In this document: piece by piece, positions 1-64,000 of the stretch | Position numbering within the stretch: position 1 is the first letter of the stretch | Layout of the letters: every line of letters starts with the position of its first letter | Assembly (NCBI GenBank): GCA_031283155.1 | Contig: JAITCI010000032.1 | Coordinates: 7,175-71,174, forward strand | Reading direction: 5' to 3' | Length of the DNA: 64,000 bases | Source of the DNA: Spirochaetota bacterium | Lineage (GTDB): Bacteria; Spirochaetota; JAGLSM01; JAKPMW01 | Notes under the pieces: generated by a model | What the model saw: the letters and a program-made list of their open reading frames with translations, nothing else | What the model was told of the DNA's origin: nothing | Database searches by the model: none | Made by a program: the position numbers and the translations under genes

Positions 1-548
1 TCGGAAACTTCGTTAATGGTGGTTGTTCCGGACAAAAACCCGAAACGCAGCGGCCGCGTCTGGGCAATCCAGTCAAGTGGAGGGCTGCCGGTTATTCTGA
101 AATATTTCACCAGCCGTTCCGCAATGGCGTCCGTCATTATATAGGTTTTTCGCCGCTCGGGAGTTGCGGTCAGTTCGCCGGTAAAATCAATCTCGCGGGT
201 TTCCAGGCCTGCCAGCATATCGCCCCATGTGTACAGCCCGGTCGTAAAAGGGATCTCAAACAGCCAGGACAGCCACTCGCAGAGTAAAACGGTAAACCCC
301 TGCATTTCACCATTCGCGTTGACAAAGATCTCGGTACTGGGCATCGTGCCATACAGGAATGGAACTTTTCGCTTCTGGAGTTCCAGAACCGCGCGGATTT
401 CGTCCTCTGTTACGCCGGGTACGTCCCGGAAAGACCTGTATTTCAGCGCGCCATTGCCTTGTTCCCCGGCGGGCGGCGCGCATAGAACAAAAACACACAA
501 AAAAGCGGCGATCACAAAACAAATGCGCCGATGTATACCAATAACCAT
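1..548 (-). CDS. periplasmic solute-binding (family-3 SBP-like) domain protein, 3' end beyond window; may be the sensor domain of a larger signalling protein
   Basis: Hand translation of the minus strand gives ATG at 548..546 preceded by an in-frame TAA. The product starts MVIGIHRRICFVIAAFLCVFVLCAPPAGEQ (signal peptide), then ...TEDEIRAVLELQKRKVPFLYGTMPSTEIF...GDMLAGLETREIDFTGELTATPERRKTYIMTD..., which is typical of a solute-binding fold. The frame is open to position 1. It is absent from the ORF track because it has no stop in the window. Confidence 0.5.
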   Translation of the reverse strand, partial: MVIGIHRRICFVIAAFLCVFVLCAPPAGEQGNGALKYRSFRDVPGVTEDEIRAVLELQKRKVPFLYGTMPSTEIFVNANGEMQGFTVLLCEWLSWLFEIPFTTGLYTWGDMLAGLETREIDFTGELTATPERRKTYIMTDAIAERLVKYFRITGSPPLDWIAQTRPLRFGFLSGTTTINEVS

Positions 549-892
549 AAATTATTCCACATTACCAATTACAAAAATAAGGGCTGCCTTTGCATCCATA
601 AATTGACCTGTCTTCCATGTATCTGATTTTCAGCCGACAGATAAAACAGAGTCAGGACAACTGTTCAACCAAAAGGAGACTGCAAACCATAACCAAAAAA
701 AGAGTACACCATAAAACGGGAATTATCAAGCCGGGCTTTGTATTGATGGCGATGAATTTGTATCTTCGGAAGGCCGGACATTTTGGGCTTTGCCCGCCTG
801 GAACATGGCAGGTGCGTTCACCCCGTACAGCCTGCTTGCAGGCGCGGCAATCCAGGCTGTACGCTGCCACAGGAGAAATTATAACGCTCGCA

Positions 893-1708
893 TCATATAT
901 AGGGGTTGTAGGGCGCGTTGTCGCAGACCTTGAAATCTTTTTTGGTGTAGTCCGGGCTATGATCTGTGTTTTCAAAGGCAAGCGAAGCGTCCGTTGTATA
1001 TCCCGAGTGCGCTGTAATAACCATTATAATATTCTGAAGCCCCTTCAGGGCACGCAGTGACTGTGCAAGCTGATCCGTATCGATATTCCAGAGCGGGTAA
1101 AATGCGTATCCGACGCCCTGTACCAAAATTATGGTATCTCCTGTGAACAAATATTTGCCGTCAACAAGATAGCACAAATGCCCCATTGTATGCCCGGGCG
1201 TAAGCAGCGCCTGCACCGTAATATCCCCGCAATGGATCACTTCCTTGTCGGCCAGAGTTCTGTATGTGCCGTCAAGCTGTATGGGAGTTTTAAGTTTGAT
1301 GAACAGTATTTTTTTTCTTGCGAGAATATTCGTTATATACCCCTCTTCAGTTTTGCCTATATGCACCGCTGCCCTGGGGTATACTTTTGTACACCGCTTG
1401 TCGGCGCCGCCGGCATGATCCAGATCCAGGTGCGTAAGAAATACATCGGTGGTCGCGTCCGCCGCGAGGCCCAATTGGGAAAGGGCGTTTTGGATATTGC
1501 CGCAGTTTTTATATCCGCAGTCAATGGCGATTTGACTCCCGCCCTTTTTATAGATAAATGCGTTTACATCCTTGTCCCGCAGGGCAAAAATGTTCTCATT
1601 GATCTTTTGGTTCCCGAGAGGGGCAAACATATATTTGCCTTTTACAATTCGCGGCTTTATTACTGTGCCGAAAAATTCAATCATATTCATCACTGCAATA
1701 TACTCCAT
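893..1708 (-). CDS. MBL-fold metallo-hydrolase
   Basis: 271-aa ORF with a metal-binding motif FLTHLDLDHAGG (HxDxDH variant of HxHxDH) and downstream His/Asp ligands (TPGHTMGH). Confidence 0.7.
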   Translation of the reverse strand: MEYIAVMNMIEFFGTVIKPRIVKGKYMFAPLGNQKINENIFALRDKDVNAFIYKKGGSQIAIDCGYKNCGNIQNALSQLGLAADATTDVFLTHLDLDHAGGADKRCTKVYPRAAVHIGKTEEGYITNILARKKILFIKLKTPIQLDGTYRTLADKEVIHCGDITVQALLTPGHTMGHLCYLVDGKYLFTGDTIILVQGVGYAFYPLWNIDTDQLAQSLRALKGLQNIIMVITAHSGYTTDASLAFENTDHSPDYTKKDFKVCDNAPYNPYI

Positions 1709-1770
1709 TTTTCACCCATACGTGCCTCAGACAATAATTATTTGCTGCGTATATACCCGCCGCTCCTTCT

Positions 1771-1800
1771 GTCATTGCGAGCGCAGCGAAGCAATCCACT
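1771..1800. repeat. dispersed small repeat family A (GTCATTGCGA-n-GAAGCAATCCACT), single copy
   Basis: gtcattgcgagcgcagcgaagcaatccact; the same termini recur three times at 13564..13744, once inverted. Confidence 0.6.
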
Positions 1801-2235
1801 CATGCTTTTTTCACCAACTCCCGGTATAGCTCCATCAACGCGGCGACAATCGCGGATTCGGCGGCGTCCGCGAGTCACTCGGTATGCGTTATTGCCATGG
1901 GCGTCCTTCGTAAATTTTCTCGCTCGCGGAATCGATTATCGCCTGAAATTCGGGGCTCAGGAATTATAATCCACCATACGCACCCCGTTCATGCGGCTTA
2001 CTCCATTGTAATGCGTTTCATTTCTGTTTGCAAAATTTTGGACGCCGCGAACGCTGATCATTCGGGCGCGCCGGAAACCGAAAAGCTGGCGCTCCCGTTG
2101 AACACGTTTGGAAAAAATGAGAAAATTTTGGACGCCACAAAAACAAGGATGTTTTTGTGCAGCGCCGCCATGGATGGCGAAAAGCGCTGCTCCCCAAAAA
2201 CAACTTCAATATTATTCCAATAATTTTTCGCTTTT

Positions 2236-3561
2236 TTACACAAATTTAAGCGAGGGCGCAAGCGCTTTTGCCTTTGCCGCCCCCGAAGCGCCGCCGTATT
2301 TTCCGAAAAGCGCAATAAAGAGTTCGGCCTCTTCTACGCTGCTTTGCGCCGGAAGCGCTTTTCCGCAGAGCGCGTGTTCGAGCCAGCCGAAGATCGCGGC
2401 CTGCGCGTAGGAGAGCCCGCCCATCTGGCAATGGCTCGACGCTCCCTCCTGTTTTGTGAAGAGACGGACAAAGCGCGGGCAATCCAAAGAACCAATATAA
2501 TCGAGTATACCGGTAACAATGGTTTTGCCGGGAGCGGCGGCGTCCATGATATCGTCCTCGCTGAAAAGAAACAGGATGGGTTTGCCGCGCAAAAGATGCT
2601 CAAAGCCCAGCAGGGTAAATTTTTCGTAGGCCGCAACCCACTCATGCGCGGAGGATATGCCCAGTACCCACGAGGAGTGCTGAAAGCCCCAGCGCGCCGG
2701 GGTGTTTTTTTTCATAATGAGTTTGAACATGGCGTCCATAAAAACCTCATGCCCCACAAGCCCCTTCATGCCCTCGCGCGCGGCTGCGCCGCAATCCACA
2801 ACCAGGGTATTCGGAATGGCGGCCCGGATGCGCGGATCGAGCGCCCCCCGCATGGAGAGATATCCGCCCATCGAATATCCGATTATCGCGATTTTTTCTG
2901 TATCGGTATCGCTGCGGGTCATCAGATAATCCACCGCCGCGCCGACGGGTTTTTCGTAATCAGGGCAAAACACCAGCCCCGGGTTATCCATGAGCGCGCC
3001 CCATTGCCCGGGTCCCTCGAAAATCAGGCAGTTCCAGGCGTAGTCGCGCGCAGCCGCCCCAATCCAGCAATAAACCTCTTCCGCCGTGGAATCAAAGCCG
3101 CCGATGGCGATAAGCGTCGGGCGGTTCTCCTGTCCCGACGGGATGAAATATCCGGGCAGAAGCGCTTTCCCATATCGAATTTGCAACCGTTCAACCGGCT
3201 GATCGGCGGATTCGATCATGCGGTGAAAGCAGTCGCGGCTTTTGCTCCAGAAATCCCTGTGGCGCGGATCGGTGTGGGCGGCATAAAAACAGGCCATACG
3301 GTAATAATTGCTTGCGCGGAGATATGCCGCGCGCGCGCCCGATCTACAGCCGCCCTGCATTTGGCTCCGCGCATATCCGGCAACGAAGTCCGCTGTTTTG
3401 CCCCACTCGCGCGTCCAGCTCTCAAAATTATTGTCCTGTATCCGCTCCATGGTTTCCATGCACTCGCCAAATTCCGCCGCGCCTGTAGCCGCGAGCGATA
3501 TACCCCGAGTGAGTTCGTAATTAAAGCCGCCGACTGTTTTTTTACTGAAATCCACTTTCAT
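2236..3561 (-). CDS. alpha/beta-hydrolase (S9 peptidase / dienelactone-hydrolase-like)
   Basis: 441-aa ORF with a nucleophile elbow GYSMGG and a C-terminal Asp/His region. ATG at 3561 with a weak upstream RBS (gaggcgg). Confidence 0.65.
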   Translation of the reverse strand: MKVDFSKKTVGGFNYELTRGISLAATGAAEFGECMETMERIQDNNFESWTREWGKTADFVAGYARSQMQGGCRSGARAAYLRASNYYRMACFYAAHTDPRHRDFWSKSRDCFHRMIESADQPVERLQIRYGKALLPGYFIPSGQENRPTLIAIGGFDSTAEEVYCWIGAAARDYAWNCLIFEGPGQWGALMDNPGLVFCPDYEKPVGAAVDYLMTRSDTDTEKIAIIGYSMGGYLSMRGALDPRIRAAIPNTLVVDCGAAAREGMKGLVGHEVFMDAMFKLIMKKNTPARWGFQHSSWVLGISSAHEWVAAYEKFTLLGFEHLLRGKPILFLFSEDDIMDAAAPGKTIVTGILDYIGSLDCPRFVRLFTKQEGASSHCQMGGLSYAQAAIFGWLEHALCGKALPAQSSVEEAELFIALFGKYGGASGAAKAKALAPSLKFV

Positions 3562-3710
3562 TTTGCCGCCTCGCCGCGCTGGGGGATGAGCGCCCTCTCT
3601 TCAAAAAAGCGCATAGCGATCACTATAGTACCGAGAGGGCAGCGCCGCAATATATCTGAAACCAGATAGCTGTTACAAACTGCCAGCCAAAAATACCAAA
3701 TGCCATATAC

Positions 3711-4121
3711 TCAGGATTCGCCAAGAAATAACGAGGGTATTTCTTTTTGCAGGAAACTGCGGATTGTTTTGGCGTGGGCGAGAACAAGGCGCATATCTTC
3801 TTCTGAGAGACTTATCCCCAAATCGTATCGAGGCTGTGTGGAAAACTGGGTGATTATCGTGCAGAGTGGGGAGATTTGGATACATTCGGGGTGGTGTTTT
3901 TCCGCAAGTTTGCAAAGTTCGGGTAAATCGTGGATGAAGGGTGGGTCGTCGCCAAAAATAGCGAGGATGCCTTTCAGGTATTTTTCGACTGCCTGCTGGC
4001 AGAAAAAGGCAATGGGGGCGGTCGGGACAGGGCGCATGGTATTGGCGAGATGGTCGGCGACGTCCATGTCGCGTTCCGCGAGGAGGTACCAGTTGCGCGG
4101 AGTGTTGGCTTGTTTAGCCAT
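3711..4121 (-). CDS. HEPN-domain toxin (HepT / nucleotidyltransferase-substrate-binding family)
   Basis: An internal ATG at 4121..4119 (MAKQANTPRNWYLLAERDMDVADH...) is the likely start. It overlaps the stop of the upstream MNT gene by 8 nt. An Rx4H motif (RLVLAH) lies near the C-terminus. The longer ORF-track start at 4355 would overlap the MNT gene completely. Confidence 0.6.
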   Translation of the reverse strand: MAKQANTPRNWYLLAERDMDVADHLANTMRPVPTAPIAFFCQQAVEKYLKGILAIFGDDPPFIHDLPELCKLAEKHHPECIQISPLCTIITQFSTQPRYDLGISLSEEDMRLVLAHAKTIRSFLQKEIPSLFLGES

Positions 4122-4446
4122 AGATGCGTATCCCGTCCCGTTTGACAATGCGTTCGAGGGTTGGGTTGTCAAGGCGTTCGTCGAAGTCTTGTTTCTTTTT
4201 TGCGATGATATCGACCGGCATGGATTTTTTGCGGTCGATGGCAAAACGTATCTGCAAACCTGCGTCAAGATCGCGCATAGAGACTTCGTCCTTGAGAACA
4301 ACGTATAAATCAAGGTCGGAGTCCTTACGGGGCATTCCGTAGGCGTAGGAGCCAAAAAGATATATCGCTTCGACGGGGATGGCGTTAATAATAAGTTCTT
4401 TGAGTTTGTTCAGTTCCGCCTGAATTGCTGTATCCATACTTGTCAA
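4114..4446 (-). CDS. minimal nucleotidyltransferase (MNT/MntA-like antitoxin)
   Basis: 110-aa product with LFGSYAYGMPRKDSDLDLYVV, the GS...DxD pol-beta nucleotidyltransferase signature. It sits directly upstream of and overlapping the HEPN gene. Confidence 0.7.
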   Translation of the reverse strand: MTSMDTAIQAELNKLKELIINAIPVEAIYLFGSYAYGMPRKDSDLDLYVVLKDEVSMRDLDAGLQIRFAIDRKKSMPVDIIAKKKQDFDERLDNPTLERIVKRDGIRIYG

Positions 4447-4498
4447 TGTATCACGGGTATGATCGGGAGTCCAGTACCCTTTGGATATACTCTCGCCG

Positions 4499-5863
4499 TC
4501 ACTCCGCGTACAGGAGATAATTTTCGCGCAGGCGCATGAAGCGATCCAGGGCGGGCTGCCAGGATGCGATGATCGCTTCCGGTGATTCTCCGGCGCGCAG
4601 CCGCGCCTCGATTTTCGGATCGCCCACCTCTTTGGAGAAGCCGCTGAACAGCCGAAAATCGCGGGGATACAATCGCAGCATGGTTTTTATAAGATGGAGT
4701 CCGGCGAGTATGGGGTTATTCTGTTTTCGGTCGCGCAGCCCCGCCTGCACCCCGCGATACTGCTTGCCGCCTGCCGTGAACCGCACCGGAGTAAAACTGA
4801 TACCTGATTTTGAGGCGGGCAGCGCGGAGTTGAGTTCGCGCGCGAGGCGGGACTGATCCACAAATGCCGCGCCGTAGAGTTCAAACGGATATGCCTTGCG
4901 CTTCGTGCCTTCCACCGCAGTTACATTGCGCCCTACGCTCAGGCTTGTGGTCTCCGCAGTGCCGAGCCCGGGATACAATACCGCCCCCTCAACCGAACGC
5001 ATATTCGGCGAGGGATGGGTCCACACGAGCCCCGTTTCGTCATGGAGCATGGCGCGCCGCCAGCCCTGCATTGCTACCACCGCCAGCTGGCAGCCGATCC
5101 CAAAATGCTCGTTATACAGCAGCGCCAGCTCGGCAATCGTCATGCCGTGCCGCGTCGGGATAGGATATATGGAGGTTAAGCCTCCGCATTGCTCCGGTGC
5201 GGGAATAGCGCCCTGCACAAGCGCGCCGCCAATCGGATTGGGGCGATCAAGCACGATAAAGCGCTTTCCCCGGCTCGCCGCTACGCGCATCGCGAGCGCC
5301 ATCGTCGCCTGATAGGTATAAAATCGGGTACCAATATCCTGAATGTCAAAAATGAGATCGTCTATGTCCGCGAGATCTTCTGGTTTCGGTGCGTAATTTT
5401 GCCCATAGAGGCTCAGCACGGGCAGCCCCGTTTTCTCGTCGCGCATAGAGGTAAATTTCTCGTCGAGTGTTCCGCCAAAGCCATGCTCGGGGGCGAAGAG
5501 CTTCCGGAGCTGAAAGCCGCGCTGCCTCGACGCGGCAAATAAAACGTCCGCCGTGCGCTCCCCCGTGCGGTTCACTCCGGTATGGTTGCTGATCAGGGCG
5601 GCGCGCCGTCCGCGCAGAATGGCAAATTTCGTTTCCGCGAGGACGTCAATTCCGGGAAGTACGACGCCGGAATTTCCGGACGCCGCCAAATCCTCGGCGC
5701 TCATCGCCGGATGCCGGATAACTGTGGAATGCGCGTATTTGGGCGGCTGCTTTGCGGCGGTCTCCGGCGGGGAAACATTCTGCGACGCGAGGGGCATGGC
5801 GCAGGAAAACCCCAGGATAAGCGCGCCCGCAATATACCCTTGCGCCCGAAGAAAGCATTGCAT
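4499..5863 (-). CDS. DUF1343 / NamZ-like exo-beta-N-acetylmuramidase family lipoprotein
   Basis: DUF1343-like conserved blocks (ISNHTGVN, PEHGFGG, LDRPNPIGG). The likely start is ATG 5863 (MQCFLRAQGYIAGALILGFSC, signal/lipobox) with RBS aagggg. The ORF-track start at 5950 lies inside the terminator hairpin. Confidence 0.65.
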   Translation of the reverse strand: MQCFLRAQGYIAGALILGFSCAMPLASQNVSPPETAAKQPPKYAHSTVIRHPAMSAEDLAASGNSGVVLPGIDVLAETKFAILRGRRAALISNHTGVNRTGERTADVLFAASRQRGFQLRKLFAPEHGFGGTLDEKFTSMRDEKTGLPVLSLYGQNYAPKPEDLADIDDLIFDIQDIGTRFYTYQATMALAMRVAASRGKRFIVLDRPNPIGGALVQGAIPAPEQCGGLTSIYPIPTRHGMTIAELALLYNEHFGIGCQLAVVAMQGWRRAMLHDETGLVWTHPSPNMRSVEGAVLYPGLGTAETTSLSVGRNVTAVEGTKRKAYPFELYGAAFVDQSRLARELNSALPASKSGISFTPVRFTAGGKQYRGVQAGLRDRKQNNPILAGLHLIKTMLRLYPRDFRLFSGFSKEVGDPKIEARLRAGESPEAIIASWQPALDRFMRLRENYLLYAE

Positions 5864-5922
5864 GAGAAACCCCTTATTTTGAGAAGCCAGATTTATTATC
5901 GGCGTAACACAGCACCCTAAAC

Positions 5923-5954
5923 AAAAAAACCCCTTGCTGCGGCACAGCAAGGGG
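5923..5954 (-). terminator. intrinsic terminator for the OmpA-family gene
   Basis: On the minus strand a 9-bp stem ccccttgct/agcaagggg with a 7-nt loop is followed by U7 (the A7 run 5923..5929 on plus). It lies 20 nt past the stop at 5976. Confidence 0.6.
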
Positions 5955-5975
5955 TGAAGGCTGTGTTTCGTTTAG

Positions 5976-8108
5976 TTACTCGTCTTTGACTAAAATGAAT
6001 TCCACTCTGCGGTTTCTCGCGCGGCCTTCCTCGGTGGCATTGCTCACAGCAGGAGCGGAAGAGCCGAATCCCCGCACGGACATACGCTGCTCTTCAATCC
6101 TGCGCTGTACAAGATAGCGCAGCACCGTTTGCGCGCGCTGTTCGGAGAGTGTGCGATTATACGCAGAGCCTCCGGTGTTATCGGTATGCCCCTCAACAAG
6201 GATCCTGTACCCCGGATACCGCCGCAGCATCTCCGCCACGCGGTTTAATATGGGGCTGTCCTGCCCGGAGAGTTCCGCTGAGCCGACCGCAAACTCGATA
6301 CTCGATATAACGATCTTGAGCCCCCGGTCGGTGTTGACGACCAGAATATCGACGTCAATGCTCACGGGCGGCGCGTCCCCTGTATTGTTCATAAAATCGA
6401 CCGCGCTTGCATCAACTGTGTAGGTTTCAGCGCTCTCCACAAGATGCCCCGCATCGCCTATGCCGTCCCAGAGGATCGTTTCGCTTTGCTGCTCCGGCTC
6501 CTTGCCGGTGAAGGTTTTGAAGACCGAATCGCCGTGTTTTATAACAACCTTCCAGTTCGCTATGATCGCGCGGTCTCTGAAGCCGAGGGTGATGCGCAGA
6601 ATCTTTTCCCCTCTGCCGCTGTCGTCCGGCGCGAAGAGTTTCGGCGCGGCGGCGAGCGTAATAACAGGCTTTGTATTTACCTGGCGGATATCAACCGGCT
6701 TGCCTGCGGAAGAGTATATATCATCCGCCGTGTCCCATACCACAAACTGATAGGTGTATGTGCCGTCCGGAATCGGGCGGCCTGCGTTGTCGCGCCCGTC
6801 CCATTCCCATGTTTCCGGTATTATGATTCTTGCGCGGGAAGCGAACAGGGTGCTGAAAAATTTCTTTACGTTCATGCTGTCGCTTGCGGCATCCTCGCTC
6901 TTAACCGAGCGCACAACGGTTCCGCCCGCGTTTTTAATAACGATCTCCCACTTTACGATATCCTCGGTGGCGAAGATGTCTATGTCAAATATCGCTGTGT
7001 CCTGTATCCCGTCGTTATTCGGCGAAAAAGCGCGTAAGCGGCTTGTGATATCGGGTACCGGTTCGTCTGAGCCGAAGGCATAGTTCAGCGTGATAAAATG
7101 CGCTGTTTCATACAGGGTGCTGTTTCTGCTGACAGGGATCGTAATCATTGCCCAGGAAAGATCGAGGTTGACGCCATGGAAAATCCTGCGAAAATCAATG
7201 CCCGCGCCGAGGGCGAGAGGCCCCATGTCTTCATTTCCGGTTCCGAGGTGTACCCCGCCGCGCAAGTGCACAATATCGAAGAGCAGCATATCCAGCCCGC
7301 CGGAGTAGCGAAGCCCCGGCTGATCTATCGCGAGAACGGCGTTATTATTCAAACCAAATTTAACCGGCTCGCTTTTGAAGAAGAGAAATTCAAAACCGGC
7401 AATGGCATGCGTATCGGAGTATTCCGTATTCTTGTCAGTGAAGCCGCCGACGTTAAACGCGAAAGAAAATATCCGGTCGAAAAGTCCAAAGCCTTTTTCT
7501 CTGTGCGAAGCGGCGCGTTCGGAGAGCAAGCCGTTTTGCACGATCATAATACCTATATCAAAAGCGGCGTTGAACTCTGTGGATATGGAACCGGAAAAAA
7601 TTGCGTCCAGACCCGCGCCAAAGTGGAACCAGGGCGTGATTGCCTTGGCAAAACCTCCTTTGATATGAAACCCGCCGCCGTGGCTGTCGTTATTATAGGC
7701 TTCCGAAAGCGCCATATCGTTTTCCGCGCCGATATTAAAGTTCAAAACCCCGAAGCCCACAGGAAGGGAAACTCCGGCGCCAAAACCCAGGCTTGTTCCG
7801 AAAAATCCGAAAGCGCCCGGATTAGGACCGAGGTAGTCGGGGTTCGTGAGGCAATCCGCAGGCGTACCCACTTCGCTGTAGTTTATTCCAATCTGAAGGA
7901 CTTTATTTTGGGCGAGGGCGGCCGGATTCCGGAGCGAGTCAAACACAGTCGTATGCGCGGAACCGCCCGCGAGAGCGGCTGCGTCCGTATTGCTGGAATA
8001 CCAACCCGACCCGGGACGCATCGGCGCGCCTGCGAGGACGAGAGAAATTCCGCATAATAGCAGTATTGCAAGGGACAGGGATGCGGCATTTCGATTTTGT
8101 ATATACAT
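5976..8108 (-). CDS. OmpA-family outer membrane protein (N-terminal beta-rich domain, central Ig-like region, C-terminal OmpA peptidoglycan-binding domain)
   Basis: The C-terminus reads ...FAVGSAELSGQDSPILNRVAEMLRRYPGYRILVEGHTDNTGGSAYNRTLSEQRAQTV...RRVEFIL, the canonical OmpA_C. The N-terminus has a signal peptide, and RBS aggagg precedes ATG 8108. Confidence 0.75.
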   Translation of the reverse strand: MYIQNRNAASLSLAILLLCGISLVLAGAPMRPGSGWYSSNTDAAALAGGSAHTTVFDSLRNPAALAQNKVLQIGINYSEVGTPADCLTNPDYLGPNPGAFGFFGTSLGFGAGVSLPVGFGVLNFNIGAENDMALSEAYNNDSHGGGFHIKGGFAKAITPWFHFGAGLDAIFSGSISTEFNAAFDIGIMIVQNGLLSERAASHREKGFGLFDRIFSFAFNVGGFTDKNTEYSDTHAIAGFEFLFFKSEPVKFGLNNNAVLAIDQPGLRYSGGLDMLLFDIVHLRGGVHLGTGNEDMGPLALGAGIDFRRIFHGVNLDLSWAMITIPVSRNSTLYETAHFITLNYAFGSDEPVPDITSRLRAFSPNNDGIQDTAIFDIDIFATEDIVKWEIVIKNAGGTVVRSVKSEDAASDSMNVKKFFSTLFASRARIIIPETWEWDGRDNAGRPIPDGTYTYQFVVWDTADDIYSSAGKPVDIRQVNTKPVITLAAAPKLFAPDDSGRGEKILRITLGFRDRAIIANWKVVIKHGDSVFKTFTGKEPEQQSETILWDGIGDAGHLVESAETYTVDASAVDFMNNTGDAPPVSIDVDILVVNTDRGLKIVISSIEFAVGSAELSGQDSPILNRVAEMLRRYPGYRILVEGHTDNTGGSAYNRTLSEQRAQTVLRYLVQRRIEEQRMSVRGFGSSAPAVSNATEEGRARNRRVEFILVKDE

Positions 8109-8316
8109 TGGGCAGAGCCTCCTGTGCTATATCGATATAGGGATTTATTATAGATGATTTTAAAAAAAGATAAAGAATTTTCTTGACTTCATATTGGTTT
8201 TACGCCACAAGCGCATGGGTTTTGGCGTCTCAAATACACAGACAAAAGTGGCGTTTCATCGTAATGATATACATAGATTCCGCCGATACCAGAGCGTAGG
8301 GAAAGGAAAAGCCTTC

Positions 8317-9207
8317 ATGCAGCGCAAAATTCAGTGCTTTTTGTCTCTCGTATGCGCTCTGCTTGTCTTTTGCGCCGCTGCCTGCATGGCGAACGGTACC
8401 ACGTACCCGGATATCATACCGGATCAAATCGCCCCTGAGAGCAAGCCGCAAACAAAGCTGCCGCTCAAGGGAATCATGGTCGCGATCAACGCCGGCCATA
8501 CCACGGCGACAAATCCGCGCGTCCCTTATAATGGCGACGGGGTCGGTACCCACTCCGGCGCCGATACCATTGTTCTGCGCTACCCGGGAAATAATCTGGC
8601 GATACGGGGCGGCAGATGGAATGGGGTTATCCGCGAATCGGATTTAACGCAGGATCTCGCGGAGCGCATAGCCCGCCGCCTGGAAAATTTGGGCGCGCGC
8701 ACAATCCAAACGCGCGTCCATTCCACCGAAACGACTTTCCGGGGAAGGCAAAAGAATCTGGAGGCGCGCGTGGAAAAAGCCAATAAGGCCAAGGCCGACA
8801 TCCTGCTGGATCTGCACGCAAACTATGGCTTTCGGGATGAAAGGGGCTTCATGCTTTTCATTCCCGCGAGTCAAAAACAATCCACCCTTTTTCGCCCGGG
8901 CGTCAGTTTCGCGCGCCTCAACGAGAAGATACACACGCCTTTTCGCGATGTGCGGCTGCAAAAAAGCCTCGCGTTCGCAAAATGCCTGTATTCGGCGCTC
9001 ACGGACGCCAACCCCATTCCGCCGTTTTGGGAAGGGCTCTACCTCTCCAGATTTTATGTTATCACCCATGTCAATATGCCCGCCGTACTCATCGAATGCG
9101 GTTTTATGAACATCCCGACCGATATGAGGCTTCTCGCCGAACCCTCCTACCGCAATGATTTTGCGGTTTGGATCGGGAACGCTGTTTGCGCCTATTTTGG
9201 AAGATAA
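8317..9207 (+). CDS. N-acetylmuramoyl-L-alanine amidase (Amidase_3 family)
   Basis: Amidase_3-like blocks (INAGHT..., LDLHANYG, CGFMNIP). The likely start is ATG 8317 (MQRKIQCFLSLVCALLVFCAAAC signal) with RBS ggaaaggaaaag. Confidence 0.7.
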   Translation: MQRKIQCFLSLVCALLVFCAAACMANGTTYPDIIPDQIAPESKPQTKLPLKGIMVAINAGHTTATNPRVPYNGDGVGTHSGADTIVLRYPGNNLAIRGGRWNGVIRESDLTQDLAERIARRLENLGARTIQTRVHSTETTFRGRQKNLEARVEKANKAKADILLDLHANYGFRDERGFMLFIPASQKQSTLFRPGVSFARLNEKIHTPFRDVRLQKSLAFAKCLYSALTDANPIPPFWEGLYLSRFYVITHVNMPAVLIECGFMNIPTDMRLLAEPSYRNDFAVWIGNAVCAYFGR

Positions 9208-9246
9208 CCGCGCAAAAACGCGCCCGCGACTCCTGTTAATCAAAAA

Positions 9247-9269
9247 CCCGGCTCATCGCCGGGCTTTTA
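9247..9269. terminator. bidirectional intrinsic terminator between convergent genes
   Basis: Hairpin cccggc-tcat-cgccggg flanked by caaaaa (5') and cttttat (3'). Confidence 0.5.
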
Positions 9270-9300
9270 TGGAAAAACACTTTTTTGTGAAATATGTACG

Positions 9301-10143
9301 CTAATAGGCTGGTGCCGGAGTGAGATCTATTCCTTTTTCCTCCGCATATTTTTCCGCCCTTTTCTTGCAGGTCAGACAAAGCGAAGTAAGATTGACCGCC
9401 GCAGCGTCTTCTACAGTGCCGCTGCTTATTACACCGCCGGCGTCTCTGCTCATATTCACATGAGAACAATCTTCGTAATAATGGAATTTACCGCCAGCCG
9501 GCGTCCAGTATACGGTATTCGAATTCACCAACTGCTCAACCTGTTGAGAATACTGCTCGGCGGAGAGCGGGTTGAAATCGATACCAAAAATGCCCGCGAT
9601 AACCAGCGCCGCGCCGGCAACCACGCCCAATAATGCCTTTTGCTTCTCATCGAGATCCTTATTGGTCAGGATGAGGATGAGCAGGGGCAGGAACGCGATA
9701 ACGGCGACGATAACCCCAAGCTGGGTTTGCAGGAAAAATTTAACCTTGTCGCGCTCGGAAGCCGGGTCGAGATGATTTGCCTTTTTCCAGAGCAGGGAAC
9801 CGATCACCACAAGAACCAGATCGATCACAATCAGCGCGATCAGCCAGGTCATAAAGGGGATGGGCGGATCAAACGAGGTTTCACCTTTGACGAGCAGGAC
9901 GATAGCCGCCGCTTCCGCCGCAATCGCAAGCACCCACAGGATGATCGCGATAACACGGAAATTTTTAGCGCTCGCCTTCGCTTCCGGCGGGGGGGTAAAG
10001 CGCACACGCGAAACTTCCGGCGCGCTTGTTTGCACAGGTCTTCTTGCAGCAGCGACCGGGGCAGCCTTTGGAGCCGCTTTTTTGGTTGAGGACCCGCGCG
10101 CTGAGGATCCGCGTGCTGACGTAGTTTTTTTTGTTGTTGCCAT
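9301..10143 (-). CDS. hypothetical membrane protein with a basic AKP-rich N-terminal tail, 4 predicted TM helices and a C-terminal Cys/His zinc-ribbon-like module
   Basis: Start ATG 10143 (MATTKKTTSARGSS...KKAAPKAAPVAAARRP) with RBS aagagg. Hydrophobic segments follow. The C-terminus reads FHYYEDCSHVN...CLTCKKR. Confidence 0.5.
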   Translation of the reverse strand: MATTKKTTSARGSSARGSSTKKAAPKAAPVAAARRPVQTSAPEVSRVRFTPPPEAKASAKNFRVIAIILWVLAIAAEAAAIVLLVKGETSFDPPIPFMTWLIALIVIDLVLVVIGSLLWKKANHLDPASERDKVKFFLQTQLGVIVAVIAFLPLLILILTNKDLDEKQKALLGVVAGAALVIAGIFGIDFNPLSAEQYSQQVEQLVNSNTVYWTPAGGKFHYYEDCSHVNMSRDAGGVISSGTVEDAAAVNLTSLCLTCKKRAEKYAEEKGIDLTPAPAY

Positions 10144-10208
10144 AAACACCTCTTTGTATAGTTTAGGAGGATAATCCATTTCAATAATACAATTATTTGA
10201 ATTTTTTA

Positions 10209-11693
10209 TCAATGGCTTTTTTCGCTCTCCGTAAAATCCAGGATGGAAGATATTCGTCCGGGCTGCGCCCAGCTCATGGTTCCCGCCATTTTGGACGAAA
10301 GCAGATATTGCTCAATGGCGGGATCGGATAATTGCGCAAGCAGCGATTCGGCCTTGCTTTCCTCCGCGCACGGAATGAATGCCTGCAGGGACTGGTTCGC
10401 CTGCCATACGCCCGCGAATAACTGCGGGCGGAAAGAGGCTTTCCCATAAGCCTCCCACACAATTTTGTACTTTTGGAAATTATATTTACCCACACCCAGG
10501 AGCGCCCACCAGATACCGCGCTGTATATACGCCTGTATCAAAGTGCCTTTCCGATTGATCAGAATATCCCTGAATTGGCGCAGGTAGTCCCGCAACAAGG
10601 GGGCGTTATCGAGTTCCGATGGGGTAAGCGGTTTGCCTGTTTTGTCGTTATAGGGCAACAAAACCCATTTCGCCGGAAGCGCGCTCTGTTTGAAATTGTT
10701 TTTGGTTATCAGGGGGTATACATATTTTTTGGGCAGGAGATATATATCATTTACCCTGCACCGGAGCGTATCCATTTCTTCATACTTGTCAAACACGAAC
10801 ACCCCTATCGCCCCGCAGGGATTTATGCCCTGGCGGGGCTTTGCGTCGGGGGAGACCTGTATCTTAGGGATATTTATGGAACCGTCGGTGTCTGATGAAA
10901 TAAGCAGCGATCCGCCAATTTCGCGCGCCGCGCCTCTGTGTTCCGTCCATGTATCTTTCCCGAAGAGATACCAGGGGATGGATTCCGATTGTGTACTTTG
11001 CTTCTGAAAACACGCAAGCCCATAGCGGGTCGAGATATGCGCAAACACCTCCAGATTTTCAAAGTCGTACACGGAGCGCAAAGAATAGACGGAATCATAT
11101 ATTTTGAATTGCCGGAACCGCGCGTGCGCGTCATTCAGGAATAAAGACAACGGCAAAAAAAATACTGCCTTGCCGCCCGGAACCAGATTGCGGTATATGC
11201 ACTTCTGGATCACAAGCGCGGCGATATCCATTCTGGAACCGCCCAGAAGCAGCGCCTGCGGATTATCCACCAAATCATATTCGATAAACCATTTTTTTGC
11301 GGGTTCCCTGTACTCCGCCGGTAAATCCACAAAATTGCACCAGGGCGGATTGCCGAATACAACGTCAAAGCTCTCCCCTAAGGCCATGATGTCGCTGTTT
11401 ATAAAATTCGTCCGCATATCCGCGTCATACGCATGGGCGAATTTTTCGAGCGCGCGGGTATACGCGGCGGTGTTCAGCTCCGCCCCAAAAAGCCGCTGGA
11501 TCGGCAAGTTACCGGGCGCATAGCCCCGCTCGAACCCATACTGTACCAGCGCGGCGAGCAAATGCCCCTCGCCCATCGTGGGGTCAAAAATGGTTTTTCC
11601 GGCAATCCAGTCGTCAAAAAGATCATAGCGCTCTATGGCAAATTTTGCCCACTTGTACGGCGTGTATACAGCGCCTATGGACAGATTATTCAC
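10209..11693 (-). CDS. gamma-class N6-adenine DNA methyltransferase (Eco57I/TaqI-like N6_Mtase plus C-terminal specificity domain), orphan
   Basis: Motif I FDPTMGEGHLL and motif IV VVFGNPPW. The GTG start at 11693 overlaps the pgm stop (GTGA). No restriction endonuclease gene is adjacent. Confidence 0.7.
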   Translation of the reverse strand: MNNLSIGAVYTPYKWAKFAIERYDLFDDWIAGKTIFDPTMGEGHLLAALVQYGFERGYAPGNLPIQRLFGAELNTAAYTRALEKFAHAYDADMRTNFINSDIMALGESFDVVFGNPPWCNFVDLPAEYREPAKKWFIEYDLVDNPQALLLGGSRMDIAALVIQKCIYRNLVPGGKAVFFLPLSLFLNDAHARFRQFKIYDSVYSLRSVYDFENLEVFAHISTRYGLACFQKQSTQSESIPWYLFGKDTWTEHRGAAREIGGSLLISSDTDGSINIPKIQVSPDAKPRQGINPCGAIGVFVFDKYEEMDTLRCRVNDIYLLPKKYVYPLITKNNFKQSALPAKWVLLPYNDKTGKPLTPSELDNAPLLRDYLRQFRDILINRKGTLIQAYIQRGIWWALLGVGKYNFQKYKIVWEAYGKASFRPQLFAGVWQANQSLQAFIPCAEESKAESLLAQLSDPAIEQYLLSSKMAGTMSWAQPGRISSILDFTESEKSH

Positions 11694-13363
11694 CCTGTAT
11701 ACGGATCGGGCTGGTTCGCGTCGGTGTACTTTTTGCTCTTGCCCGAAAATCCCGCGCCGGCAAGAAAAGCGTCGAAAGCGTCTTTCATCGGCTGCGTAAC
11801 GGGCGATTTTGGCCGCGCAAACTGGGTATCGTATTTTGTGCAGTACACGCGCAGGGTATAGCCGCCGGAGCCCGTTCCCGAGAAGCGCGCCTTAATGGTA
11901 TTGCCCTCGCTGAATTGCAGAAAAAAGGCGCAGGCGGTATCGGCGGCCTGTTTTGTTTTGGGGTGGATATAGTCCCAGGAACCGGCCTTTTCGAGTTTGA
12001 GCGTGCTGTATGTGCCGCCCACATATTTCGCCGCGTCCTTCAGGATGGAGGTAAGCAGCGTTTTTTCGTTCTCGTCGCTTCCGGAAACCTCGCCGCGCGT
12101 AAAGAAAACGCGGCCAAATTCCTTCCAGACGCCCTCCATGAGTTCCTGCACGGTTTTGCCTGTTTCCAGTAGAATTTTGAGCAAAAAGGCGGTCGCGAAG
12201 ATCCCGTCCTTCTCGCGGATGTAGGGATTGCCGACGCCGTTGGATTCCTCAACGCCCCAGTTCCCGAGTTCGGCGATCCATTTGAAGCCCGTGGGCGTCT
12301 CGACCGCATGTACCGTATGCTTAGGGAATTTTTTTTCGAGATAGCCTTGCATGAGGTCGATGGTTCCCGCCGTAACCGTGGAACGCCCGAAATAGATCTC
12401 ATGCGGAAAGAGTTTTTCCACGCCTATCAATTCGGCGTATTTCGAGAACAGCGCAAACTCGTCCGCCGACTCAATAAAAAAGCCCTTGCCACCGTCAAGG
12501 CGGCGATCCACATCGGAATCCCATGCCGCCACAATATCGTATTTTCCCGTGGCGTTCAGCTTAATCAATTCGCCTATATAATCGAAATCGGGCTCGGGGT
12601 GCAGCGGGTGTCCGTGCGCGTCGAGTCCGCCGAGATCCTCGCGCGGCTCCTCGCGCAGAATGGTTGCGTCCAAGCCCAAACGATTGATGAAAACCTCATG
12701 CGCAAACGGTCCGGCGGCGCCGTGCATTGCGTCAAAGGCGGCAGCAAACCCGGGGCGCAGGGCGAGCGCATCACGCATCGCGCCGAAATGCAGAACCTCG
12801 TCCAGAAGGTCGGCGTATAGCTTAACGCAATCGATACATTCAATCTGCCCCGCTTCGAGGGCGCTCTCAAAAGCCACAAAGGAATAGCTCTTTACCTCGT
12901 TTTGCATAGCGTGGACGCGCGCAACCGTTTCCTCAAGCGCCGGAGCGCCCGAAGACATATTCAGCTTAATGCCCACGTCGGTAAAGGGGTTATGGCTCGC
13001 GGTCAGGATGATCCCGCCCGCCGCCTTACACTCCCGAATGGTATGCGACATCGCGGGCGTGGACGCGAGGCTGTCCTTCGCGATGATCACGCGAAACCCA
13101 TTTCCCACCATAATTTCGGCGATGCGGCGTACCCTGTCGGCGTTCCCCTTGCGCGGATCGCCGCCGATGATCAGGGTTTTATTGTTTTCCGCGACCTCTT
13201 TCATATTGGTCAGCTCGACAAAATAATCCGCCACGCCCTGGGCGAACTGTTCCAGAAAGAGCGGCCGGTTATAGTCCTCCTGCACAAGACGCAGCCCCGA
13301 GGTTCCCATTTTACCGATAGACCAGGGTTTTTCGATACGCGCGGTTTCAATCTTCAGCGGCAT
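11690..13363 (-). CDS. pgm: phosphoglucomutase / alpha-D-phosphohexomutase
   Basis: Active-site loop TASHNPFTDVGIKL, a Mg-binding region and a phosphate-binding region. Start ATG 13363 (MPLKIETARIEKPW) with RBS aggaggg. The ORF-track extension to 13549 lacks an RBS and runs into repeats. Confidence 0.8.
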   Translation of the reverse strand: MPLKIETARIEKPWSIGKMGTSGLRLVQEDYNRPLFLEQFAQGVADYFVELTNMKEVAENNKTLIIGGDPRKGNADRVRRIAEIMVGNGFRVIIAKDSLASTPAMSHTIRECKAAGGIILTASHNPFTDVGIKLNMSSGAPALEETVARVHAMQNEVKSYSFVAFESALEAGQIECIDCVKLYADLLDEVLHFGAMRDALALRPGFAAAFDAMHGAAGPFAHEVFINRLGLDATILREEPREDLGGLDAHGHPLHPEPDFDYIGELIKLNATGKYDIVAAWDSDVDRRLDGGKGFFIESADEFALFSKYAELIGVEKLFPHEIYFGRSTVTAGTIDLMQGYLEKKFPKHTVHAVETPTGFKWIAELGNWGVEESNGVGNPYIREKDGIFATAFLLKILLETGKTVQELMEGVWKEFGRVFFTRGEVSGSDENEKTLLTSILKDAAKYVGGTYSTLKLEKAGSWDYIHPKTKQAADTACAFFLQFSEGNTIKARFSGTGSGGYTLRVYCTKYDTQFARPKSPVTQPMKDAFDAFLAGAGFSGKSKKYTDANQPDPYTG

Positions 13364-13439
13364 GACGCCCTCCTGTTGGCCGCAAGGTGTCTGACGCAGC
13401 CTGCGCTTAGCATAAAGCAGGAACAAAGCCGCGGTCAAG

Positions 13440-13530
13440 TACAAGGACACGGGGGAAAGCCTTCCCCCGCGAGGCAGCCAGTGCTGCCTCTCCCCCTTCT
13501 TCGGGGGCTTCGCCCCCAAACCCCCAAAAA
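13440..13530. promoter_or_regulatory. GC-rich cluster of mutually exclusive hairpins (possible leader/attenuator) upstream of pgm
   Basis: gggggaaagccttccccc (13451..13468), gaggcagccagtgctgcctc (13471..13490), and ccccc-ttcttc-ggggg-cttcg-ccccc-aaa-ccccc (13492..13525), in which the G5 run can pair with either flanking C5 run. Confidence 0.3.
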
Positions 13531-13563
13531 CTACAAGACATTTGGCCACGAAAAGGCGCGGCT

Positions 13564-13744
13564 GTCATTGCGAACCTTGCGGAGCAAGGTGAAGCAATCC
13601 ACTTTTGCATAATTACAGCCTGGATTGCTTCGCTGCGCTCGCAATGACTGGGCGTAAACGATGACAGGGCATAAACGATGGCAGGAGGAAATCATCACCC
13701 CATCATTGCGAACCTTGCGGAGCAAGGTGAAGCAATCCACTTTT
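13564..13744. repeat. repeat family A complex: two direct copies (13564..13606, 13703..13744) and one inverted copy (13622..13648)
   Basis: gtcattgcgaaccttgcggagcaaggtgaagcaatccactttt occurs twice. ggattgcttcgctgcgctcgcaatgac is the reverse complement of the copy at 1771. Confidence 0.65.
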
Positions 13745-13823
13745 AAAATTTTTGCCTTTTTCGCGGCTCCGCGCGCATACTCAAATTCTTAAATAGGGTG
13801 TATACTATGGGTATTATGTCCTT

Positions 13824-13874
13824 GTTGCCCTTGCGCTTCTCCCTCCGGTCGCAACATCCTGTTGCGCAAGGGCA
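13824..13874 (+). promoter_or_regulatory. 12-bp inverted repeat (ttgcccttgcgc ... gcgcaagggcaa) enclosing palindrome CAACATCCTGTTG, in the 5' region of the phase-variable protease gene
   Basis: Perfect 12-bp arms with a 27-nt spacer containing caacatcctgttg (13851..13863). It lies 26 nt upstream of ATG 13901. Confidence 0.4.
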
Positions 13875-13900
13875 AAAACGTTCTGTTTTTGGAGGAAAGT

Positions 13901-15311
13901 ATGAAACACGTCCGGCGGATTGGTCTTTGTATTATGCTCCTGGTGATATGCTTTGGATGCAGCGACCTGTTGAGTCTTTTTGAGGGCGGCGATCCGGGCA
14001 GCGAAATCAAACCGGCAACAACATCCGCGCTGCTGCTCTATAATATCTCCGGCAGTACCAACGATACGGCGGGGCAGGCAATCGGAAATATACCGGCGAT
14101 CAACATTCCTGAACCGGACCGATCCATGCGCTCCGCAATGGAAAATGCGCCATCGCTCCTGAAGGATCTCCCCGGGCGAATGGGGGGGGGGGGGGGTAAC
14201 GTATGCCCGCGCGTTGTCCGCCGCTCCGCAGCAGCGCGCCCCGCTTGCAACGAACTATCCCTTTAAGGCCTTCAACGCGGATGAGACTATTGTCACCATA
14301 AATGCCACCTTGCGCGGCGAAAGCGAGCGGTGTTATGTGTATGTTGAAAACGGGCAGGAGGGGACAACCAATTGGGAGGCGATAGCTGATTTTTTTACAG
14401 CCAGAGTATGGGAAGAAGACACCAGACTTTTCGGCGAACCGTATATAGTGACGAACACGAGTCCCAAGATCGTTATTCTCTATTACAGAATGAAGAATGA
14501 CAAGGGCAGCGAAGAGAAAAATATCCTGGGTTTCTTTTATTCCAGGGATATGCAAACAAGCGGCGCCATTCCAGGTAACGAATATTCCAATGGAATGAAC
14601 ATATTTTATATGAACCTCTCTTTTCCCTACGGACCAAACCATTCGGAGATGCAGCGCACCCTCTTTCATGAATTCCAGCACATGATCAATTACAGCAGGA
14701 GAACGCTTGTAAACGGATATCCCCGGATGTGCACCTGGATGGACGAGGGTCTTGCGGAATCCGTGGAGCATTATGGATTGGGTACATACGGGGATTCCCG
14801 CGTCAAATCGATGAACGCGGATCGAAGCGGGCGGCTCGCGAATGGCTGTTCGCTTACCGTTTGGACCCGCGACGCAGACGATATTAACTACGGGCTGGCC
14901 TATACCTTCCTGCAGTATCTGCGCCTGCAATCCACCTCCGCCGGGTGGAATATCCTGCGGACCATTTTTGATCATCCAAGCGGCGATACTCCCGCCCTGG
15001 TTGCCGCGATGAGCGCGACGGGCGGCAACAGTAATCTCAACACATTTGAAAAGATGGTTTATGGCTACCACACCGCACGCTTTTTGAATGCCGACAGCGG
15101 ACTCTATAGTTTTGGAAACGAGCGGAATAATTTTAAGTTCACACCGCGCTCGCCATCGAAAACAATAAATTCGTCAACCAAAATCATTGCCGGCGGCGCG
15201 TTATATCTGCCCACGGATGACCGCGCGGCATTGGCGGCCTACAGCACAGATGGATCGGGACGCCCCAGCGGCGCGGGCGCCAGTATCCGCGCCTATCCGC
15301 ATCTTCCATGA
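13901..15311 (+). pseudogene. HExxH zinc-metalloprotease lipoprotein interrupted by a frameshift at a G15 homopolymer (putative phase-variable gene, OFF phase as sequenced)
   Basis: ATG 13901 with RBS ggagga. The signal and lipobox read MKHVRRIGLCIMLLVICFGCSD. The frame-2 ORF ends at 14266. The frame-0 ORF 14214..15311 carries LFHEFQHMINY...WMDEGLAE (HExxH plus downstream Glu, gluzincin-like). Removing one G from the 14182..14196 tract fuses the two frames into a protein of about 470 aa. Confidence 0.6.
14182..14196. repeat. poly-G homopolymeric tract (15 G) inside a coding sequence; candidate slipped-strand phase-variation switch
   Basis: tgggggggggggggggta counted directly. Confidence 0.8.
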
Positions 15312-15323
15312 TTGGAGCGCATA

Positions 15324-15779
15324 ATGAAAAAATCTCTCCTCAAAATCGCCATTGCGCTGGGACTCGCCTGCCTTACCGGTCTTGCCCTGCTTGCCTGCAA
15401 CTCCTCCGCAAAAGCGACCGATCAGGAACGCGATACCGCGCGCGCGCGGAAAACGGCGGAAAAAGCGGGTATTGATACTGAAAAAAATTCCGCCGTGCTC
15501 ATAACCAGGCGGGATCTGCGAGATAACACGCGGGTAACGATCATCGGGGTGTTGCGCCAGGTGGGTACCGCGCGTTTTCCGGAGGTTGTTATTACCCCGC
15601 CCGCCGGTTTTGATGTGGATCTCAACATCGATAAAAAGAGCATGGACAAATACGCAGAACTCTATAACAATTATGTCACCGTTACGGGGCTTTTGAAGAT
15701 TGAACTCGTCCGCTACGGCGATATCGAGCGCGAGCGCTACTCCATGACGCTGGACGCGCCGCCCAAGCTCGTTTTATAG
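15324..15779 (+). CDS. small lipoprotein of unknown function, co-transcribed downstream of the metalloprotease gene
   Basis: MKKSLLKIAIALGLACLTGLALLACNSS (signal plus lipobox). The ATG at 15324 lies 13 nt after the upstream stop. Confidence 0.55.
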   Translation: MKKSLLKIAIALGLACLTGLALLACNSSAKATDQERDTARARKTAEKAGIDTEKNSAVLITRRDLRDNTRVTIIGVLRQVGTARFPEVVITPPAGFDVDLNIDKKSMDKYAELYNNYVTVTGLLKIELVRYGDIERERYSMTLDAPPKLVL

Positions 15780-15790
15780 CGCCGGTTATA

Positions 15791-16582
15791 ATGGCTGCAG
15801 ATCATCCATCGGAATTGACGAAGAGCGGATCCGCCGACGCGATCCGGGCGGTGCGCTATGACTCCGATAACTATGCCTGGATACTTGCGGCGGAATCGGG
15901 GAACGTCATTGTTATCGACCCTGGCAGCGTGCGCGCCATAGAGGCGGCACTCGCGAACGCCCATAAAAATCCCATCGCCTTCCTGTGTACCCACAGCGAC
16001 AGTGACCACATTATGGGACTGGCGGCTCTGGCGGGCAAGTATCCTCAGGCGAGTATCGCGGTGCATCATGGATTCGCGGCGGCGCTCCCGCCCGGCGCGC
16101 GCGTTCAGCATTGCCATGACAATGAGGTGCTGCAATTCGGCGCGATGCGCATTACCTGTATGGAGACCCCCGGGCACAGCGGAGACTCGATGTGCTTTCT
16201 GACCGATGATGGCGCGTTATTTACGGGGGATACGCTTTTTGCCGCAGGCTGCGGGCGCGTGCGCGGGAATGGCTACGATGTGATGCTGCGGTCGCTTTGC
16301 CGCATCGCCGCGCTGCCGCCCGATACGCGCGTCTATCCCGGGCACGACTACCTTGAAGAGAATCTCCGGTTCACGGCAACAATGCCGCATGACGCAAAGC
16401 GCATAGGCTCGCGCCGAGCCGCGCTTGCCGAGGGAAGGGAACCCCCATCAACGCTCGCGCTCGAACTCGCCACGAACCCTTTCTTGCGCGCGATGGATCC
16501 GGAATTCCGGAAAAGCCTGCGGGCGCAAACAGCGCCGGAAGCGTTCACGCTGCTGCGTCGGCGGAAAAACAGTTTTATTTAA
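15791..16582 (+). CDS. MBL-fold hydrolase (hydroxyacylglutathione-hydrolase/glyoxalase-II-like)
   Basis: CTHSDSDHIMG metal motif (HxDxDH variant), a downstream His (HDYL) and a typical size of 263 aa. Confidence 0.65.
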   Translation: MAADHPSELTKSGSADAIRAVRYDSDNYAWILAAESGNVIVIDPGSVRAIEAALANAHKNPIAFLCTHSDSDHIMGLAALAGKYPQASIAVHHGFAAALPPGARVQHCHDNEVLQFGAMRITCMETPGHSGDSMCFLTDDGALFTGDTLFAAGCGRVRGNGYDVMLRSLCRIAALPPDTRVYPGHDYLEENLRFTATMPHDAKRIGSRRAALAEGREPPSTLALELATNPFLRAMDPEFRKSLRAQTAPEAFTLLRRRKNSFI

Positions 16583-16967
16583 CGATGAGATACAGCAGGG
16601 TAGCGGGATCCTGATGCTTGCCGCTGCGCTGCACCGACTGAAAAACCACTATCGATTTATTGTTCTTGTCCGTCATAACGTCCGTGAATCTGTATTCGTA
16701 GCTTTCGCCGGCGCTCTCGCACGAGAGTACCCAGCTTGCCCCGTCATGCCGCCAGCCCTGAATGATGGTTTCCATTTCGCCGCTTTTTAAGCTCTTGATG
16801 GCTTCCACAAAGCCCGCAATGGTGACATTTTTTTTGGTGAGTTCGGTTTCATCGAACTGAATCACTGCGGCAAGAAAATCCTCGGCCGGATCGGTATATT
16901 TGCTGCACGCAACAATGAGCAGCCCCAGCATGATCATTATGGTTATCATGGTAAAAATTTTCTGCAT
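16575..16967 (-). CDS. small lipoprotein, hypothetical
   Basis: The likely start is ATG 16967 (MQKIFTMITIMIMLGLLIVACSKY) with RBS gggagg. The longer ORF-track N-terminus has no RBS. Confidence 0.5.
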   Translation of the reverse strand: MQKIFTMITIMIMLGLLIVACSKYTDPAEDFLAAVIQFDETELTKKNVTIAGFVEAIKSLKSGEMETIIQGWRHDGASWVLSCESAGESYEYRFTDVMTDKNNKSIVVFQSVQRSGKHQDPATLLYLIVK

Positions 16968-17124
16968 ATAAACCTCCCTTATATTTTTGTCTATTCGCCC
17001 GTCGGCGGACAGTTTTTCAAATCGTTCTTCTAAGATACCCCGATTTTTCGCGTTTCTATCGCTATTTTCATAGATTTTTATAAAAGTTTTTGCGAAACCC
17101 CGGCGTTTCAGGAGGAGAACCCGC

Positions 17125-18282
17125 GTGCGCATCCTGCTCATCCGTTTAAGCTCGCTCGGCGATATCGTTCTCACAACCCCTGTATTCGCGTTTATCAAAG
17201 AAGCCGTGCCCGACGCCGAACTCGATTTTCTTTGTTATACACAATATAGCGCAATTATGGCGCAATATCCGGAAATCCATCGGGTTCTTTGCTTTCCTAA
17301 GCAGGAAATGACGCGCGCGCTCCGCCGGATGCGCCTGATTCGCTTTTGGCGGCTTGCGAAGAGCTTGCGATGCGATCTCGCCGCCCGCCGTTACGATCAT
17401 GTCATTGACCTCCACAATGTGACCGACAGCGCTTTGGCCGCGCTTATGTGTCCAAAAGCGATCCGTACCGGCAACAGACGGCAGCTCCTGACTGTTTTTT
17501 TCGCGCACCGGCTCCGCCTGGAGGATCGCAACGAACGCGCCGAGATGCACGCCTCGTTGATCGCGATGCGCACCGTGCTGGAGAGCGGCGCTCTGCCCGC
17601 CGCCGCTGCATTGCCCATCCTACCCAAAAGCGCTGTATTTTTCGACGAAAACGCGCGCGCGGAGGCGGAGCGGTTTATACAGGTTCAATCTCTTGCCGGA
17701 AAAAAACTGGTGGGGATATATCCAGCCGCCTCGCGCGATTATAAACGCTGGCCTGCGGAGAATTTCGCGCGTCTCGCCGGAAAAATCGTGGACACCTGGG
17801 GGTACGCCATCGTGCTTCTGGGCGCTGCCTCCGACCGCGCACTCATGGAAAAAATCGCAGCCGAAATATATACGCAATGCGCCGACGCCGCAATCGCGGA
17901 TTCCGCGGGAGAGCCGATTTCCGAAAATGTAGTTATCGCCTGCGGGCTGGATCTTCCTGTGGTCTGCGCGCTGCTCGCGCGTCTTGATTTTTGTATCGGC
18001 GCGGACTCCGGGCTCATGCACATAGCCGCCGCGCTTAATGTCCCGCAGGTTGCGCTCTTCGGACATTCCTCATTGCTCAAATTTTATCCGCTTTCAGACA
18101 AGGCGCGCGTGGTGCGGCACGATCTGCCCTGCTCTCCATGCACTCCGCAATGCGCCCGGAAATGCGCGCACCGGATTTGCATCGAAGGCATTACCGTCAC
18201 GGAGGTTTGGCGGGAGGCGGTGCAGCTTATCGCGGAGTATTATCCAGAGCTTGTGTGTTCCTGTGGCCGATCAGCCGAATAA
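17125..18282 (+). CDS. glycosyltransferase family 9 (ADP-heptose:LPS heptosyltransferase-like)
   Basis: The N-terminus MRILLIRLSSLGDIVLTTPVF is the GT9 hallmark. GTG start with RBS aggagg. Confidence 0.7.
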   Translation: MRILLIRLSSLGDIVLTTPVFAFIKEAVPDAELDFLCYTQYSAIMAQYPEIHRVLCFPKQEMTRALRRMRLIRFWRLAKSLRCDLAARRYDHVIDLHNVTDSALAALMCPKAIRTGNRRQLLTVFFAHRLRLEDRNERAEMHASLIAMRTVLESGALPAAAALPILPKSAVFFDENARAEAERFIQVQSLAGKKLVGIYPAASRDYKRWPAENFARLAGKIVDTWGYAIVLLGAASDRALMEKIAAEIYTQCADAAIADSAGEPISENVVIACGLDLPVVCALLARLDFCIGADSGLMHIAAALNVPQVALFGHSSLLKFYPLSDKARVVRHDLPCSPCTPQCARKCAHRICIEGITVTEVWREAVQLIAEYYPELVCSCGRSAE

Positions 18283-18401
18283 AGCCGGGCAAAATACAAA
18301 TTTATATATGCAAACCAGCGGCGTCCATGCCGCAGCGCTGGACAGAACATCCTGTTCTAGCTTGCGGCCGATCAGCCGAATAAAGCCGGGCAAAATACAA
18401 A
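18264..18401. repeat. 100-bp tandem duplication (1.4 copies) spanning the 3' end of the GT9 gene and containing a family-B palindrome
   Basis: g[tc]ggccgatcagccgaataaagccgggcaaaatacaaa occurs at 18264..18300 and 18364..18401. cagaacatcctgttctag lies at 18343..18360 between them. Confidence 0.7.
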
Positions 18402-18451
18402 CCCCCGGGGTTTATAGTACATTTATGTATCCGTAACAGACTATTTCACAA

Positions 18452-19717
18452 ATGGAGCAGGGTGCCATAATGGATATACAACTCTTTTTGAACATCGCAA
18501 TACTTGTACTGCTGATTTTTACTCTCATGTTCCTGCTGTTAAAGAGAAAACCGGATACCGAGTCTTTGCGCGACAGTATTGTCAACCAGATTGACAAAGG
18601 CACGACGGAACAATTTAAACGCTTTAGCGCGAATCAGGAAAGCGTTAATAAAATTTTACAGGAAAACCGTGTCGAGACAAACGATCAGCTCAGAAAGTTT
18701 TCGGCACAGCTGGATACACGCCTGGACTCGATTCAGCGTACCAATACCGAGAACCTTGAAAAGGTCAATGCTACGCTCGAGAATAAAATGAAAGCGCTCC
18801 AGGAGAGCAACGAAAAAAGACTTGAACAGATGCAGGGCGTGGTCGATGAAAAGCTCCAAAAAACTCTTGAAACCCGTCTTACGCAGTCATTTGAGTTAGT
18901 GGGTAAACAGCTTGATAGTGTGCAGCAGGGTCTGGGCGAAATGAAGAACCTTGCCGCCGACGCCAAAAGCCTTAAAAACGCTCTTACGAATGTTAAAGAG
19001 CGCGGCACCTATGGCGAGGTACGTCTTGAAAAACTCTTGTCGGATATTCTTATTCCGGCCCAATATGAAAAAAATGCCGAGATACACAATAATAAGCGGG
19101 TGGAGTTTGCCATTAAATTGCCCGGCAATGGCGATGATCCGCTCCTGTTGCCTGTTGACTCCAAATTTCCTGTGGAAGACTATAACCGCTTGCTTGACGC
19201 GGAGGATAAATCCGCGATAGACGAGGCGCGCAAATCCCTCGCCCAAAAAATAAAGGTTTTTGCAAAGGATATTCACGATAAATATATTCATCCCCCAAAG
19301 ACCACGGATTTTGCCCTGATGTTTTTGCCGACCGAGGGGTTATATGCCGAAGTTGTGCAAAATGTATCTCTTTTTGAAGAGCTTCGCGAGAAATACAAGG
19401 TTACGGTGGTTGGAGCAATCACTCTTTCGGCCTTTTTGAGTTCACTTCAGATAGGCTTTAAGACGCTTGCCATTGAGCAGCGCTCGCGGGAGGTTTGGGA
19501 TACATTGCGGGAAGTGAAAAAACAGTTTGGCGAATTTGAAACGGTTATTACACAGGCGCACAAGCAGCTGCAGACAGTAGATAAAACCATAGAAGGAATT
19601 GTTGGGAAGCGTACAAGAGCGATAAACAAAGCGCTGCGCAATGTTGAAGAACTTGGCGGGGAAACCCGGAAACTCCTTGCCGAAGGGGATGATCCGGATG
19701 CTGACGAAGACGCATAA
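18452..19717 (+). CDS. rmuC: DNA recombination protein RmuC
   Basis: An N-terminal TM helix, a long coiled-coil, and a C-terminal RmuC nuclease-like region (FALMFLPTEGLYAEV). The start may be ATG 18470. Confidence 0.75.
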   Translation: MEQGAIMDIQLFLNIAILVLLIFTLMFLLLKRKPDTESLRDSIVNQIDKGTTEQFKRFSANQESVNKILQENRVETNDQLRKFSAQLDTRLDSIQRTNTENLEKVNATLENKMKALQESNEKRLEQMQGVVDEKLQKTLETRLTQSFELVGKQLDSVQQGLGEMKNLAADAKSLKNALTNVKERGTYGEVRLEKLLSDILIPAQYEKNAEIHNNKRVEFAIKLPGNGDDPLLLPVDSKFPVEDYNRLLDAEDKSAIDEARKSLAQKIKVFAKDIHDKYIHPPKTTDFALMFLPTEGLYAEVVQNVSLFEELREKYKVTVVGAITLSAFLSSLQIGFKTLAIEQRSREVWDTLREVKKQFGEFETVITQAHKQLQTVDKTIEGIVGKRTRAINKALRNVEELGGETRKLLAEGDDPDADEDA

Positions 19718-19770
19718 GCAATAAACGAGACTCCTCCTGCGTACTTGATCAACAAAATCCCACAGGTTCA

Positions 19771-20217
19771 TTATGTGCGCATACTCTCCAGGCATTGCCG
19801 GATCTCGGCGAAATGGGCTTCGCGCTGATTTGCTTTTCTGAACCGCGCGAGAGTCAGGAAGAGCATACCTTTTGCAAGAATAATGGCGTCATTGCTTATG
19901 ATCAGCTCCTCGCTGCCGTCCAGATCGTACTCTTTGGCGCGCGAAAAAATAAAAAAGCGGCGCGTGATTTTAATCCTGCGTTCAGACCGGATGATCATGA
20001 CCTCGGTGCGCGGTCCCACAACAACACACAGGAAAATTGCCAGAACAATAACGATGAGCCGGAAATTCATGTTGTAGGCCATGCTGCCGGAAAGCGAGAG
20101 TACAAAAAACACCACCGCGACAACGAGTACGCCAAGCCTCGCCCAGGAAACAAGCCCGGTGGAGAGTACCATCCCCGCCTCGCTGTTCTGCAAAATCAGC
20201 GTCTCGCGCAACATCAA
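19771..20217 (-). CDS. membrane protein with bacterial PH-like (bPH_2/YdbT-like) domain
   Basis: Two TM helices followed by a roughly 80-aa soluble domain, the typical bPH_2 architecture. Confidence 0.45.
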   Translation of the reverse strand: MMLRETLILQNSEAGMVLSTGLVSWARLGVLVVAVVFFVLSLSGSMAYNMNFRLIVIVLAIFLCVVVGPRTEVMIIRSERRIKITRRFFIFSRAKEYDLDGSEELIISNDAIILAKGMLFLTLARFRKANQREAHFAEIRQCLESMRT

Positions 20218-20220
20218 GCC

Positions 20221-21135
20221 TCAGCCCTCATTTGGATTCTCTGCCTCCGGAGTTGCTTCCTCAGTCTCACCGGTCTGCTCAGGTTCGTCGGAAGCCTCGG
20301 CCTCCTGCCGGCGAAGCAGCTCCGCTTCCGCCTCGCTTTGCGCGCGTTCCTGCGCCAGGCGTTCTTCTTCCTGCTGCCTTTTCGCGGCAAGAATCGCGTC
20401 CTGCTTCCTGCGCTCCTCATCGAGAACGCGCTGATGCGCGAGCCTGTCATCCGCAGTGGCGGTAATAAAATACCAAAACAAATATTCGCCGCGATGCGAA
20501 GGCAGTCCGAGCTTCTCGCGGCAAAGCCAGATATTCCACCAGCCGGTGTTATAACTCCTGTCGCTGCGCACCGAACTCTCAAAACTGATGAGCGCGTCGC
20601 GGTATTGCTGCTGTTCAAGATACGCCGCGCCAAGATTATTCCAATACGGCGAATTTTCCGGCGCAAGGTTCACCGCTGTTTGGAAGGCAAGCTCCGCGAG
20701 ACGATGCGCTCCGGTATGGAGATAGGCAAGACCAAGCGTGTTATATACCGCAGGATCGTCGTCGCGGATCTTGACGGCTATCGAGAGGGCGACGATGCTC
20801 TTTTTGCTCTGCCCGCTGCGGTAGCACGCAAGCCCGATATTTTTCAGGATCGCCATCGCCTCGGAGCTGCGCTGGTTGAGGTTGATATTGCCTTTGCGTA
20901 TCTCTTCGGGAAAGAAAGCGACGATCTCGTCATAGCGCTCCAGGGCGAAAAGCGCTTCCGCAAGCCCTGCCTGCGCCTGCATATTGGCGCCTTCGGCCTG
21001 AATGACAGCGCGGAATTCTTCCGCCGCTTCCGCAAAACGATTTTGCTGCAGCGCAAGCTGCGCCCCGGATACGTCGGCATACGCGAAATTCGCGATAAAG
21101 CACAGGAACAAAAAAATAATGAAACGGTGCCTCAT
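20221..21135 (-). CDS. TPR-repeat protein, exported, with an acidic E/A/Q-rich C-terminal tail
   Basis: Start ATG 21135 (MRHRFIIFLFLCFIANFAYA signal) overlapping the bactofilin stop (ATGA). Multiple 34-aa TPR-like helices (AYLHTGAHRLAELAFQTAVNLAP...). Confidence 0.6.
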   Translation of the reverse strand: MRHRFIIFLFLCFIANFAYADVSGAQLALQQNRFAEAAEEFRAVIQAEGANMQAQAGLAEALFALERYDEIVAFFPEEIRKGNINLNQRSSEAMAILKNIGLACYRSGQSKKSIVALSIAVKIRDDDPAVYNTLGLAYLHTGAHRLAELAFQTAVNLAPENSPYWNNLGAAYLEQQQYRDALISFESSVRSDRSYNTGWWNIWLCREKLGLPSHRGEYLFWYFITATADDRLAHQRVLDEERRKQDAILAAKRQQEEERLAQERAQSEAEAELLRRQEAEASDEPEQTGETEEATPEAENPNEG

Positions 21136-21491
21136 GGTTTTTGCATCCGCACGTCGCCGTTTAAGCAGCACCCCAGTTCAACCATGATACCGGGACTCAG
21201 GATATCGCCTGTTTGCGTGGCGCCCTTTTTCATCGCGAAACACTCGCTTGTAAGAACGTCGCCGGTGATAGAGCCATAGCTTGTTACGCGCGCGGCTTCG
21301 ACGGAACCCTCCAATACGGCGCCCGGCGCGACAATCAGATGCCCCTCGGCGCGGATGGTTCCCTTGACCCTGCCCTTGATCATCAGCGAGGTCTTGAACC
21401 GGATATCGCCGATAAATTCAACGTCGGGCGACATGACCGTGCTCGTGAGTTCCTCGAGTTCCTCATAGCTTCCCGGTACGGTCTTTCCCAT
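21132..21491 (-). CDS. bactofilin (DUF583 polymer-forming cytoskeletal protein)
   Basis: 119-aa product of repetitive beta-helical G/V/I-rich repeats (GDIRFKTSLMIKGRVKGTIRAEGHLIVAPGAVLEGSVEAARV...). Confidence 0.65.
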   Translation of the reverse strand: MGKTVPGSYEELEELTSTVMSPDVEFIGDIRFKTSLMIKGRVKGTIRAEGHLIVAPGAVLEGSVEAARVTSYGSITGDVLTSECFAMKKGATQTGDILSPGIMVELGCCLNGDVRMQKP

Positions 21492-21515
21492 GGCAAACCT
21501 CCATTTAAATATGCT

Positions 21516-23000
21516 TCATGCGCCCGGGCGCAGAGCGGAACGAATTGCTTCGCGCCCACCGGATACGTCGATAACCCTTGTATGCCGCGCCTGGAGATTA
21601 TCCAGACCCCGCAGAGCCTGCGGAATGACTACGCCTGTTATATCGCGCAAGACGTCCATGATCATATATTCGTCATCGGCGCGCCCTTCATGAGCCAGAG
21701 CGTCATATACCGCCTGGCATACCTTATAGGGCGAGGCGGTGGCGGCGATCACCGCCGGAGTGACGTCCCCGCTTTCTTCGCGATAGCGCGCGAGCGCCGC
21801 CGAAGCCACTGCGGTATGGGTATCTATAAGATATTCCCGCGCGGTAAAAACGCGGCGGATTTCCTTCGCGACATCCTCTTCAGATATGGAAGAGGCGGCA
21901 ATGATACCGCGTATCGCGCTGCGCATATCTTTCCCGATTGAAAAACACCCCTCTTTTGCGAGTCCATTCTGCCAATTCGTTACACGCTCGGCGTCGCCCC
22001 CGGATACGGAATAGAGGAAGCGTTCGAGGTTTGAGGAGATCAGAATATCCATGGAGGGACTTGATGTGCAGATAAATTCCCTGTTCATATCGTATATGCC
22101 GGTCTCAAAAAAATCCGTCAGTACGCGATTGGCATTCGACGCGCAGATGAGCTTGCTTACCGGAAGCCCCATCAGTTTGGCGTAGTACGCCGCGAGGATA
22201 TTGCCGAAATTACCCGTGGGTACGGCCAGGCAAACCGGCTCGCCCATGCCTATACTGCCATTCGCGGTCATCGCAAGGTAGGCATGATAATAGTAGACGA
22301 TCTGCGGAACAAGCCGCCCCCAGTTGATCGAATTTGCGGAAGAGAACGCAAACCCCTCTGCGGCGAGTTCGGCGGTAAACGCGGCGTCGTTAAAAATTTC
22401 CTTTACCATATTCTGGCAATCGTCAAAATTCCCCTGCACCCCAATGACCGCGGTATTCGCGCCGTCCGTGCTGACCATCTGCTTTTCCTGAATGGGGCTC
22501 ACGCCGCTTTTCGGATAAAACACGATGATGCGCGTCCCCGGCACATCCTTAAAACCCTCAAGGGCGGCCTTGCCGGTATCGCCCGAGGTGGCGACCAGAA
22601 TAACGATTTCCTTATCGGAACCCTGTTTGCGTGCCGCCGCGCGCAGAAGATGCGGCAGAAGCTGGAGCGCGAGATCCTTAAAGGCCGCCGTCGGGCCATG
22701 CCAGAGTTCAAGGTAGGCCGTGGTATCATCGTAAAACGTGATCGGCGCGATGGATGCAGCGTCAAAATTCGCGCTGTAGCCTTGAGCGACGGCGTCATGC
22801 AGTTCATCGTCGGTATAATCAGTGAGATACAGGGAAAGGATACGCTCCGCGATCTGCGGATATGCCGTCGGCAGAACACCGGGTTCCAGCCTCGGGAACG
22901 ACTCGGGCACAAACAGCCCCCCGCCCGGCACCATCCCTTTGTGTATGGCGAAGGAGGAAGCCACGGGAGCGGAATTTCCGCGCGTACTATGATAGAGCAT
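21516..23000 (-). CDS. thrC: threonine synthase (long form)
   Basis: PLP-lysine region FKDLALQLLPH, the N-terminal domain MLYHSTRG, and a length of about 494 aa. Start ATG 23000 with RBS ggagg. Confidence 0.8.
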   Translation of the reverse strand: MLYHSTRGNSAPVASSFAIHKGMVPGGGLFVPESFPRLEPGVLPTAYPQIAERILSLYLTDYTDDELHDAVAQGYSANFDAASIAPITFYDDTTAYLELWHGPTAAFKDLALQLLPHLLRAAARKQGSDKEIVILVATSGDTGKAALEGFKDVPGTRIIVFYPKSGVSPIQEKQMVSTDGANTAVIGVQGNFDDCQNMVKEIFNDAAFTAELAAEGFAFSSANSINWGRLVPQIVYYYHAYLAMTANGSIGMGEPVCLAVPTGNFGNILAAYYAKLMGLPVSKLICASNANRVLTDFFETGIYDMNREFICTSSPSMDILISSNLERFLYSVSGGDAERVTNWQNGLAKEGCFSIGKDMRSAIRGIIAASSISEEDVAKEIRRVFTAREYLIDTHTAVASAALARYREESGDVTPAVIAATASPYKVCQAVYDALAHEGRADDEYMIMDVLRDITGVVIPQALRGLDNLQARHTRVIDVSGGREAIRSALRPGA

Positions 23001-23067
23001 CTTTCCTCCGTCTCCGATAGCGTCAAATTTTACATTTTTAGGGCGGAAAGGAAAGCGCCACTTTGTT

Positions 23068-23967
23068 TTACTTATTTCGCGCGATCCGGAAGCCCAGATT
23101 GCTGTACGCGCTCCCCGGGTTAGCGCTGCCGCGGCAGGCCGAACGCATAACCTGCTCCGTATTGCCCCAGTCGCCGCCGCGCTGGACCCGATCCGAACCC
23201 GAAGCCGGACCGGCAGCCGCTCCTCCGGTATACGCTCCATACCAATCCCAGCACCATTCCATCAAGTTTCCGTGCATATCATACAAGCCCCAGGGATTGG
23301 CCGCCTTCCTGCCAACCTCGCGCGTCATGCCGCCGCTATTGGCGGCGTACCATCCGGCGTCGCTTATCTCCGCTCCGGTGGTATACGCTGTGGTTGTTCC
23401 CGCGCGGCAGGCGTACTCCCACTCCGCTTCGGTGGGTAAGCGATACCCGTTTGCGTCGGCGTTCATCGTGACCGCATCCCATCCTTCAACATTGCCCGTG
23501 TACAAATATTGAAATTCCACAGACTGCCAGGCGGCGGCGGGGACTGCGCCCCAGCTTGCGGGATCCGTGCCGCCGTTTATGCTGTACACCGGCGTCAGCC
23601 CGTCCATGACGCTCAGCTTGTTGCAAAACACCAGCGCGGTATACCAGCTTACCTGCTCTGCGGGGCGCTTCCCCTGAATTTCCCCGCTTGCCGGAGAATC
23701 CGCAAAATAGCTCGGATTCGTTGCCATGACGGTTTGGTATAATTCCTGCGTGACCGCGTACTTGCCCATATACAAGCCCTTCGTGAGCGTGACCGAATGC
23801 GGCGTTTCATCATCCGCGCGTCCTGCTTCGGTTTCGGGGCTGCCCATGATAAATGTACCGGGCTGTACCCATACCAATTCCACTCCGCTCGGCGGTTTCG
23901 CTGTGCAGGCCGCCAAAAAAATGCCGGAAACCAAAAAAAATACGCGAAAAAGCAAATTCAGTTTCAT
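23068..23967 (-). CDS. FGE-sulfatase/SUMF1-domain lipoprotein (formylglycine-generating-enzyme family)
   Basis: Signal plus lipobox (FLAACTAK) and hallmark YDMHGNLMEWCWDWY with Cys/Trp-rich C-terminal blocks. Confidence 0.7.
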   Translation of the reverse strand: MKLNLLFRVFFLVSGIFLAACTAKPPSGVELVWVQPGTFIMGSPETEAGRADDETPHSVTLTKGLYMGKYAVTQELYQTVMATNPSYFADSPASGEIQGKRPAEQVSWYTALVFCNKLSVMDGLTPVYSINGGTDPASWGAVPAAAWQSVEFQYLYTGNVEGWDAVTMNADANGYRLPTEAEWEYACRAGTTTAYTTGAEISDAGWYAANSGGMTREVGRKAANPWGLYDMHGNLMEWCWDWYGAYTGGAAAGPASGSDRVQRGGDWGNTEQVMRSACRGSANPGSAYSNLGFRIARNK

Positions 23968-24138
23968 ACTGCGCTCCTGTTTTACCGGTTATGAAAACTT
24001 TCTTTCAATATACACTGCGCGGCGTTTTTTGGCGTATGTATATACAGCGGTTGAAAATGAAAGCGCGATGGAAAAATGCGGTTCACCGGCACCGGACAAC
24101 TTTTGCGCATAATACAGCTCCGCGCGCGCTTATCACCG

Positions 24139-24167
24139 TTGACAAAGGCGCGTCTTTCCGTGAAAAT
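24139..24167 (+). promoter_or_regulatory. putative sigma70-type promoter for the ACP operon
   Basis: TTGACA (24139..24144), a 17-nt spacer, then gaaaat preceded by TG. It lies about 100 nt upstream of ATG 24271. Confidence 0.3.
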
Positions 24168-24270
24168 CATATAAAGAGAGCCGGAGTGTGTACATTTGCG
24201 GTTTTCGGCAGACGCATTTGCCTCGCGCAGGGATGAACGGCTGCGCAATTTTATCCGACGGAGGAACACC

Positions 24271-24516
24271 ATGACGAGAGATGAAGTGATTGCTGTCATC
24301 AAAAAAAATATTCTCGATAACCTCGAGGATCTCGAGGAGAGCAGCATCGATCCCGAAAAATCCATGAAAGACCTGGGCGCGAATAGCCTGGACATCATTG
24401 AGGTTGTCTCATGCTCCATGCGCGAACTGAATCTCAAGATTCCGCGCACCGAGCTTGCGGACGTCAAAACCATTGGGCAGCTTGCCGACAAATTCATGGA
24501 ACAGATCGGAAAATAA
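24271..24516 (+). CDS. acyl carrier protein (dedicated, pathway-specific)
   Basis: 81-aa product. DLGANSLDIIEV contains the phosphopantetheine-attachment Ser. RBS ggagg. Confidence 0.75.
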   Translation: MTRDEVIAVIKKNILDNLEDLEESSIDPEKSMKDLGANSLDIIEVVSCSMRELNLKIPRTELADVKTIGQLADKFMEQIGK

Positions 24517-25793
24517 TGAGCGACGCACTCAAATACAGCCTTGCCGACTTTTTTTATAACGACAGTAAGAACGTCCTTGATCCGCCGTCCGATTTTGAGG
24601 AGTGGATGAGCGACCCCAGCGTTCGGGTGGGCTTCAGCTTTTATGAGCAAAAGCTCTTGGCCGCCCCGCGCTCCTCAACCGAGATCCTCTCCAACGTCGA
24701 TGGAAAAAAGCGGCGCGTTATTAATCTGATGTCGTATAACTATCTTGGCCTCTCCACGCACCCGGAAGTGATCGAGGCGGCCATCGAGGGCCTCCGAAAG
24801 TATGGGCTCGGCGCGTCCGGCGCGCCCCTGCTCTCCGGCACGTATGATCTTCATGTCGAATTTGCGCGGCAACTTGCGGCTTTTAAGGGCAAGGAGGACT
24901 GCATCCTGTATTCGAGCGGGCTCGGCGGCAACGTCGGCGCTATCCAGGGGATTTTGCGCAAGGGCGACGTATTTATTATGGATGAAAAATGCCACAAGAG
25001 CCTTGTGGACGGCTGCACGCTTTCGGGCGCGAAGATGCTCTTTTTCAATCATAACAATATGCAGAACCTCGACGATCTCCTCGCGAAGAACAAGGGCAAG
25101 CGCATTCTGGTTGCGGTGGAGGGCGTGTACTCGATGGATGGGGATCTCGTGAAGCTGCCCGAGGTGGTCGAGGTATGCGAACGCTATCCCAACACGGCGA
25201 TCTATATCGACGAGGCGCATTCCACCCTGATGTTCGGCAAGAACGGCAAGGGCGTGGCGGAGCATTTCAACCTCGAAGACAAGGTCGGTATCAGCTTTGG
25301 CACCCTCTCCAAATCCTTCGGCGGCGTGGGTGGGTTCATCTGCTCCAACGCGCCGATCATCCGGTATCTCAAGGGCTATTCCTCGCCCTTCCATTTTTCA
25401 TGCGCGCCCTCGCCGGTGGTGATCGCGGGACTCATCAAGGCGCTCGAAGTGGCGACGCGCGACTCGAGCCTGCGCGACAAGCTCTGGGAGAACACGAAAT
25501 ACTTCAAGGAAAGGCTCGACGGGATGCACCTCGATCTGGGCGGCACCGAAAGCCAGGTCATTCCCATTATCATTGGCGCGTCCGGCGAGATGCTCTACAG
25601 CATGGCCGCGAGTATGCAAACCAGGGGGCTCTTTTTGCAGCCGGTTGATTTTCCGGCGGTTCCGGCGGAGGCGCGCCGCTTCCGCATCTCGATGTCGGCG
25701 CAGCTCACAAAGGCAGAGATGGACGAGGCGCTCAATATCATTGAGGACGTGGTTGCGCGGGGGATGCGCGAGGCCGGTCTCCTGAAAACCTGA
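24516..25793 (+). CDS. alpha-oxoamine synthase family PLP enzyme (serine palmitoyltransferase / 8-amino-7-oxononanoate synthase-like)
   Basis: PLP-lysine motif GTLSKSFGGVGGF, DEAHS, and a glycine-rich loop SGLGGN. Its ATG overlaps the ACP stop (TAATG). Confidence 0.75.
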   Translation: MSDALKYSLADFFYNDSKNVLDPPSDFEEWMSDPSVRVGFSFYEQKLLAAPRSSTEILSNVDGKKRRVINLMSYNYLGLSTHPEVIEAAIEGLRKYGLGASGAPLLSGTYDLHVEFARQLAAFKGKEDCILYSSGLGGNVGAIQGILRKGDVFIMDEKCHKSLVDGCTLSGAKMLFFNHNNMQNLDDLLAKNKGKRILVAVEGVYSMDGDLVKLPEVVEVCERYPNTAIYIDEAHSTLMFGKNGKGVAEHFNLEDKVGISFGTLSKSFGGVGGFICSNAPIIRYLKGYSSPFHFSCAPSPVVIAGLIKALEVATRDSSLRDKLWENTKYFKERLDGMHLDLGGTESQVIPIIIGASGEMLYSMAASMQTRGLFLQPVDFPAVPAEARRFRISMSAQLTKAEMDEALNIIEDVVARGMREAGLLKT

Positions 25794-25806
25794 CGCGGAA
25801 AATACC

Positions 25807-26370
25807 ATGACGGAGACCGACGCCCTCCTGAAAAAATTTCGCAAAAAGCCGCTCGTCTCGCAGGAAGAGCCGGAGGCGAGCGCTTCTTTTTCATCCATTA
25901 TTTTTGAACGCGGGGAACTGAAGCGCATCCTGCCGCACCGCGAGCCGTTTTTATTGGTGGACGCGGTTACGGGCGTGGATCTCGCCGACGGGGATAACGC
26001 GAAGAGTCTGATCTGCGGGCGGCGGTTTATGGATCCCGCCGATCCTGTCTTCCAGGGACATTTCCCGGATTTTCCGCTGTACCCGGGCTGCCTCCAGGTG
26101 GAGATGTGCGGGCAGCTTGGTCTGTGCCTCGCTTTTTTTCTGAAGCAGGGGAGTATCAGCATTCCCGCCGACGCCGTGCCGCCTGCGGTTCGGGCGACGC
26201 GCTCCCTGGGCGCACTCTTTCTGGAACCGCTCCTCCCGGGAATGGAAGCAACCATCTATGCGCGCGGGATTGCCTATGACGGCTATTTCGGGACGATCCT
26301 CGGGCAGGTGATCGCCGACGGCAAGGTTTGCTCGGTATCGATGGCCGAAGTCATGTTTCTGGATGCGTGA
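25807..26370 (+). CDS. FabZ/FabA-like hotdog-fold 3-hydroxyacyl-ACP dehydratase paralog with N-terminal extension
   Basis: LPHREPFLLVD and FQGHFPDFP match the FabZ catalytic signature. It is a second copy alongside the housekeeping fabZ at 58918. Confidence 0.7.
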   Translation: MTETDALLKKFRKKPLVSQEEPEASASFSSIIFERGELKRILPHREPFLLVDAVTGVDLADGDNAKSLICGRRFMDPADPVFQGHFPDFPLYPGCLQVEMCGQLGLCLAFFLKQGSISIPADAVPPAVRATRSLGALFLEPLLPGMEATIYARGIAYDGYFGTILGQVIADGKVCSVSMAEVMFLDA

Positions 26371-27109
26371 ACCTTTGCCCGCCCTGTCTTCCGCTTTTCC
26401 CGAAACGCGCGCCCTCTTCGAAGAGCGCAGTTGTGTCTTTCTGCTTGCCGATCTCGCCGCCATTCCGCAGGAGGAAGCGCTCGCGGCGCTTCTGCCCGAA
26501 GAGCGCGCGATATCCGATTCGATGGCCATCGCGCGCCGACATGAGTTTGCCGTGGGGCGGATGCTCGCCCATGCGGCGCTCGCGCGTCTTTCGGCGCGGG
26601 ATGCGCCGATTCTGCGCGGGGAGCGCGGCGAACCGCTCTGGCCTGAGGGCATAGTCGGGAGTATCGCGCACACCAAACAAAAAGCGGCGGCTCTCCTCGC
26701 TGCGCGCCGGCCGGATATCTCCCCGCCCGGGATCGATCTGGAACATATTGCGCGCGGACTCTCCGATCCCGCCTGGGAGCATATACTGAGTCCATCGGAA
26801 GAGCAATTTTTCTCCCGTTCTGCGGCGCAGGCGCTGCGGATGATCGTTTTTTCCTGCAAGGAGAGCCTCTATAAAGCGCTCTACCCGGTATGCGGGGAAT
26901 ATTTTGGCTTTCATGACGCCGGGGTATCGCAGGAGAGCGCCGCCCTGCTGCAAGCGCGATTTTCGGATGCTGCGCAAGGCGCGCAGCAATCCGGTTGGCT
27001 GACGCTGACGCTGCATCGCGCCTTATGCGCGTTTCCCTCGGGCAGCGCTTTCTCCTGCCATTACGAGATCGACGACGAGGATGTGCTGACGGTGCTTATG
27101 CCAAAATGA
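26363..27109 (+). CDS. 4'-phosphopantetheinyl transferase (Sfp/EntD type)
   Basis: GSIAHTKQ...GIDLE and FSCKESLYKA motifs. It overlaps the dehydratase gene by 8 nt. Confidence 0.7.
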   Translation: MREPLPALSSAFPETRALFEERSCVFLLADLAAIPQEEALAALLPEERAISDSMAIARRHEFAVGRMLAHAALARLSARDAPILRGERGEPLWPEGIVGSIAHTKQKAAALLAARRPDISPPGIDLEHIARGLSDPAWEHILSPSEEQFFSRSAAQALRMIVFSCKESLYKALYPVCGEYFGFHDAGVSQESAALLQARFSDAAQGAQQSGWLTLTLHRALCAFPSGSAFSCHYEIDDEDVLTVLMPK

Positions 27110-27121
27110 GCGTTCCTTGTA

Positions 27122-28534
27122 TCAATGCGGTACCGGGTCTGTATCTTCATCATCTTTGGGACAGACGATGTTCAGGAAGATGGCTATAATGGCGGCAGGC
27201 ACAATGCCTGATCCCCCGAAAATTAACTGAATGGCGTCCGGCAGTTGCGATAAAATAGTTGGGCTGGAACCCATTCCAAAGCCGAGTCCCAGGGATACCG
27301 AAACGATTGTGACAATACGCGGCGTAATTTTTTCCTTTGTGATCAGCTGGATACCGCTTACAACGATGGAAGCGAACATCATCACCGCCGCTGCGCCCAA
27401 AACGCTTTGGGGCATAGCGGACACCACTGCGGCCAGTTTCGGGAATAATCCGCAGGCAATCAAAAAGACAGCGCCCAGGGATATCGCAAACAGATTGACC
27501 ACTTTTGTCATTGCTACCAAACCCACATTTTGGCTGAAAGATGTATTGGGCAGTACGCCGAAAATGGCGGCAAAAGTGGAACCCAGTCCGTCGCATATAA
27601 TACCGCCGGAAAGTTCTTTGTCTGTAGGTTCCCTGCCCATGCCGCCTACGGTAATGCCCGCGATATCGCCTACGGTTTCCACCGTGGTCACAATAAACAT
27701 AATGGCTATGGGAATAATGGCTGCCAGGTCAAATTCAATGGGTACGGGAAACAAAGAGGGAAGCGACAGGAGCGAGGCTGCTTCCACGCCGCCCCATTGC
27801 AGCACCCATGAGCAGGCGCGCTCCGCGCCGCCCGCGTCTGTGTATGTAATGGGCAGCATAAGCCCCATGACGGCGCAGACAACGTACCCGGTAATTATTC
27901 CAAACAAAATGGACGCCAAACTGGTTATGCCTTTTGTAAAATGCTTGAGCGCTACAATAACGACGAGCACAATACAGCCAACGAATAAGTTAGCCGCAGA
28001 GCCGAAATCGCCCGCCCCTGCGCCGCCTCCGAATGAGTTTATGCCCACAGGTATAAGGGAAAGGCCAATGGCCATGACCACGCATCCGGTGACGACGGAA
28101 GGGAAAAATTTCCGGAGGGGTTTCAGGAATATACCCAGCACACCCTCAAACAGTCCGCCGATAATGCTTGCGCCCAGAATGGCACCATAGGCATATACAT
28201 TCCCGCCCAAACCGGCGCCTATGCTCCGGCCTACGCCAATAAAACCGGAGCTGGTACCCATAACGATGGGCAGCTTTCCTCCTATGCGCCCGATTGGGAA
28301 TAACTGCACCAATGTGACCACGCCCGCGACGAACATGGCGCTTTGAATGATCAAAATTTGTTCAGGAGAGCCCGACACTATTCCGCACGCAGTGCTGATA
28401 ATAATGATGGGCGCCAGGTTTCCGGCAAACATGGCCAGTACGTGCTGCATACCCAGGGGGATCGCCTGTCTGAATGGCAGCCGTCCGGATATTTCATACG
28501 GAGAAGAATACGTAATCTGTTTTTCCATTTTCAT
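27122..28534 (-). CDS. nucleobase:cation symporter-2 (xanthine/uracil permease family)
   Basis: 470-aa polytopic protein with NCS2 signature regions (QHVLAMFAGNLAPIII, gate-like GGIICDGLGSTFAAIFG). Confidence 0.8.
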   Translation of the reverse strand: MKMEKQITYSSPYEISGRLPFRQAIPLGMQHVLAMFAGNLAPIIIISTACGIVSGSPEQILIIQSAMFVAGVVTLVQLFPIGRIGGKLPIVMGTSSGFIGVGRSIGAGLGGNVYAYGAILGASIIGGLFEGVLGIFLKPLRKFFPSVVTGCVVMAIGLSLIPVGINSFGGGAGAGDFGSAANLFVGCIVLVVIVALKHFTKGITSLASILFGIITGYVVCAVMGLMLPITYTDAGGAERACSWVLQWGGVEAASLLSLPSLFPVPIEFDLAAIIPIAIMFIVTTVETVGDIAGITVGGMGREPTDKELSGGIICDGLGSTFAAIFGVLPNTSFSQNVGLVAMTKVVNLFAISLGAVFLIACGLFPKLAAVVSAMPQSVLGAAAVMMFASIVVSGIQLITKEKITPRIVTIVSVSLGLGFGMGSSPTILSQLPDAIQLIFGGSGIVPAAIIAIFLNIVCPKDDEDTDPVPH

Positions 28535-28710
28535 ATCCTTCCTTTATCTGATTATATACCAGGATGTCTTCTTTTACAATAAGCCGCGTAATTTATTCCG
28601 GTTATTCGCGCGTAAAAGTATCAGATGTATTTTCTTTTCGCATATATGTGTGCATAATGGATAATCATAAATAGCCGATTAAAGCACAGACGCTGGGGAG
28701 GTTGACTGCC

Positions 28711-31410
28711 ATGCAATTTTTTCTGAACGGAAACGAAGTGAGCTGCGATACAAATCCCGAGCGCAGTTTGCTGCAATATTTGCGTGAAGATAAGCATATT
28801 ACCTCCGTAAAAGATGGCTGCTCCGCCCAGGCCGCTTGCGGCGCGTGTATGGTCGAGGTGGACGGGAAACCCCGCCTCGCCTGCGTCACACGTATGTCCT
28901 CCCTTGAGAATGCGCATATTACAACCATCGATGGCTGGCCGGAGAACGTGCGGCAGATTTTGGGCCGCGCTTTTGTGGATGCGGGCGCTGTGCAGTGCGG
29001 CTTTTGCACCCCGGGTATGCTCACACGGACAAAAATTCTTCTTGAAAATAATCCATCGCCGACACGGCAGGAGATCATCGCCGCGCTTAAACAAAACGTC
29101 TGCCGCTGCACCGGGTATGTGAAGATCATCGAAGCGATAGAACTTGCCGCGCGCGCGCTTCGCGCCGGGCGCGGGATCGAGCTGTATGCGCCCGGAAAGG
29201 TGGGGACGCGCCAGCCTAAATACGACGCCTGGTATAAGGCTATCGGGCAGAGTCCCTTTACCAACGATTTGACGCTTCCGGATATGCTCTTTGGCGCGCT
29301 GCGCATGAGTGATTACCCCAGGGCGCGCGTTCTTTCCATTAGCACCGAAAAGGCTGCCGGTATGCCCGGAGTCGAACGCATCCTGACCGCCGCTGATGTT
29401 CCGGGGCAGCGCAAAATCGGACTCATCGAAAATGACTGGCCTCTTTTTATCGCCGCAGGCGAAATCACGCACTCCATTTCGGACGTTTTGGCCTGCGTGG
29501 TTGCGGCAAGCGAGGAGCAGGCGCGCGCGGCAGCGGCGACAATAGAGATTGCGTATGAGGAATTGCCGGTTGTTTCGGATATGGAAATCGCGGCGCGCGG
29601 CGGGATACAGGTGCATGACGACAGGCCAAATTTGGCAAAGGAATGTTTTCTTAAACGAGGCTGCAATCCGGATGCAGACGCGATCCTTGCGGCTTCCGCA
29701 CACGTTGCGCGCGGGGTTTTTACAACGCAGCGTGTGGAACACGCCTTTTTGGAGCCTGAATGCGCGATTGCGGAACCCTGGGTGATGGACGCCGACGTGC
29801 GCACAGCCGCGCGGCGAAATGCTTTGACACCCGAAGGGGCGTCAAGGGCGCAGGATGCGGGCGTCAAAATATACACGCAAAGCCAGGGGCCGTACGAGGA
29901 TCGAAGGCAGCTCGCGCTTCTGCTTGGTCTGCCCGAATCCAGAATCAATGTGGTACTCCTTGCTTCCGGCGGCGGCTTTGGCGGCAAGGAGGATCTGACC
30001 GTACAGGGCTTCGCGGCTCTTGCCGCGTATCTCATCAGGCGTCCCGTCAAGGTGCGTCTTACGCGCACCGAGTCAATCACGATGCACCCTAAACGCCATC
30101 CCTTTATTATGGAATACGCGGTGGGCTGTGATCGCCACGGCAAATTAACCGCAGTGAAGGCGCGGCTTCAGGCGGACACGGGTTCGTATCTGTCGGTCGG
30201 CTGTAAAGTGATCGAGCGCGCCGTGAGTCACGCTGCCGGCGCCTATTTTGTACCCTGCATGGACGTAGAGGGCCGGGCCTGGTATACAAATAACATTCCG
30301 AGCGGCGCGATGCGCGGTTTTGGCGTAAACCAGGTGGTCTTTGCGATGGAGTCCTGCATTGCGGAACTCTGCGAAAAGGGAGGGTTTGATCGCTGGCAGT
30401 TCCGCTATGATAACGCGCTGGTGGAGGGTTCTCTCTTCGCGTCGGGACAGATACTGCATAACGTAGCGGTGCGCGAAACCCTGCAGTCGCTCAAGGATGA
30501 TTTCTACAGGCATCGCTATACGGGAATTGCCTGCTCCATCAAAAACTGCGGGGTGGGCAACGGCATGAAGGACGAATGTGAAATCAAGGTGGAGATTGCC
30601 GCCCCTGATCACATCGTGCTGCATCACGGGTGGTCGGAGATGGGACAGGGTGTGGATACGGTGGCTGTGCAGATGCTCTGCGACAAGACCGGCATTCAGC
30701 CGGAGTATGTGACTGTGCGGGTGGAGACGCGGTTTGAGGCGAGGGCGGGGATGACCACTTCCAGCCGAGGCACCTCATTGCTTGGCAACGCTGTACTCAA
30801 TGCGGTGGCGAAGATACTCGCCGATATGGATACGGGAAAGACGATTGCCGATCTCGTCGGAAAGACATATCCCGGGTATTGGTGCTGCGACTGGAGTACC
30901 GAGATAGGTTCTTCCGACCCGCGCGAAAACGCGGCCTCCATGCCGCGCGCGGGATCTACGCCTCCATGCTCCGACCCGCCCTGTATACACTATTCGTATA
31001 GTTATGCAGCGCAGCTTGTGATTCTGAATGAAGAGAGCGGCAGGATTGAGCGGATTGTGGCGGCGCATGACGCGGGGCGGATTGTGAATCCCACACTCTT
31101 TGAAGGGCAGGTGCAGGGCTCGGTACACATGGGCATAGGCTACGCTCTTTCCGAGGATCTCCCGATGAAGGATGGGCGGCTTGTCCATACGCGCTTCCGC
31201 GAGCTTGGCCTCGTGCCGATAGCCGACGTGCCGGAGATCGTCGTGAAGGCGGTAGAGGTGCATGACCCGCACGGTCCTTACGGCGCGAAAGGTATAGGGG
31301 AGATCGGTCTCGTCGCGACGGCGGCGGCTATAGCAGACGCCTACGCCCAATATGACGGCGAGCGCAGATATACGCTGCCGCTCAAGCCCGTACAAAAACA
31401 GGAGCGCTGA
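28711..31410 (+). CDS. molybdopterin-dependent aldehyde oxidoreductase (xanthine dehydrogenase family, MOP-like: 2x[2Fe-2S] plus MoCo domains, no FAD domain)
   Basis: N-terminal CSAQAACGACMV and CGFCTPGM...CRCTGY clusters. A large C-terminal MoCo domain (GGGFGGK, ...EIG...). ATG 28711 with RBS ggggagg. Confidence 0.8.
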   Translation: MQFFLNGNEVSCDTNPERSLLQYLREDKHITSVKDGCSAQAACGACMVEVDGKPRLACVTRMSSLENAHITTIDGWPENVRQILGRAFVDAGAVQCGFCTPGMLTRTKILLENNPSPTRQEIIAALKQNVCRCTGYVKIIEAIELAARALRAGRGIELYAPGKVGTRQPKYDAWYKAIGQSPFTNDLTLPDMLFGALRMSDYPRARVLSISTEKAAGMPGVERILTAADVPGQRKIGLIENDWPLFIAAGEITHSISDVLACVVAASEEQARAAAATIEIAYEELPVVSDMEIAARGGIQVHDDRPNLAKECFLKRGCNPDADAILAASAHVARGVFTTQRVEHAFLEPECAIAEPWVMDADVRTAARRNALTPEGASRAQDAGVKIYTQSQGPYEDRRQLALLLGLPESRINVVLLASGGGFGGKEDLTVQGFAALAAYLIRRPVKVRLTRTESITMHPKRHPFIMEYAVGCDRHGKLTAVKARLQADTGSYLSVGCKVIERAVSHAAGAYFVPCMDVEGRAWYTNNIPSGAMRGFGVNQVVFAMESCIAELCEKGGFDRWQFRYDNALVEGSLFASGQILHNVAVRETLQSLKDDFYRHRYTGIACSIKNCGVGNGMKDECEIKVEIAAPDHIVLHHGWSEMGQGVDTVAVQMLCDKTGIQPEYVTVRVETRFEARAGMTTSSRGTSLLGNAVLNAVAKILADMDTGKTIADLVGKTYPGYWCCDWSTEIGSSDPRENAASMPRAGSTPPCSDPPCIHYSYSYAAQLVILNEESGRIERIVAAHDAGRIVNPTLFEGQVQGSVHMGIGYALSEDLPMKDGRLVHTRFRELGLVPIADVPEIVVKAVEVHDPHGPYGAKGIGEIGLVATAAAIADAYAQYDGERRYTLPLKPVQKQER

Positions 31411-31458
31411 CTTTACTTGCAGGACGCCCTAGCCCTCGCCTACGACCAGGATGGGAGT

Positions 31459-31617
31459 GTCCCGCGTTGGGCATGGATGCCCACCAACGCGGGAAAGAGC
31501 GTACATTACCCTACGGGTACTTCGCCGTGTACGCGCTCGGGTCAGAACATCCTGTTCTAGCCCTCGCAAGAGCGTACATCCATGTACGCGCTCGGAGCAG
31601 AACGTCCTGTTCTAGCC
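31459..31617. repeat. hairpin plus imperfect tandem repeat carrying two family-B palindromes (cagaacatcctgttctagccct / cagaacgtcctgttctagccct)
   Basis: Inverted repeat cccgcgttgg...ccaacgcggg at 31459..31493. The unit agagcgtacat...gtacgcgctcgg.gcagaac.tcctgttctagccct occurs twice (31486..31560 and 31561..31617). Confidence 0.65.
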
Positions 31618-32874
31618 CTTGAACTGCGAGAGGATGATGCTGGAGTTCTGTCCGCCAAAGCCAAAGCCGTTTGACAAAACGTGCCTGACCGCGCATTCGC
31701 GGGTTTCCGTTACGATGTTCAGATCGATCTTCGGATCCCTTTCAAAGATGTTGATCGAGGGATGGACGATCCCCTTGCAGAGGGCGAGAATGGCGGCGAT
31801 GGCCTCCACGCCTCCGGCGGCGCCGATCAGGTGCCCGACCATTGATTTTGTGCTGTGTACCATAATACGGTCGGCTTCCGCGCCGAAGAGGCGGCGCAGG
31901 GTGGTTGTCTCTGCGAGATCGCCGATATTGGTTGAAGTTCCATGCGCGTTGACGAGATCGATATCCGACGCGCTGAGCCCGGCCGATTCCAGAGCCATAT
32001 TTACGGACATCGCAATCCCGCGCCCATCGGGATGCGGCGCAACCAGATCGAAGGCGTCGCACGAGAGACCGTAGCCCGAGAGTTCGGCGTAAATCCGCGC
32101 GCCGCGCTTTTTTGCGTGTTCCAATTCCTCCAGGCAAACGACACCCGCGCCCTCGGCGAGTACAAAGCCGTCGCGGTTTTTGTCGAAGGGGCGGCTTGCG
32201 GTTTCGGGGGAGTCGTTTCTGCGCGAGAGCGCGCCGATGGCGCTGAATCCCGACAGACCGCTCATGTTGAGGCAGCTTTCGCAGCCGCCGGCCATCATAA
32301 CGTCCGCCGTGCCTGCCTTAATCATGGCGGCGGCGATCCCAATCGCGTGGTTGCTGGTGGCGCAGGCGGAGTTGACCGAAAAATTCGGCCCCTGGAAGTT
32401 ATAGTCCTTCGCAAAATAGGCCGGGGGTGTGTTGGGTATGACGCTGACCACGTAGAACGGGGATACAAATTCAACCGAGTTGTGTTTGTCGATGCTCTGG
32501 CAGGACTTATAATGCCCGGCGTTGCCGCCGTCGCCGGTTCCGATAATGGCGCCATAGCGGTACGGCGCGCTATCGACGTCTTCCCGCAGGATCCCGGAGT
32601 CCCTGAAGGCCTGCACGGCCGCAATCCGCGCAAATACTATGAAGCGTTCGAAGCGGTTTACCTTTTTTTTGGGGAGATAATCACCGATATTTTCGGGGAG
32701 GTCGACCTCTCCGCCAATTTTTACCGGAAGTATCGAAGTATCGGTATACTTGAGGGTACGGACGCCGTTTTTTCCGGCGATGAGGTTGTCCCAAAACTCA
32801 GGAACGGAGGCGGCGATGGGATTGATGGTTCCCATTCCCGTAATGACGACTCGTTTTTGGGCGGAATTCTGCAT
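31612..32874 (-). CDS. fabF: beta-ketoacyl-ACP synthase II
   Basis: Active-site Cys block (NSACATSNHAIG), His-His blocks (MVHSTKSMVGH, NGFGFGGQN), and a KVVITGMG N-terminus. ATG 32874 with RBS aagagga. Confidence 0.85.
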   Translation of the reverse strand: MQNSAQKRVVITGMGTINPIAASVPEFWDNLIAGKNGVRTLKYTDTSILPVKIGGEVDLPENIGDYLPKKKVNRFERFIVFARIAAVQAFRDSGILREDVDSAPYRYGAIIGTGDGGNAGHYKSCQSIDKHNSVEFVSPFYVVSVIPNTPPAYFAKDYNFQGPNFSVNSACATSNHAIGIAAAMIKAGTADVMMAGGCESCLNMSGLSGFSAIGALSRRNDSPETASRPFDKNRDGFVLAEGAGVVCLEELEHAKKRGARIYAELSGYGLSCDAFDLVAPHPDGRGIAMSVNMALESAGLSASDIDLVNAHGTSTNIGDLAETTTLRRLFGAEADRIMVHSTKSMVGHLIGAAGGVEAIAAILALCKGIVHPSINIFERDPKIDLNIVTETRECAVRHVLSNGFGFGGQNSSIILSQFKG

Positions 32875-33040
32875 TTTGAGGATCCTCTTTCGGTGCGCGC
32901 ACAACCTGATATTTACGGTATACCGGAGCGGCAGTAAAAGTCAAGCGCGCGGAACTATGAAGGGACTTTTTGACATTTTTTCAATTATATGCTATCACTT
33001 AAAGAACTCTATAAATCATTAAAATATTATGGAGGAATCT

Positions 33041-34741
33041 ATGCGGTTCTTATCGGGGTTATTGGGGATACTTCTTGTCGGGTTCGTGCCTTTGTTCGCG
33101 ATTGAGGTCGCGGAACAGGAGTTGCTGCAAAGCCAACCCGTTGATTTTGTCAATTACCGCGGGCAATTCACGCGAATTGTTTCGCCCGAGGAGTTCCGGC
33201 AAACCGGTCTCGGCATAGCGCGCGGCGCGACCGGTACGCGCTTTACAAGCGCAAACAGGTACACAATCCTGCGCGCGATTGATCCCAGGGAAGAAAAGGG
33301 GTTCGATGCGGACATATTTATGCTTGAGCCCGCCAGCGATATTGTGGATATCCGCGGGGTGCGGGCACTGCTTGCGGGATATATCGAGGGGCAGTACGGC
33401 TATAACGCCAGAAACGCAAGCACCCTTTCGCTTTTTGCCACCTATTATAACGCCATCTACCGTGGGCGCATGGATTATTTCCGAACCCAGTACAAAAATG
33501 TGGTAACAAGCCAGCTTGTTCCCGCGCGCGCGGGGATCGCGCTGGATTACCGCGCCTGGCCGGGGCGGACGCAGATTGTCGTTCCGTTGGGCGTTTTTGC
33601 GGGAAATACGCCGGAGATTGATCTGAACCAGTTCACGGGGCAGGACGTGATCGATACGCTCCGGCAAAAGCCGGACATGGGCGTTGAGGAGCGCAAGGAT
33701 CTCCTGGACATCAAACAGGAAGACCTGAACAAAAAGCAGGACGATCTCGACAAAAAAAAGGAAGCCCTGGAAGAAGACAAAAAAAAGCTTGAGGATACCA
33801 CCCAGGCCGTCACCATAAAGCAGGAAGAGCTTGAAAAAAAGCAGGAGGATCTGAAAAACGAAAAGGATCCGGTAAAACAGGAACAGATCCGCGAAGAATT
33901 AAAGAAGGACGAAAAGGGTCTGGAGCAGCTTAAGGAAGAGCTTAAGAAGGAAGAGAGCGCAGTCAAGGAAAAAGAGACTGTGATCGAAAAGGCCGAAGAG
34001 ACCCTCGAGAAAAAGAAAGAAGAAGTTAAAAAAGAAGAAGAGCAATTAAAGAAAGACGAGACGAAAGTCCTTGAAGACAAGCTCCCGCAGCCCGTCAAGG
34101 AAGAGTTGAAAAAGAAGGAAGACGAGCTCGAGAAGAAAACCGAAGCGCTTGAGAAACAAAAGACCGAGCTGGATACCAAAGCCGAAGAGCTGAAGCAAAT
34201 GGAGGAAGAGCTCAAAAAAGGCGAGCTGGATCGCAATATCTATGACGGCGGGCTGTATTATCTGAAAGTCATTGAGCCGCTCGACGACGGGCATTATAAA
34301 AATGAAATGGTACTCATCAACCCCATCTCGCGCAAGGTGGTACTCTCCTCGCCCTATAAAAATATATGCGGGCATCGTTACGATATTTTCAGCGAAGGCG
34401 CTGTGGTTATAGGTTATGACGGGAAGCACTCCAGCGGGCATTTTCTCGTCCTGCTTGACCCCAAAACCCTTGAGCTGACCGCGAAAGGCAAGGATCATGT
34501 GTACTGGAAGAGTTTTATAGAAGTGAAGCAGGATTCCATCTATACGATCATTCAGGATAACGGGTACTATTTGGGCAAGTTTGACAACAAGCTCTCGCCG
34601 GTGGCTCGTTCAAAAGAGAAGATTGACAGGGATAGTTTTATTTCTTTCTTTGGGCAATACGTATATGTAAATTCTCCAGACAGGACAATTTTTGTTTTTG
34701 ATGTCACGGATCTGAAATTGATAGATACAATCAAACCGTAA
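33041..34741 (+). CDS. exported protein with central K/E-rich coiled-coil region (possibly P83/100-antigen-like)
   Basis: Signal peptide MRFLSGLLGILLVGFVPLFA, roughly 170 aa of EELEKKQEDLK-type low-complexity coiled coil, and globular flanks. RBS ggagga. Confidence 0.5.
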   Translation: MRFLSGLLGILLVGFVPLFAIEVAEQELLQSQPVDFVNYRGQFTRIVSPEEFRQTGLGIARGATGTRFTSANRYTILRAIDPREEKGFDADIFMLEPASDIVDIRGVRALLAGYIEGQYGYNARNASTLSLFATYYNAIYRGRMDYFRTQYKNVVTSQLVPARAGIALDYRAWPGRTQIVVPLGVFAGNTPEIDLNQFTGQDVIDTLRQKPDMGVEERKDLLDIKQEDLNKKQDDLDKKKEALEEDKKKLEDTTQAVTIKQEELEKKQEDLKNEKDPVKQEQIREELKKDEKGLEQLKEELKKEESAVKEKETVIEKAEETLEKKKEEVKKEEEQLKKDETKVLEDKLPQPVKEELKKKEDELEKKTEALEKQKTELDTKAEELKQMEEELKKGELDRNIYDGGLYYLKVIEPLDDGHYKNEMVLINPISRKVVLSSPYKNICGHRYDIFSEGAVVIGYDGKHSSGHFLVLLDPKTLELTAKGKDHVYWKSFIEVKQDSIYTIIQDNGYYLGKFDNKLSPVARSKEKIDRDSFISFFGQYVYVNSPDRTIFVFDVTDLKLIDTIKP

Positions 34742-34784
34742 GTTTGTAATTCTGTTTGAGATACTTTTCCCTGAGGACGTGCGT

Positions 34785-36497
34785 ATGGCTGAAAGCGGAA
34801 AACAAAAAAATCGCACTGCGCGGCGGTCGGATTCCGAAATTATCGCAAATCTCAAAAAGCGTATTGAGGAATTGGAACAGATTACCGAAATGTTCGATCA
34901 AACCAGCGAACTTTCGCGTCTGGAGCGCTTGCATGCCGAGCGTTTGATTCAGGCGCACGAAGAATTACGGAATCTTACGGAAAAAGAGCGCCGCGAGGCG
35001 GACGCCATCATTGAAGCGCAGCAGCGCGTACAGGAACTCTCCGCCAAAGAGCGTCTGGATGCGGATCGTCTGGTTGCCGCGCATGAAGAGGTGGGGCGTC
35101 TTGCGCAGCAGGAACGCAAGGACGCCGAAAGCGTTATAAAAGCGCATGAGAGGGTGGGGGAGCTTTCCGTTCAGGAGCGTCTGGACGCCGAGCGTCTTCT
35201 GGCCGCGCATGAAGAGGTGGAGCGTCTTGCACAGCAGGAACGCAAGGACGCCGAAAGCGTTATCAGCGCGCAGGAGAGGGTGCGTAATCTCTCTGAAGAT
35301 GAGCTGCGCCGGGCGGAAAATTTCCTGGCGGCGAAAGAGAGAATTGAGCAGCTTGCGGCGGTTGAGATCAAGCGGCGCGACACGGTTTTGTCGGCAATTC
35401 TGTCCATGAATTCCCGGATGCATTTCGCCCAGCTTGTTGAGGATCTCTTTACCCACATACTGAACGACATTATGATCCTCTTTGGCGCTCGTCGTGGATT
35501 TGTGGCGCGCTCTGCCGGCAATACCATGCGCATTGCCGTTAAAAATGGCTATCCCCAGAGCGAAGTGCCTGAAGCAGCCGCCACGCTCGCCAAAGTCCTT
35601 GCCGGCGAAGAAGTTCCCGGGATCTTTGCCCGCATTGTGAGCGAGGAACTGGCCAGCGGGCTTGTCTATATCGAGCGTTTACCCGGCAATGGAAAGCTCG
35701 AAACGCTCGACAGCGGTTTTTTGGAGGTTATCGCCTCGCAGCTTTCGCTTGGATTCGGCGGGATTCTTTTGCGTGAAAGATATATTCGCCAGAATTTCGA
35801 GCTGCGGAAATTGGCTGTTCTGAAAGGTAATTTTATAGGGCATCTCTCGACGGATTTACAGAAGCCCATGGAAAAAATCATCGGTCTTCTCGAAAAAAAG
35901 ACGGAAAAAGATACAAAAAAAGCGCAGGAAGACATGATTCTTCTGAAAAAGGGACTGGATAAAATCATCTCCATCTTCTCGCTGCAGCAGGAAGTTGACG
36001 AGATGTACACCCATACCATCATGATTGATGATCTCATTCAGAAGATTGTCGCCTCGTATCAGGACGAAATAAAAAAACGCAATGTAACGATAGAATACAA
36101 TTATCCGGAGAGGATATATTCATTCAGCGGCAATCTGGATACAATGAACACCATTGTTGACGAAATTATCTGCAACAGCATTGTTTATAACAGAATAGGC
36201 GGCAAAGTGCTTATAAGCATCATACAGGACGATCGCCAGTGCAAAGTCGTAGTCAGGGACACCGGCGTCGGCGTCAGCAAAGAAAGACTCCCCAAGGTTT
36301 TTGAACGTTTCTACCGCGCGCCCAGTTCAAGCGAGCTGCATGACCGTGGTGCAGGGCTTGGTCTCTATATCGTAAAGGAATTTATTGAGGCGTATGGCGG
36401 TTCGATTACGTTCACGAGCGAAGAGGGCAAAGGATCCGAGATTGCTCTCATTTTTCCCTTGTGGCATATAGGCGGGAGCAGTACAACTTTTTCCTAA
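34785..36497 (+). CDS. cytoplasmic sensor histidine kinase (coiled-coil repeats, GAF-like region, HisKA, HATPase_c)
   Basis: H-box region and N/G1/G2 boxes (DEIICNSIVYN, RDTGVGV, GAGLGLYIVKE). No adjacent response regulator. Confidence 0.7.
   Translation: MAESGKQKNRTARRSDSEIIANLKKRIEELEQITEMFDQTSELSRLERLHAERLIQAHEELRNLTEKERREADAIIEAQQRVQELSAKERLDADRLVAAHEEVGRLAQQERKDAESVIKAHERVGELSVQERLDAERLLAAHEEVERLAQQERKDAESVISAQERVRNLSEDELRRAENFLAAKERIEQLAAVEIKRRDTVLSAILSMNSRMHFAQLVEDLFTHILNDIMILFGARRGFVARSAGNTMRIAVKNGYPQSEVPEAAATLAKVLAGEEVPGIFARIVSEELASGLVYIERLPGNGKLETLDSGFLEVIASQLSLGFGGILLRERYIRQNFELRKLAVLKGNFIGHLSTDLQKPMEKIIGLLEKKTEKDTKKAQEDMILLKKGLDKIISIFSLQQEVDEMYTHTIMIDDLIQKIVASYQDEIKKRNVTIEYNYPERIYSFSGNLDTMNTIVDEIICNSIVYNRIGGKVLISIIQDDRQCKVVVRDTGVGVSKERLPKVFERFYRAPSSSELHDRGAGLGLYIVKEFIEAYGGSITFTSEEGKGSEIALIFPLWHIGGSSTTFS
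35049..35300 (+). repeat. 126-bp (42-aa) in-frame tandem repeat, 2 full copies, within the histidine kinase N-terminal region
   Basis: ERLDADRLVAAHEEVGRLAQQERKDAESVIKAHERVGELSVQ is repeated with a few substitutions. The DNA units start at 35049 and 35175. Confidence 0.7.
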
Positions 36498-36521
36498 ACC
36501 ATTTCATGCAAAAGCCGACTA
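36495..36521 (+). promoter_or_regulatory. sigma28 (FliA)-like promoter
   Basis: TAAA (36495..36498), a 15-nt spacer, then GCCGACTA (36514..36521). Consensus is TAAA-N15-GCCGATAA. It lies 150 nt upstream of ATG 36671. Confidence 0.35.
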
Positions 36522-36670
36522 TTGAAACGGAGAACGGAGTCTCCGGCAAACGCTTTTGCACCTGAAACGGAATTCACCACAAAAGAACGCGCTGTAGCGG
36601 CAGCGCCTTACGGATCGGGGTTTTAACTCGATCATACGCGAGGTGTGCTCGTCTGCAATGGGGGGATTCC

Positions 36671-37597
36671 ATGTCCGCTCTTTCAAAATATATTCCGGTT
36701 TTTACCATTCTGATAATCAGTCTGCCTGTTTTTATTTTTGGTTTGGCAGAAATGACGGTGATTGATTTTGGAAATTATGAAAAACTCATAACAAATGAGC
36801 TTAATGCCATGAACGAAGGTGTGGCGCGAACCAGAGTTGATGGAACTCCGGGCTTTATCCTTCCGCCGGAAACCATGTATGTGAGTAACTGGATAGTTGA
36901 ATTACGTTCAGCCATGGTGCGCGTTCCGAATATCCTCAAGTCGCAATGTATAGCTGTTGAGAGTAAAGAGTACAATCAAACCGTATTGGGCATACGCATA
37001 AACTTTCCAGAATCACGGCAGAATGATCGCGCCTATATTCGTCCGCAATTCCCGTTGTTTGCGTATAACAGGCAGGGAAATTTCGCGAACGTCTCCAATG
37101 GCATTATTGTAAATGTCGGCGTGGTCAAAGATGTATCTATCTGGGTGAAGGGGCGGAATTATCCTTACGATATAGCCGCGCGGCTTACAGACAATAATAA
37201 TGTTACGCGCGAATTCTTTTTTGGAAATATGTTTTTTGACAACTGGCGCAAGCTCACCTGGGTTAACCCAAATTATATTGATTCCCTGAAAGACCGCGTT
37301 GTGGAACGCAAACCCATGTACCCCAAAGATATTCCGTATTACCGTTTTAATTCTTTTGTTGTATACCGTGATATGGCGCAAATAGGCGGCGATTTTGTTT
37401 TTTATATCAAAAATTTAACCATGACACATGATCTCTATACCACCACGATGATTGATCAGGATATCGACGATGAAGCGGTTTGGAAGATTCTCCGGCAGCG
37501 CACTCTTGAGGATATGGATCGCGAACACAGGGCACTCGGCGAACGATCCCATGATTTCGGAGTGCAAAAGGGGCTTATGGAGGAAAAACCGGATTGA
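36671..37597 (+). CDS. exported protein, candidate flagellar filament outer-layer (FlaA-like) protein
   Basis: N-terminal signal/TM, then AEMTVIDFGNYEKL shortly after the predicted cleavage site, resembling the N-termini I recall for spirochaete FlaA. Size is 308 aa. The assignment is unverified. Confidence 0.45.
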   Translation: MSALSKYIPVFTILIISLPVFIFGLAEMTVIDFGNYEKLITNELNAMNEGVARTRVDGTPGFILPPETMYVSNWIVELRSAMVRVPNILKSQCIAVESKEYNQTVLGIRINFPESRQNDRAYIRPQFPLFAYNRQGNFANVSNGIIVNVGVVKDVSIWVKGRNYPYDIAARLTDNNNVTREFFFGNMFFDNWRKLTWVNPNYIDSLKDRVVERKPMYPKDIPYYRFNSFVVYRDMAQIGGDFVFYIKNLTMTHDLYTTTMIDQDIDDEAVWKILRQRTLEDMDREHRALGERSHDFGVQKGLMEEKPD

Positions 37598-38358
37598 AAA
37601 CCCTTGCGGAACTTGCGGAATCGCTGGACGCCCTCCTGGATGTGCGGGCAATACCCGATGACTCCAAAAATGGCCTGCAGGTGGAGGGCAGGCGCGAGGT
37701 GCGCAGGATCGCCTTTGCCCTGGACGCCTGCCTCGAGACCATCCGCGAAGCGGCGGCGCGGCAGGCGGATCTGCTCGTCGTTCATCACGGGCTTTTATGG
37801 AAAGAGATGCTTCGCGCCTGCGGAACGCATGGGGCGAGGCTTGCGGCCTGCTTCACATCCGGACTCTCGCTCTACGCCGTTCATTTGCCGCTCGATGCGC
37901 ATACCTCTCTGGGGAATAACGTCAGTCTGATTGAAGACGCCGGATTTGTTCCGTTTCCCAAACGCATTATTGATTATCATGGGTATTGCATCGGATATCT
38001 CGGCGAATGTGCGGACGGGCTTTCCATCGAAGCAATCTGCGCAAACCTGGAACGTACGCTCTTCTGCCGCCCGTCAAGGATACTCGGCGCGCATGAGGGA
38101 AAGCTCTACAAAAAGGCGGCGGCGGTCAGCGGCGGCGCGCTTTTCTATGCCGAAGAGGCTGCCCGCGCGGGGGCGGAACTCTATATCACAGGCGAAGGCA
38201 GCCACTCCGCCTACCACCAGGCAATTGAGTGCGGCATTACTACGCTTATTTACGGGCATTACACAAGCGAGATGATCGGGATCCGCCGCCTGGAGAAGTA
38301 TTGCCGCGGGAACTTTGGGCTGGAAACCACGATCATCGACTGCCCCACGGGATACTAG
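37594..38358 (+). CDS. Nif3-family dinuclear metal-centre protein (YqfO/YbgI-like)
   Basis: GLQVEG...IAFALD...DLLVVHHG at the N-terminus, a C-terminal YITGEGSHS...GHYTSE motif, and the typical Nif3 bipartite fold of 254 aa. Confidence 0.7.
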   Translation: MKTLAELAESLDALLDVRAIPDDSKNGLQVEGRREVRRIAFALDACLETIREAAARQADLLVVHHGLLWKEMLRACGTHGARLAACFTSGLSLYAVHLPLDAHTSLGNNVSLIEDAGFVPFPKRIIDYHGYCIGYLGECADGLSIEAICANLERTLFCRPSRILGAHEGKLYKKAAAVSGGALFYAEEAARAGAELYITGEGSHSAYHQAIECGITTLIYGHYTSEMIGIRRLEKYCRGNFGLETTIIDCPTGY

Positions 38359-38460
38359 AACAGGATGTTCTGTCCCGATACTGTAGCGCCCGTAGGGCGT
38401 CTACGGCACGGAAGCCGTGTCCCTCGCTGCGGCAGGATGCCGCGCGCCAGCGAGGGCTAA
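38355..38460. repeat. family-B repeat copy (inverted orientation) with flanking hairpins in a convergent intergenic region
   Basis: ctagaacaggatgttctg (38355..38372) is the reverse complement of cagaacatcctgttctag. The downstream gcgagggctaa mirrors the ccctcgc flank of the 31560 copy. Confidence 0.6.
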
Positions 38461-38975
38461 TTCTGTTCAAGAAACGATTCCGCCAGTTCGCAGTACAGTG
38501 CCGTGCCTTCGCGCATTCTTTCGAGTATCCCCGGACCAAGTTCGCGGATCTGCGCTGCGGGGTTTCCCGCCCAAAGTGTGCGCGGCGGGACGATAGTGTT
38601 TTCCTTGATGAGCGCGCCTGCGGCTACAAGCGCCTCTTCGCCAATTTTGGCACCGCTTAAGACAATCGCCCCCATGCCTACAAGCGCGCCGCTGCCAATG
38701 ACGCAGGCATGGCAGATTGCGCCATGCCCAATGAGAACCCCGTCGCCGACGATACAGCCTCGCGTATGATCTACGTGCAGTACGCAATTATCCTGGATGT
38801 TGCTGCCCGATCCAATGATAATGGGCGCGATATCGCCCCGGAGGACAGCGTTATACCAGATACTCGAATTTTCTCCAATGCGCACATTCCCAATAAGGCG
38901 CGCGCCCGGCGCTATAAAAACCGACGGCGCAATATCCGGCGCTTGCCCCTGAAAGCAAAAACAGTTTTCTTTCAA
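38457..38975 (-). CDS. gamma-carbonic-anhydrase-like / hexapeptide-repeat (PaaY/YrdA) protein
   Basis: Left-handed beta-helix hexapeptide repeats with His ligands (NIQDNCVLHVDH...IGHGAICHAC). TTG start with RBS aagggagg. Confidence 0.7.
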   Translation of the reverse strand: MKENCFCFQGQAPDIAPSVFIAPGARLIGNVRIGENSSIWYNAVLRGDIAPIIIGSGSNIQDNCVLHVDHTRGCIVGDGVLIGHGAICHACVIGSGALVGMGAIVLSGAKIGEEALVAAGALIKENTIVPPRTLWAGNPAAQIRELGPGILERMREGTALYCELAESFLEQN

Positions 38976-39079
38976 GTTATCCTCCCTTGGGTCGGCCTTT
39001 TTTTGGCCGGCTTGAGTTGCCTGATAATTGTACCGATAAAAAAGGCAGAGTCTACTGAAAGACGCGGGGTAAAATTGCC

Positions 39080-39859
39080 ATGAAAAAAAACTTCATTCTC
39101 TTGTTGATTGCGCTTGCCGCGCTTCCTGTTTTTGCCGAGACGCAGGATATTCCAATGCTCTTCTATGGCGAGGCCTCCTGGTATGGGGAGCAGTTCCATG
39201 GCAAACAGACGGCGAGCGGTGAAATATACGATATGAATTTGCTCAGCGCGGCGCATAAATCGCTCCCCTTTGGGACGCGCATTCGGGTAACAAATCTTGA
39301 AAACAATAAAGAAGTGATTGTGCGCGTCAATGACAGAGGACCGTCTGTTACGGATCGTGTTTTGGATCTCTCGCTTGCGGCGGCAAAATTGCTTGATTTT
39401 GCCGAAAAGGGAACCGCGAAGATAGAGGCTCGCGTTATCGAAATTGACGGAGATGGCACAGCGCAGGTTTCGGATAATTTTACTGTGGATAACCAGCGAA
39501 GCGCTGTTCAGGATACCGCCGAAACCGCCGAAAGCGTATCGCGCTCTGGAAGTCCGGTTCGCGTTATTCGCCCGGAAGAGGTGTATACGCCCGAAAAGGA
39601 ACCGGACAAACCTAATTTCCCCTTGTCTGCCGATGGGCGTTATGTTATACAGGCGGGCGCTTTTTTAAGTCTCGATAATGCCGAGGGTCTTTTGCGGCGA
39701 TACCAGGCTATGGGACTGCCCGTATATCTTCGCCAGCTTTCGCGCGATCATTTGCATCGTGTCTGGATTGGTCCCTTTGCCGCGCGAGCGGATGCGGAAG
39801 CGCAGTTGAAAGGTGTTCGGAGGATTTCCGAACAAGCCTATATCTGTAATAAAGAGTAA
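39080..39859 (+). CDS. rlpA: septal ring lytic transglycosylase RlpA family protein with C-terminal SPOR domain
   Basis: Signal peptide. DPBB block GEASWYGEQFHGKQTASGEIYD...RVNDRGP. C-terminal SPOR-like YVIQAGAFLSLDNAEGL...LPVYL. Confidence 0.75.
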   Translation: MKKNFILLLIALAALPVFAETQDIPMLFYGEASWYGEQFHGKQTASGEIYDMNLLSAAHKSLPFGTRIRVTNLENNKEVIVRVNDRGPSVTDRVLDLSLAAAKLLDFAEKGTAKIEARVIEIDGDGTAQVSDNFTVDNQRSAVQDTAETAESVSRSGSPVRVIRPEEVYTPEKEPDKPNFPLSADGRYVIQAGAFLSLDNAEGLLRRYQAMGLPVYLRQLSRDHLHRVWIGPFAARADAEAQLKGVRRISEQAYICNKE

Positions 39860-39868
39860 ACACAGGGA

Positions 39869-40798
39869 ATGAAAACGTTTTTCCGCGAAAGTTTTGAACC
39901 TTTTCTTGGTGAATTGACAGGCGGAAGCCGCTGGCTTCATGCCGCTTTCTTTGGGCTGGCGATCCTTTTTTTGTGTTATAACTATTTTGTCAAAGAACCT
40001 TTTTTGCGCAGCAATGGTCATGGGATTCCGGCTCTGCTCTCCGGAGAAAAAAAAATTCAGGATTTGCGGCAGGAAATCAGGAATCTCGAAGAAGCCAGCG
40101 AAACGAATGTGTTTCTGCCCGGTCCGGAGCGCCAGGCAAGCCGTGACAGCCTGGCGGCGGCGCGTATCCGGCTTGAGGAGGCGGCGGAAGGCGCACCAGA
40201 TCGCACAGCCGCGCTGCATTATCTGCGGTATATTGGCTGGTTCGCGGGTACCTTTGTTTTTCTGTTTGTGCTGCCGGTGTTTTTCATTGCGCTGCATCCG
40301 CGCTTGCGCCTGCGGGATTTTGGACTTGGGTTGGGTGACTGGAATTTTGCAGGCAAGATAGCGGTCATATTTTTTGCGGTTATGGCAATTTTCGTTGTTT
40401 GTATCGTGCTTTTTGAGGTCAGGAGTTTTCTGTCTTATTATCCGCTCTATGCCGAGAAATCGGTTACTGGATCGCAGCCCGATTTTCTTTTCTGGTTTGT
40501 GGTTCTGGAATTTTGTTTTTTGCTGTATTTTATTGGTTGGGAGTTTTTTTTTCGTTCTCTTATCCTTTTTCCGTTGGAAAAGTATCTTGGAGGCGCGGCC
40601 GCAATCATCGGGCTTTTGCCATTTGCGCTTACGCATATTGGTAAGCCGATTGCGGAGGTTTTTGGATCCGTGCTTGCCGCCTGGTTTCTGTCCATTTTGG
40701 TTCTTCGCGCGCGATCATTCTGGATATGTCCCCTTATCCATTTTGCGGTTTCATTTACAATGAATCTTGCTGCGGCATTCTCGAGGCAACTGTTTTGA
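39869..40798 (+). CDS. CPBP-family intramembrane glutamic metalloprotease (CAAX protease/Abi-like)
   Basis: Polytopic membrane protein with EFFFRSL (EExxxR) and FALTH (FxxxH) motifs. Confidence 0.65.
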   Translation: MKTFFRESFEPFLGELTGGSRWLHAAFFGLAILFLCYNYFVKEPFLRSNGHGIPALLSGEKKIQDLRQEIRNLEEASETNVFLPGPERQASRDSLAAARIRLEEAAEGAPDRTAALHYLRYIGWFAGTFVFLFVLPVFFIALHPRLRLRDFGLGLGDWNFAGKIAVIFFAVMAIFVVCIVLFEVRSFLSYYPLYAEKSVTGSQPDFLFWFVVLEFCFLLYFIGWEFFFRSLILFPLEKYLGGAAAIIGLLPFALTHIGKPIAEVFGSVLAAWFLSILVLRARSFWICPLIHFAVSFTMNLAAAFSRQLF

Positions 40799-40813
40799 CG
40801 GGGGAGGGGTACA

Positions 40814-42601
40814 ATGGCAGACGATAAAGGCGCGCGTCAGAAGAATAAGGGTGTGTTTGATGATAGTTTTGATCTGCTCGCGCTTGGCCTCTCAAAAGAA
40901 GAGAAAGAGCGTCTCGCGAAAAAATTTAACGCCACCCCCATGCATATCGCAGGTTCGGATACAAAGAACGAACCGGGCAAAGAGGTTTCCAATTTTGAAT
41001 CATCTCCGAAAAAAGTCGGATTTTTTGGATACATCATTCGTGTAATATATATGGTATTTACGGGAACATCTCTTGCGGATTATGAGAAAACGCAAAAACT
41101 CAAAAAAATAAAAAATGAATTAAAGCAGATTAGGCCTCCCATTATGAATTTCTCTACCGGGCAGATCTGCGTGGCTTTTGCCGAGCAAGTGCATGATCTC
41201 TATCGCCACGTATGGCCGCTCAGACCCATATTTGATGAAATATTTGACGACAAGTATGAGGAACATTCTTTCAATTTTTTTGTTTTCCTTCTTGTGCGCC
41301 GGATTTCATCGCTTGACGACAGCTATATCGCGCGTTTCAGCGAAGCGGGTTTAAGGGAGTATGTCGAGCAGGATTCCGATGAAGTAGCGCGCTCGCGCAT
41401 TGAAGAATTAAGCGAAGCTTTTTTGCGCGCCATAAACGAAGAAGCGCGGAGAGAGGCAAACAATTTTTATGCCGATATGGTCAGTTTCCATGAGATTTTG
41501 CATTTCAATTTTACGAATTTTCTGCGATTTTTCAGTACAAAATACTCTGTAGAATTAAAGGAGAACGCCTTTCACGATTTCCGGCCTGAAGGCACGATAA
41601 ACGAGTTCCGGGTTTTGGAAAGCCTTATTTTGTCGGTGAACATGGAGTATCTGCATGATGTGATTGCCCTTGCGAGTGATTATTTTCTGCTCTATCTGCA
41701 GGAAACGAAGGATGAGAACACAGCATCACAAACCAAGGAGTATCTGGCATGGGTGACACAGAATAACAGCCATGGACTGCGGCATGCACTCGCGGTTATT
41801 GTGGCCAATCGGCAGCTTACCCTGCTCATTCGCTATATTATGCACAGCAATGATTATGAACCGAAAATATTTCCGCATACGGCAAATATATTTGATGACT
41901 TCACAAAAGTTTTCAAACCGATTCTCAAACAGCGTACGGATAAAGTACTCTCAAGGCGGATACAAACAGAACTCAGTTCAAAAATCACGGAATTGTTTGG
42001 AAATTTTGAGCCGCTTCCGGATTATTTTTATACCCTTGAAGAAAATGTATTGCTTGAAAAAATGAATCTCTCCTCTTTTATCTATACAGCCGCTTTTTAT
42101 GTGAGTGTGCGTTTTTACACGGAAAAATACTCTGTATATATCAAGCGTTTGGTCAATAAGCTCATTGTGGATGGGAGCTATAAAGACAGTCTTGTCCGGA
42201 GAACCCTTTCCGATGAGTTTTATCATTCGGACGAGATAACAGAAAAACTTATGAAGTTTACGGAGTTTGTGCATCGCAGAAAGGAAAAAGGTTCGCTTTT
42301 TTTGTCCAGCCTCGAAAAATTCAGGGGAGATTTTGCGTCCAGAAAAGCATTGAATACGCGCATTGCCGCTATCAACGAAGGTTTGCACACTGTTTTGCTG
42401 GATATACGGCAGAGCGCGGATAATCTCCAGAACGCTATGGGGCGCATTGCGCGCGATATCGATTCCCGCAAACCCAAGGTAGTTGACAATTTGCAGAAAA
42501 TCAACGCAGGGAATAATCGTTTTTTGGGAGAACTCAAAAAGTGCGCGCATGACTACGCGCTTTTTTGGGAAATTATCGCCAAGGTTTTTAAGGTCGTATG
42601 A
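40814..42601 (+). CDS. hypothetical cytoplasmic protein (595 aa), no recognisable motifs; locally AT-richer
   Basis: Long ORF with RBS gggagggg preceding ATG 40814. Its composition is visibly lower in GC than its neighbours. Confidence 0.5.
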   Translation: MADDKGARQKNKGVFDDSFDLLALGLSKEEKERLAKKFNATPMHIAGSDTKNEPGKEVSNFESSPKKVGFFGYIIRVIYMVFTGTSLADYEKTQKLKKIKNELKQIRPPIMNFSTGQICVAFAEQVHDLYRHVWPLRPIFDEIFDDKYEEHSFNFFVFLLVRRISSLDDSYIARFSEAGLREYVEQDSDEVARSRIEELSEAFLRAINEEARREANNFYADMVSFHEILHFNFTNFLRFFSTKYSVELKENAFHDFRPEGTINEFRVLESLILSVNMEYLHDVIALASDYFLLYLQETKDENTASQTKEYLAWVTQNNSHGLRHALAVIVANRQLTLLIRYIMHSNDYEPKIFPHTANIFDDFTKVFKPILKQRTDKVLSRRIQTELSSKITELFGNFEPLPDYFYTLEENVLLEKMNLSSFIYTAAFYVSVRFYTEKYSVYIKRLVNKLIVDGSYKDSLVRRTLSDEFYHSDEITEKLMKFTEFVHRRKEKGSLFLSSLEKFRGDFASRKALNTRIAAINEGLHTVLLDIRQSADNLQNAMGRIARDIDSRKPKVVDNLQKINAGNNRFLGELKKCAHDYALFWEIIAKVFKVV

Positions 42602-42671
42602 GCTGGCCTGAGCCAGGATGTATATTGAGTGACAAAACAAACTATGCCTGGATGGGCGGCGGAGGCAAGCG

Positions 42672-45119
42672 ATGTTTGATGGCTTAACACCAAAGGCGCA
42701 AAAAATCATCAACCTCCTGGCTCAGGAAGAGGCAAAGAGGCTTAATCATGACACCTTATTGCCGGAGCATATCCTTCTTGGCTTATTAAAGCAGGGGGAT
42801 GGTCTGGCCATCGATGTACTCAAAAACATTGGAATCAATATCGATGAGGTTCGCCGCGAACTGGAAAGGGCATTGCGCGAGGTTGGCGAGGTGTTAATTT
42901 TCGGCGAAGTTGCGCCCTCACCCCGCATCGAAAAGATTCTGCGGTACAGCGCGGAAGAAGCAAAAAATCTGGGGTTCACGTATATCGGATCGGAACATCT
43001 TCTTCTCGGGATTTTACGCGAAGAGAATTCCAGAGCCACCCTGATTCTCGAGTCGCGCGGGGCAAAGCTCGACAAGATACGCAGCGGTATTATGAAACTG
43101 AGCGGAACCGGATCGCTCCAGCGCAGTACGTCTCCCGAAGCGATCAAAACCGCTACGCTCGATGAATTTGGGCGCGATCTGACCGAGATCGCGCGGCAAG
43201 GGCACCTTGATCCTGTCATCGGACGACAGACTGAAATCGCCCGTGTCGTACAGATACTCTCGCGGCGCAAAAAAAACAACCCGGTGCTGATTGGCGAACC
43301 GGGAGTCGGCAAGACGGCCATAGTCGAAGGGCTTGCGCGCAACATTGTCAGCGGAGATGTTCCCGAGGTTCTGCTCAATCGCCGGCTTGTGACGCTTGAT
43401 CTTCCTTCGCTCGTTGCGGGAACAAAATACCGCGGCGAATTTGAGGAACGCCTGCGCAATGTCGTCAACGAGATCCGCAAGGCGAATAATATCATTCTTT
43501 TTATAGACGAACTGCATACCCTTATCGGTGCCGGCGGGGCGGAGGGCGCGATTGACGCCGCGAATATGCTGAAACCGGCGCTTGCCCGCGGTGAACTGCA
43601 GTGTATCGGCGCAACCACGCTCAATGAGTTTCGCAAACACATCGAACGCGATTCCGCGCTTGAACGCCGTTTTCAGCCCATTCTCGTTGAAGAGCCCCCC
43701 GTGAATGAAACGATTCAGATCCTGCGCGGTCTTCGCGGAAATTATGAGGAACATCACAAGGTACGGTATTCCGAAGAGGCGATTGAGGGAGCGGCAAATC
43801 TCGCGCATAGGTATATAAAGGATCGCTTTCTGCCCGATAAGGCGGTTGATCTGCTGGACGAGGCCGGCGCCAAGGCGCGGCTTACGAGTACGACCCGCCC
43901 CGCGAGTCTGATCGAACTCGAAAAAGAGATTGAGTTCCTGATGGGAGAAAAGGATGAACTGGTTCGCACACAGGATTATGAGAAGGCAGCCAATGTCCGC
44001 GATACCATAAAGACGCGCAAGGAAGAACTGAAACGGCAAACCGAAGCCTGGCGCGAATCCATGAATAACGAAACACCCATCATCGGGTACGACGATATTT
44101 CGCGCATCGTTTCATCCATTACGCGAATCCCTCTGGTGCGGCTCACGGAGGATGAATCCAAAAAGCTGTTGAATATGGAAGAAGATTTACACAAGCGCGT
44201 GATAGGGCAGAACGACGCCATCGCGGCGGTTTCCCGCGCTGTGCGCCGCTCGCGTACCGGACTCAAATCGCCCAAACGTCCGACCGGAACATTTATCTTT
44301 CTTGGACCGACGGGCGTTGGCAAGACTGAACTCGCGCGCGCTCTTGCGGAACTCCTCTTCGGAAATGAGGAGGCTCTTATCTGTTTTGATATGAGCGAAT
44401 TTATGGAAAGACATTCGGTCAGCCGCTTAATAGGCGCTCCTCCGGGTTATGTGGGGTATGAAGAAGGCGGGGATCTGACCGAGCGGGTGCGCCGCCGTCC
44501 CTATAGTGTGCTTCTGCTCGACGAGATCGAAAAGGCGCATCCCGACGTTTTCAATATTTTGCTCCAGGTTATGGAAGACGGGCAGCTTACGGATAATCTT
44601 GGACATACCGTGGATTTTCGCAATCTTGTTATCATACTCACATCCAATGTGGGTGCCCGTGAAATCACCAAGGAAGCCGGTTTGGGTTTTGCTTCTTTTA
44701 CCGATGATGAGGGTGAATTTTCCGATATGAAGGAAAAAGCGCTGTCGGAACTGCGCCGCGCCTTCAATCCGGAATTTCTGAACCGCGTTGACGAGGTTGT
44801 TGTTTTTCATGCGCTCACCTGGCCGCAGATAAGCGAGATTCTCGGCGTTATGCTTCAGGAGTTAAGCGAAAGGCTGAAAGAAAAAGGCATGACCATTGAG
44901 GTGGCGCAAAAGGCAAAGGATGAACTCATCAAACGAGGGTATAGCCGGAAATACGGCGCCCGCCCATTGCGCCGGACAATCCAGAAGGAAATCGAGGATC
45001 CGCTTGCGCAAACATTTCTTGCCAGGGGAGCGGTTAATAACGGGCGTGTGCTTGTGGACTATAATGACGAAAAAGGTTTTACAATTATGATTGAGACTGT
45101 TGCCGGGGCGCGCGAATGA
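42672..45119 (+). CDS. clpC: ATP-dependent Clp protease ATP-binding subunit ClpC (class-I Clp/Hsp100 AAA+)
   Basis: Two Clp_N repeats, two Walker A sites ([16 protein letters not shown]), a UVR-like linker and a ClpB_D2-small C-terminus. RBS ggagg. Confidence 0.85.
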
Positions 45120-45940
45120 TTATGAACAGAGGGATGGTGTTTGCGGGTCTTTTTCTTGCGGCTGCAGGCGCGGGTGCGGATCCGGCGACAAATGAAATAG
45201 CCGAGGCCGCGCCGCAAGCTCTGGCGGAAGCGTCATTGGCGGATTGGATCGTTCAGGGCGGGATCATGATGATCCCCATCATCCTGTGCTCGATAATCGC
45301 GCTTGCAATTATCCTGGAGCGATCTTTTACCCTTCGCCAGATTCGCCTGGAGGCTGCGCGCTTTTTTGGCGAGATCAGACGGATTGTGGGTGCCGGCAGG
45401 ATCCACGATGCTCTGATTATATGTGAAAATTCAAAAAGCCCTATGGCGCGCATTGTGAAGGCCGCACTCCTCGCGCGGCAAAAAAGCAGCGAAGAGATCA
45501 GGCTTGCCGTAGAGGAAAGCGCCGAGCGCGAGGCCGGTATATTTGAACGCTATCTTCCCGCGCTTGGAACCATCGGCACCATCAGTCCGCTTCTGGGTCT
45601 TTTGGGTACCGTGCTTGGCATGATCAAATCATCGAATTTTCTTGCGACTTCGGGCATCGCGAATACAGCAGGTCTGATTGGCGGGATATCCGAAGCGCTC
45701 ATCACCACGGCGGCGGGGCTGTTTGTCGCGATTCCGGTTATCGTTTGCCACAACTGGTTCAATACCCGCGTGAACAAGATCATGCTCGATATGGAAGCGG
45801 ACACAAATGAAATTCTGGCGCTTCTTGAGCAAATCGCAAACGTCCCGGAGAAGCGTGTGCAATCTCCCTCGAAGGGATCGACCGATCACAAAACGTCAAA
45901 ACGACGGAAGAAACCGAACCTCGCAAAGGATACCGAGTGA
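45116..45940 (+). CDS. MotA/TolQ/ExbB-family proton-channel protein
   Basis: N-terminal signal, then three TM helices with conserved LGLLGTVLGMI and ALITTAAGLFVAIP. ATGA overlap with clpC. Confidence 0.7.
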   Translation: MIMNRGMVFAGLFLAAAGAGADPATNEIAEAAPQALAEASLADWIVQGGIMMIPIILCSIIALAIILERSFTLRQIRLEAARFFGEIRRIVGAGRIHDALIICENSKSPMARIVKAALLARQKSSEEIRLAVEESAEREAGIFERYLPALGTIGTISPLLGLLGTVLGMIKSSNFLATSGIANTAGLIGGISEALITTAAGLFVAIPVIVCHNWFNTRVNKIMLDMEADTNEILALLEQIANVPEKRVQSPSKGSTDHKTSKRRKKPNLAKDTE

Positions 45941-47154
45941 TCGCCGATATCCCGTATTTTATTGCGCTTCTTCTCTTTTCCGCTTTTTTCTCGGGCATGG
46001 AGGCGGCATATTTTTCACTCGACATTCTGAAGAGGGCGCGTATGGCACGGCTCTCTTCCGCGTCCGCCCGCCGCAGCATAAAGCTGCTTCAGCGTCCGCG
46101 CGATCTGCTTGTGACAATACTGATTGGCAATATGCTCGTTAATACCACGCTCTCTTCAAAGGCTTCCGATCTATTTGGCGAATCCACAGCCCTGTCCATC
46201 ATTGTTATTACATTTACGATTCTTGTCTTTGGCGAGATTACCCCCAAGAGCCTGGGCTGCCGTTATAACGATCGCTATGCGCCTGGCGGTTCCGCGCTGC
46301 TTGTTTTTTTCTCTTTCTTGTTTGCTCCCCTGCGCGTTTTTCTGAAATTGCTGATGCGCACTTTCCTGCGCAAAGCCGGACCTGTGCAGGCGCGCCGGAC
46401 CATTACCGAAGACGAGTTTATGAGCGCCGTCAAGCGCGGCGGAATGAGCGGCGTCCTTGAACAGGCATCCAGCGGGATTCTTTCCAATATTGTCGGGTTT
46501 TTGATGCTTGAGGCGCGGCACATCATGACTCCACGCACAAGCATTCACGCCCTGCCGATTGCCTCAAAGATGAGCAGCGTCATGGAATTTGCGCGCAAGA
46601 CTTCGTACTCCAAGATTCCGCTTTATCGGACAAACAAGGACGACATTGTCGGTTATTTTCACACAAAGGATCTCCTTCCTTATATGACGGGCGCGAAGAA
46701 GCCAACAAGCATGAAGCGCCTCCTGCGCCCGGTGTTTCGGATACCCGAGGGAAAACTTCTTGCCGATTTTTTGCCCGAGATGCAGCAAAACACCAGCCGT
46801 CTTGCGGTGGTTGTGGACGAGTACGGCGGCACCGCCGGAATCATTACCCTGGACGATGTACTCGAGGAGATCATGGGGCAGCTTCTCGACGAGAATGAAA
46901 GCGCCGAGCGTATGTTCTGGGCAAAAACAAAACGCACCTCGGTATTTCGCGGCACAACGCCGCTTGCGTTTTTTAACCAGAGGATGGGAACCAATATCAC
47001 AAGCGAGGACTATCAAACGCTCTCGGGGTATCTGCTTGAACTTGCGGGCAGGATTCCTGCGGAAAATGATACCTTTGACGCAGAAAATTTTCGCTATCGC
47101 GTTTTACTGATGAACGGAAATCACATCAGCCAGATTGAGGTCACGCGCAAATGA
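45937..47154 (+). CDS. HlyC/CorC-family transporter (DUF21 + CBS pair + CorC_HlyC)
   Basis: DUF21 TM domain (FFSGMEAAYFSL), tandem CBS and a CorC C-terminus. Confidence 0.75.
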   Translation: MIADIPYFIALLLFSAFFSGMEAAYFSLDILKRARMARLSSASARRSIKLLQRPRDLLVTILIGNMLVNTTLSSKASDLFGESTALSIIVITFTILVFGEITPKSLGCRYNDRYAPGGSALLVFFSFLFAPLRVFLKLLMRTFLRKAGPVQARRTITEDEFMSAVKRGGMSGVLEQASSGILSNIVGFLMLEARHIMTPRTSIHALPIASKMSSVMEFARKTSYSKIPLYRTNKDDIVGYFHTKDLLPYMTGAKKPTSMKRLLRPVFRIPEGKLLADFLPEMQQNTSRLAVVVDEYGGTAGIITLDDVLEEIMGQLLDENESAERMFWAKTKRTSVFRGTTPLAFFNQRMGTNITSEDYQTLSGYLLELAGRIPAENDTFDAENFRYRVLLMNGNHISQIEVTRK

Positions 47155-48464
47155 TACTCTCCGCCTGGCTTCTTATTTTTGGGATTATACTTTGTATGCT
47201 CTTCGCGGCGTTTTTCGCGGGAACCGAAACGGGTATGATGTTGGCCGATCCGCTGAAGCTACAGCACAGGGCGGAACAGGGGGACGGGCGTTCGGCGCAG
47301 ATCCTGAAATTAAAGGAAACCCCGGAAACACTGCTGGGGGTTCTTTTAATTGGAAATAATATAGTAACGGTGACGGCGACCGTACTCTGCAACAGACTCC
47401 TGGAAAACTGGCTCGAGCCCGCAATCGCAAGCGTACTCTCCGTACTCGCCCTTACATTTGTCATGCTTATCACCTCGGAGATCATCCCAAAATTGGTTTT
47501 TCAGAGCCGCCCGGAGTCGCTCTCCAGAAGTATTCTGCCGGTTTTGCGTTTTTTTATTCTGTTGTTCCGCCCGATTCTCTTTGTTGTCAATATTTTCTCA
47601 AAGGCCATTGCCTTTATGCTCGGCGCGACAAAAAAACTCCGGTATTCGATATCGCGCGAGGATATTTCTTTGCTTGCGGAGATTGGCGTACAGGATGGCA
47701 CGATCGATCCGCGATCCTGGGCGCTTTTTGGCTCGGTGCTTGCGTTTGGCGGCACAACCGCGCGCGAGATCATGACGCCGCTTGTGGATGTGATTGCGAT
47801 TGATGAAGGTGAAAGTGTGGACGAGCTTGTCCGCGTTATCATGCGATCCGGATTCTCGCGTATTCCGGTATACCGCGAACACGCCTTTTCGATGGTAGGC
47901 TACGTTTCGGCTTTTGATCTCAAGAAGAGCCGGCGTAATGAAAATATTTCGGAATATATCCGGCAGGCGGCTTTTGTTCCCGAATCCAAAAATATCGACA
48001 GTCTGCTGATTGAGATGCGGCAAAATCATCTTGCACTTGTGTTTGTTGTGGACGAGTGGGGCGGCACTGCGGGGATCATCACGCATGAGGATATAGCGGA
48101 ACATGTTGTAGGACAGATACTCGACAAGGGCGAGAAGGCGGAGCTGGAGATGCAATCGGTTGGCCATGGGGAATACCTGGCCGATGGATGGACAGATATA
48201 GACAAGGCGCGGCAGGTGCTGCGCATCAAAATAGAAAAAAAAGGTTTTGAAACGGTTGGAGGGTTTTTGGAACACATCATGCAGCGAATCCCGCATACAG
48301 GCGAGAGCATACGTTATGAGGGGTATCAGTTTTACGTTGAGGAAGCGGACGCGACACGCATCATTCGTGTCCGTATCAAGCAAAAAAAGAGCGATAAAAA
48401 AACCGGTAAAAACGAACCGGAAATGACGCCCGTATTGAATGGAAAGACAAATGGCCAGGAATAA
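47151..48464 (+). CDS. HlyC/CorC-family transporter, paralog
   Basis: Same architecture (FFAGTETGMM DUF21, CBS pair, transporter-associated C-terminus). ATGA overlap with the previous gene. Confidence 0.75.
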   Translation: MILSAWLLIFGIILCMLFAAFFAGTETGMMLADPLKLQHRAEQGDGRSAQILKLKETPETLLGVLLIGNNIVTVTATVLCNRLLENWLEPAIASVLSVLALTFVMLITSEIIPKLVFQSRPESLSRSILPVLRFFILLFRPILFVVNIFSKAIAFMLGATKKLRYSISREDISLLAEIGVQDGTIDPRSWALFGSVLAFGGTTAREIMTPLVDVIAIDEGESVDELVRVIMRSGFSRIPVYREHAFSMVGYVSAFDLKKSRRNENISEYIRQAAFVPESKNIDSLLIEMRQNHLALVFVVDEWGGTAGIITHEDIAEHVVGQILDKGEKAELEMQSVGHGEYLADGWTDIDKARQVLRIKIEKKGFETVGGFLEHIMQRIPHTGESIRYEGYQFYVEEADATRIIRVRIKQKKSDKKTGKNEPEMTPVLNGKTNGQE

Positions 48465-50193
48465 TAAATCGAAACCGGAAGATTTGGATATCACTTCGCT
48501 TCTCCGGAATGGCGCGGATCTGGATACGATTGCCAATACATCCGCAGCAGGGCTTCCGGATATTTTGCGCATCCTTGCAGACGCTTTGCAGGCAGGAAAA
48601 ATACAATATACAGACAGGAAATTCGTTCCCTGTAAAAATGCAGGCGGCTTTGCCGATAAAAGCGGGGATTTGACCCGGGTACTGGCAAAATATACCCTGC
48701 CCGATTCGTTTCCGAAAAAAGCGCTTGCGGATGCGTCGCATATCCGCGCTCTGGGCGCAGAGGCTCTCGCAAAGAGGCCGCATATTCGCGAGCGGATTAT
48801 TACCATCGACGCAGAAGAGGCAAAGGATCTGGATGACGCGGTCTCCCTGAAAACAACAGAACACGGCTGGGAATTGGGTATCCATATTGCCGACGTCTCC
48901 GCATACGTCCTGCCGGGGAGTTTGCTTGACAAGGAGGCGCGCAAACGCGGAACGAGCGTCTATCTCAATCATGCGGTGATCCCGATGTTTCCGCCGCTCT
49001 TGTCCGATGATCTCTGCAGCCTGAATACCGGTGCCCCGAAATTAGCGTTCACTGCCCACATATCGCTTGACCATAACGCGGTACTGCGGCGCGTTCATTT
49101 TGAACGAACGGTCATTCATGTCGCGCGGCGGTTTTCGTATACAGAGGTGAATGCCATTCTCCAGGGGAAGAAGGATCCGGATGCGCCCCTCCTGCGCGAG
49201 ATGCGAACCCTCGCCAGGCTTCTCCGAAAAGAACGCCATATCCGCGGCAGCCTCGGGATAGAATCGCCGGAGATTCGCATTCTGCTTGATCAAAACGGGC
49301 AGCCCATTGAGGTGCGCGCCATTAAGCGCGGCGAAGCGGAGATGATCATCGAAGACCTTATGGTGTATACCAACGAACTGGTTGCTTCCTTCCTTAAACG
49401 CAATGGACTTGCGCTCTATCGGGTCCACCCGGAGCCGGAAAGCGAGAGAATCAGGGAATTTGTACAGTACGCGAATGCGCTGGGGGCGTCTGTTTCCGCT
49501 CCAAAAGATACGCGCGCGCGTTCAATGCAGGTTCTTCTTAATAAAATTCGCGGCACACAGCACGAGAGTATTTTGTATATGCTCTTTCTGCGTACCATGC
49601 AAAAGGCCGTCTATAGCACCGAGGATCAGGGACACTATGGGCTTGCCGCATCGCACTACACGCATTTTACATCGCCCATCAGGCGCTATCCTGATCTGGT
49701 TGTACATCGGCTGCTTGCCGCCGCCATTGCGGCAAAGCATCGTCCGGAGTCTTCCGTCAGGAGAACCGATGCGGCATATACCCAAAAGGAGCTGCATACG
49801 ATTGCGGAGCAGGCAAGCGCGCTGGAGCAGCGCGCGGTCGATGCGGAACGCGACTATGCGCGGCTGAAGGGTGCCCGCTTTCTGGCGGGTCATGTCGGAG
49901 AGATTTTTACGGGCAAGATCGCGTCACTCACGGCCTGGGGGATGTTTATTACTCTGGGCAGCATTGGGCTGGAAGGTCTGCTTCATGTGTCCAGTCTGAA
50001 GGATGATTATTACCGCCTGGACGCGCAGGGTTTTGCGCTCACCGGGCAGCGTAATAAAAAGAGCTTTGCGCTTGGCGGAACCATACAGGTTCGGATTAAG
50101 AATGTCGATTGTGAGAAGGGCTTTGTGGATCTCGAGCCTGCGGAATCCGGGAAAACAGATTCGGCGGTACGCAGGCCGCGAAAATCTTTCTGA
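48451..50193 (+). CDS. RNase II/R-family 3'-5' exoribonuclease (RNB + S1)
   Basis: RNB catalytic block IDAEEAKDLDDAVSL...HIADVSAYV and a C-terminal S1-like domain (GEIFTGKIASLTAWGMFITL). Confidence 0.75.
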   Translation: MARNNKSKPEDLDITSLLRNGADLDTIANTSAAGLPDILRILADALQAGKIQYTDRKFVPCKNAGGFADKSGDLTRVLAKYTLPDSFPKKALADASHIRALGAEALAKRPHIRERIITIDAEEAKDLDDAVSLKTTEHGWELGIHIADVSAYVLPGSLLDKEARKRGTSVYLNHAVIPMFPPLLSDDLCSLNTGAPKLAFTAHISLDHNAVLRRVHFERTVIHVARRFSYTEVNAILQGKKDPDAPLLREMRTLARLLRKERHIRGSLGIESPEIRILLDQNGQPIEVRAIKRGEAEMIIEDLMVYTNELVASFLKRNGLALYRVHPEPESERIREFVQYANALGASVSAPKDTRARSMQVLLNKIRGTQHESILYMLFLRTMQKAVYSTEDQGHYGLAASHYTHFTSPIRRYPDLVVHRLLAAAIAAKHRPESSVRRTDAAYTQKELHTIAEQASALEQRAVDAERDYARLKGARFLAGHVGEIFTGKIASLTAWGMFITLGSIGLEGLLHVSSLKDDYYRLDAQGFALTGQRNKKSFALGGTIQVRIKNVDCEKGFVDLEPAESGKTDSAVRRPRKSF

Positions 50194-50209
50194 GTATCAG
50201 AGGCAGGAT

Positions 50210-50605
50210 ATGCACTTCAAACGGAAATTACGGAATCAGGTTGGCATCGATATGACGCCGATGATCGATTGCGTCTTTCTCCTGCTCATTTTTTTCATGA
50301 TCACCTCTTCCATTATAAGGGAGCAGGGGATCCAGGTCAGGCTGCCGCGTTCGGACACCTCGGCTCTGCTTCAGTCCCGCGATCTCGTGCTTTCCATAAA
50401 CAGGGAAAATGAGATTTATCTGGGTGATCTCCATATTGCGAAAAATGATCTCTTTGATCGGCTCAGGCAGGAATTTGCGCAGCCCGGGCGCGAACTCCTG
50501 ATCATCCGCGCGGATACGCTGATCGAGTATGGGATACTGATCGAGGTGATGGATATTGCCCGCCGCGCCGGCATATATAACGTATCCCTTTCAACCAGAC
50601 GATAG
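50210..50605 (+). CDS. ExbD/TolR-family biopolymer transport protein
   Basis: The likely start is ATG 50210 (MHFKRKL...DMTPMIDCVFLLLIFFMITSS), a single TM helix plus a periplasmic domain. RBS agaggcagg. Confidence 0.65.
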   Translation: MHFKRKLRNQVGIDMTPMIDCVFLLLIFFMITSSIIREQGIQVRLPRSDTSALLQSRDLVLSINRENEIYLGDLHIAKNDLFDRLRQEFAQPGRELLIIRADTLIEYGILIEVMDIARRAGIYNVSLSTRR

Positions 50606-50665
50606 CGCATCTGAATCTCGAAAGTGGTCTCTAAAAGGTGTATCTTTTATACTGAGGAGATACGC

Positions 50666-53600
50666 ATGAAAAAGCGCCGGGAATCGATAATCAACAGCAC
50701 TTTTCTGGCCAGCGCTGTCTTTTTTCTCCTGGTGTCCGGACTTTTTGCGAATTACCTCTTTGGTATGTTTATTGTTGGTCTCGAAGATACCCTGGTAGCC
50801 GATATTGAACGCGACGCCAATCTTAAGATTGTTTATGACTCCCTCAAAATTCGTTCTTTCAACACGCTTGTAATTCATGGCATATCGGTTCGGCATACAG
50901 AGGAGGCGCGGGGCGCGCCTCTGGCGAGCGCTGAAAGAGCTGAACTCTCCGTTCGTCCGCTTGCATTGCTTTTTGGATCAAAGGCATTGGCCGAAAGCAT
51001 CTCCGCCATCCGCCTCGAAAGACCGGAACTCAATTTTTACAGCGATACCTCGCTGATCTCGGCTATCTCCTCGGTTACGCAGGAAGCTAAAACAGAGGAA
51101 ACCCTGCCCCCTCTCCTGAATTGCGATCTGACTATCAATCAGGGGCGCGCGCGGTTTTATACCGAGGATTCATTTCGTCAAAGCATCCCTGCAGCGCCGC
51201 TTGCGATGCTTTCTCTCTCGAATGGCGAGATATCGATAAAAAACAACAAGGGAAGTTTTCGGATTCAAAGCGATCTTTCGGTTTTGCCCGGTCAGGACTT
51301 TGCGAAGGCAGCCCTTGATCTGCAGGGCGCTTTTGATATCGATTCAGCTTCGTTAGAGGCTTTAATTGCTTTCAGTGATATGGCTGTAAGCGGCGTACAT
51401 CTCCCTGATTTACGCTTCCAGGTACAGCAAGATGACGCATCCCTGAAGCTTGATTCTTCTTCTTTTTGGCAGGCGGTGAATATCGACGGGCAATACCAGG
51501 CGGGGGAGAACGGCAGGTTTGTGCTTACCCTCGACGAGAAGAACAATGTTTTCGATAAAATTATCCTTCAGGATACACAGGAGTCGCTTGGGCGGCTTTT
51601 CTTTTCCGATTCAGAAACCTATAGCCCCTCAGGGCGGATGGTGCTGGATTTTGAGGGGCAGAATTTTACAGTCGCGAGCGACTTCGTGATTCGTGACAGC
51701 GAAGGGAGCGATGTTTTCCGGTTTCAGGCGTACGGGGATGAGCGGCAGCTTGCCATTGAACGCGCGGAACTCTCGCGCGGCGAACACTTACTGAGCATAA
51801 GCGCGAATTGGGATTGGCACAGCCTGCCCCGCGCGCGGGCAATTGTTCGCGGGCTTGATATGGGTTCTGTTATATTTGACGGCGATGTCAGTCTGGAGCC
51901 CGGGGCGGGATCCTCTTTGAAACTCATGGCTTCCGCAGTGCGCATAAACGGCGCGCCATTTGGAAATTTTCATATTGATTATGACACAAGCAGCAGTGAT
52001 TTTTCGCTCACAGGCTTTTCCGGGTCGCTCGCGGGATTTGGCAAAAACGCTGGAGGCGTCCGCGAAGTTGCGCTTACCCTCAATAATCTCGATCTTGGAA
52101 CACTGCTTGCCGGCATTACGCAAAGCGACGCCTTCACAGCCTGGTATGGCAGCGGCAATGCCCGGGTAGTTCAGAGTGAGTCCGGAGTAGAGGTGAGCGG
52201 TACACTGGTCATAGCTATTCCGGATCTTGGGATTGTGGATACCGGGTTTTCCATAGACAAAGGAAGCATAAACATCCGCAAGTTCAGCCTCGGGGACGCC
52301 AATATCCATGGGAATGGACAGTTTTTGCTGGATGGAATGCAGGGAAATTTTGTCCTTGATCTGGGAACCCAAAGTTACCCCCTCTCTATGGCGTATCGGG
52401 ACGCAGAAGGCGCGCAGCGCATAAGCGCAGATATACCGGATATCCTGCACGCGCAAGCCATGATCTCCGGGCAGGATATGTATGCCTCGTTTTCGTTGCA
52501 TGAATTTGATCTTTCTCCGCTTGGACTGGAAGCGCGGATATCCGGAGATGGAACCCTGGCAATGCAGGAAAAACTGCTTGCGAGCAGCGGGAATCTCTCT
52601 CTCGAATTCAATCATTCGCGCCTGGGGCTTGAGATTAATTTCCGCGGACAGGATACACATTTCGAGATATCCAAATTGGTATGTAATTTCGAAGACCGCA
52701 GTCTTCAGGGAAGCGGTTCGCTTCAGTTGGGCGATAACGGGCGCTGGGAAACTTCCCTGTCGTTTGCGAATGGGCTGAATGCAGTTGGATATCTTGAAGG
52801 CAAGGCTTACGGAGGCACTCTGGTATTTAATGATGTGGACGCAGGAAGCATCGCGCCCGCAGTGCCGGGCGGAATAAGCGGCACTCTTCGGGGACAAGTG
52901 GATATCAATTCAGGCAGCTTTTTCCCGGCGCTTGCCTGGTCGCTCGATCTCGTTAATGGCAAAATCATGGACACCCCCATCCATATCACCACGAAAGCGA
53001 AATCGCGCGAAAGCGGTTTTGACTCGCTTGTGTTTACTGTGCGAAGCGATGCAATGGATATAACCGCAGAAAACGGGCGGCTCATTCCCGGCGGCAATGG
53101 ATATGAAGTTTCGCTGGATGCTTCTTTAAGCTGGAAGAGCGTTCCGTTTCCTGTTCAGGGGGAGCTTCTGGTTCGGGGAGAGCTTCGCGATGCGGCTTTG
53201 GATTTACTTTTTACTTTTAAGCAAAACAAACCGCATTTACGAATCAAAGAGGATTTTACAACCCGTATGTATTTTTCCGGCGGACGGCTTGTGTTTCATA
53301 ATCCCGGACGCTTTGGTCTTGTGGGTGAGGCCGATACAGGGAAAAAATTTGTTGATTTGACATACAGCAATCCCGATGGAGCAGTTGTCACCCTGCGTGG
53401 CGGATATAACTATCAACTGAGTCTTGCGGGGCAATGCCTGTCCATTCCGCTTGCATATCTTGAGAATTTCCCTTCGCTTGTGCGCAGCGCAAAGGGCGTT
53501 GTCAATCTTGATTATCGGGTGGATGGTACACATGATTCTCCGGTTTTCTCCGCCGCGCTGGCGATTGACGGCGCGGAACTGGATATTAAGCCGTTTCGTA

Positions 53601-54850
53601 CGCCCTTGTCCGCATTAAATCTCCAGGCGCGTTTTACCAATAACATGATCTACCTGGATAATTTCTCCGCAGCGAATGGCCGCGGGGCGTTATACGCAAG
53701 CGGTCAGGCTGTTATGCGTAACGGAGGAATTGAAGATATAGACGCGCGCGTTCGCACCGATCGCAATGTGGGGATTGACGTCGAAATCAATGAAACGGAT
53801 TTCAGGACAACCAGCGGAATTCTGGCAGACTTTGAAACGGATTTCAAAACAATCGGAGGGATTCTGGCAGATCTTTTCATTTCGGGCAGCGCCCATGCAC
53901 CGCAGATTCAGGGGCGCATCGCATTGCATGATAACGAATTTTATTTTATGGACAGCGAATCCGGGGACGGCCCCCGGGATAATATTCTCAATCGTATACA
54001 ATGGAACCTCGAAATCACCGCTCTTGAAAGGGTACAGTATGTCCACCCGCTTGGTATAACAACGCTCATGCTGCAGCCGGGTTCGGGCGTTTTGCTTAGA
54101 AACAGCATACTCGACAAGGACTTTGAAGTGAGCGGCCTGTGTACGGCAGCGCGGGGTACTTTCACTTACGTAAACTATGATTTTCGCATTGAGCCGCCCA
54201 CCTTTATCGAATTTCAGGGAACGATACCCAAGCTGACCTTCCACGGCAAGCTCAAGCTGAAGGATGAGGATCGCGAAGATGTGGATATTTTCCTGACTTA
54301 TTCCGGGCCGATTTCGGCCAGCATGACTCCTGTATTCAGCTCGGAACCGCCGCGCAGCCAGCACGATATCCGTATAATGCTTGGGCTTGATTCCGCCGAC
54401 ACGCGGTATATTGAAGGCGAACGCGACTCCGAAAATATTCTCTTCCGTTCCGCCGATATCCTCTCTAATTTATTGCTCAAACCGATAGAAAAAGAAATTC
54501 GTCAGTGGCTTGGGCTGGATATATTTACGCTTCAAACGCCTTTTGTGAAAAATTTTCTTGAGCGCGAGGTCAGTATGCTTTCGGATGACGGGAATACGCT
54601 CGCGCTGTTTCGTGATACACGCCTTTCCCTGGGAAAGTATTTGTTCGGTTTTATGTTTGCCGAATGTGCTGTGGCTTTAAAGGATAAAAACGATCCGGTT
54701 AATGCAGGCACCATTATTCCCACATTTGAGCTTGGACTTGAATTTACCTTTAATTCACTCAATTTCGGTATTACCTATAAACCTGCGGAAGCAAGCACTG
54801 TAATAAAATATGAGCCCGGTTTCCAGGCGCGATGGAGACAAAAATTTTAG
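50666..54850 (+). CDS. tamB: TamB-like translocation and assembly module protein (AsmA-like, C-terminal DUF490)
   Basis: 1395 aa with an N-terminal TM anchor and a long beta-rich body. It lies immediately upstream of bamA, as in other diderms. ATG 50666 with RBS gaggaga. Confidence 0.7.
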   Translation: MKKRRESIINSTFLASAVFFLLVSGLFANYLFGMFIVGLEDTLVADIERDANLKIVYDSLKIRSFNTLVIHGISVRHTEEARGAPLASAERAELSVRPLALLFGSKALAESISAIRLERPELNFYSDTSLISAISSVTQEAKTEETLPPLLNCDLTINQGRARFYTEDSFRQSIPAAPLAMLSLSNGEISIKNNKGSFRIQSDLSVLPGQDFAKAALDLQGAFDIDSASLEALIAFSDMAVSGVHLPDLRFQVQQDDASLKLDSSSFWQAVNIDGQYQAGENGRFVLTLDEKNNVFDKIILQDTQESLGRLFFSDSETYSPSGRMVLDFEGQNFTVASDFVIRDSEGSDVFRFQAYGDERQLAIERAELSRGEHLLSISANWDWHSLPRARAIVRGLDMGSVIFDGDVSLEPGAGSSLKLMASAVRINGAPFGNFHIDYDTSSSDFSLTGFSGSLAGFGKNAGGVREVALTLNNLDLGTLLAGITQSDAFTAWYGSGNARVVQSESGVEVSGTLVIAIPDLGIVDTGFSIDKGSINIRKFSLGDANIHGNGQFLLDGMQGNFVLDLGTQSYPLSMAYRDAEGAQRISADIPDILHAQAMISGQDMYASFSLHEFDLSPLGLEARISGDGTLAMQEKLLASSGNLSLEFNHSRLGLEINFRGQDTHFEISKLVCNFEDRSLQGSGSLQLGDNGRWETSLSFANGLNAVGYLEGKAYGGTLVFNDVDAGSIAPAVPGGISGTLRGQVDINSGSFFPALAWSLDLVNGKIMDTPIHITTKAKSRESGFDSLVFTVRSDAMDITAENGRLIPGGNGYEVSLDASLSWKSVPFPVQGELLVRGELRDAALDLLFTFKQNKPHLRIKEDFTTRMYFSGGRLVFHNPGRFGLVGEADTGKKFVDLTYSNPDGAVVTLRGGYNYQLSLAGQCLSIPLAYLENFPSLVRSAKGVVNLDYRVDGTHDSPVFSAALAIDGAELDIKPFRTPLSALNLQARFTNNMIYLDNFSAANGRGALYASGQAVMRNGGIEDIDARVRTDRNVGIDVEINETDFRTTSGILADFETDFKTIGGILADLFISGSAHAPQIQGRIALHDNEFYFMDSESGDGPRDNILNRIQWNLEITALERVQYVHPLGITTLMLQPGSGVLLRNSILDKDFEVSGLCTAARGTFTYVNYDFRIEPPTFIEFQGTIPKLTFHGKLKLKDEDREDVDIFLTYSGPISASMTPVFSSEPPRSQHDIRIMLGLDSADTRYIEGERDSENILFRSADILSNLLLKPIEKEIRQWLGLDIFTLQTPFVKNFLEREVSMLSDDGNTLALFRDTRLSLGKYLFGFMFAECAVALKDKNDPVNAGTIIPTFELGLEFTFNSLNFGITYKPAEASTVIKYEPGFQARWRQKF

Positions 54851-54886
54851 GATGCAGATTCGGGGGGTATTTTTGGAGAGTAATAC

Positions 54887-57301
54887 ATGAAATTGCTTGT
54901 TCGTTTTGCGCTTCTGCTGTTCCTGTTGTGCGGTATATCCCCGCTTGTGTATGCTGCAGGCTATGAAGACTATGATATCGCCAGGATTGAACTCAAGGGC
55001 AATATTAACACAGACAGTTCGCTTATAAGGGCGCAGCTCTCCAGCAGGGTGGGCAGCCGTTTTTCCTATCGTCTTGTCTCGCGCGACGTAAAGGATCTCT
55101 ACTCTCAGGGCTATTTTTCCAATATCCAGGTGGATGTTACCGTTACGCTCGGGAGTATAATCCTCACCTATATTTTTGAGGAGTATGACAAGGTAGAAGA
55201 GATCATCATCAAGGGAAACAGCGAACTCTCCACAGGCGATATACGGGAAGTTATGACTTTGCAAAAGGATACCGTGTACAGCGCTGTCTGGCTGCAGCGG
55301 GATATCGAGGCGATCCAGGAGGCATACCGGAAAAAGGGTTTTCGCAATGCCGGGATTACTTCAACAACGCGCACCGACGCCGAAACGCATCGGGTGTATA
55401 TCGGCCTGGATATCAAAGAGGGCAGCAAAATAGTAGTTGAGAAGATCAGTATCATTGGTGCCAGGCAGCTTGACGCAGGTTCTGTAAAGCGCGCGATTGA
55501 TGATACGCACGAGTCGGGTTTGTTCCGGAGCGGCGTATTTGACGAAAAGAATTTTGAAAAAGACAAAGCCAGAATCGTTGAATACTATCATACCCGCGGC
55601 TTTATCAAAATGAGCATCACGCGGGCTGACGTGCGTATTGCGCCCGTAAAGCCCGGTTCCGCCCAGCAGGGCATCTTTCTGGACATTTATGTCGATGAAG
55701 GCAAGCGCTATAAAATGGGAGAGTATTTTTTTGAAGGCAACTATATCTTTACCAGCGCGGAAATTCTCAGAAAATTTTTTCGCTTAAAAAGCGGCGCTTT
55801 TTTTGACGCCGGTCAGAATGAAAAGGATCAGATGACTCTCTGGCAGGCTTATAGCGAACGCGGCTATATCCGCACAGAAATCACTCCCATACGGCAAATA
55901 GACGAGCAAACGCAGGTGGTCAACCTGACCTTTAAGATCAGGGAAAGCGAAATCGCCCATGTGCGCAATATCCGCATCAAGGGTAACACGCGCACTCTGG
56001 ATTACGTAGTCAAGCGCGAGATGCGCATTAAAGAGGGCGAGGTTTTCAACAGCAGCGCGATCAGGCGCAGCCAGGAGCGGCTTTTCAACCTGCGCTATTT
56101 CAAGGACGTGAATATTGACGTTGAGCCTGTGCGCGAACACGAGGGATTGATGGATCTCATCTTTTCGGTTAAGGAAGATCGCACCGGGCTCTTTACCCTC
56201 GGCGCGGGTTATGGCACCGCAACCGGTTTTTCGTTTTTTGCGCAGATTTCCGAAAATAACCTCCTGGGGCGGGGATTGACGGCTTCCGGGCGCGGCGAGC
56301 TTGGACAAAAACGCCAAAGCATTATGCTTGGCATAGATACTCCGTATACTTTCCTGTATGATCCAACCTCTCTTGGTTTTTCGGTTTCCTACAGCGACAC
56401 CCGGATAGAAAATATCAATACGAATTATATGGATACCGCACTCTCTGTTCCGATGCGCGGCGACGACAAGGAATACCATTTTTCCAGAAAGGCATTTGAG
56501 ATCCAACTGCGCGCAGGGCGCAGTTTATCGGAATGGTGGCGGGGCTACGCCTCCTATACCTTTGCGTGGGTCAACAGTTATGGCGCAAATTTTGTTCCGA
56601 AATCCGAGACCGACGCTGCCACGCTTTCCGCAAGCGCCCAGGAGTATATCCGCCGTTTGCGCGACGCGCTTGCGCGCGGGTACAGCACGAAAAGCAGCGC
56701 GAGGATTGGTTTGCTCTACGATACGCGCGACTATATCGGCGGCCCCTCGCGCGGTATTTATGCCAGTCAGTTTTTGACGTATACCGGCGGTATATTGGGC
56801 GGTGCCAGCCAGTTGATATTATCCGAGAGCAATTTCTCGTTTTTCATACCGCTTTTCTGGAATTTGGTTTTTGCTGTGGACACAAAAATGGAAGCCATTT
56901 TTGATCAGCTTGACGGGCGTTCAAATATATATCCCGGCGACGAGCTTCAGTTTGACGGCATGACCGAACTCCGGGGCTGGCGTGATTACTACTATGCCGG
57001 CCGCGGAAAGATCTCGTCGATGACCGAACTCAGGATTCCCATAGACAAGCGTATGTTTTGGGGAGTAGTTTTCTATGACATGGGAAAGCTCTGGGAGGAT
57101 TATGACAAGATATCGCTCTCTTTTAAGGAGTATAAGCATAGTGTTGGCCTGGGGCTGCGTCTGCAGCTTACGGTACTTCCCATCAGGTTCTATTTAGCGC
57201 GGAAGTTTGAGTATGACGAATTCGGAAAAGTAAATTGGATAGGCGGAACAAAATTTTTCAAGGGCTGGGAAACGGTATTTTCCGTTGCGGGGATTTTCTG
57301 A
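54887..57301 (+). CDS. bamA: outer membrane protein assembly factor BamA (POTRA repeats + Omp85 barrel)
   Basis: Signal peptide, five POTRA-like segments, and a C-terminal barrel ending ...VFSVAGIF. Confidence 0.85.
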   Translation: MKLLVRFALLLFLLCGISPLVYAAGYEDYDIARIELKGNINTDSSLIRAQLSSRVGSRFSYRLVSRDVKDLYSQGYFSNIQVDVTVTLGSIILTYIFEEYDKVEEIIIKGNSELSTGDIREVMTLQKDTVYSAVWLQRDIEAIQEAYRKKGFRNAGITSTTRTDAETHRVYIGLDIKEGSKIVVEKISIIGARQLDAGSVKRAIDDTHESGLFRSGVFDEKNFEKDKARIVEYYHTRGFIKMSITRADVRIAPVKPGSAQQGIFLDIYVDEGKRYKMGEYFFEGNYIFTSAEILRKFFRLKSGAFFDAGQNEKDQMTLWQAYSERGYIRTEITPIRQIDEQTQVVNLTFKIRESEIAHVRNIRIKGNTRTLDYVVKREMRIKEGEVFNSSAIRRSQERLFNLRYFKDVNIDVEPVREHEGLMDLIFSVKEDRTGLFTLGAGYGTATGFSFFAQISENNLLGRGLTASGRGELGQKRQSIMLGIDTPYTFLYDPTSLGFSVSYSDTRIENINTNYMDTALSVPMRGDDKEYHFSRKAFEIQLRAGRSLSEWWRGYASYTFAWVNSYGANFVPKSETDAATLSASAQEYIRRLRDALARGYSTKSSARIGLLYDTRDYIGGPSRGIYASQFLTYTGGILGGASQLILSESNFSFFIPLFWNLVFAVDTKMEAIFDQLDGRSNIYPGDELQFDGMTELRGWRDYYYAGRGKISSMTELRIPIDKRMFWGVVFYDMGKLWEDYDKISLSFKEYKHSVGLGLRLQLTVLPIRFYLARKFEYDEFGKVNWIGGTKFFKGWETVFSVAGIF

Positions 57302-57322
57302 GATGACTCTCCGGAGGTGTGC

Positions 57323-57868
57323 ATGAAAAGGATAGTGTACAGTGCAATTGTATCAGCGCTCCTGATATCGGGTACTGCATCTGCCGCTTCCCTTAAAGAT
57401 ATCATCAAGATCGGCATAGTTGATATGGGGAAGGTGTATGCCGAATATGCCGAAAAAAGCGATAATGCGCGCAAACTTCGTGAAAAACGCGCCAGGCTTA
57501 ACCGGCAGATACGTGAAGAGGCAGCCGCGATTCGCAAAATGGAGAATGACCTCAAAGAGCGTATGCACAATACCTCCGAGAATGAGCGCCGCAGGCGAAG
57601 CGCGGAGATAGAATTCCGGAAAGACGAGGTCGCAAATATGCTGACGCGCGGGAACGCCGAGCTTGATCGCGAAGAGGCCGACATTGTCAAACCAATGCGC
57701 GAAGATATCTATGAAGCCATCCGGTTTGTCGCCAACAAGCAGGGCGTCAAGATCGTGCTGGATAGTTTGTATGTGGGTTTCAGCGATATAGAGCTCGATA
57801 TGACGGACGCCGTGCTGGCGAGGGTGCGCCTGATACTTGCGCAGAAGCAAAACCAGGGCGCGCGATGA
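57323..57868 (+). CDS. skp: OmpH/Skp periplasmic chaperone
   Basis: Signal peptide and a coiled-coil rich about 160-aa body. Its position between bamA and lpxD is conserved. RBS ggagg. Confidence 0.7.
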
Positions 57869-58878
57869 TTCTGCTGGGCGATCTTGCCCTTCGCCTGGGC
57901 GCGATACCGGCAGATAAATACAATGCCATACAGATTCATGGCATCGGCACCCCCGCCTCCTGCCGCGAGGGGGATGTCGTTTATGCCGCTGATCCCGCAA
58001 ATTACAGGCTTGCTCTGCAAAGCCCATGCGCCGCTATCATAATCGGTGAAGGATTTGAAAAGTCGGCAGCAGAAAAGCCGCTGCTTGTTGCGCCGGATGC
58101 GCGCCTGGCCTTTATCACCTGCCTGGAGATCTTCGCGCCCCGCGCTGCGTTTGATCCCGGTATTTCGCCCGAAGCATCCATTCGCGCAGCCGCCTGTATC
58201 GCGTCCACAGCGGTCGTTATGGAGCGGGTCAGCGTATTGGACGGAGCGGCAATCGGGGAGCGCAGCGTACTCTACCCCGGCGTGTTTATCGGGCAGGATG
58301 CAAGCATTGGGGCGGACTGCATTTTGTACCCGAATGTGGTTATCCGCGAGCGCTGCGTTTTGGGCGACAGGGTAATCATCCACGCTGGAACCGTCATTGG
58401 TGCCGACGGTTTTGGCTATGTCCAAAATCCGGATGGGAGCCATCGCAAGATTCCGCAAATCGGCAATGTGATCATTGAGGACGACGTGGAGATAGGCGCA
58501 AATTCCGCAGTGGATCGCGCCGCATGCGGTTCCACCCGCATTGGCCGCGGCACAAAAATCGACAACCTCGTGCAGGTGGCGCATAACGTGGAATTGGGGC
58601 GGCATAATATCCTTGCCGCGCAGGTCGGGATCGCGGGCAGCAGCACAACGGGAGCTTCGTGTATATTTGGCGGGCAGGCGGGTATCGTAGACCACTGCGA
58701 TATTCCCGAGCGCGTAACCATTGGCCCGCAGGCAGGGTTTCAGCGCAAGCATACCCAGCCCGGCAGCGTGTATCTCGGGTCGCCCGCAATCGAGATGGAA
58801 AAATTCCGCCGTATTCTTTCATGTTATCTCAGGCTGCCCGAGTTATTCGGGAAAAGAGATCGGCGGCGGCAGGAATAA
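57865..58878 (+). CDS. lpxD: UDP-3-O-(3-hydroxyacyl)glucosamine N-acyltransferase
   Basis: Hexapeptide-repeat LbH domain of the correct size in the canonical lpxD-fabZ-lpxA context. ATGA overlap with skp. Confidence 0.8.
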
Positions 58879-58917
58879 TCGGATTGAGCATATACAAAAA
58901 AATTATGGAGGCGAGGC

Positions 58918-59376
58918 ATGGCAAACACGATGGATATCAATGAGATCATGAAAATTCTGCCGCATCGGTATCCCATTCTGTTGGTTGATCGGATTCTTGA
59001 TTATACCGAGGACACCATTACCGGTATCAAGAATGTGACCATCAACGAGCCCTTTTTTCAGGGGCATTTTCCCGGGCACCCCATCATGCCCGGCGTTTTG
59101 ATCGTCGAGGGCATGGCGCAGTGCGCGGGCTGTCTCATGCTGCGGAACGTCGAAAAGCCAGAAGATCACGTCATGTATTTTATGAGTCTGAACAATATCA
59201 AATTCCGCAAGCCGGTGCTGCCCGGAGATACCCTCATATACAAAATGAAGGCGATCAGTTCTACCGGAAGAGCCGCGAAGATTAAGGGCGAGGCGTATGT
59301 TGAGGATAAAAAGGTATGCGAGGCTGAAATGACCGCCATGCGTATCGCGCGCGGCAAGGATTCCTCGGAAGGATAA
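58918..59376 (+). CDS. fabZ: 3-hydroxyacyl-ACP dehydratase FabZ
   Basis: LPHRYPILLVDRI and FFQGHFPGHPIMPGVL signatures. Confidence 0.85.
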   Translation: MANTMDINEIMKILPHRYPILLVDRILDYTEDTITGIKNVTINEPFFQGHFPGHPIMPGVLIVEGMAQCAGCLMLRNVEKPEDHVMYFMSLNNIKFRKPVLPGDTLIYKMKAISSTGRAAKIKGEAYVEDKKVCEAEMTAMRIARGKDSSEG

Positions 59377-59380
59377 TGAT

Positions 59381-60172
59381 GTGATTCATCCGACGGCGAT
59401 TATTGATCCGCAGGCCGAAATAGATACAGATGCGGAAATAGGGCCGTACGTCGTTATCGAAGGGCCGGTGCGTATCGCGCGCTCCTGCCGCGTTATGGCG
59501 CACGTCTGGCTTGCGGGAGATACCCATATAGGCGAGGGCTGCGTACTCCATCCATCCTGCGCATTGGGCGGCGCGCCGCAGGATATCTCCTATGATCCGA
59601 ATAAAATTCGGTCAGCGCTTGTGATTGGGAGCGGGTGCGAGTTCCGCGAATGTGTTACCATTCATCGCGGCGCGAAAGATAACGGTGTAACGCGCATCGG
59701 TTCCGGGGTGTATCTCATGGCCGCAAGCCACGTCGGACACGATGCGCACGTCCATGACGGCGTAATCATGGCGAACTCCGCCTGTCTCGGCGGGTATGCC
59801 GTTGTCGGGCATAAGGCTTTTGTATCCGGGAATGTTTCGGTGCATCAGCACGCCCATATCGGGGCATACGCAATGGTGGGCGCTTCCACCTTTGTATCGC
59901 AGGACATTCCTCCGTGGTGTATCGTGCAGGGCGTGCCCGGGCGCGTGGCCGGACTCAATACCGTGGGGCTGCGCCGGAATGGATTTTCCGCCGAAAGGAT
60001 GCGGAATATTAAAATGCTCTTTCGCGCGCTGTATCAAAGCGATATACCCTTTGCCGCCGTCAAAGAACGCATTGCCGCGATGGACAATGACGACGCGCGT
60101 ATGCTTCTTGAATTTCTGCATTCCTCGCAGCGCGGAATCGCCGCGCGTGTTTCGCGCCATGTTTCGGAATGA
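59381..60172 (+). CDS. lpxA: acyl-ACP--UDP-GlcNAc O-acyltransferase
   Basis: MIHPTAIIDPQAEI start, hexapeptide repeats and a C-terminal helical domain, 263 aa. Confidence 0.85.
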   Translation: MIHPTAIIDPQAEIDTDAEIGPYVVIEGPVRIARSCRVMAHVWLAGDTHIGEGCVLHPSCALGGAPQDISYDPNKIRSALVIGSGCEFRECVTIHRGAKDNGVTRIGSGVYLMAASHVGHDAHVHDGVIMANSACLGGYAVVGHKAFVSGNVSVHQHAHIGAYAMVGASTFVSQDIPPWCIVQGVPGRVAGLNTVGLRRNGFSAERMRNIKMLFRALYQSDIPFAAVKERIAAMDNDDARMLLEFLHSSQRGIAARVSRHVSE

Positions 60173-60602
60173 CGCCCTCCCGTGCAAGGGAGCTCTTTTG
60201 GCCATTGATTTTGGGAAGGCGCGCGTTGGTCTTGCAAAAACCGACGCCGAACGTTTTGTGGTAACACCCCTCGAAACGCTCGAAGCAAAGGGCATATCCC
60301 TGCGCGCGCTCGCGGAACGCATCGCGGATCGCGCGAAGGCGCTCGAGTGCGTCGGGCTTGTACTCGGCTGGCCGGACGAGGATGACGATAGCACCCTGCC
60401 GCTCCGCAAGGAAATATGCACGCTCGCGGAGCAGCTCAGGCAGCGGCATTCGCTCCCCTGCGCCTCCGCTCCGGAGAGCTTCTCATCGCGCGACGCGCTC
60501 ATGTATCTGCATGAGGCCAAAAAGAAAAAAAAGGATCGCGCGCGGCTTGATCACTACGCGGCGGCGGTGATTCTTGAGCGCTACCTCGATGCGTCCCGCT
60601 GA
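60159..60602 (+). CDS. ruvX: Holliday-junction resolvase-like RuvX/YqgF
   Basis: LLAIDFGKARVGLAKTD N-terminal RNase-H-like motif. The start is uncertain (ATG 60159 or TTG 60198). The ORF-track extension back to 59796 overlaps lpxA and is rejected. Confidence 0.6.
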   Translation: MFRNDALPCKGALLAIDFGKARVGLAKTDAERFVVTPLETLEAKGISLRALAERIADRAKALECVGLVLGWPDEDDDSTLPLRKEICTLAEQLRQRHSLPCASAPESFSSRDALMYLHEAKKKKKDRARLDHYAAAVILERYLDASR

Positions 60603-60643
60603 ATTTTTGCTATACTTTATTCCGGAACGCGCGCTGCGCAAAG

Positions 60644-61537
60644 ATGGAGTGTATTTTGGAGAGCATATTTCAGAAAACCCTGAAGAATGAAATTTTTCTG
60701 CGGGGCAGGGGACTCCATACGGGTCTGGAGTGCGGCCTGCGTATATGCCCGCTGAATGCAGGCAGCGGGGTCATATTTTTCTCTGAGGATATGGCGCCAA
60801 CCATGCCGATTCCGGCCTCCTGGCGCTTTGTCCGCGACGTCTGCCATAATGTCACCCTCGGGCGCGAGGGGGTGCGGATACGCACCGTGGAGCATCTTTT
60901 GTCCGCGCTCGCGATCCTGGGGGTGGATAATTGCGCGATCCATGTAACCGGCGGCGAGGTTCCGCTGCTCGGAGGCGCGGCGCAGGAATTTCTGGATGCC
61001 ATCGACGCCGCCGGAACCATTCTTTTTCCCGGGAAGCGTACTGTTCTGCGCCTCTCGCGTCCGGTATGGATCGATCAGGGGGAGCGCTATCTTCTTGCGC
61101 TGCCCTGCGAAGATTTCCGCGTTTCCTGCTCCATAGAATTTGCAAATAAGGCGATAGGATATCAGGCCTGCCATTTTGTTGTCGATGAAGAGGTCTACAG
61201 GCGCGGGATAGCGCGCGCGCGTACCTTTGGCTTTGCCGAGGATCTCGAATGGATGCGCGAACGCGGGCTCGCGCTGGGGGGCGATTATGATTCCGTACTG
61301 CTGTATGCCAAGGACGGTTCCGTCAAAACCGAGCCAAGATATGCGGATGAGTGCGCGCGGCACAAGGTACTCGACATGATAGGCGATCTCAGCCTTCTGG
61401 GCAGCCCGCTTCGCGCGCATATCATCGGGCACAAGATTGGCCATAGTCTTTCCGTCGCGCTTGCGGAAAAGATTGCGCTCTCCGGGGATGCGCGCGATTC
61501 CGCCATGCAGGAATTTTGCGGGAGTGCCCAGCCATGA
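60644..61537 (+). CDS. lpxC: UDP-3-O-acyl-GlcNAc deacetylase
   Basis: IFQKTLKNEIFLRGRGLHTG N-terminus. Zinc ligands (HKVLD...GH) lie in ...ARHKVLDMIGDLSLLGSPLRAHIIGHKIGHSL. Confidence 0.85.
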   Translation: MECILESIFQKTLKNEIFLRGRGLHTGLECGLRICPLNAGSGVIFFSEDMAPTMPIPASWRFVRDVCHNVTLGREGVRIRTVEHLLSALAILGVDNCAIHVTGGEVPLLGGAAQEFLDAIDAAGTILFPGKRTVLRLSRPVWIDQGERYLLALPCEDFRVSCSIEFANKAIGYQACHFVVDEEVYRRGIARARTFGFAEDLEWMRERGLALGGDYDSVLLYAKDGSVKTEPRYADECARHKVLDMIGDLSLLGSPLRAHIIGHKIGHSLSVALAEKIALSGDARDSAMQEFCGSAQP

Positions 61538-62022
61538 AAAAGAGTTGCCGCGGAAGCCTGTGCTGCCTGTATATGATTTCGTTCATCCTTGCCTGTTTCC
61601 CCTGCGGGATACTTATTGCCTGCGCGCGCCCGTCGCCGCCCCTGTACGCGATCACAATAGCGGGGCATACCGTACAGGTCGAGCTTGCGATTACGGACGA
61701 GGAGCGCTCTTTGGGGCTGATGTTCCGCGATGCGCTCTCCGAAGAGTCCGGGATGCTCTTTGTTTTTGATCGCCCGGGTCCGTATTCCTTCTGGATGAAG
61801 AACACCTACATTCCGCTCGCCATCGCGTTTATCGACAGCGAGGGGATAATCGTCAATATCGAAGAGATGCAGGCGCACAACGAGAAACCCGTTTATCCCC
61901 GCGCGTATATTCTGTACGCTCTTGAGATGAATGCCGGGTGGTTCGCCCAAAAAAATATCACACCCGGTATGCGGATAAATTTTGATGATACAATCACAAA
62001 GCAAATAAGGCGATGCAGGTGA
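61534..62022 (+). CDS. DUF192-family protein with signal/lipobox
   Basis: ATGA overlap with lpxC. LEMNAGWF and GMLFVFD DUF192-like blocks. Confidence 0.55.
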   Translation: MKKSCRGSLCCLYMISFILACFPCGILIACARPSPPLYAITIAGHTVQVELAITDEERSLGLMFRDALSEESGMLFVFDRPGPYSFWMKNTYIPLAIAFIDSEGIIVNIEEMQAHNEKPVYPRAYILYALEMNAGWFAQKNITPGMRINFDDTITKQIRRCR

Positions 62023-62408
62023 AGAAGCATATTTTCTGGATACTGGCGCTTCTTTTTTCGGCCTGCGTTACGCGCGAGATCGTTCTGAAGGAAAGCGGCA
62101 CGGTTATTCCGCTCGGGCCGCAAGTTGTTCCGGGCGGCGTATGGTTTGCGGTTGTCATTCCGGATGCCCAAACGGTTACGGTTGCGGGCAGCTTTAATGG
62201 CTGGCGGCCTGCGGAATATCATCTGACGAACACCTCCGCCCTGCGCCTCTGGAGCGGCTTTGTTCCGATAACGACCCCGGGAGAGGCGCAATTCAAGTAT
62301 ATACGGAACGGCTACGACTGGCGCTCTGACCCCTGCGCGCGCAGGGTTTCCGACGGCATGGGCGGAAAAAATTCGGTTGTCGTTATTCCCGCGCCGGTAA
62401 GCGAATGA
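62013..62408 (+). CDS. small lipoprotein with CBM48/E-set (glycogen-binding-like) domain
   Basis: Lipobox LLFSAC. A roughly 90-aa beta-sandwich region reads VTVAGSFNGWRP...L...W...V...G...FKYI.NG. Confidence 0.45.
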   Translation: MQVKKHIFWILALLFSACVTREIVLKESGTVIPLGPQVVPGGVWFAVVIPDAQTVTVAGSFNGWRPAEYHLTNTSALRLWSGFVPITTPGEAQFKYIRNGYDWRSDPCARRVSDGMGGKNSVVVIPAPVSE

Positions 62409-62446
62409 TCGCTTCGCCTCAGGCGAAGCCCGCGCGAGTCTTTCCC

Positions 62447-63379
62447 TTACCAGCGAATAATCGCGGAACCCCAGGTCAGCCCCGCGCCAAAGCCGACAAC
62501 CGCCACGATATCATTCCGCCTGAGGCTTCCATCGCGCCGTAATTCGTCCAGCACAAGCGGGATCGAGGCGGCGGAGGTATTGCCGTAGCGCTCCAGATTT
62601 GTCCGCACCTTCGCGGCGTCCACCCCCAGGCGCTTGCAGGCCGAATCGATGATGCGGATATTCGCCTGATGCGGGACGAAATGATTGAGATCCGCAATCG
62701 TAAGATTGCAGGCCGCGAGGCTGGCGGTTATGGATTCGCAGATCACGTTGATCGCGAACTTATAAATCGCCGGGCCGTCCATGCGGATACAATGCCCCTT
62801 GTTTGCCCATGTCGATTCTGTAAGCGGAGAACGCGAGCCGCCCTCGGGAACCATCAGGAGATCCTTGCCCGCGCCGTCGGCATGGAGATCAAAGGCCAGG
62901 ATATCGCCTGAGGCGGCGGATGCATCGCTTTGTCCCGCCTCAAGAACAAGAGCCGCCGCGCCGTCGCCAAAAAGAATACAGGTTCGGCGGTCATCCCAGT
63001 CCAGAAAATGGCTTAGGGTATCCACGCACACCAGAAGCACACGGGAGTACATACCGCTCTTGATGTAGGCGTTTGCCGCCGAGAGCGCGTAGATAAAACC
63101 GGTGCAGGCGGCGGAGAGATCCACGCACGGGATGGTGCCGAGCGAAAGGCGATGCCCGAGGATAGCCGATACGGTCGGGAAGACCTGATAATCGGGCGTG
63201 GTCGTCGCCACCAAAACAAGCCCCACCCCATCCAGTATATGTGCGTCTTCGGAGAGCATATTCCGGCAGGCGCGGTACGCGAGATCCGAGGCAGACTCTC
63301 CCGCCGAAGATATATGCCGCTGGCGAATTCCTGTCCGGGTCTGTATCCACTCATCCGTGGTATCGATTCTTTTTTCCAA
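62447..63379 (-). CDS. fabH: beta-ketoacyl-ACP synthase III
   Basis: Active-site Cys (AACTGFIYAL), His (VPHQANIRI) and Asn (GNTSAASIP) blocks, 310 aa. Confidence 0.85.
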   Translation of the reverse strand: MEKRIDTTDEWIQTRTGIRQRHISSAGESASDLAYRACRNMLSEDAHILDGVGLVLVATTTPDYQVFPTVSAILGHRLSLGTIPCVDLSAACTGFIYALSAANAYIKSGMYSRVLLVCVDTLSHFLDWDDRRTCILFGDGAAALVLEAGQSDASAASGDILAFDLHADGAGKDLLMVPEGGSRSPLTESTWANKGHCIRMDGPAIYKFAINVICESITASLAACNLTIADLNHFVPHQANIRIIDSACKRLGVDAAKVRTNLERYGNTSAASIPLVLDELRRDGSLRRNDIVAVVGFGAGLTWGSAIIRW

Positions 63380-63575
63380 ATCCTGATTGGTGACAACTGT
63401 ATCCGGGACTGCGCTCCCGCTGCCGATTATACGAACGGTAATGATATGCTACTCCTTGAAATTGGATGTGTACGTTGAATTATATAACAAGTCTTCCAAA
63501 TATCCAGACTAAAACACGGAAAAATCGCGGTAAAAGCGCCGCTATCCGGCAGTATATTTTGGGTAGGGGGACTCC

Positions 63576-64000
63576 ATGCCGCTGCGTGAACCATATAAAC
63601 CGGGTAAAAAAATCAGCCCGGTAAAACGCTTTCTGCGCATAGTTTCATTCGCCTATATATGCTTTGTTATCATACGGCTTTTCTTTTTTGAGAGCTACAG
63701 CATCTCCGGCAGCGAGATGCTCCCCGGCACAAAGCCTGACGACCTTGTTCTTGCCAATCGCTTCTGGAACGGAATCCGCCTCCCGGTTTTTTCCAATATA
63801 AAAATCCTGGATTTCATTTCCGCAGCGCAGGGCGATCTTGTTTTTATAAAGCATCCCTGGTTTTCGCAAAGCGGGGCTGCGGAATTTTTTGACTTTCTGA
63901 CTCTGTCGCTTTTTGGTATCGCGAAAGATATGGAGGTGCGCCTGGTACGTGTGCTTGCGGTCGGGGGGGATCGCGTGCGTATCAGCGCCGACGGCAGGGT
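63576..64000 (+). CDS. lepB: signal peptidase I, 3' end beyond window
   Basis: Hand translation from ATG 63576 (RBS gggtaggggg) gives an N-terminal TM, then SISGSEMLPG (Ser box), RLVRV (Lys-box position) and GDRV (box E-like). The frame is open to the window end. Confidence 0.6.
   Translation, partial: MPLREPYKPGKKISPVKRFLRIVSFAYICFVIIRLFFFESYSISGSEMLPGTKPDDLVLANRFWNGIRLPVFSNIKILDFISAAQGDLVFIKHPWFSQSGAAEFFDFLTLSLFGIAKDMEVRLVRVLAVGGDRVRISADGR

Follow-up and report, generated by a model that had tools for sequence, protein, structure and literature searches.

Genes that a homopolymer within their own coding sequence turns on or off according to its length – intragenic homopolymer contingency loci – are of a very well-known kind, and the gene described here is a plausible further case. 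Such loci are found in Campylobacter and Helicobacter, organisms not known to possess mismatch repair. G or C tracts of 7–8 or more are an accepted predictor of phase variation; in Campylobacter 77% of poly-G/C tracts lie inside ORFs, and the tracts are mostly of 9–10 G, lengths of 13–15 being rare (PMC6321876). In Neisseria meningitidis NalP and MspA are turned ON and OFF by the length of an intragenic poly-C tract, with nalP ON at tracts of 7, 10 or 13 (PMC3723659). In Treponema pallidum poly-G tracts (tprE/G/J, tprL, tp0126) vary in length within isolates, and a few of those listed lie inside ORFs, at positions +56 and +826 (PMC7864442).

Our subject is a locus from an uncultured spirochaete, contained in a 64,000-nt stretch of DNA that was analysed as a whole (hereafter the window). 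Like the Campylobacter and Helicobacter loci (PMC6321876, PMC2823697) it has poly-G on the coding strand, within an ORF and early in the gene; like them it would be ON at one length in three and has homologs elsewhere that are without the tract. Campylobacter genomes, however, contain dozens of tracts, whereas here a single, unusually long G15 is present in 64 kb. The nearest functional analogue is NalP: in NalP and MspA, as here, a surface or secreted protease is set by a homopolymer in its own coding sequence. The parallel has its limits. NalP is a serine-protease autotransporter governed by poly-C in a human commensal and pathogen, whereas the window encodes an M30-like zinc lipoprotein with poly-G in an uncultured spirochaete; moreover, length variation and ON/OFF protein levels have been shown experimentally for NalP, while the window locus is known from one consensus length.

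T. pallidum and the window organism share a phylum, but the characterised tracts of the former act in promoters, by way of spacing or from upstream of the transcription start, whereas the window tract would act on the reading frame. Its position – 282 nt inside the ORF and ~375 nt downstream of a promoter-like box – is not that of promoter control of the T. pallidum type. The nearest named relatives of the adjacent phosphoglucomutase (PGM) are environmental 'Spirochaetota bacterium' MAGs, at 60–63% identity, and the window organism appears not to be a close relative of Treponema.

Results

Organisation of the locus

The features to which we refer are as follows, all on the forward strand.

13797..13806, +, box GGTGTATACT, conserved, resembling a −10 promoter element and placed 94 nt before the ATG
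13822..13878, +, leader hairpin, an inverted repeat (the palindrome of the first-pass annotation)
13891..13896, +, ribosome-binding site GGAGGA, read from sequence
13901..14181, +, 5′ part of the protease gene: signal peptide, lipobox Cys20 and conserved N-terminal segment to LLKDLP
14182..14196, +, G15 homopolymer, poly-G on the coding strand
14197..14266, +, out-of-frame tail NVCPRVVRRSAAARPACNELSL and stop TAA (14264–14266), in the G15 state
14197..15311, +, 3′ part of the protease gene, predicted catalytic domain, stop at 15309–15311
15324..15779, +, conserved partner gene, 12 nt after the protease stop: 151-aa lipoprotein with C-terminal OB-fold barrel
15791..16582, +, MBL-fold hydroxyacylglutathione-hydrolase-like gene (Pfam Lactamase_B and HAGH_C)

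ORF1 (13901..14266) begins with the ATG at 13901 and encodes 121 aa; its N-terminus reads MKHVRRIGLCIMLLVICFGC followed by SD, with Cys20 encoded at 13958–13960, and the GGAGG ahead of the ATG is kept in all orthologs. ORF2 (14214..15311) lies in a different frame and encodes 365 aa counted from a TTG. That frame is open from 14163, its first TTG being the one at 14214, and it carries HEFQH at 14667–14681, Glu282 of WMDEGLAE at 14745–14747 and Tyr330 at 14889–14891. The first-pass annotation had recorded both ORFs, the G15 run, the HEFQH and WMDEGLAE motifs and the small lipoprotein gene downstream, and each is present where it was placed. An independent start for ORF2 was considered and rejected: only a TTG is on offer, it lacks a Shine-Dalgarno sequence, and the product would miss the signal peptide.

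Within a gene of 1410 nt the tract begins at nt 282, 20% of the way along, and spans codons 94–99. That loss of one G or gain of two would fuse the ORFs had been proposed at the outset, and reconstruction agrees, giving a protein of 469 aa with G14 and one of 470 aa with G17. Tracts of G12, G15 and G18 yield 120–122 aa, and tracts of G13 and G16 run into an immediate TAA after 98–99 aa; among lengths G12–G18, G14 and G17 alone fuse the ORFs, so that one length in three is ON. G15 also brings the tail NVCPRVVRRSAAARPACNELSL into frame, to which nothing corresponds in the alignment of homologs.

Within the 64-kb window G/C runs of length 6 occur six times, of length 7 twice and of length 15 once, and none of the others exceeds 7. 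Base composition leads to an expectation of 2.4e-4 runs of at least 15, against the one observed; the longest homopolymer of A or T is 9. No second long G/C tract was found within the window, and a wider 'phasome' is not evident there. At 15 G the tract is well beyond the length from which tracts are taken as hypermutable (G/C of 7–8 or more; threshold from PMC6321876).

Two reading frames, one gene

Evidence that ORF1 and ORF2 belong together comes from comparison with relatives. The fused protein has full-length homologs of 446–480 aa (100% coverage, 41–67% identity), and their alignment runs continuously across the position of the tract: K88, D89, L90 and P91 of LLKDLP, just upstream, are invariant or nearly so, and an F.A.NAD...I.AT block follows just downstream. 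The homolog contigs keep the order PGM (on the minus strand), protease and a small protein of 141–167 aa, usually with an MBL/HAGH hydrolase and a GT9 glycosyltransferase further along. Since this gene order matches that of the window, we regard the homologs as orthologs. All are intact. The first-pass annotation had taken the two ORFs for halves of one gene, and with intact full-length orthologs aligning across the tract this stands; on the same comparison the fused frame is ancestral. JGI and NCBI both annotate only the 365-aa fragment, and the public record can be corrected accordingly: MDR2733941.1, entered as a 'hypothetical protein', corresponds to the last three quarters of a predicted lipoprotein metalloprotease.

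The tract itself is not shared. At the aligned DNA site there is no G run in one ortholog (L001) and only GGGG nearby in another (L002). A G/C run of at least 7 was found inside the protease gene in none of the six orthologous loci, and an intragenic tract in none of 80 distant family loci. A family-profile search of metagenome contigs returned only distant relatives (≤33% identity), and a search of genome contigs with the fused protein returned no relatives. Judged from these comparisons, the G tract is a lineage-specific expansion within a linker. This linker varies in length and sequence among the homologs and is predicted to be disordered (pLDDT <50 over residues 90–111 of the AlphaFold model); being both variable and disordered, it should tolerate a varying number of glycines. 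At G14 or G17 the tract encodes 4–5 glycines between the LLKDLP segment and the catalytic domain.

Reality of the interruption and state of the gene

A central issue is whether the break is genuine. The window derives from a 79.6-kb contig of a metagenome-assembled genome (MAG), which NCBI lists as 'Spirochaetota bacterium'. A Logan contig from run SRR14710906 (L088) is 100% identical to the window over 13710..18294 and likewise has G15; it was produced by a different assembler, both assemblies probably stemming from the same reads. Agreement of two assemblers on G15 means that the length call is not assembler-specific. As an assembly control, we took the proteins encoded in two syntenic loci, L001 and L083, and located them in the window. 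For eight neighbouring genes this gave a single uninterrupted frame each; the protease alone splits, its upstream tblastn HSPs from the orthologs stopping at 14179; the window is otherwise composed of long open frames. Neither an artefact of poly-G at read ends nor a chimeric join was accepted as the cause, on the grounds that both flanks are colinear with the orthologs up to the tract and that the two assemblers agree.

The frameshift stands alone: there is no second lesion in the 1.4 kb of the gene, and the family-invariant residues are all retained, among them HEFQH, E282 and Y330. Measured against L001 and L002, dN/dS is 0.25, the value for the intact pair L001–L002 being 0.27, and with L083 and L084 as outgroups the dN values are 0.41 and 0.45, within the 0.37–0.50 of intact orthologs; with dS at ~1 this test is blind to recent permanent inactivation. 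The single lesion, the retained residues, and dN/dS and relative rates like those of intact orthologs exclude long-standing pseudogenisation. The gene thus appears otherwise intact and under purifying selection, as far as a test insensitive to very recent decay can reveal.

We looked for the locus elsewhere. A search pattern that reached across the tract and allowed any number of Gs found no other copy in metagenome or genome contig collections, and exact-product look-ups of ORF1 and of ORF2 (with L- and M-start) gave no match. Only the look-up by way of the downstream lipoprotein gave a second contig, the Logan contig already described as identical to the window, and no ON version was found among 5.8 billion protein clusters. 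The locus is thus on record from one sample only, with G15 in both assemblies; a length variant has not been observed because a single sample holds the locus.

A predicted M30-like zinc lipoprotein

No Pfam or NCBIfam family scores above cutoff for the window protein, the weak sub-cutoff matches being flagellinolysin, MXAN_6640 and DUF2268. A profile built from the ortholog alignment matches lugdulysin (PDB 7BB8/7BB9, the entry title of which reads Staphylococcus lugdunensis M30 zinc metallopeptidase) with E = 1.3e-48 over ~350 positions, and the window protein alone does so with a phmmer E of 2.1e-19. The fold points in the same direction. An AlphaFold (AF2) model, with pLDDT of 71 overall and 80–95 in the core, has 7bb9 and 7bb8 as its best Foldseek matches (E ~4e-20, TM 0.70–0.76 on target), with M9 collagenases and M1 aminopeptidases among the more distant ones.

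The active-site residues can be followed from one protein to the other. HEFQH (residues 256–260) aligns to HEYQH of lugdulysin, with H256, E257 and H260 invariant in the family; WMDEGLAE aligns to WLNEALSM, with E282 invariant; and N-Y330, in which the tyrosine is again invariant, aligns to N-Y315 of lugdulysin (NF in the inactive 7bb9 E242Q/Y315F mutant). By homology, E282 would serve as zinc ligand and Y330 would have a catalytic role. M30 is a MEROPS family of the Glu-zincin subclan MA(E) (PMC3890501), and the first-pass description of the product as a gluzincin was correct in that both profile and fold make it a relative of lugdulysin and M30. The Pfam Peptidase_M30 family (PF10460) has no match to the window protein and matches four of the 12 clade members weakly (best E = 2.7e-5). 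It is because the window protein does not reach the Peptidase_M30 threshold that we speak of 'divergent M30-like': the predicted peptidase appears to represent a clade that is M30-like but divergent, rather than a plain M30 member.

The lipobox, MKHVRRIGLCIMLLVICFG-C20, follows a hydrophobic stretch. The cysteine is at least 90% conserved in the homologs, in which position −1 is A, S or G; in the window protein positions −3 and −2 are C and F, which is non-canonical. Spirochaetal lipoboxes often depart from the canonical form at such positions. The earlier call of a lipobox-bearing Glu-zincin is thus borne out, its lipoprotein nature being supported at the level of the motif.

With lugdulysin and hyicolysin (PMC3890501) the window protein has in common the HExxH, the downstream Glu in W(L/M)(N/D)E, the Tyr and the fold, and in lugdulysin and the window protein alike the catalytic domain is preceded by a variable segment. 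Yet identity to lugdulysin in the structural alignment is ~21–22%, and lugdulysin is a secreted staphylococcal enzyme whereas the window protein is predicted to be lipid-anchored. The window protein, moreover, falls in a separate clade that is confined to contigs of uncultured, spirochaete-like origin, and it is paired with an OB-fold lipoprotein. What emerges is a small clade of lugdulysin-like lipoproteins that had gone unannotated and whose OB-fold partner is fixed.

The downstream genes

The small lipoprotein gene that the first-pass annotation had placed after the protease does follow it, and the pairing is a constant one: the partner gene is present in all five loci with downstream sequence, in the same arrangement with the protease. 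Its product has the lipobox LLAC and is modelled as an N-terminal helix and an OB-fold barrel (pLDDT 84); the whole protein database contains just six clusters of it. The MBL/HAGH gene, separated from the partner gene by an 11-nt gap, is probably part of the same operon. It occupies the same position in L001, L083 and L084, and is not found there in L085.

A precedent for such a pair exists in Tannerella forsythia, where potempins and KLIKK peptidases comprise, as here, a small OB-fold lipoprotein encoded beside a co-oriented peptidase gene (PMC9890683). There are also differences. OB potempins have a protruding inhibitory loop between beta4 and beta5 (PMC9890683) that is absent from the partner model, in which strands 117–131 and 134–143 are joined by a 2-residue turn; the gene order of the potempin pairs is the reverse of that in the window, and similarity scores are not specific. 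By analogy, we hypothesise that the partner may act as a potempin-like inhibitor of the linked protease.

Discussion

Our data suggest that 13901..15311, which encodes a predicted lipid-anchored zinc metalloprotease of ~469 aa, is probably an intragenic homopolymer contingency locus. A G15 in an ORF that shows no other damage accords with the accepted criteria for slipped-strand phase variation (PMC6321876, PMC3723659), and a poly-G tract within the gene, in its first 20%, is the usual layout of a contingency tract. Both 'phase variation' and 'OFF as sequenced' are inferences from one consensus length. A point against the proposal is that no relative, close or distant, has an intragenic tract, there being no sign of recurrence at the level of the family.

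The mechanism would be as follows. The reading frame of the protease depends on the length of the G tract, which begins at nt 282 of the gene and is probably hypermutable. With G14 or G17 the full protein is encoded; with G15 translation would continue into a 23-residue out-of-frame tail, leaving a 121-aa lipoprotein stump devoid of the catalytic domain. If the tract behaves as known tracts do, slipped-strand mispairing during replication would gain and lose Gs at high frequency, and the population would come to comprise a heritable and reversible mix of protease-ON and protease-OFF cells, with about one length in three ON. In OFF cells a stump of 98–122 aa would be made, and ~1 kb of untranslated mRNA would precede the partner gene; given this untranslated stretch, the switch may also lower expression of the partner through polarity.

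Among other explanations, one concerns the length itself. The consensus could be off by one or two Gs – a miscall, or one allele of a mixture – the main allele being G14 or G17 and the gene expressed; the tract would still be mutable, and it is the description 'OFF as sequenced' that would be wrong. The source is a metagenome-assembled genome, no kind of site is harder to measure with short or noisy reads than a 15-base homopolymer, and the rest of the gene looks functional. Set against this are two assembly pipelines that both arrive at exactly G15, together with eight unshifted neighbouring genes in a window of long open frames, from which the assembly is not generally prone to indels. The agreement of the pipelines carries less weight if, as is probable, they share their reads, for a systematic bias at the level of the reads would affect both. 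We consider a wrong length unlikely, while granting it a real share of the probability. Less probable still is that slippage in an existing G run has given rise to a recently fixed pseudogene, the protease being unneeded and the ON state no longer selected. The gene is indeed out of frame in the sole known sample, the annotations of JGI and NCBI stop at the 365-aa fragment, and at a dS of ~1 recent events escape the selection test. But the 1.4 kb hold no further lesion, the invariant and catalytic residues have been kept and there is no acceleration of rate; a run of 15 Gs in coding DNA of 53% GC is, moreover, difficult to account for unless slippage has recurred, and the lesion stays readily reversible while the tract persists.

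The gene might also be expressed with no change to the DNA, if slippage of RNA polymerase, or +1 slippage of the ribosome, on G15 provided a constitutive low level of protease. Long homopolymers are known sites of transcriptional slippage. After a one-base slip re-pairing on a homopolymer would be perfect, and the shift needed is +1, the alternative frame stopping at once. However, the well-documented transcriptional slippage in bacteria is known from A/T runs, G:C hybrids slipping less; a stimulatory element is not evident near the tract, and no ortholog has such a device. We regard this as very improbable, and return to replicative slippage within a contingency locus as the reading that we favour.

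A bolder proposal takes in the neighbouring gene. The locus could be a heritable switch for a two-gene surface module, in which a lipid-anchored M30-like protease is coupled to a cognate OB-fold lipoprotein, possibly its inhibitor or its anchor. This proposal includes the statements that the module is confined to an uncultured spirochaete clade and that the organism is not a classical host-adapted pathogen, and as a whole we advance it tentatively, thinking it rather unlikely to hold. Were it true, contingency loci would extend to surface proteolysis in environmental or invertebrate-associated spirochaetes, and a potempin-like protease/partner pair would be found in a new protease family. The mechanism of switching is textbook, and to that extent the gain is incremental. 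If the tract varies, the gene would be the first candidate phase-variable protease of the M30 family, as far as we have found, and a rare contingency locus in an uncultured spirochaete outside T. pallidum.

The leader

The 5′ region contains two elements with different histories of conservation. Each of the six orthologous loci has a variant of the promoter-like box (GGTGTATACT, GGTGTATATT, GTAGTATACT) at a distance of 34–94 nt ahead of the start codon. A simple sigma-70 scan did not call the box at 13797..13806; it is nonetheless likely, from its conservation, to be the −10 region. With the box as −10 the palindrome falls inside the transcribed leader.

Rfam gave no hit at gathering threshold over the window and none in a permissive pass over 13364–13910. 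The palindrome has arms of 15 nt (13822–13836 and 13864–13878), a 27-nt loop and a perfect stem core of 11 bp. As RNA it folds with −26.5 kcal/mol, a modest advantage over shuffled sequences (z = −1.7), and copies of its arm are no more frequent in the window than expected by chance. It had been described in the first pass as 'operator-like', a description that does not survive: the structure lies downstream of the promoter-like box and is missing from most orthologs. Indeed, we reject an operator on the combined grounds that the palindrome is non-conserved, sits within the leader, has a z of just −1.7 and has an arm that does not recur. The leaders of L001, L083, L084, L085 and L087 are 34–54 nt long and lack the palindrome; those of the window and L002 are 93–94 nt long and have strong but unrelated hairpins in corresponding positions. 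The palindrome is best read as an inserted palindromic element and not as a conserved operator.

Region upstream of the protease gene

The protease gene is preceded by a divergent phosphoglucomutase (PGM) gene, the mechanical call of which is:

11690-13549, minus strand, phosphoglucomutase ORF, 619 aa, GTG start

This ORF exceeds its orthologs by 62 codons (619 aa versus 556-557 aa), and translation most likely begins at the ATG at 13363 (MPLKIETARI...). With this start, 537 nt of intergenic DNA separate the PGM gene from the protease gene; L001 and L083, two loci with intact protease orthologs, have 172-271 nt there. Between the divergent genes lies an array of repeats:

13555-13750, composite repeat
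13565-13606 and 13703-13744, two identical direct copies, 42 nt each
13621-13652, partial inverted copy, between the direct copies
13644-13685, 17-nt tandem repeat, 2.5 copies, inside the composite repeat

The inverted copy is able to pair with either direct copy, and the composite repeat folds far more strongly than its shuffles (z = -3.5). The orthologs, whose intergenic regions are shorter, lack it, and it finds no match in Rfam. The motif TGCGAACYTTGCG is seen again in the hairpin of the L002 leader, L002 being another locus with an intact protease. An independent assembly, the Logan contig (SRR14710906), breaks within the second 42-nt copy.

Genes downstream of the protease

In the window and at all five orthologous loci that extend far enough downstream, the protease gene is directly followed by a gene for an OB-fold lipoprotein:

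15324-15779, window
4083-4556, L001
2935-3387, L002
4097-4549, L083
1572-2075, L084
5416-5841, L085

The protein is without family assignment, and its database clusters comprise six only. By analogy with the potempins, inhibitors from Tannerella forsythia, it is possible that it serves the protease as a cognate inhibitor or as an anchor.

Farther downstream, a low-GC stretch (0.48) flanked by the glycosyltransferase gene GT9 and the next conserved gene contains:

18437-19717, RmuC-family gene (Pfam E = 3e-71)

In L001 and L083 this position is empty. The Logan contig ends at 18294, just short of the gene; the junction could be polymorphic for an insertion or contain a repeat.

Other repeats and homopolymer runs

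In-frame tandem repeats (33703-34060 and 35049-35333) occur within two adjacent long ORFs:

33023-34741, repeat-bearing ORF
34725-36497, repeat-bearing ORF

Their units include 21-nt and 18-nt repeats and a 126/63-nt repeat matching at 66-88%, a sequence pattern that suggests repetitive proteins, possibly coiled-coil or surface proteins.

L017, a distant protease-family locus, carries a G18 run (40-57) in very GC-rich surroundings, 40 nt from the contig end and unconnected with the protease gene there; the run could be genuine, or else a poly-G artefact of a read end.

The window's two longest A/T runs, A9 (40047-40055) and T9 (40544-40552), lie some 500 nt apart in its lowest-GC stretch (0.46), where candidate long ORFs overlap across strands (39665-40636, minus, versus 39869-40798, plus), so that either strand may be the coding one.

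Follow-up and report, generated by a model that had tools for sequence, protein, structure and literature searches.

A carrier-protein-linked alpha-oxoamine synthase gene block in a Spirochaetota bacterium, a candidate chain-release module for amino-ketone lipids

What does a bacterium make with an alpha-oxoamine synthase (AOS) that is encoded beside a carrier protein of its own? Enzymes of this family open the pathways to sphingolipids, sulfonolipids, biotin, haem and several signals. The locus studied here lies in a 64-kb stretch of Spirochaetota DNA, hereafter the window, and holds four packed genes within 24139..27109, all on the forward strand of the ORF list and in the order acyl carrier protein (ACP), AOS, dehydratase (DH) and phosphopantetheinyl transferase (PPTase; Table 1). 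The original prediction read these genes as a self-contained, sphingoid-base-like amino-lipid pathway. The ORF list and domain searches bear out the four genes, and the ORF coordinates reproduce the 8-nt overlap of DH and PPTase (26363-26370) as well as the TAATG stop/start (24514-24518). The translations contain each of the motifs DLGANSLD, GTLSKSFGG, LPHREPFLLVD/FQGHFP and FSCKESLYKA. An Rfam search upstream of the block returned no riboswitch or other RNA.

Table 1. Positions of the gene block and associated features in the window.
Feature	Position	Strand	Description
ACP gene	ORF 24196..24516; likely 24271..24516	+	private acyl carrier protein, 81 aa, AcpK-like
AOS gene	24516..25793	+	alpha-oxoamine synthase, 425 aa, PLP enzyme of distinct clade
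DH gene	25807..26370	+	FabZ-like 3-hydroxyacyl-ACP dehydratase, 187 aa, conserved N-terminal extension (RKKP motif)
PPTase gene	26363..27109	+	Sfp/EntD-type 4'-phosphopantetheinyl transferase, 248 aa
Sigma-70-like promoter match, TTGACA-17-GAAAAT	24139..24167	+	upstream of ACP gene; 10/12 consensus positions, pattern match only
KS2, FabF-like beta-ketoacyl-ACP synthase	31612..32904	-	conserved partner of module, 4.5 kb downstream
Housekeeping fabZ	58918..59376		in bamA-skp-lpxD-fabZ-lpxA-ruvX-lpxC block

The carrier protein probably starts at the ATG at 24271, which has a GGAGG 7 nt upstream and gives the 81 aa found in all homologues. It contains a PP-binding domain (PF00550, 3.8e-09) and falls outside the housekeeping AcpP family (TIGR00517, 32.4 bits, cut-off 70.45); among NCBIfam models, PRK07117 fits it best (69.5 bits, cut-off 79). 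Orthologues in the related loci L084, L090 and L088 are 89-98% identical, with dN/dS of 0.01-0.04, and tblastn of the window, using an E. coli AcpP sequence as the probe, found no second ACP. The PPTase has the two-lobed 4PPT_N (PF17837, 2.5e-21) plus ACPS (PF01648, 1.7e-11) arrangement and a GIDLE motif alongside its FSCKESLYKA, and is thus of the Sfp type (group II); it weakly matches the PptT, Npt and EntD models. Its counterpart in L084, which occupies the corresponding place, is 40% identical, and L003, L006, L013, L085, L091, L092 and L099 also encode a PPTase. The two proteins are therefore not generic housekeeping copies, as the ACP resembles AcpK rather than AcpP and the PPTase is Sfp/EntD-type.

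The dehydratase has likewise been set apart from its housekeeping counterpart. The window does contain a second, housekeeping fabZ, as predicted (PF07977, 6e-35), and this is distinct from the DH, which has a FabA-like domain (PF07977, 1.4e-13; ApeI-like and FabA domains in precomputed annotation) and falls below the housekeeping FabZ cut-offs (TIGR01750/NF000582, 50.6 vs 155 and 54 vs 113). His85 of the GHFP motif and Glu99 are invariant in 56 homologues, and both catalytic residues align with those of the window's own FabZ. The AF2 model (pLDDT 93) has FabZ structures as its top Foldseek matches (target TM 0.85-0.94), so that the hot-dog fold and the catalytic His and Glu make the DH a FabZ-type protein with predicted dehydratase activity. 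Its N-terminal extension, first put at 45 aa, is closer to 29 aa, because 41 residues precede LPHR in the DH and 12 in the housekeeping FabZ.

Comparison with related loci, which the original prediction had called for, reveals that all related loci covering those positions have the ACP-AOS-DH core, unchanged and with its genes side by side, in several phyla (Spirochaetota, Brevinematales, Aminicenantes, FCPU426 and others), that the DH adjoins the AOS in every locus reaching beyond the AOS 3' end, and that the PPTase recurs in several loci. In about 20 loci, the core forms the 3' end of a KS1-KR-HMGS-ECH1-ECH2-ER-ACP-AOS-DH(-PPTase) array that also has a linked FabF-like ketosynthase, a type II FAS/PKS-like cluster of 10-11 genes with an HMGS cassette, an enoyl reductase (ER) and two ketosynthases. 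The genes from KS1 to ER together supply a complete type II elongation cycle and, in addition, a beta-branching cassette of the bacillaene type. The best models for KS1, HMGS, ECH1, ECH2 and ACP of these relatives are PRK07103, TIGR01835, PRK07112, PRK07110 and PRK07117, which we take to be built on B. subtilis pks proteins; the ECH2 match (PRK07110) lies above its cut-off. The relatives' ER is an SDR adjoining the ACP, with a Y-x6-K motif and the FabL enoyl-ACP reductase as best NCBIfam match. Classical HMGS cassettes include a malonyl-ACP decarboxylase in which Ser replaces the active-site Cys, a role that the intact Cys-His-His triad rules out for KS1; since it keeps the Cys, KS1 is a true condensing enzyme.

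The self-contained character first proposed for the block does not hold up in the light of these loci, in which it is the tail of a longer cluster, most of which is missing here. None of KS1, KR, HMGS, ECH1, ECH2 and ER was found by tblastn in the 64-kb window, so that it lacks the HMGS cassette; a search of sequence databases with the ER as query yielded no orthologue (SDR2) assignable to the window's MAG, such MAGs being incomplete, and the six genes might lie on another contig of the MAG. The window also has no acyltransferase, acyl-ACP synthetase, KR or ER, and loading and reduction would hence rely on unlinked genes. Are the four genes then a non-functional remnant, left by deletion of the six upstream genes? 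The presence of all six in about 20 related loci and their absence from the window would suit such an origin, which we nonetheless regard as very unlikely. The four ORFs are intact with coupled starts, the catalytic residues are retained, and two contigs of the nearest relatives also lack the HMGS cassette yet carry ER-ACP-AOS-DH. Across the module dN/dS is 0.01-0.14; the values that bear on a remnant (0.03-0.14) include those against a close, 92%-identical relative (0.03 for ACP, 0.12 for AOS), for which dS is unsaturated at about 0.4. The reduced module is therefore under purifying selection.

A further partner has stayed nearby. The flanks were originally said to give no pathway context, a statement that needs revising, as KS2 is the orthologue of the ketosynthase linked to the module in most related loci with available flank (L001, L003, L006, L007, L009-L015, L085, L091, L092, L099, L101 and L103, besides L084, whose KS2 is 74% identical and convergent with the cluster). 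In the window it is parted from the module by an inserted permease/Xdh pair. KS2 has an intact Cys-His-His triad and scores essentially as a FabF equivalog (TIGR03150, 482.8, cut-off 493.75), and judged by this score it could instead be the general FabF of the organism. Neither the xanthine permease, Xdh nor the FGE lipoprotein has a conserved link to the module among the related loci. ThrC adjoins the module in only two other spirochaete-type loci.

To which branch of the family does the AOS belong? Its Aminotran_1_2 domain (6e-54), PLP-binding Lys, stacking His, pyridine-N Asp and O3' His place it among the fold-type I PLP enzymes of the AOS family, and it reaches no curated subfamily cut-off. 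It lies below CqsA (NF005526, 187/428), ALAS (TIGR01821, 237/338.55) and the Kbl models (NF005394/TIGR01822, 328 vs 460 and 276 vs 493), is 29-35% identical to E. coli Kbl, and has no tdh-like gene adjoining it. Within its own clade, identity is 63-84% across phyla.

The biotin pathway, with the AOS as BioF, is ruled out by the scores, the identity and the lack of bio genes. The AOS scores 318.5 bits against TIGR00858 (cut-off 426.45) and is 26-28% identical to E. coli BioF, the lowest value among the references compared; bioA, bioB and bioD are absent from the 64-kb window and from more than 20 related loci. In a variant, the ACP, DH and KS would make pimeloyl-ACP for a BioF-type AOS. The ACP, KS, DH and SDRs beside the AOS are superficially like a Desulfovibrio bio cluster with ACP, FabF, FabG and FabZ homologues, reportedly described by Rodionov et al. 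in 2004, and the TIGR00858 score is not far under those of other subfamilies. We find even this variant hardly credible given the missed cut-off, the low identity and the absent bio genes, and the HMGS/ECH cassette of the relatives would produce a branched chain, incompatible with pimelate. With BioF set aside and no housekeeping ACP or PPTase in the block, the central part of the original prediction, a dedicated carrier-protein-dependent AOS module, stands.

Serine palmitoyltransferase (Spt) is a closer comparison. A bacterial Spt is the nearest homologue of the AOS with a solved structure, the AOS is 37-40% identical to Sphingobacterium Spt, and its long N-terminal region is Spt-like. The AOS could thus be an Spt that condenses L-serine with a C14-C18 acyl-ACP to 3-ketosphinganine, which unlinked enzymes would later turn into ceramide by reduction and N-acylation; a 2-enoyl substrate would give the 4-ene analogue. 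Spt pairs with a specialised ACP in Proteobacteria (PMC9386255), and Salinispira pacifica has a major unidentified aminolipid next to iso-C15:0 (PMC4511686), with the long cluster present in an assembly under that species name, a circumstantial link. We nevertheless consider a sphingolipid pathway improbable. The three curated Spt models give about half their cut-offs or less (321.5/640 for CFB, 274.7/500 for Beta, 228.8/670 for Alpha), the Spt loop GSRFLNG reads GAPLLSG in the AOS, and Spt Met271 is replaced by His, Asn or Gln across the AOS clade. Moreover, neither the window nor the flanks of about 30 related loci contain a homologue of ceramide synthase or ceramide reductase. The sphingoid-base-like label of the original prediction had general AOS similarity as its sole basis.

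Our preferred reading, held with moderate confidence, is that the block acts as the chain-release module in a dedicated carrier-protein acyl pathway that yields an alpha-amino-ketone, a sphingoid-like lipid. Acyl-ACP use has precedents in the AOS family, in Spt with a specialised ACP (PMC9386255) and in cysteate acyl-ACP transferase (CFAT; PMC9304779; PDB 7u7h). The identities of the genes, their catalytic residues, the conserved linkage and the purifying selection are observed; the order of steps, the ACP as carrier of the AOS substrate, the chain length and the amino acid are inferred. The Sfp-type PPTase would turn the private AcpK-like ACP into its holo form, on which an acyl chain would be built or finished, with KS2 condensing a primer with malonyl-ACP. 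A ketoreductase from elsewhere would reduce the product and the private DH would dehydrate the 3-hydroxyacyl-ACP, after which an enoyl reductase, encoded beside the ACP in relatives and absent from the window, may saturate the chain. The AOS would then join the acyl-ACP to a small amino acid in a PLP-dependent decarboxylative Claisen condensation, giving holo-ACP, CO2 and the alpha-amino-ketone. The acyl chain is probably fatty-acyl-like, because in most relatives the core sits behind KS1-KR-HMGS-ECH1-ECH2-ER. As these relatives carry both the elongation cycle and the beta-branching cassette, the ancestral product was probably a saturated amino-ketone or amino-alcohol lipid with a methyl branch, possibly of the iso type. 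The window's lineage would have lost the branching cassette, and the window the ER as well, leaving an unbranched, possibly 2,3-unsaturated variant; because a linked ER is absent, a 2-enoyl acyl substrate is possible in the window's genome.

Is the product necessarily a lipid? A C4-C8 acyl-ACP joined to Gly or Ala would give a small diffusible amino-ketone, acting as a signal or dimerised or cyclised to a pyrazine or pyrrole, and in the cassette-bearing relatives the acyl donor could be, for example, isovaleryl- or 3-methylcrotonyl-ACP. Analogies exist in the CqsA/LqsA autoinducer synthases and in the RedL chemistry of prodiginines. The related clusters have no lipid-tailoring or head-group genes and the Kbl-type models score level with Spt, as such a product would lead one to expect. 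An HMGS cassette acting on acetoacetyl-ACP would moreover give a C5 unit, by analogy with the alternative isovaleryl-CoA route of Myxococcus (PMC5389471). We still judge a small product unlikely, as the full KS/KR/DH/ER cycle and the FabF-type KS suggest several rounds of elongation, and the cluster has no conserved adjoining sensor or regulator gene.

The chain-release module that we favor shares features with several known systems. In the 2-undecylpyrrole branch of prodiginine synthesis (RedP/RedQ/RedR and the AOS domain of RedL), dedicated ketosynthases and an ACP likewise build an acyl chain that an AOS-type PLP domain releases with an amino acid. In RedL, however, the AOS is fused into a PKS-type protein of several domains, the product is a pyrrole pigment precursor, and the branch occurs in an unrelated taxon without a FabZ-like DH or an HMGS cassette. 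The AcpK-PksF-PksG-PksH-PksI HMGS cassette of B. subtilis corresponds to the relatives' cassette genes, and the window ACP is of its AcpK-like type. In contrast to the pks cassette, the version in relatives occurs without a modular PKS, within a discrete type II system with an AOS at its end, and its KS1 retains the active-site Cys; the window lacks the cassette altogether. The Spt-ACP-ACS genes of Caulobacter and Sphingomonas also set an AOS-family gene beside a dedicated non-AcpP ACP, with acyl-ACP as the presumed substrate (PMC9386255). That system, however, relies for ACP loading on an acyl-CoA/ACP synthetase, for which the window has no gene, whereas the partners here are a FabZ-like DH, an Sfp-type PPTase and a FabF-like KS, joined in relatives by ER, KR and the HMGS cassette; the module AOS also differs from that Spt in its modest identity, its failure to match the Spt models and the lack of ceramide genes. 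CFAT/SulA of sulfonolipid synthesis is an AOS enzyme as well, CFAT having been shown to begin an amino-lipid from acyl-ACP and an amino acid outside the canonical set (PMC9304779; PDB 7u7h). Finally, the Myxococcus AIB route makes a branched C5 primer for iso-fatty acids de novo by means of an HMG synthase (PMC5389471). The relatives' cassette and ER could do the same on an ACP, whereas the AIB route is CoA-based, works without an AOS and draws on other families of decarboxylases and reductases; the parallel bears only on the relatives.

We found no description of an ACP-AOS-DH architecture with HMGS/ECH in the freely accessible full-text literature searched. As a tentative and rather doubtful extension of the preferred reading, the core and its usual partners may constitute an undescribed, O2-independent route to methyl-branched or unsaturated long-chain amino-lipids, made de novo on a private carrier and shared by horizontal transfer among anaerobic phyla. 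Such a route would cover the 'unidentified aminolipid' of Salinispira pacifica, and the window would represent its minimal variant, with an unbranched, possibly 2-ene-derived product.

In conclusion, bacterial biosynthesis of amino-lipids or amino-ketones would gain a new branch with a distinct, highly conserved AOS clade, which always shares an operon with its own ACP and a FabZ-like DH and usually also comes with a beta-branching cassette of the polyketide style and all the genes of type II elongation. The branch would lie in poorly studied anaerobic lineages and could explain unassigned aminolipids of cultures and environmental lipidomes, while the naturally short and long forms of the cluster offer a ready deletion series for dissecting the roles of its enzymes.

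In the window, a private ACP, an alpha-oxoamine synthase (AOS), a FabZ-like dehydratase (DH) and an Sfp-type PPTase are encoded by a tight module of four genes read in one direction, and ORF calling together with Pfam domains confirms the genes, coordinates and overlaps of the original prediction. The ACP stop overlaps the AOS start in a TAATG, DH and PPTase share 8 nt, and a pattern scan places a 10/12 match to a sigma-70-like promoter upstream; an Rfam search of the module region found no Rfam element. The second fabZ of the window is indeed the housekeeping copy, lying in a bamA-skp-lpxD-fabZ-lpxA-ruvX-lpxC block. The sole correction to what had been observed concerns the N-terminal extension of the DH, put at 45 aa, which amounts to about 29 aa in an alignment with the housekeeping FabZ.

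Coordinates of features in the window and at related loci (L numbers), with identities to the proteins of the relative L084
Feature	Locus	Position	Strand	Identity to L084	Remark
ACP	window	ORF 24196-24516; likely start ATG 24271	+	89%	PP-binding (Pfam); GGAGG precedes start; 81 aa as in all homologues
AOS-family PLP enzyme	window	24516-25793	+	85%	Pfam Aminotran_1_2
DH	window	25807-26370	+	70%	Pfam FabA-like
Sfp-type PPTase	window	26363-27109	+	40%	Pfam 4PPT_N plus ACPS
KS2	window	31612-32904	-	74%	FabF-like ketosynthase
P83	window			58%
TAATG overlap	window	24514-24518
Promoter match	window	from 24139
Threonine synthase	window	21516-23240	-		long type
Threonine synthase	L003	8591-10081
Threonine synthase	L013/L100	19599-21137
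Permease and dehydrogenase	window	27122-31410	-, +
Two 441-aa ORFs	window	2236-3669	opposite
Methylase and 303-aa ORF	window	9301-11693	-
Heptosyltransferase	window	17125-18282
1408-aa ORF	window	50624-54850	+
Outer-membrane/lipid A block	window	54887-61537
Housekeeping fabZ	window	58918-59376
KAS III	window	62447-63379	-
Toxin-antitoxin genes	L003	4035-4307, 6402-7002
Toxin-antitoxin genes	L084	903-1118, 10930-11277
PF03458 gene	L084	10003-10644
Insertions (GWF1_51_8)	L013/L100	6794-8129, 11828-15406
Lipid-related operon	L092	13011-18384	-

The AOS belongs to the alpha-oxoamine synthase family, and it reaches no curated subfamily cut-off among the NCBIfam-type models: it scores 348 bits on TIGR01825 (cut-off 535), 328 on Kbl (460), 321 on Spt-CFB (640), 318 on BioF (426), 237 on ALAS (339) and 187 on CqsA (428). 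Assignments as BioF, Kbl, Spt, ALAS or CqsA thus each fail. Among solved structures its best match is Sphingobacterium multivorum Spt (2e-79); the PLP lysine and the stacking histidine of the AOS line up with Spt Lys244 and His138, and its Asp/His pair with Asp210 and His213. Identity inside its own clade is 63-84%, even across phyla, compared with 37-40% to Spt, 29-35% to E. coli Kbl and 26-28% to E. coli BioF. The clade is marked by a long N-terminus (SLADFFxND...PPxDF..W), by SYNYLGL, by GLGASGAPLLSGT in place of Spt GSRFLNG, and by a polar His, Asn or Gln at the position of Spt Met271, where BioF has Ile and Kbl has Leu. Close homologues (at least 69% identity) occur in Spirochaetota, Brevinematales, Aminicenantes, FCPU426 and unclassified MAGs, and identities then show a gap from 69% down to 40% or less. 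MDR2733953.1, from a Spirochaetota MAG, has the same sequence as the window protein, and the presence of P83/100 and FlaA genes nearby in the window is consistent with that assignment.

The three partner proteins are similarly distinct. The ACP scores 32 bits on the AcpP model TIGR00517 (cut-off 70) and matches best PRK07117, which, going by adjacent PRK numbering, we take for the AcpK-type model of B. subtilis. Domain and family models give the PPTase the two-lobed architecture of the Sfp/EntD type and place it among Sfp-type enzymes. The DH belongs to the FabZ fold family (AF2 model with pLDDT 93, resembling FabZ structures at a target TM of ~0.9) and lies far under the FabZ equivalog cut-offs; the GHFP histidine and the glutamate are invariant in 56 homologues, and the N-terminal extension is family-specific, with a near-invariant RKKP motif. 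Judging by these models, none of the four module genes has a housekeeping or known-subfamily identity.

At all related loci with enough flank, ACP-AOS-DH forms the 3' part of a long cluster, KS1-KR-HMGS-ECH1-ECH2-SDR2-ACP-AOS-DH(-PPTase), which KS2 usually accompanies, either convergent or at the operon head. Even DH homologues as low as 46% identity remain in this same cluster. Best NCBIfam models are PRK07103, presumably PksF-like, for KS1, FabG for KR, prokaryotic HMG-CoA synthase for HMGS, PRK07112 for ECH1 and PRK07110, exceeding its cut-off, for ECH2; by score, KS2 is a FabF equivalog (500 bits, cut-off 494). Cys-His-His is intact in both KS1 and KS2. SDR2 is most likely an enoyl-ACP reductase (ER), because it carries a Y-x6-K motif and has FabL as top match.

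The window holds a reduced form of this cluster. In tblastn searches across the 64 kb with the proteins of L084, KS1, KR, HMGS, ECH1, ECH2 and SDR2 were not found. The two nearest relatives, with AOS proteins 92% and 87% identical to that of the window, also lack the beta-branching (HMGS/ECH) cassette; in both, SDR2-ACP-AOS-DH is still present, preceded by unrelated genes, which leaves ACP-AOS-DH as the invariant core. Purifying selection acts on the reduced module, with dN/dS of 0.028 for ACP and 0.117 for AOS against the nearer relative L088 (dS ~0.4), and of 0.01-0.14 for ACP, AOS and DH against L090 and L084. The original prediction is partly supported: the reading as a dedicated ACP-dependent AOS pathway stands, but the description as self-contained does not, since the core is the 3' part of a larger cluster in relatives.

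Several relatives carry toxin-antitoxin genes (ParE, HicB-like, PemK, HepT/NTP_transf_2) within or edging the cluster, which suggests a hotspot for insertion or mobility. The Spirochaetes GWF1_51_8 locus has ~1.3 kb extra between ECH1 and ECH2 and ~3.6 kb between DH and PPTase. A PF03458 'Gly_transporter' membrane protein directly 3' of the PPTase in L084, also seen at L004, L096 and L097 and limited to one lineage, is a weak hint of a glycine-type substrate. One operon, seen only at L092 and ~1 kb past the PPTase (ending at 12529), could be lipid-modifying: it encodes an LPG_synthase_TM protein, a protease of the Rce1-like kind and an NAD reductase of the 3beta-HSD/epimerase type. Threonine synthase adjoins the window module (its ORF over-extended by ~80 aa at the N-terminus) and, at loci of Brevinematales and Spirochaetes GWF1, recurs with 55-57% identity a few kb past KS2; this neighbourhood may be a remnant of synteny or point to a functional tie with an amino-acid substrate. 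Two genes are inserted between PPTase and KS2 in the window: one for a xanthine-type permease of the NCS2 family, the other for a 902-aa dehydrogenase that fuses 2Fe-2S and molybdopterin-binding parts, with no separate FAD subunit seen nearby. Neither was found at the related loci.

The RedPQR/RedL branch of prodiginine synthesis follows a logic similar to that of the module. Comparable too are Spt with a specialised ACP (PMC9386255) and the cysteate acyl-ACP transferase (PMC9304779; PDB 7u7h). In contrast to these three systems, the module groups a FabZ-like DH, an AcpK-type ACP, an Sfp-type PPTase, a FabF-like KS and, ancestrally, an HMGS cassette with an AOS that stands alone and belongs to a clade of its own. 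The full-text literature searched yielded no description of an AOS/BioF architecture with HMGS, ECH and ACP.

What would such a module make? The analysis establishes what the genes are, that their catalytic residues are intact, that their linkage is conserved and that purifying selection acts on the module. We infer that the private ACP, once activated by the PPTase, would carry a chain made or finished by KS2 and the private DH together with a KR, and possibly an ER, encoded elsewhere; the AOS would then release this chain as an alpha-amino-ketone through a decarboxylative condensation with an amino acid. The predicted chain of long-form relatives is saturated and methyl-branched, perhaps iso-, because a full elongation set and the beta-branching cassette are present; the closest analogy for a branched primer is the HMG-based isovaleryl route of Myxococcus (PMC5389471). 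The window product would be unbranched and, because the linked ER is missing, possibly derived from a 2-enoyl-ACP, as originally proposed. The label 'sphingoid' is unproven. The rest of the window holds no bioA/B/D or ceramide-type genes. An assembly labelled Salinispira pacifica contains ECH2-SDR2-ACP-AOS-DH; the lipids of the type strain include a major unidentified aminolipid, and its iso-C15:0 content is unusually high (PMC4511686), a circumstantial lead to the cluster product.

Elsewhere in the window, a FabH-type KAS III stands alone, with DUF192 and CBM48 genes downstream on the opposite strand; fab genes are therefore scattered in the genome, and KS2 could double as a general FabF. The outer-membrane/lipid A block, with bamA (POTRA and Omp85) and skp (OmpH), and a family-9 heptosyltransferase are present, and the spirochaete appears, from its genes, to make LPS. 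Directly upstream of bamA is a 1408-aa ORF with no Pfam match at E<=1e-4. Two fully overlapping 441-aa ORFs, neither with a Pfam match, are candidate genes. A 494-aa protein whose methylase domain is of the Eco57I restriction-modification type precedes a 303-aa ORF lacking a Pfam match, and the pair may form a type IIG/IIS restriction-modification system.

In conclusion, this gene family is both widespread and strongly conserved, has yet to be characterised and lends itself to experiment.
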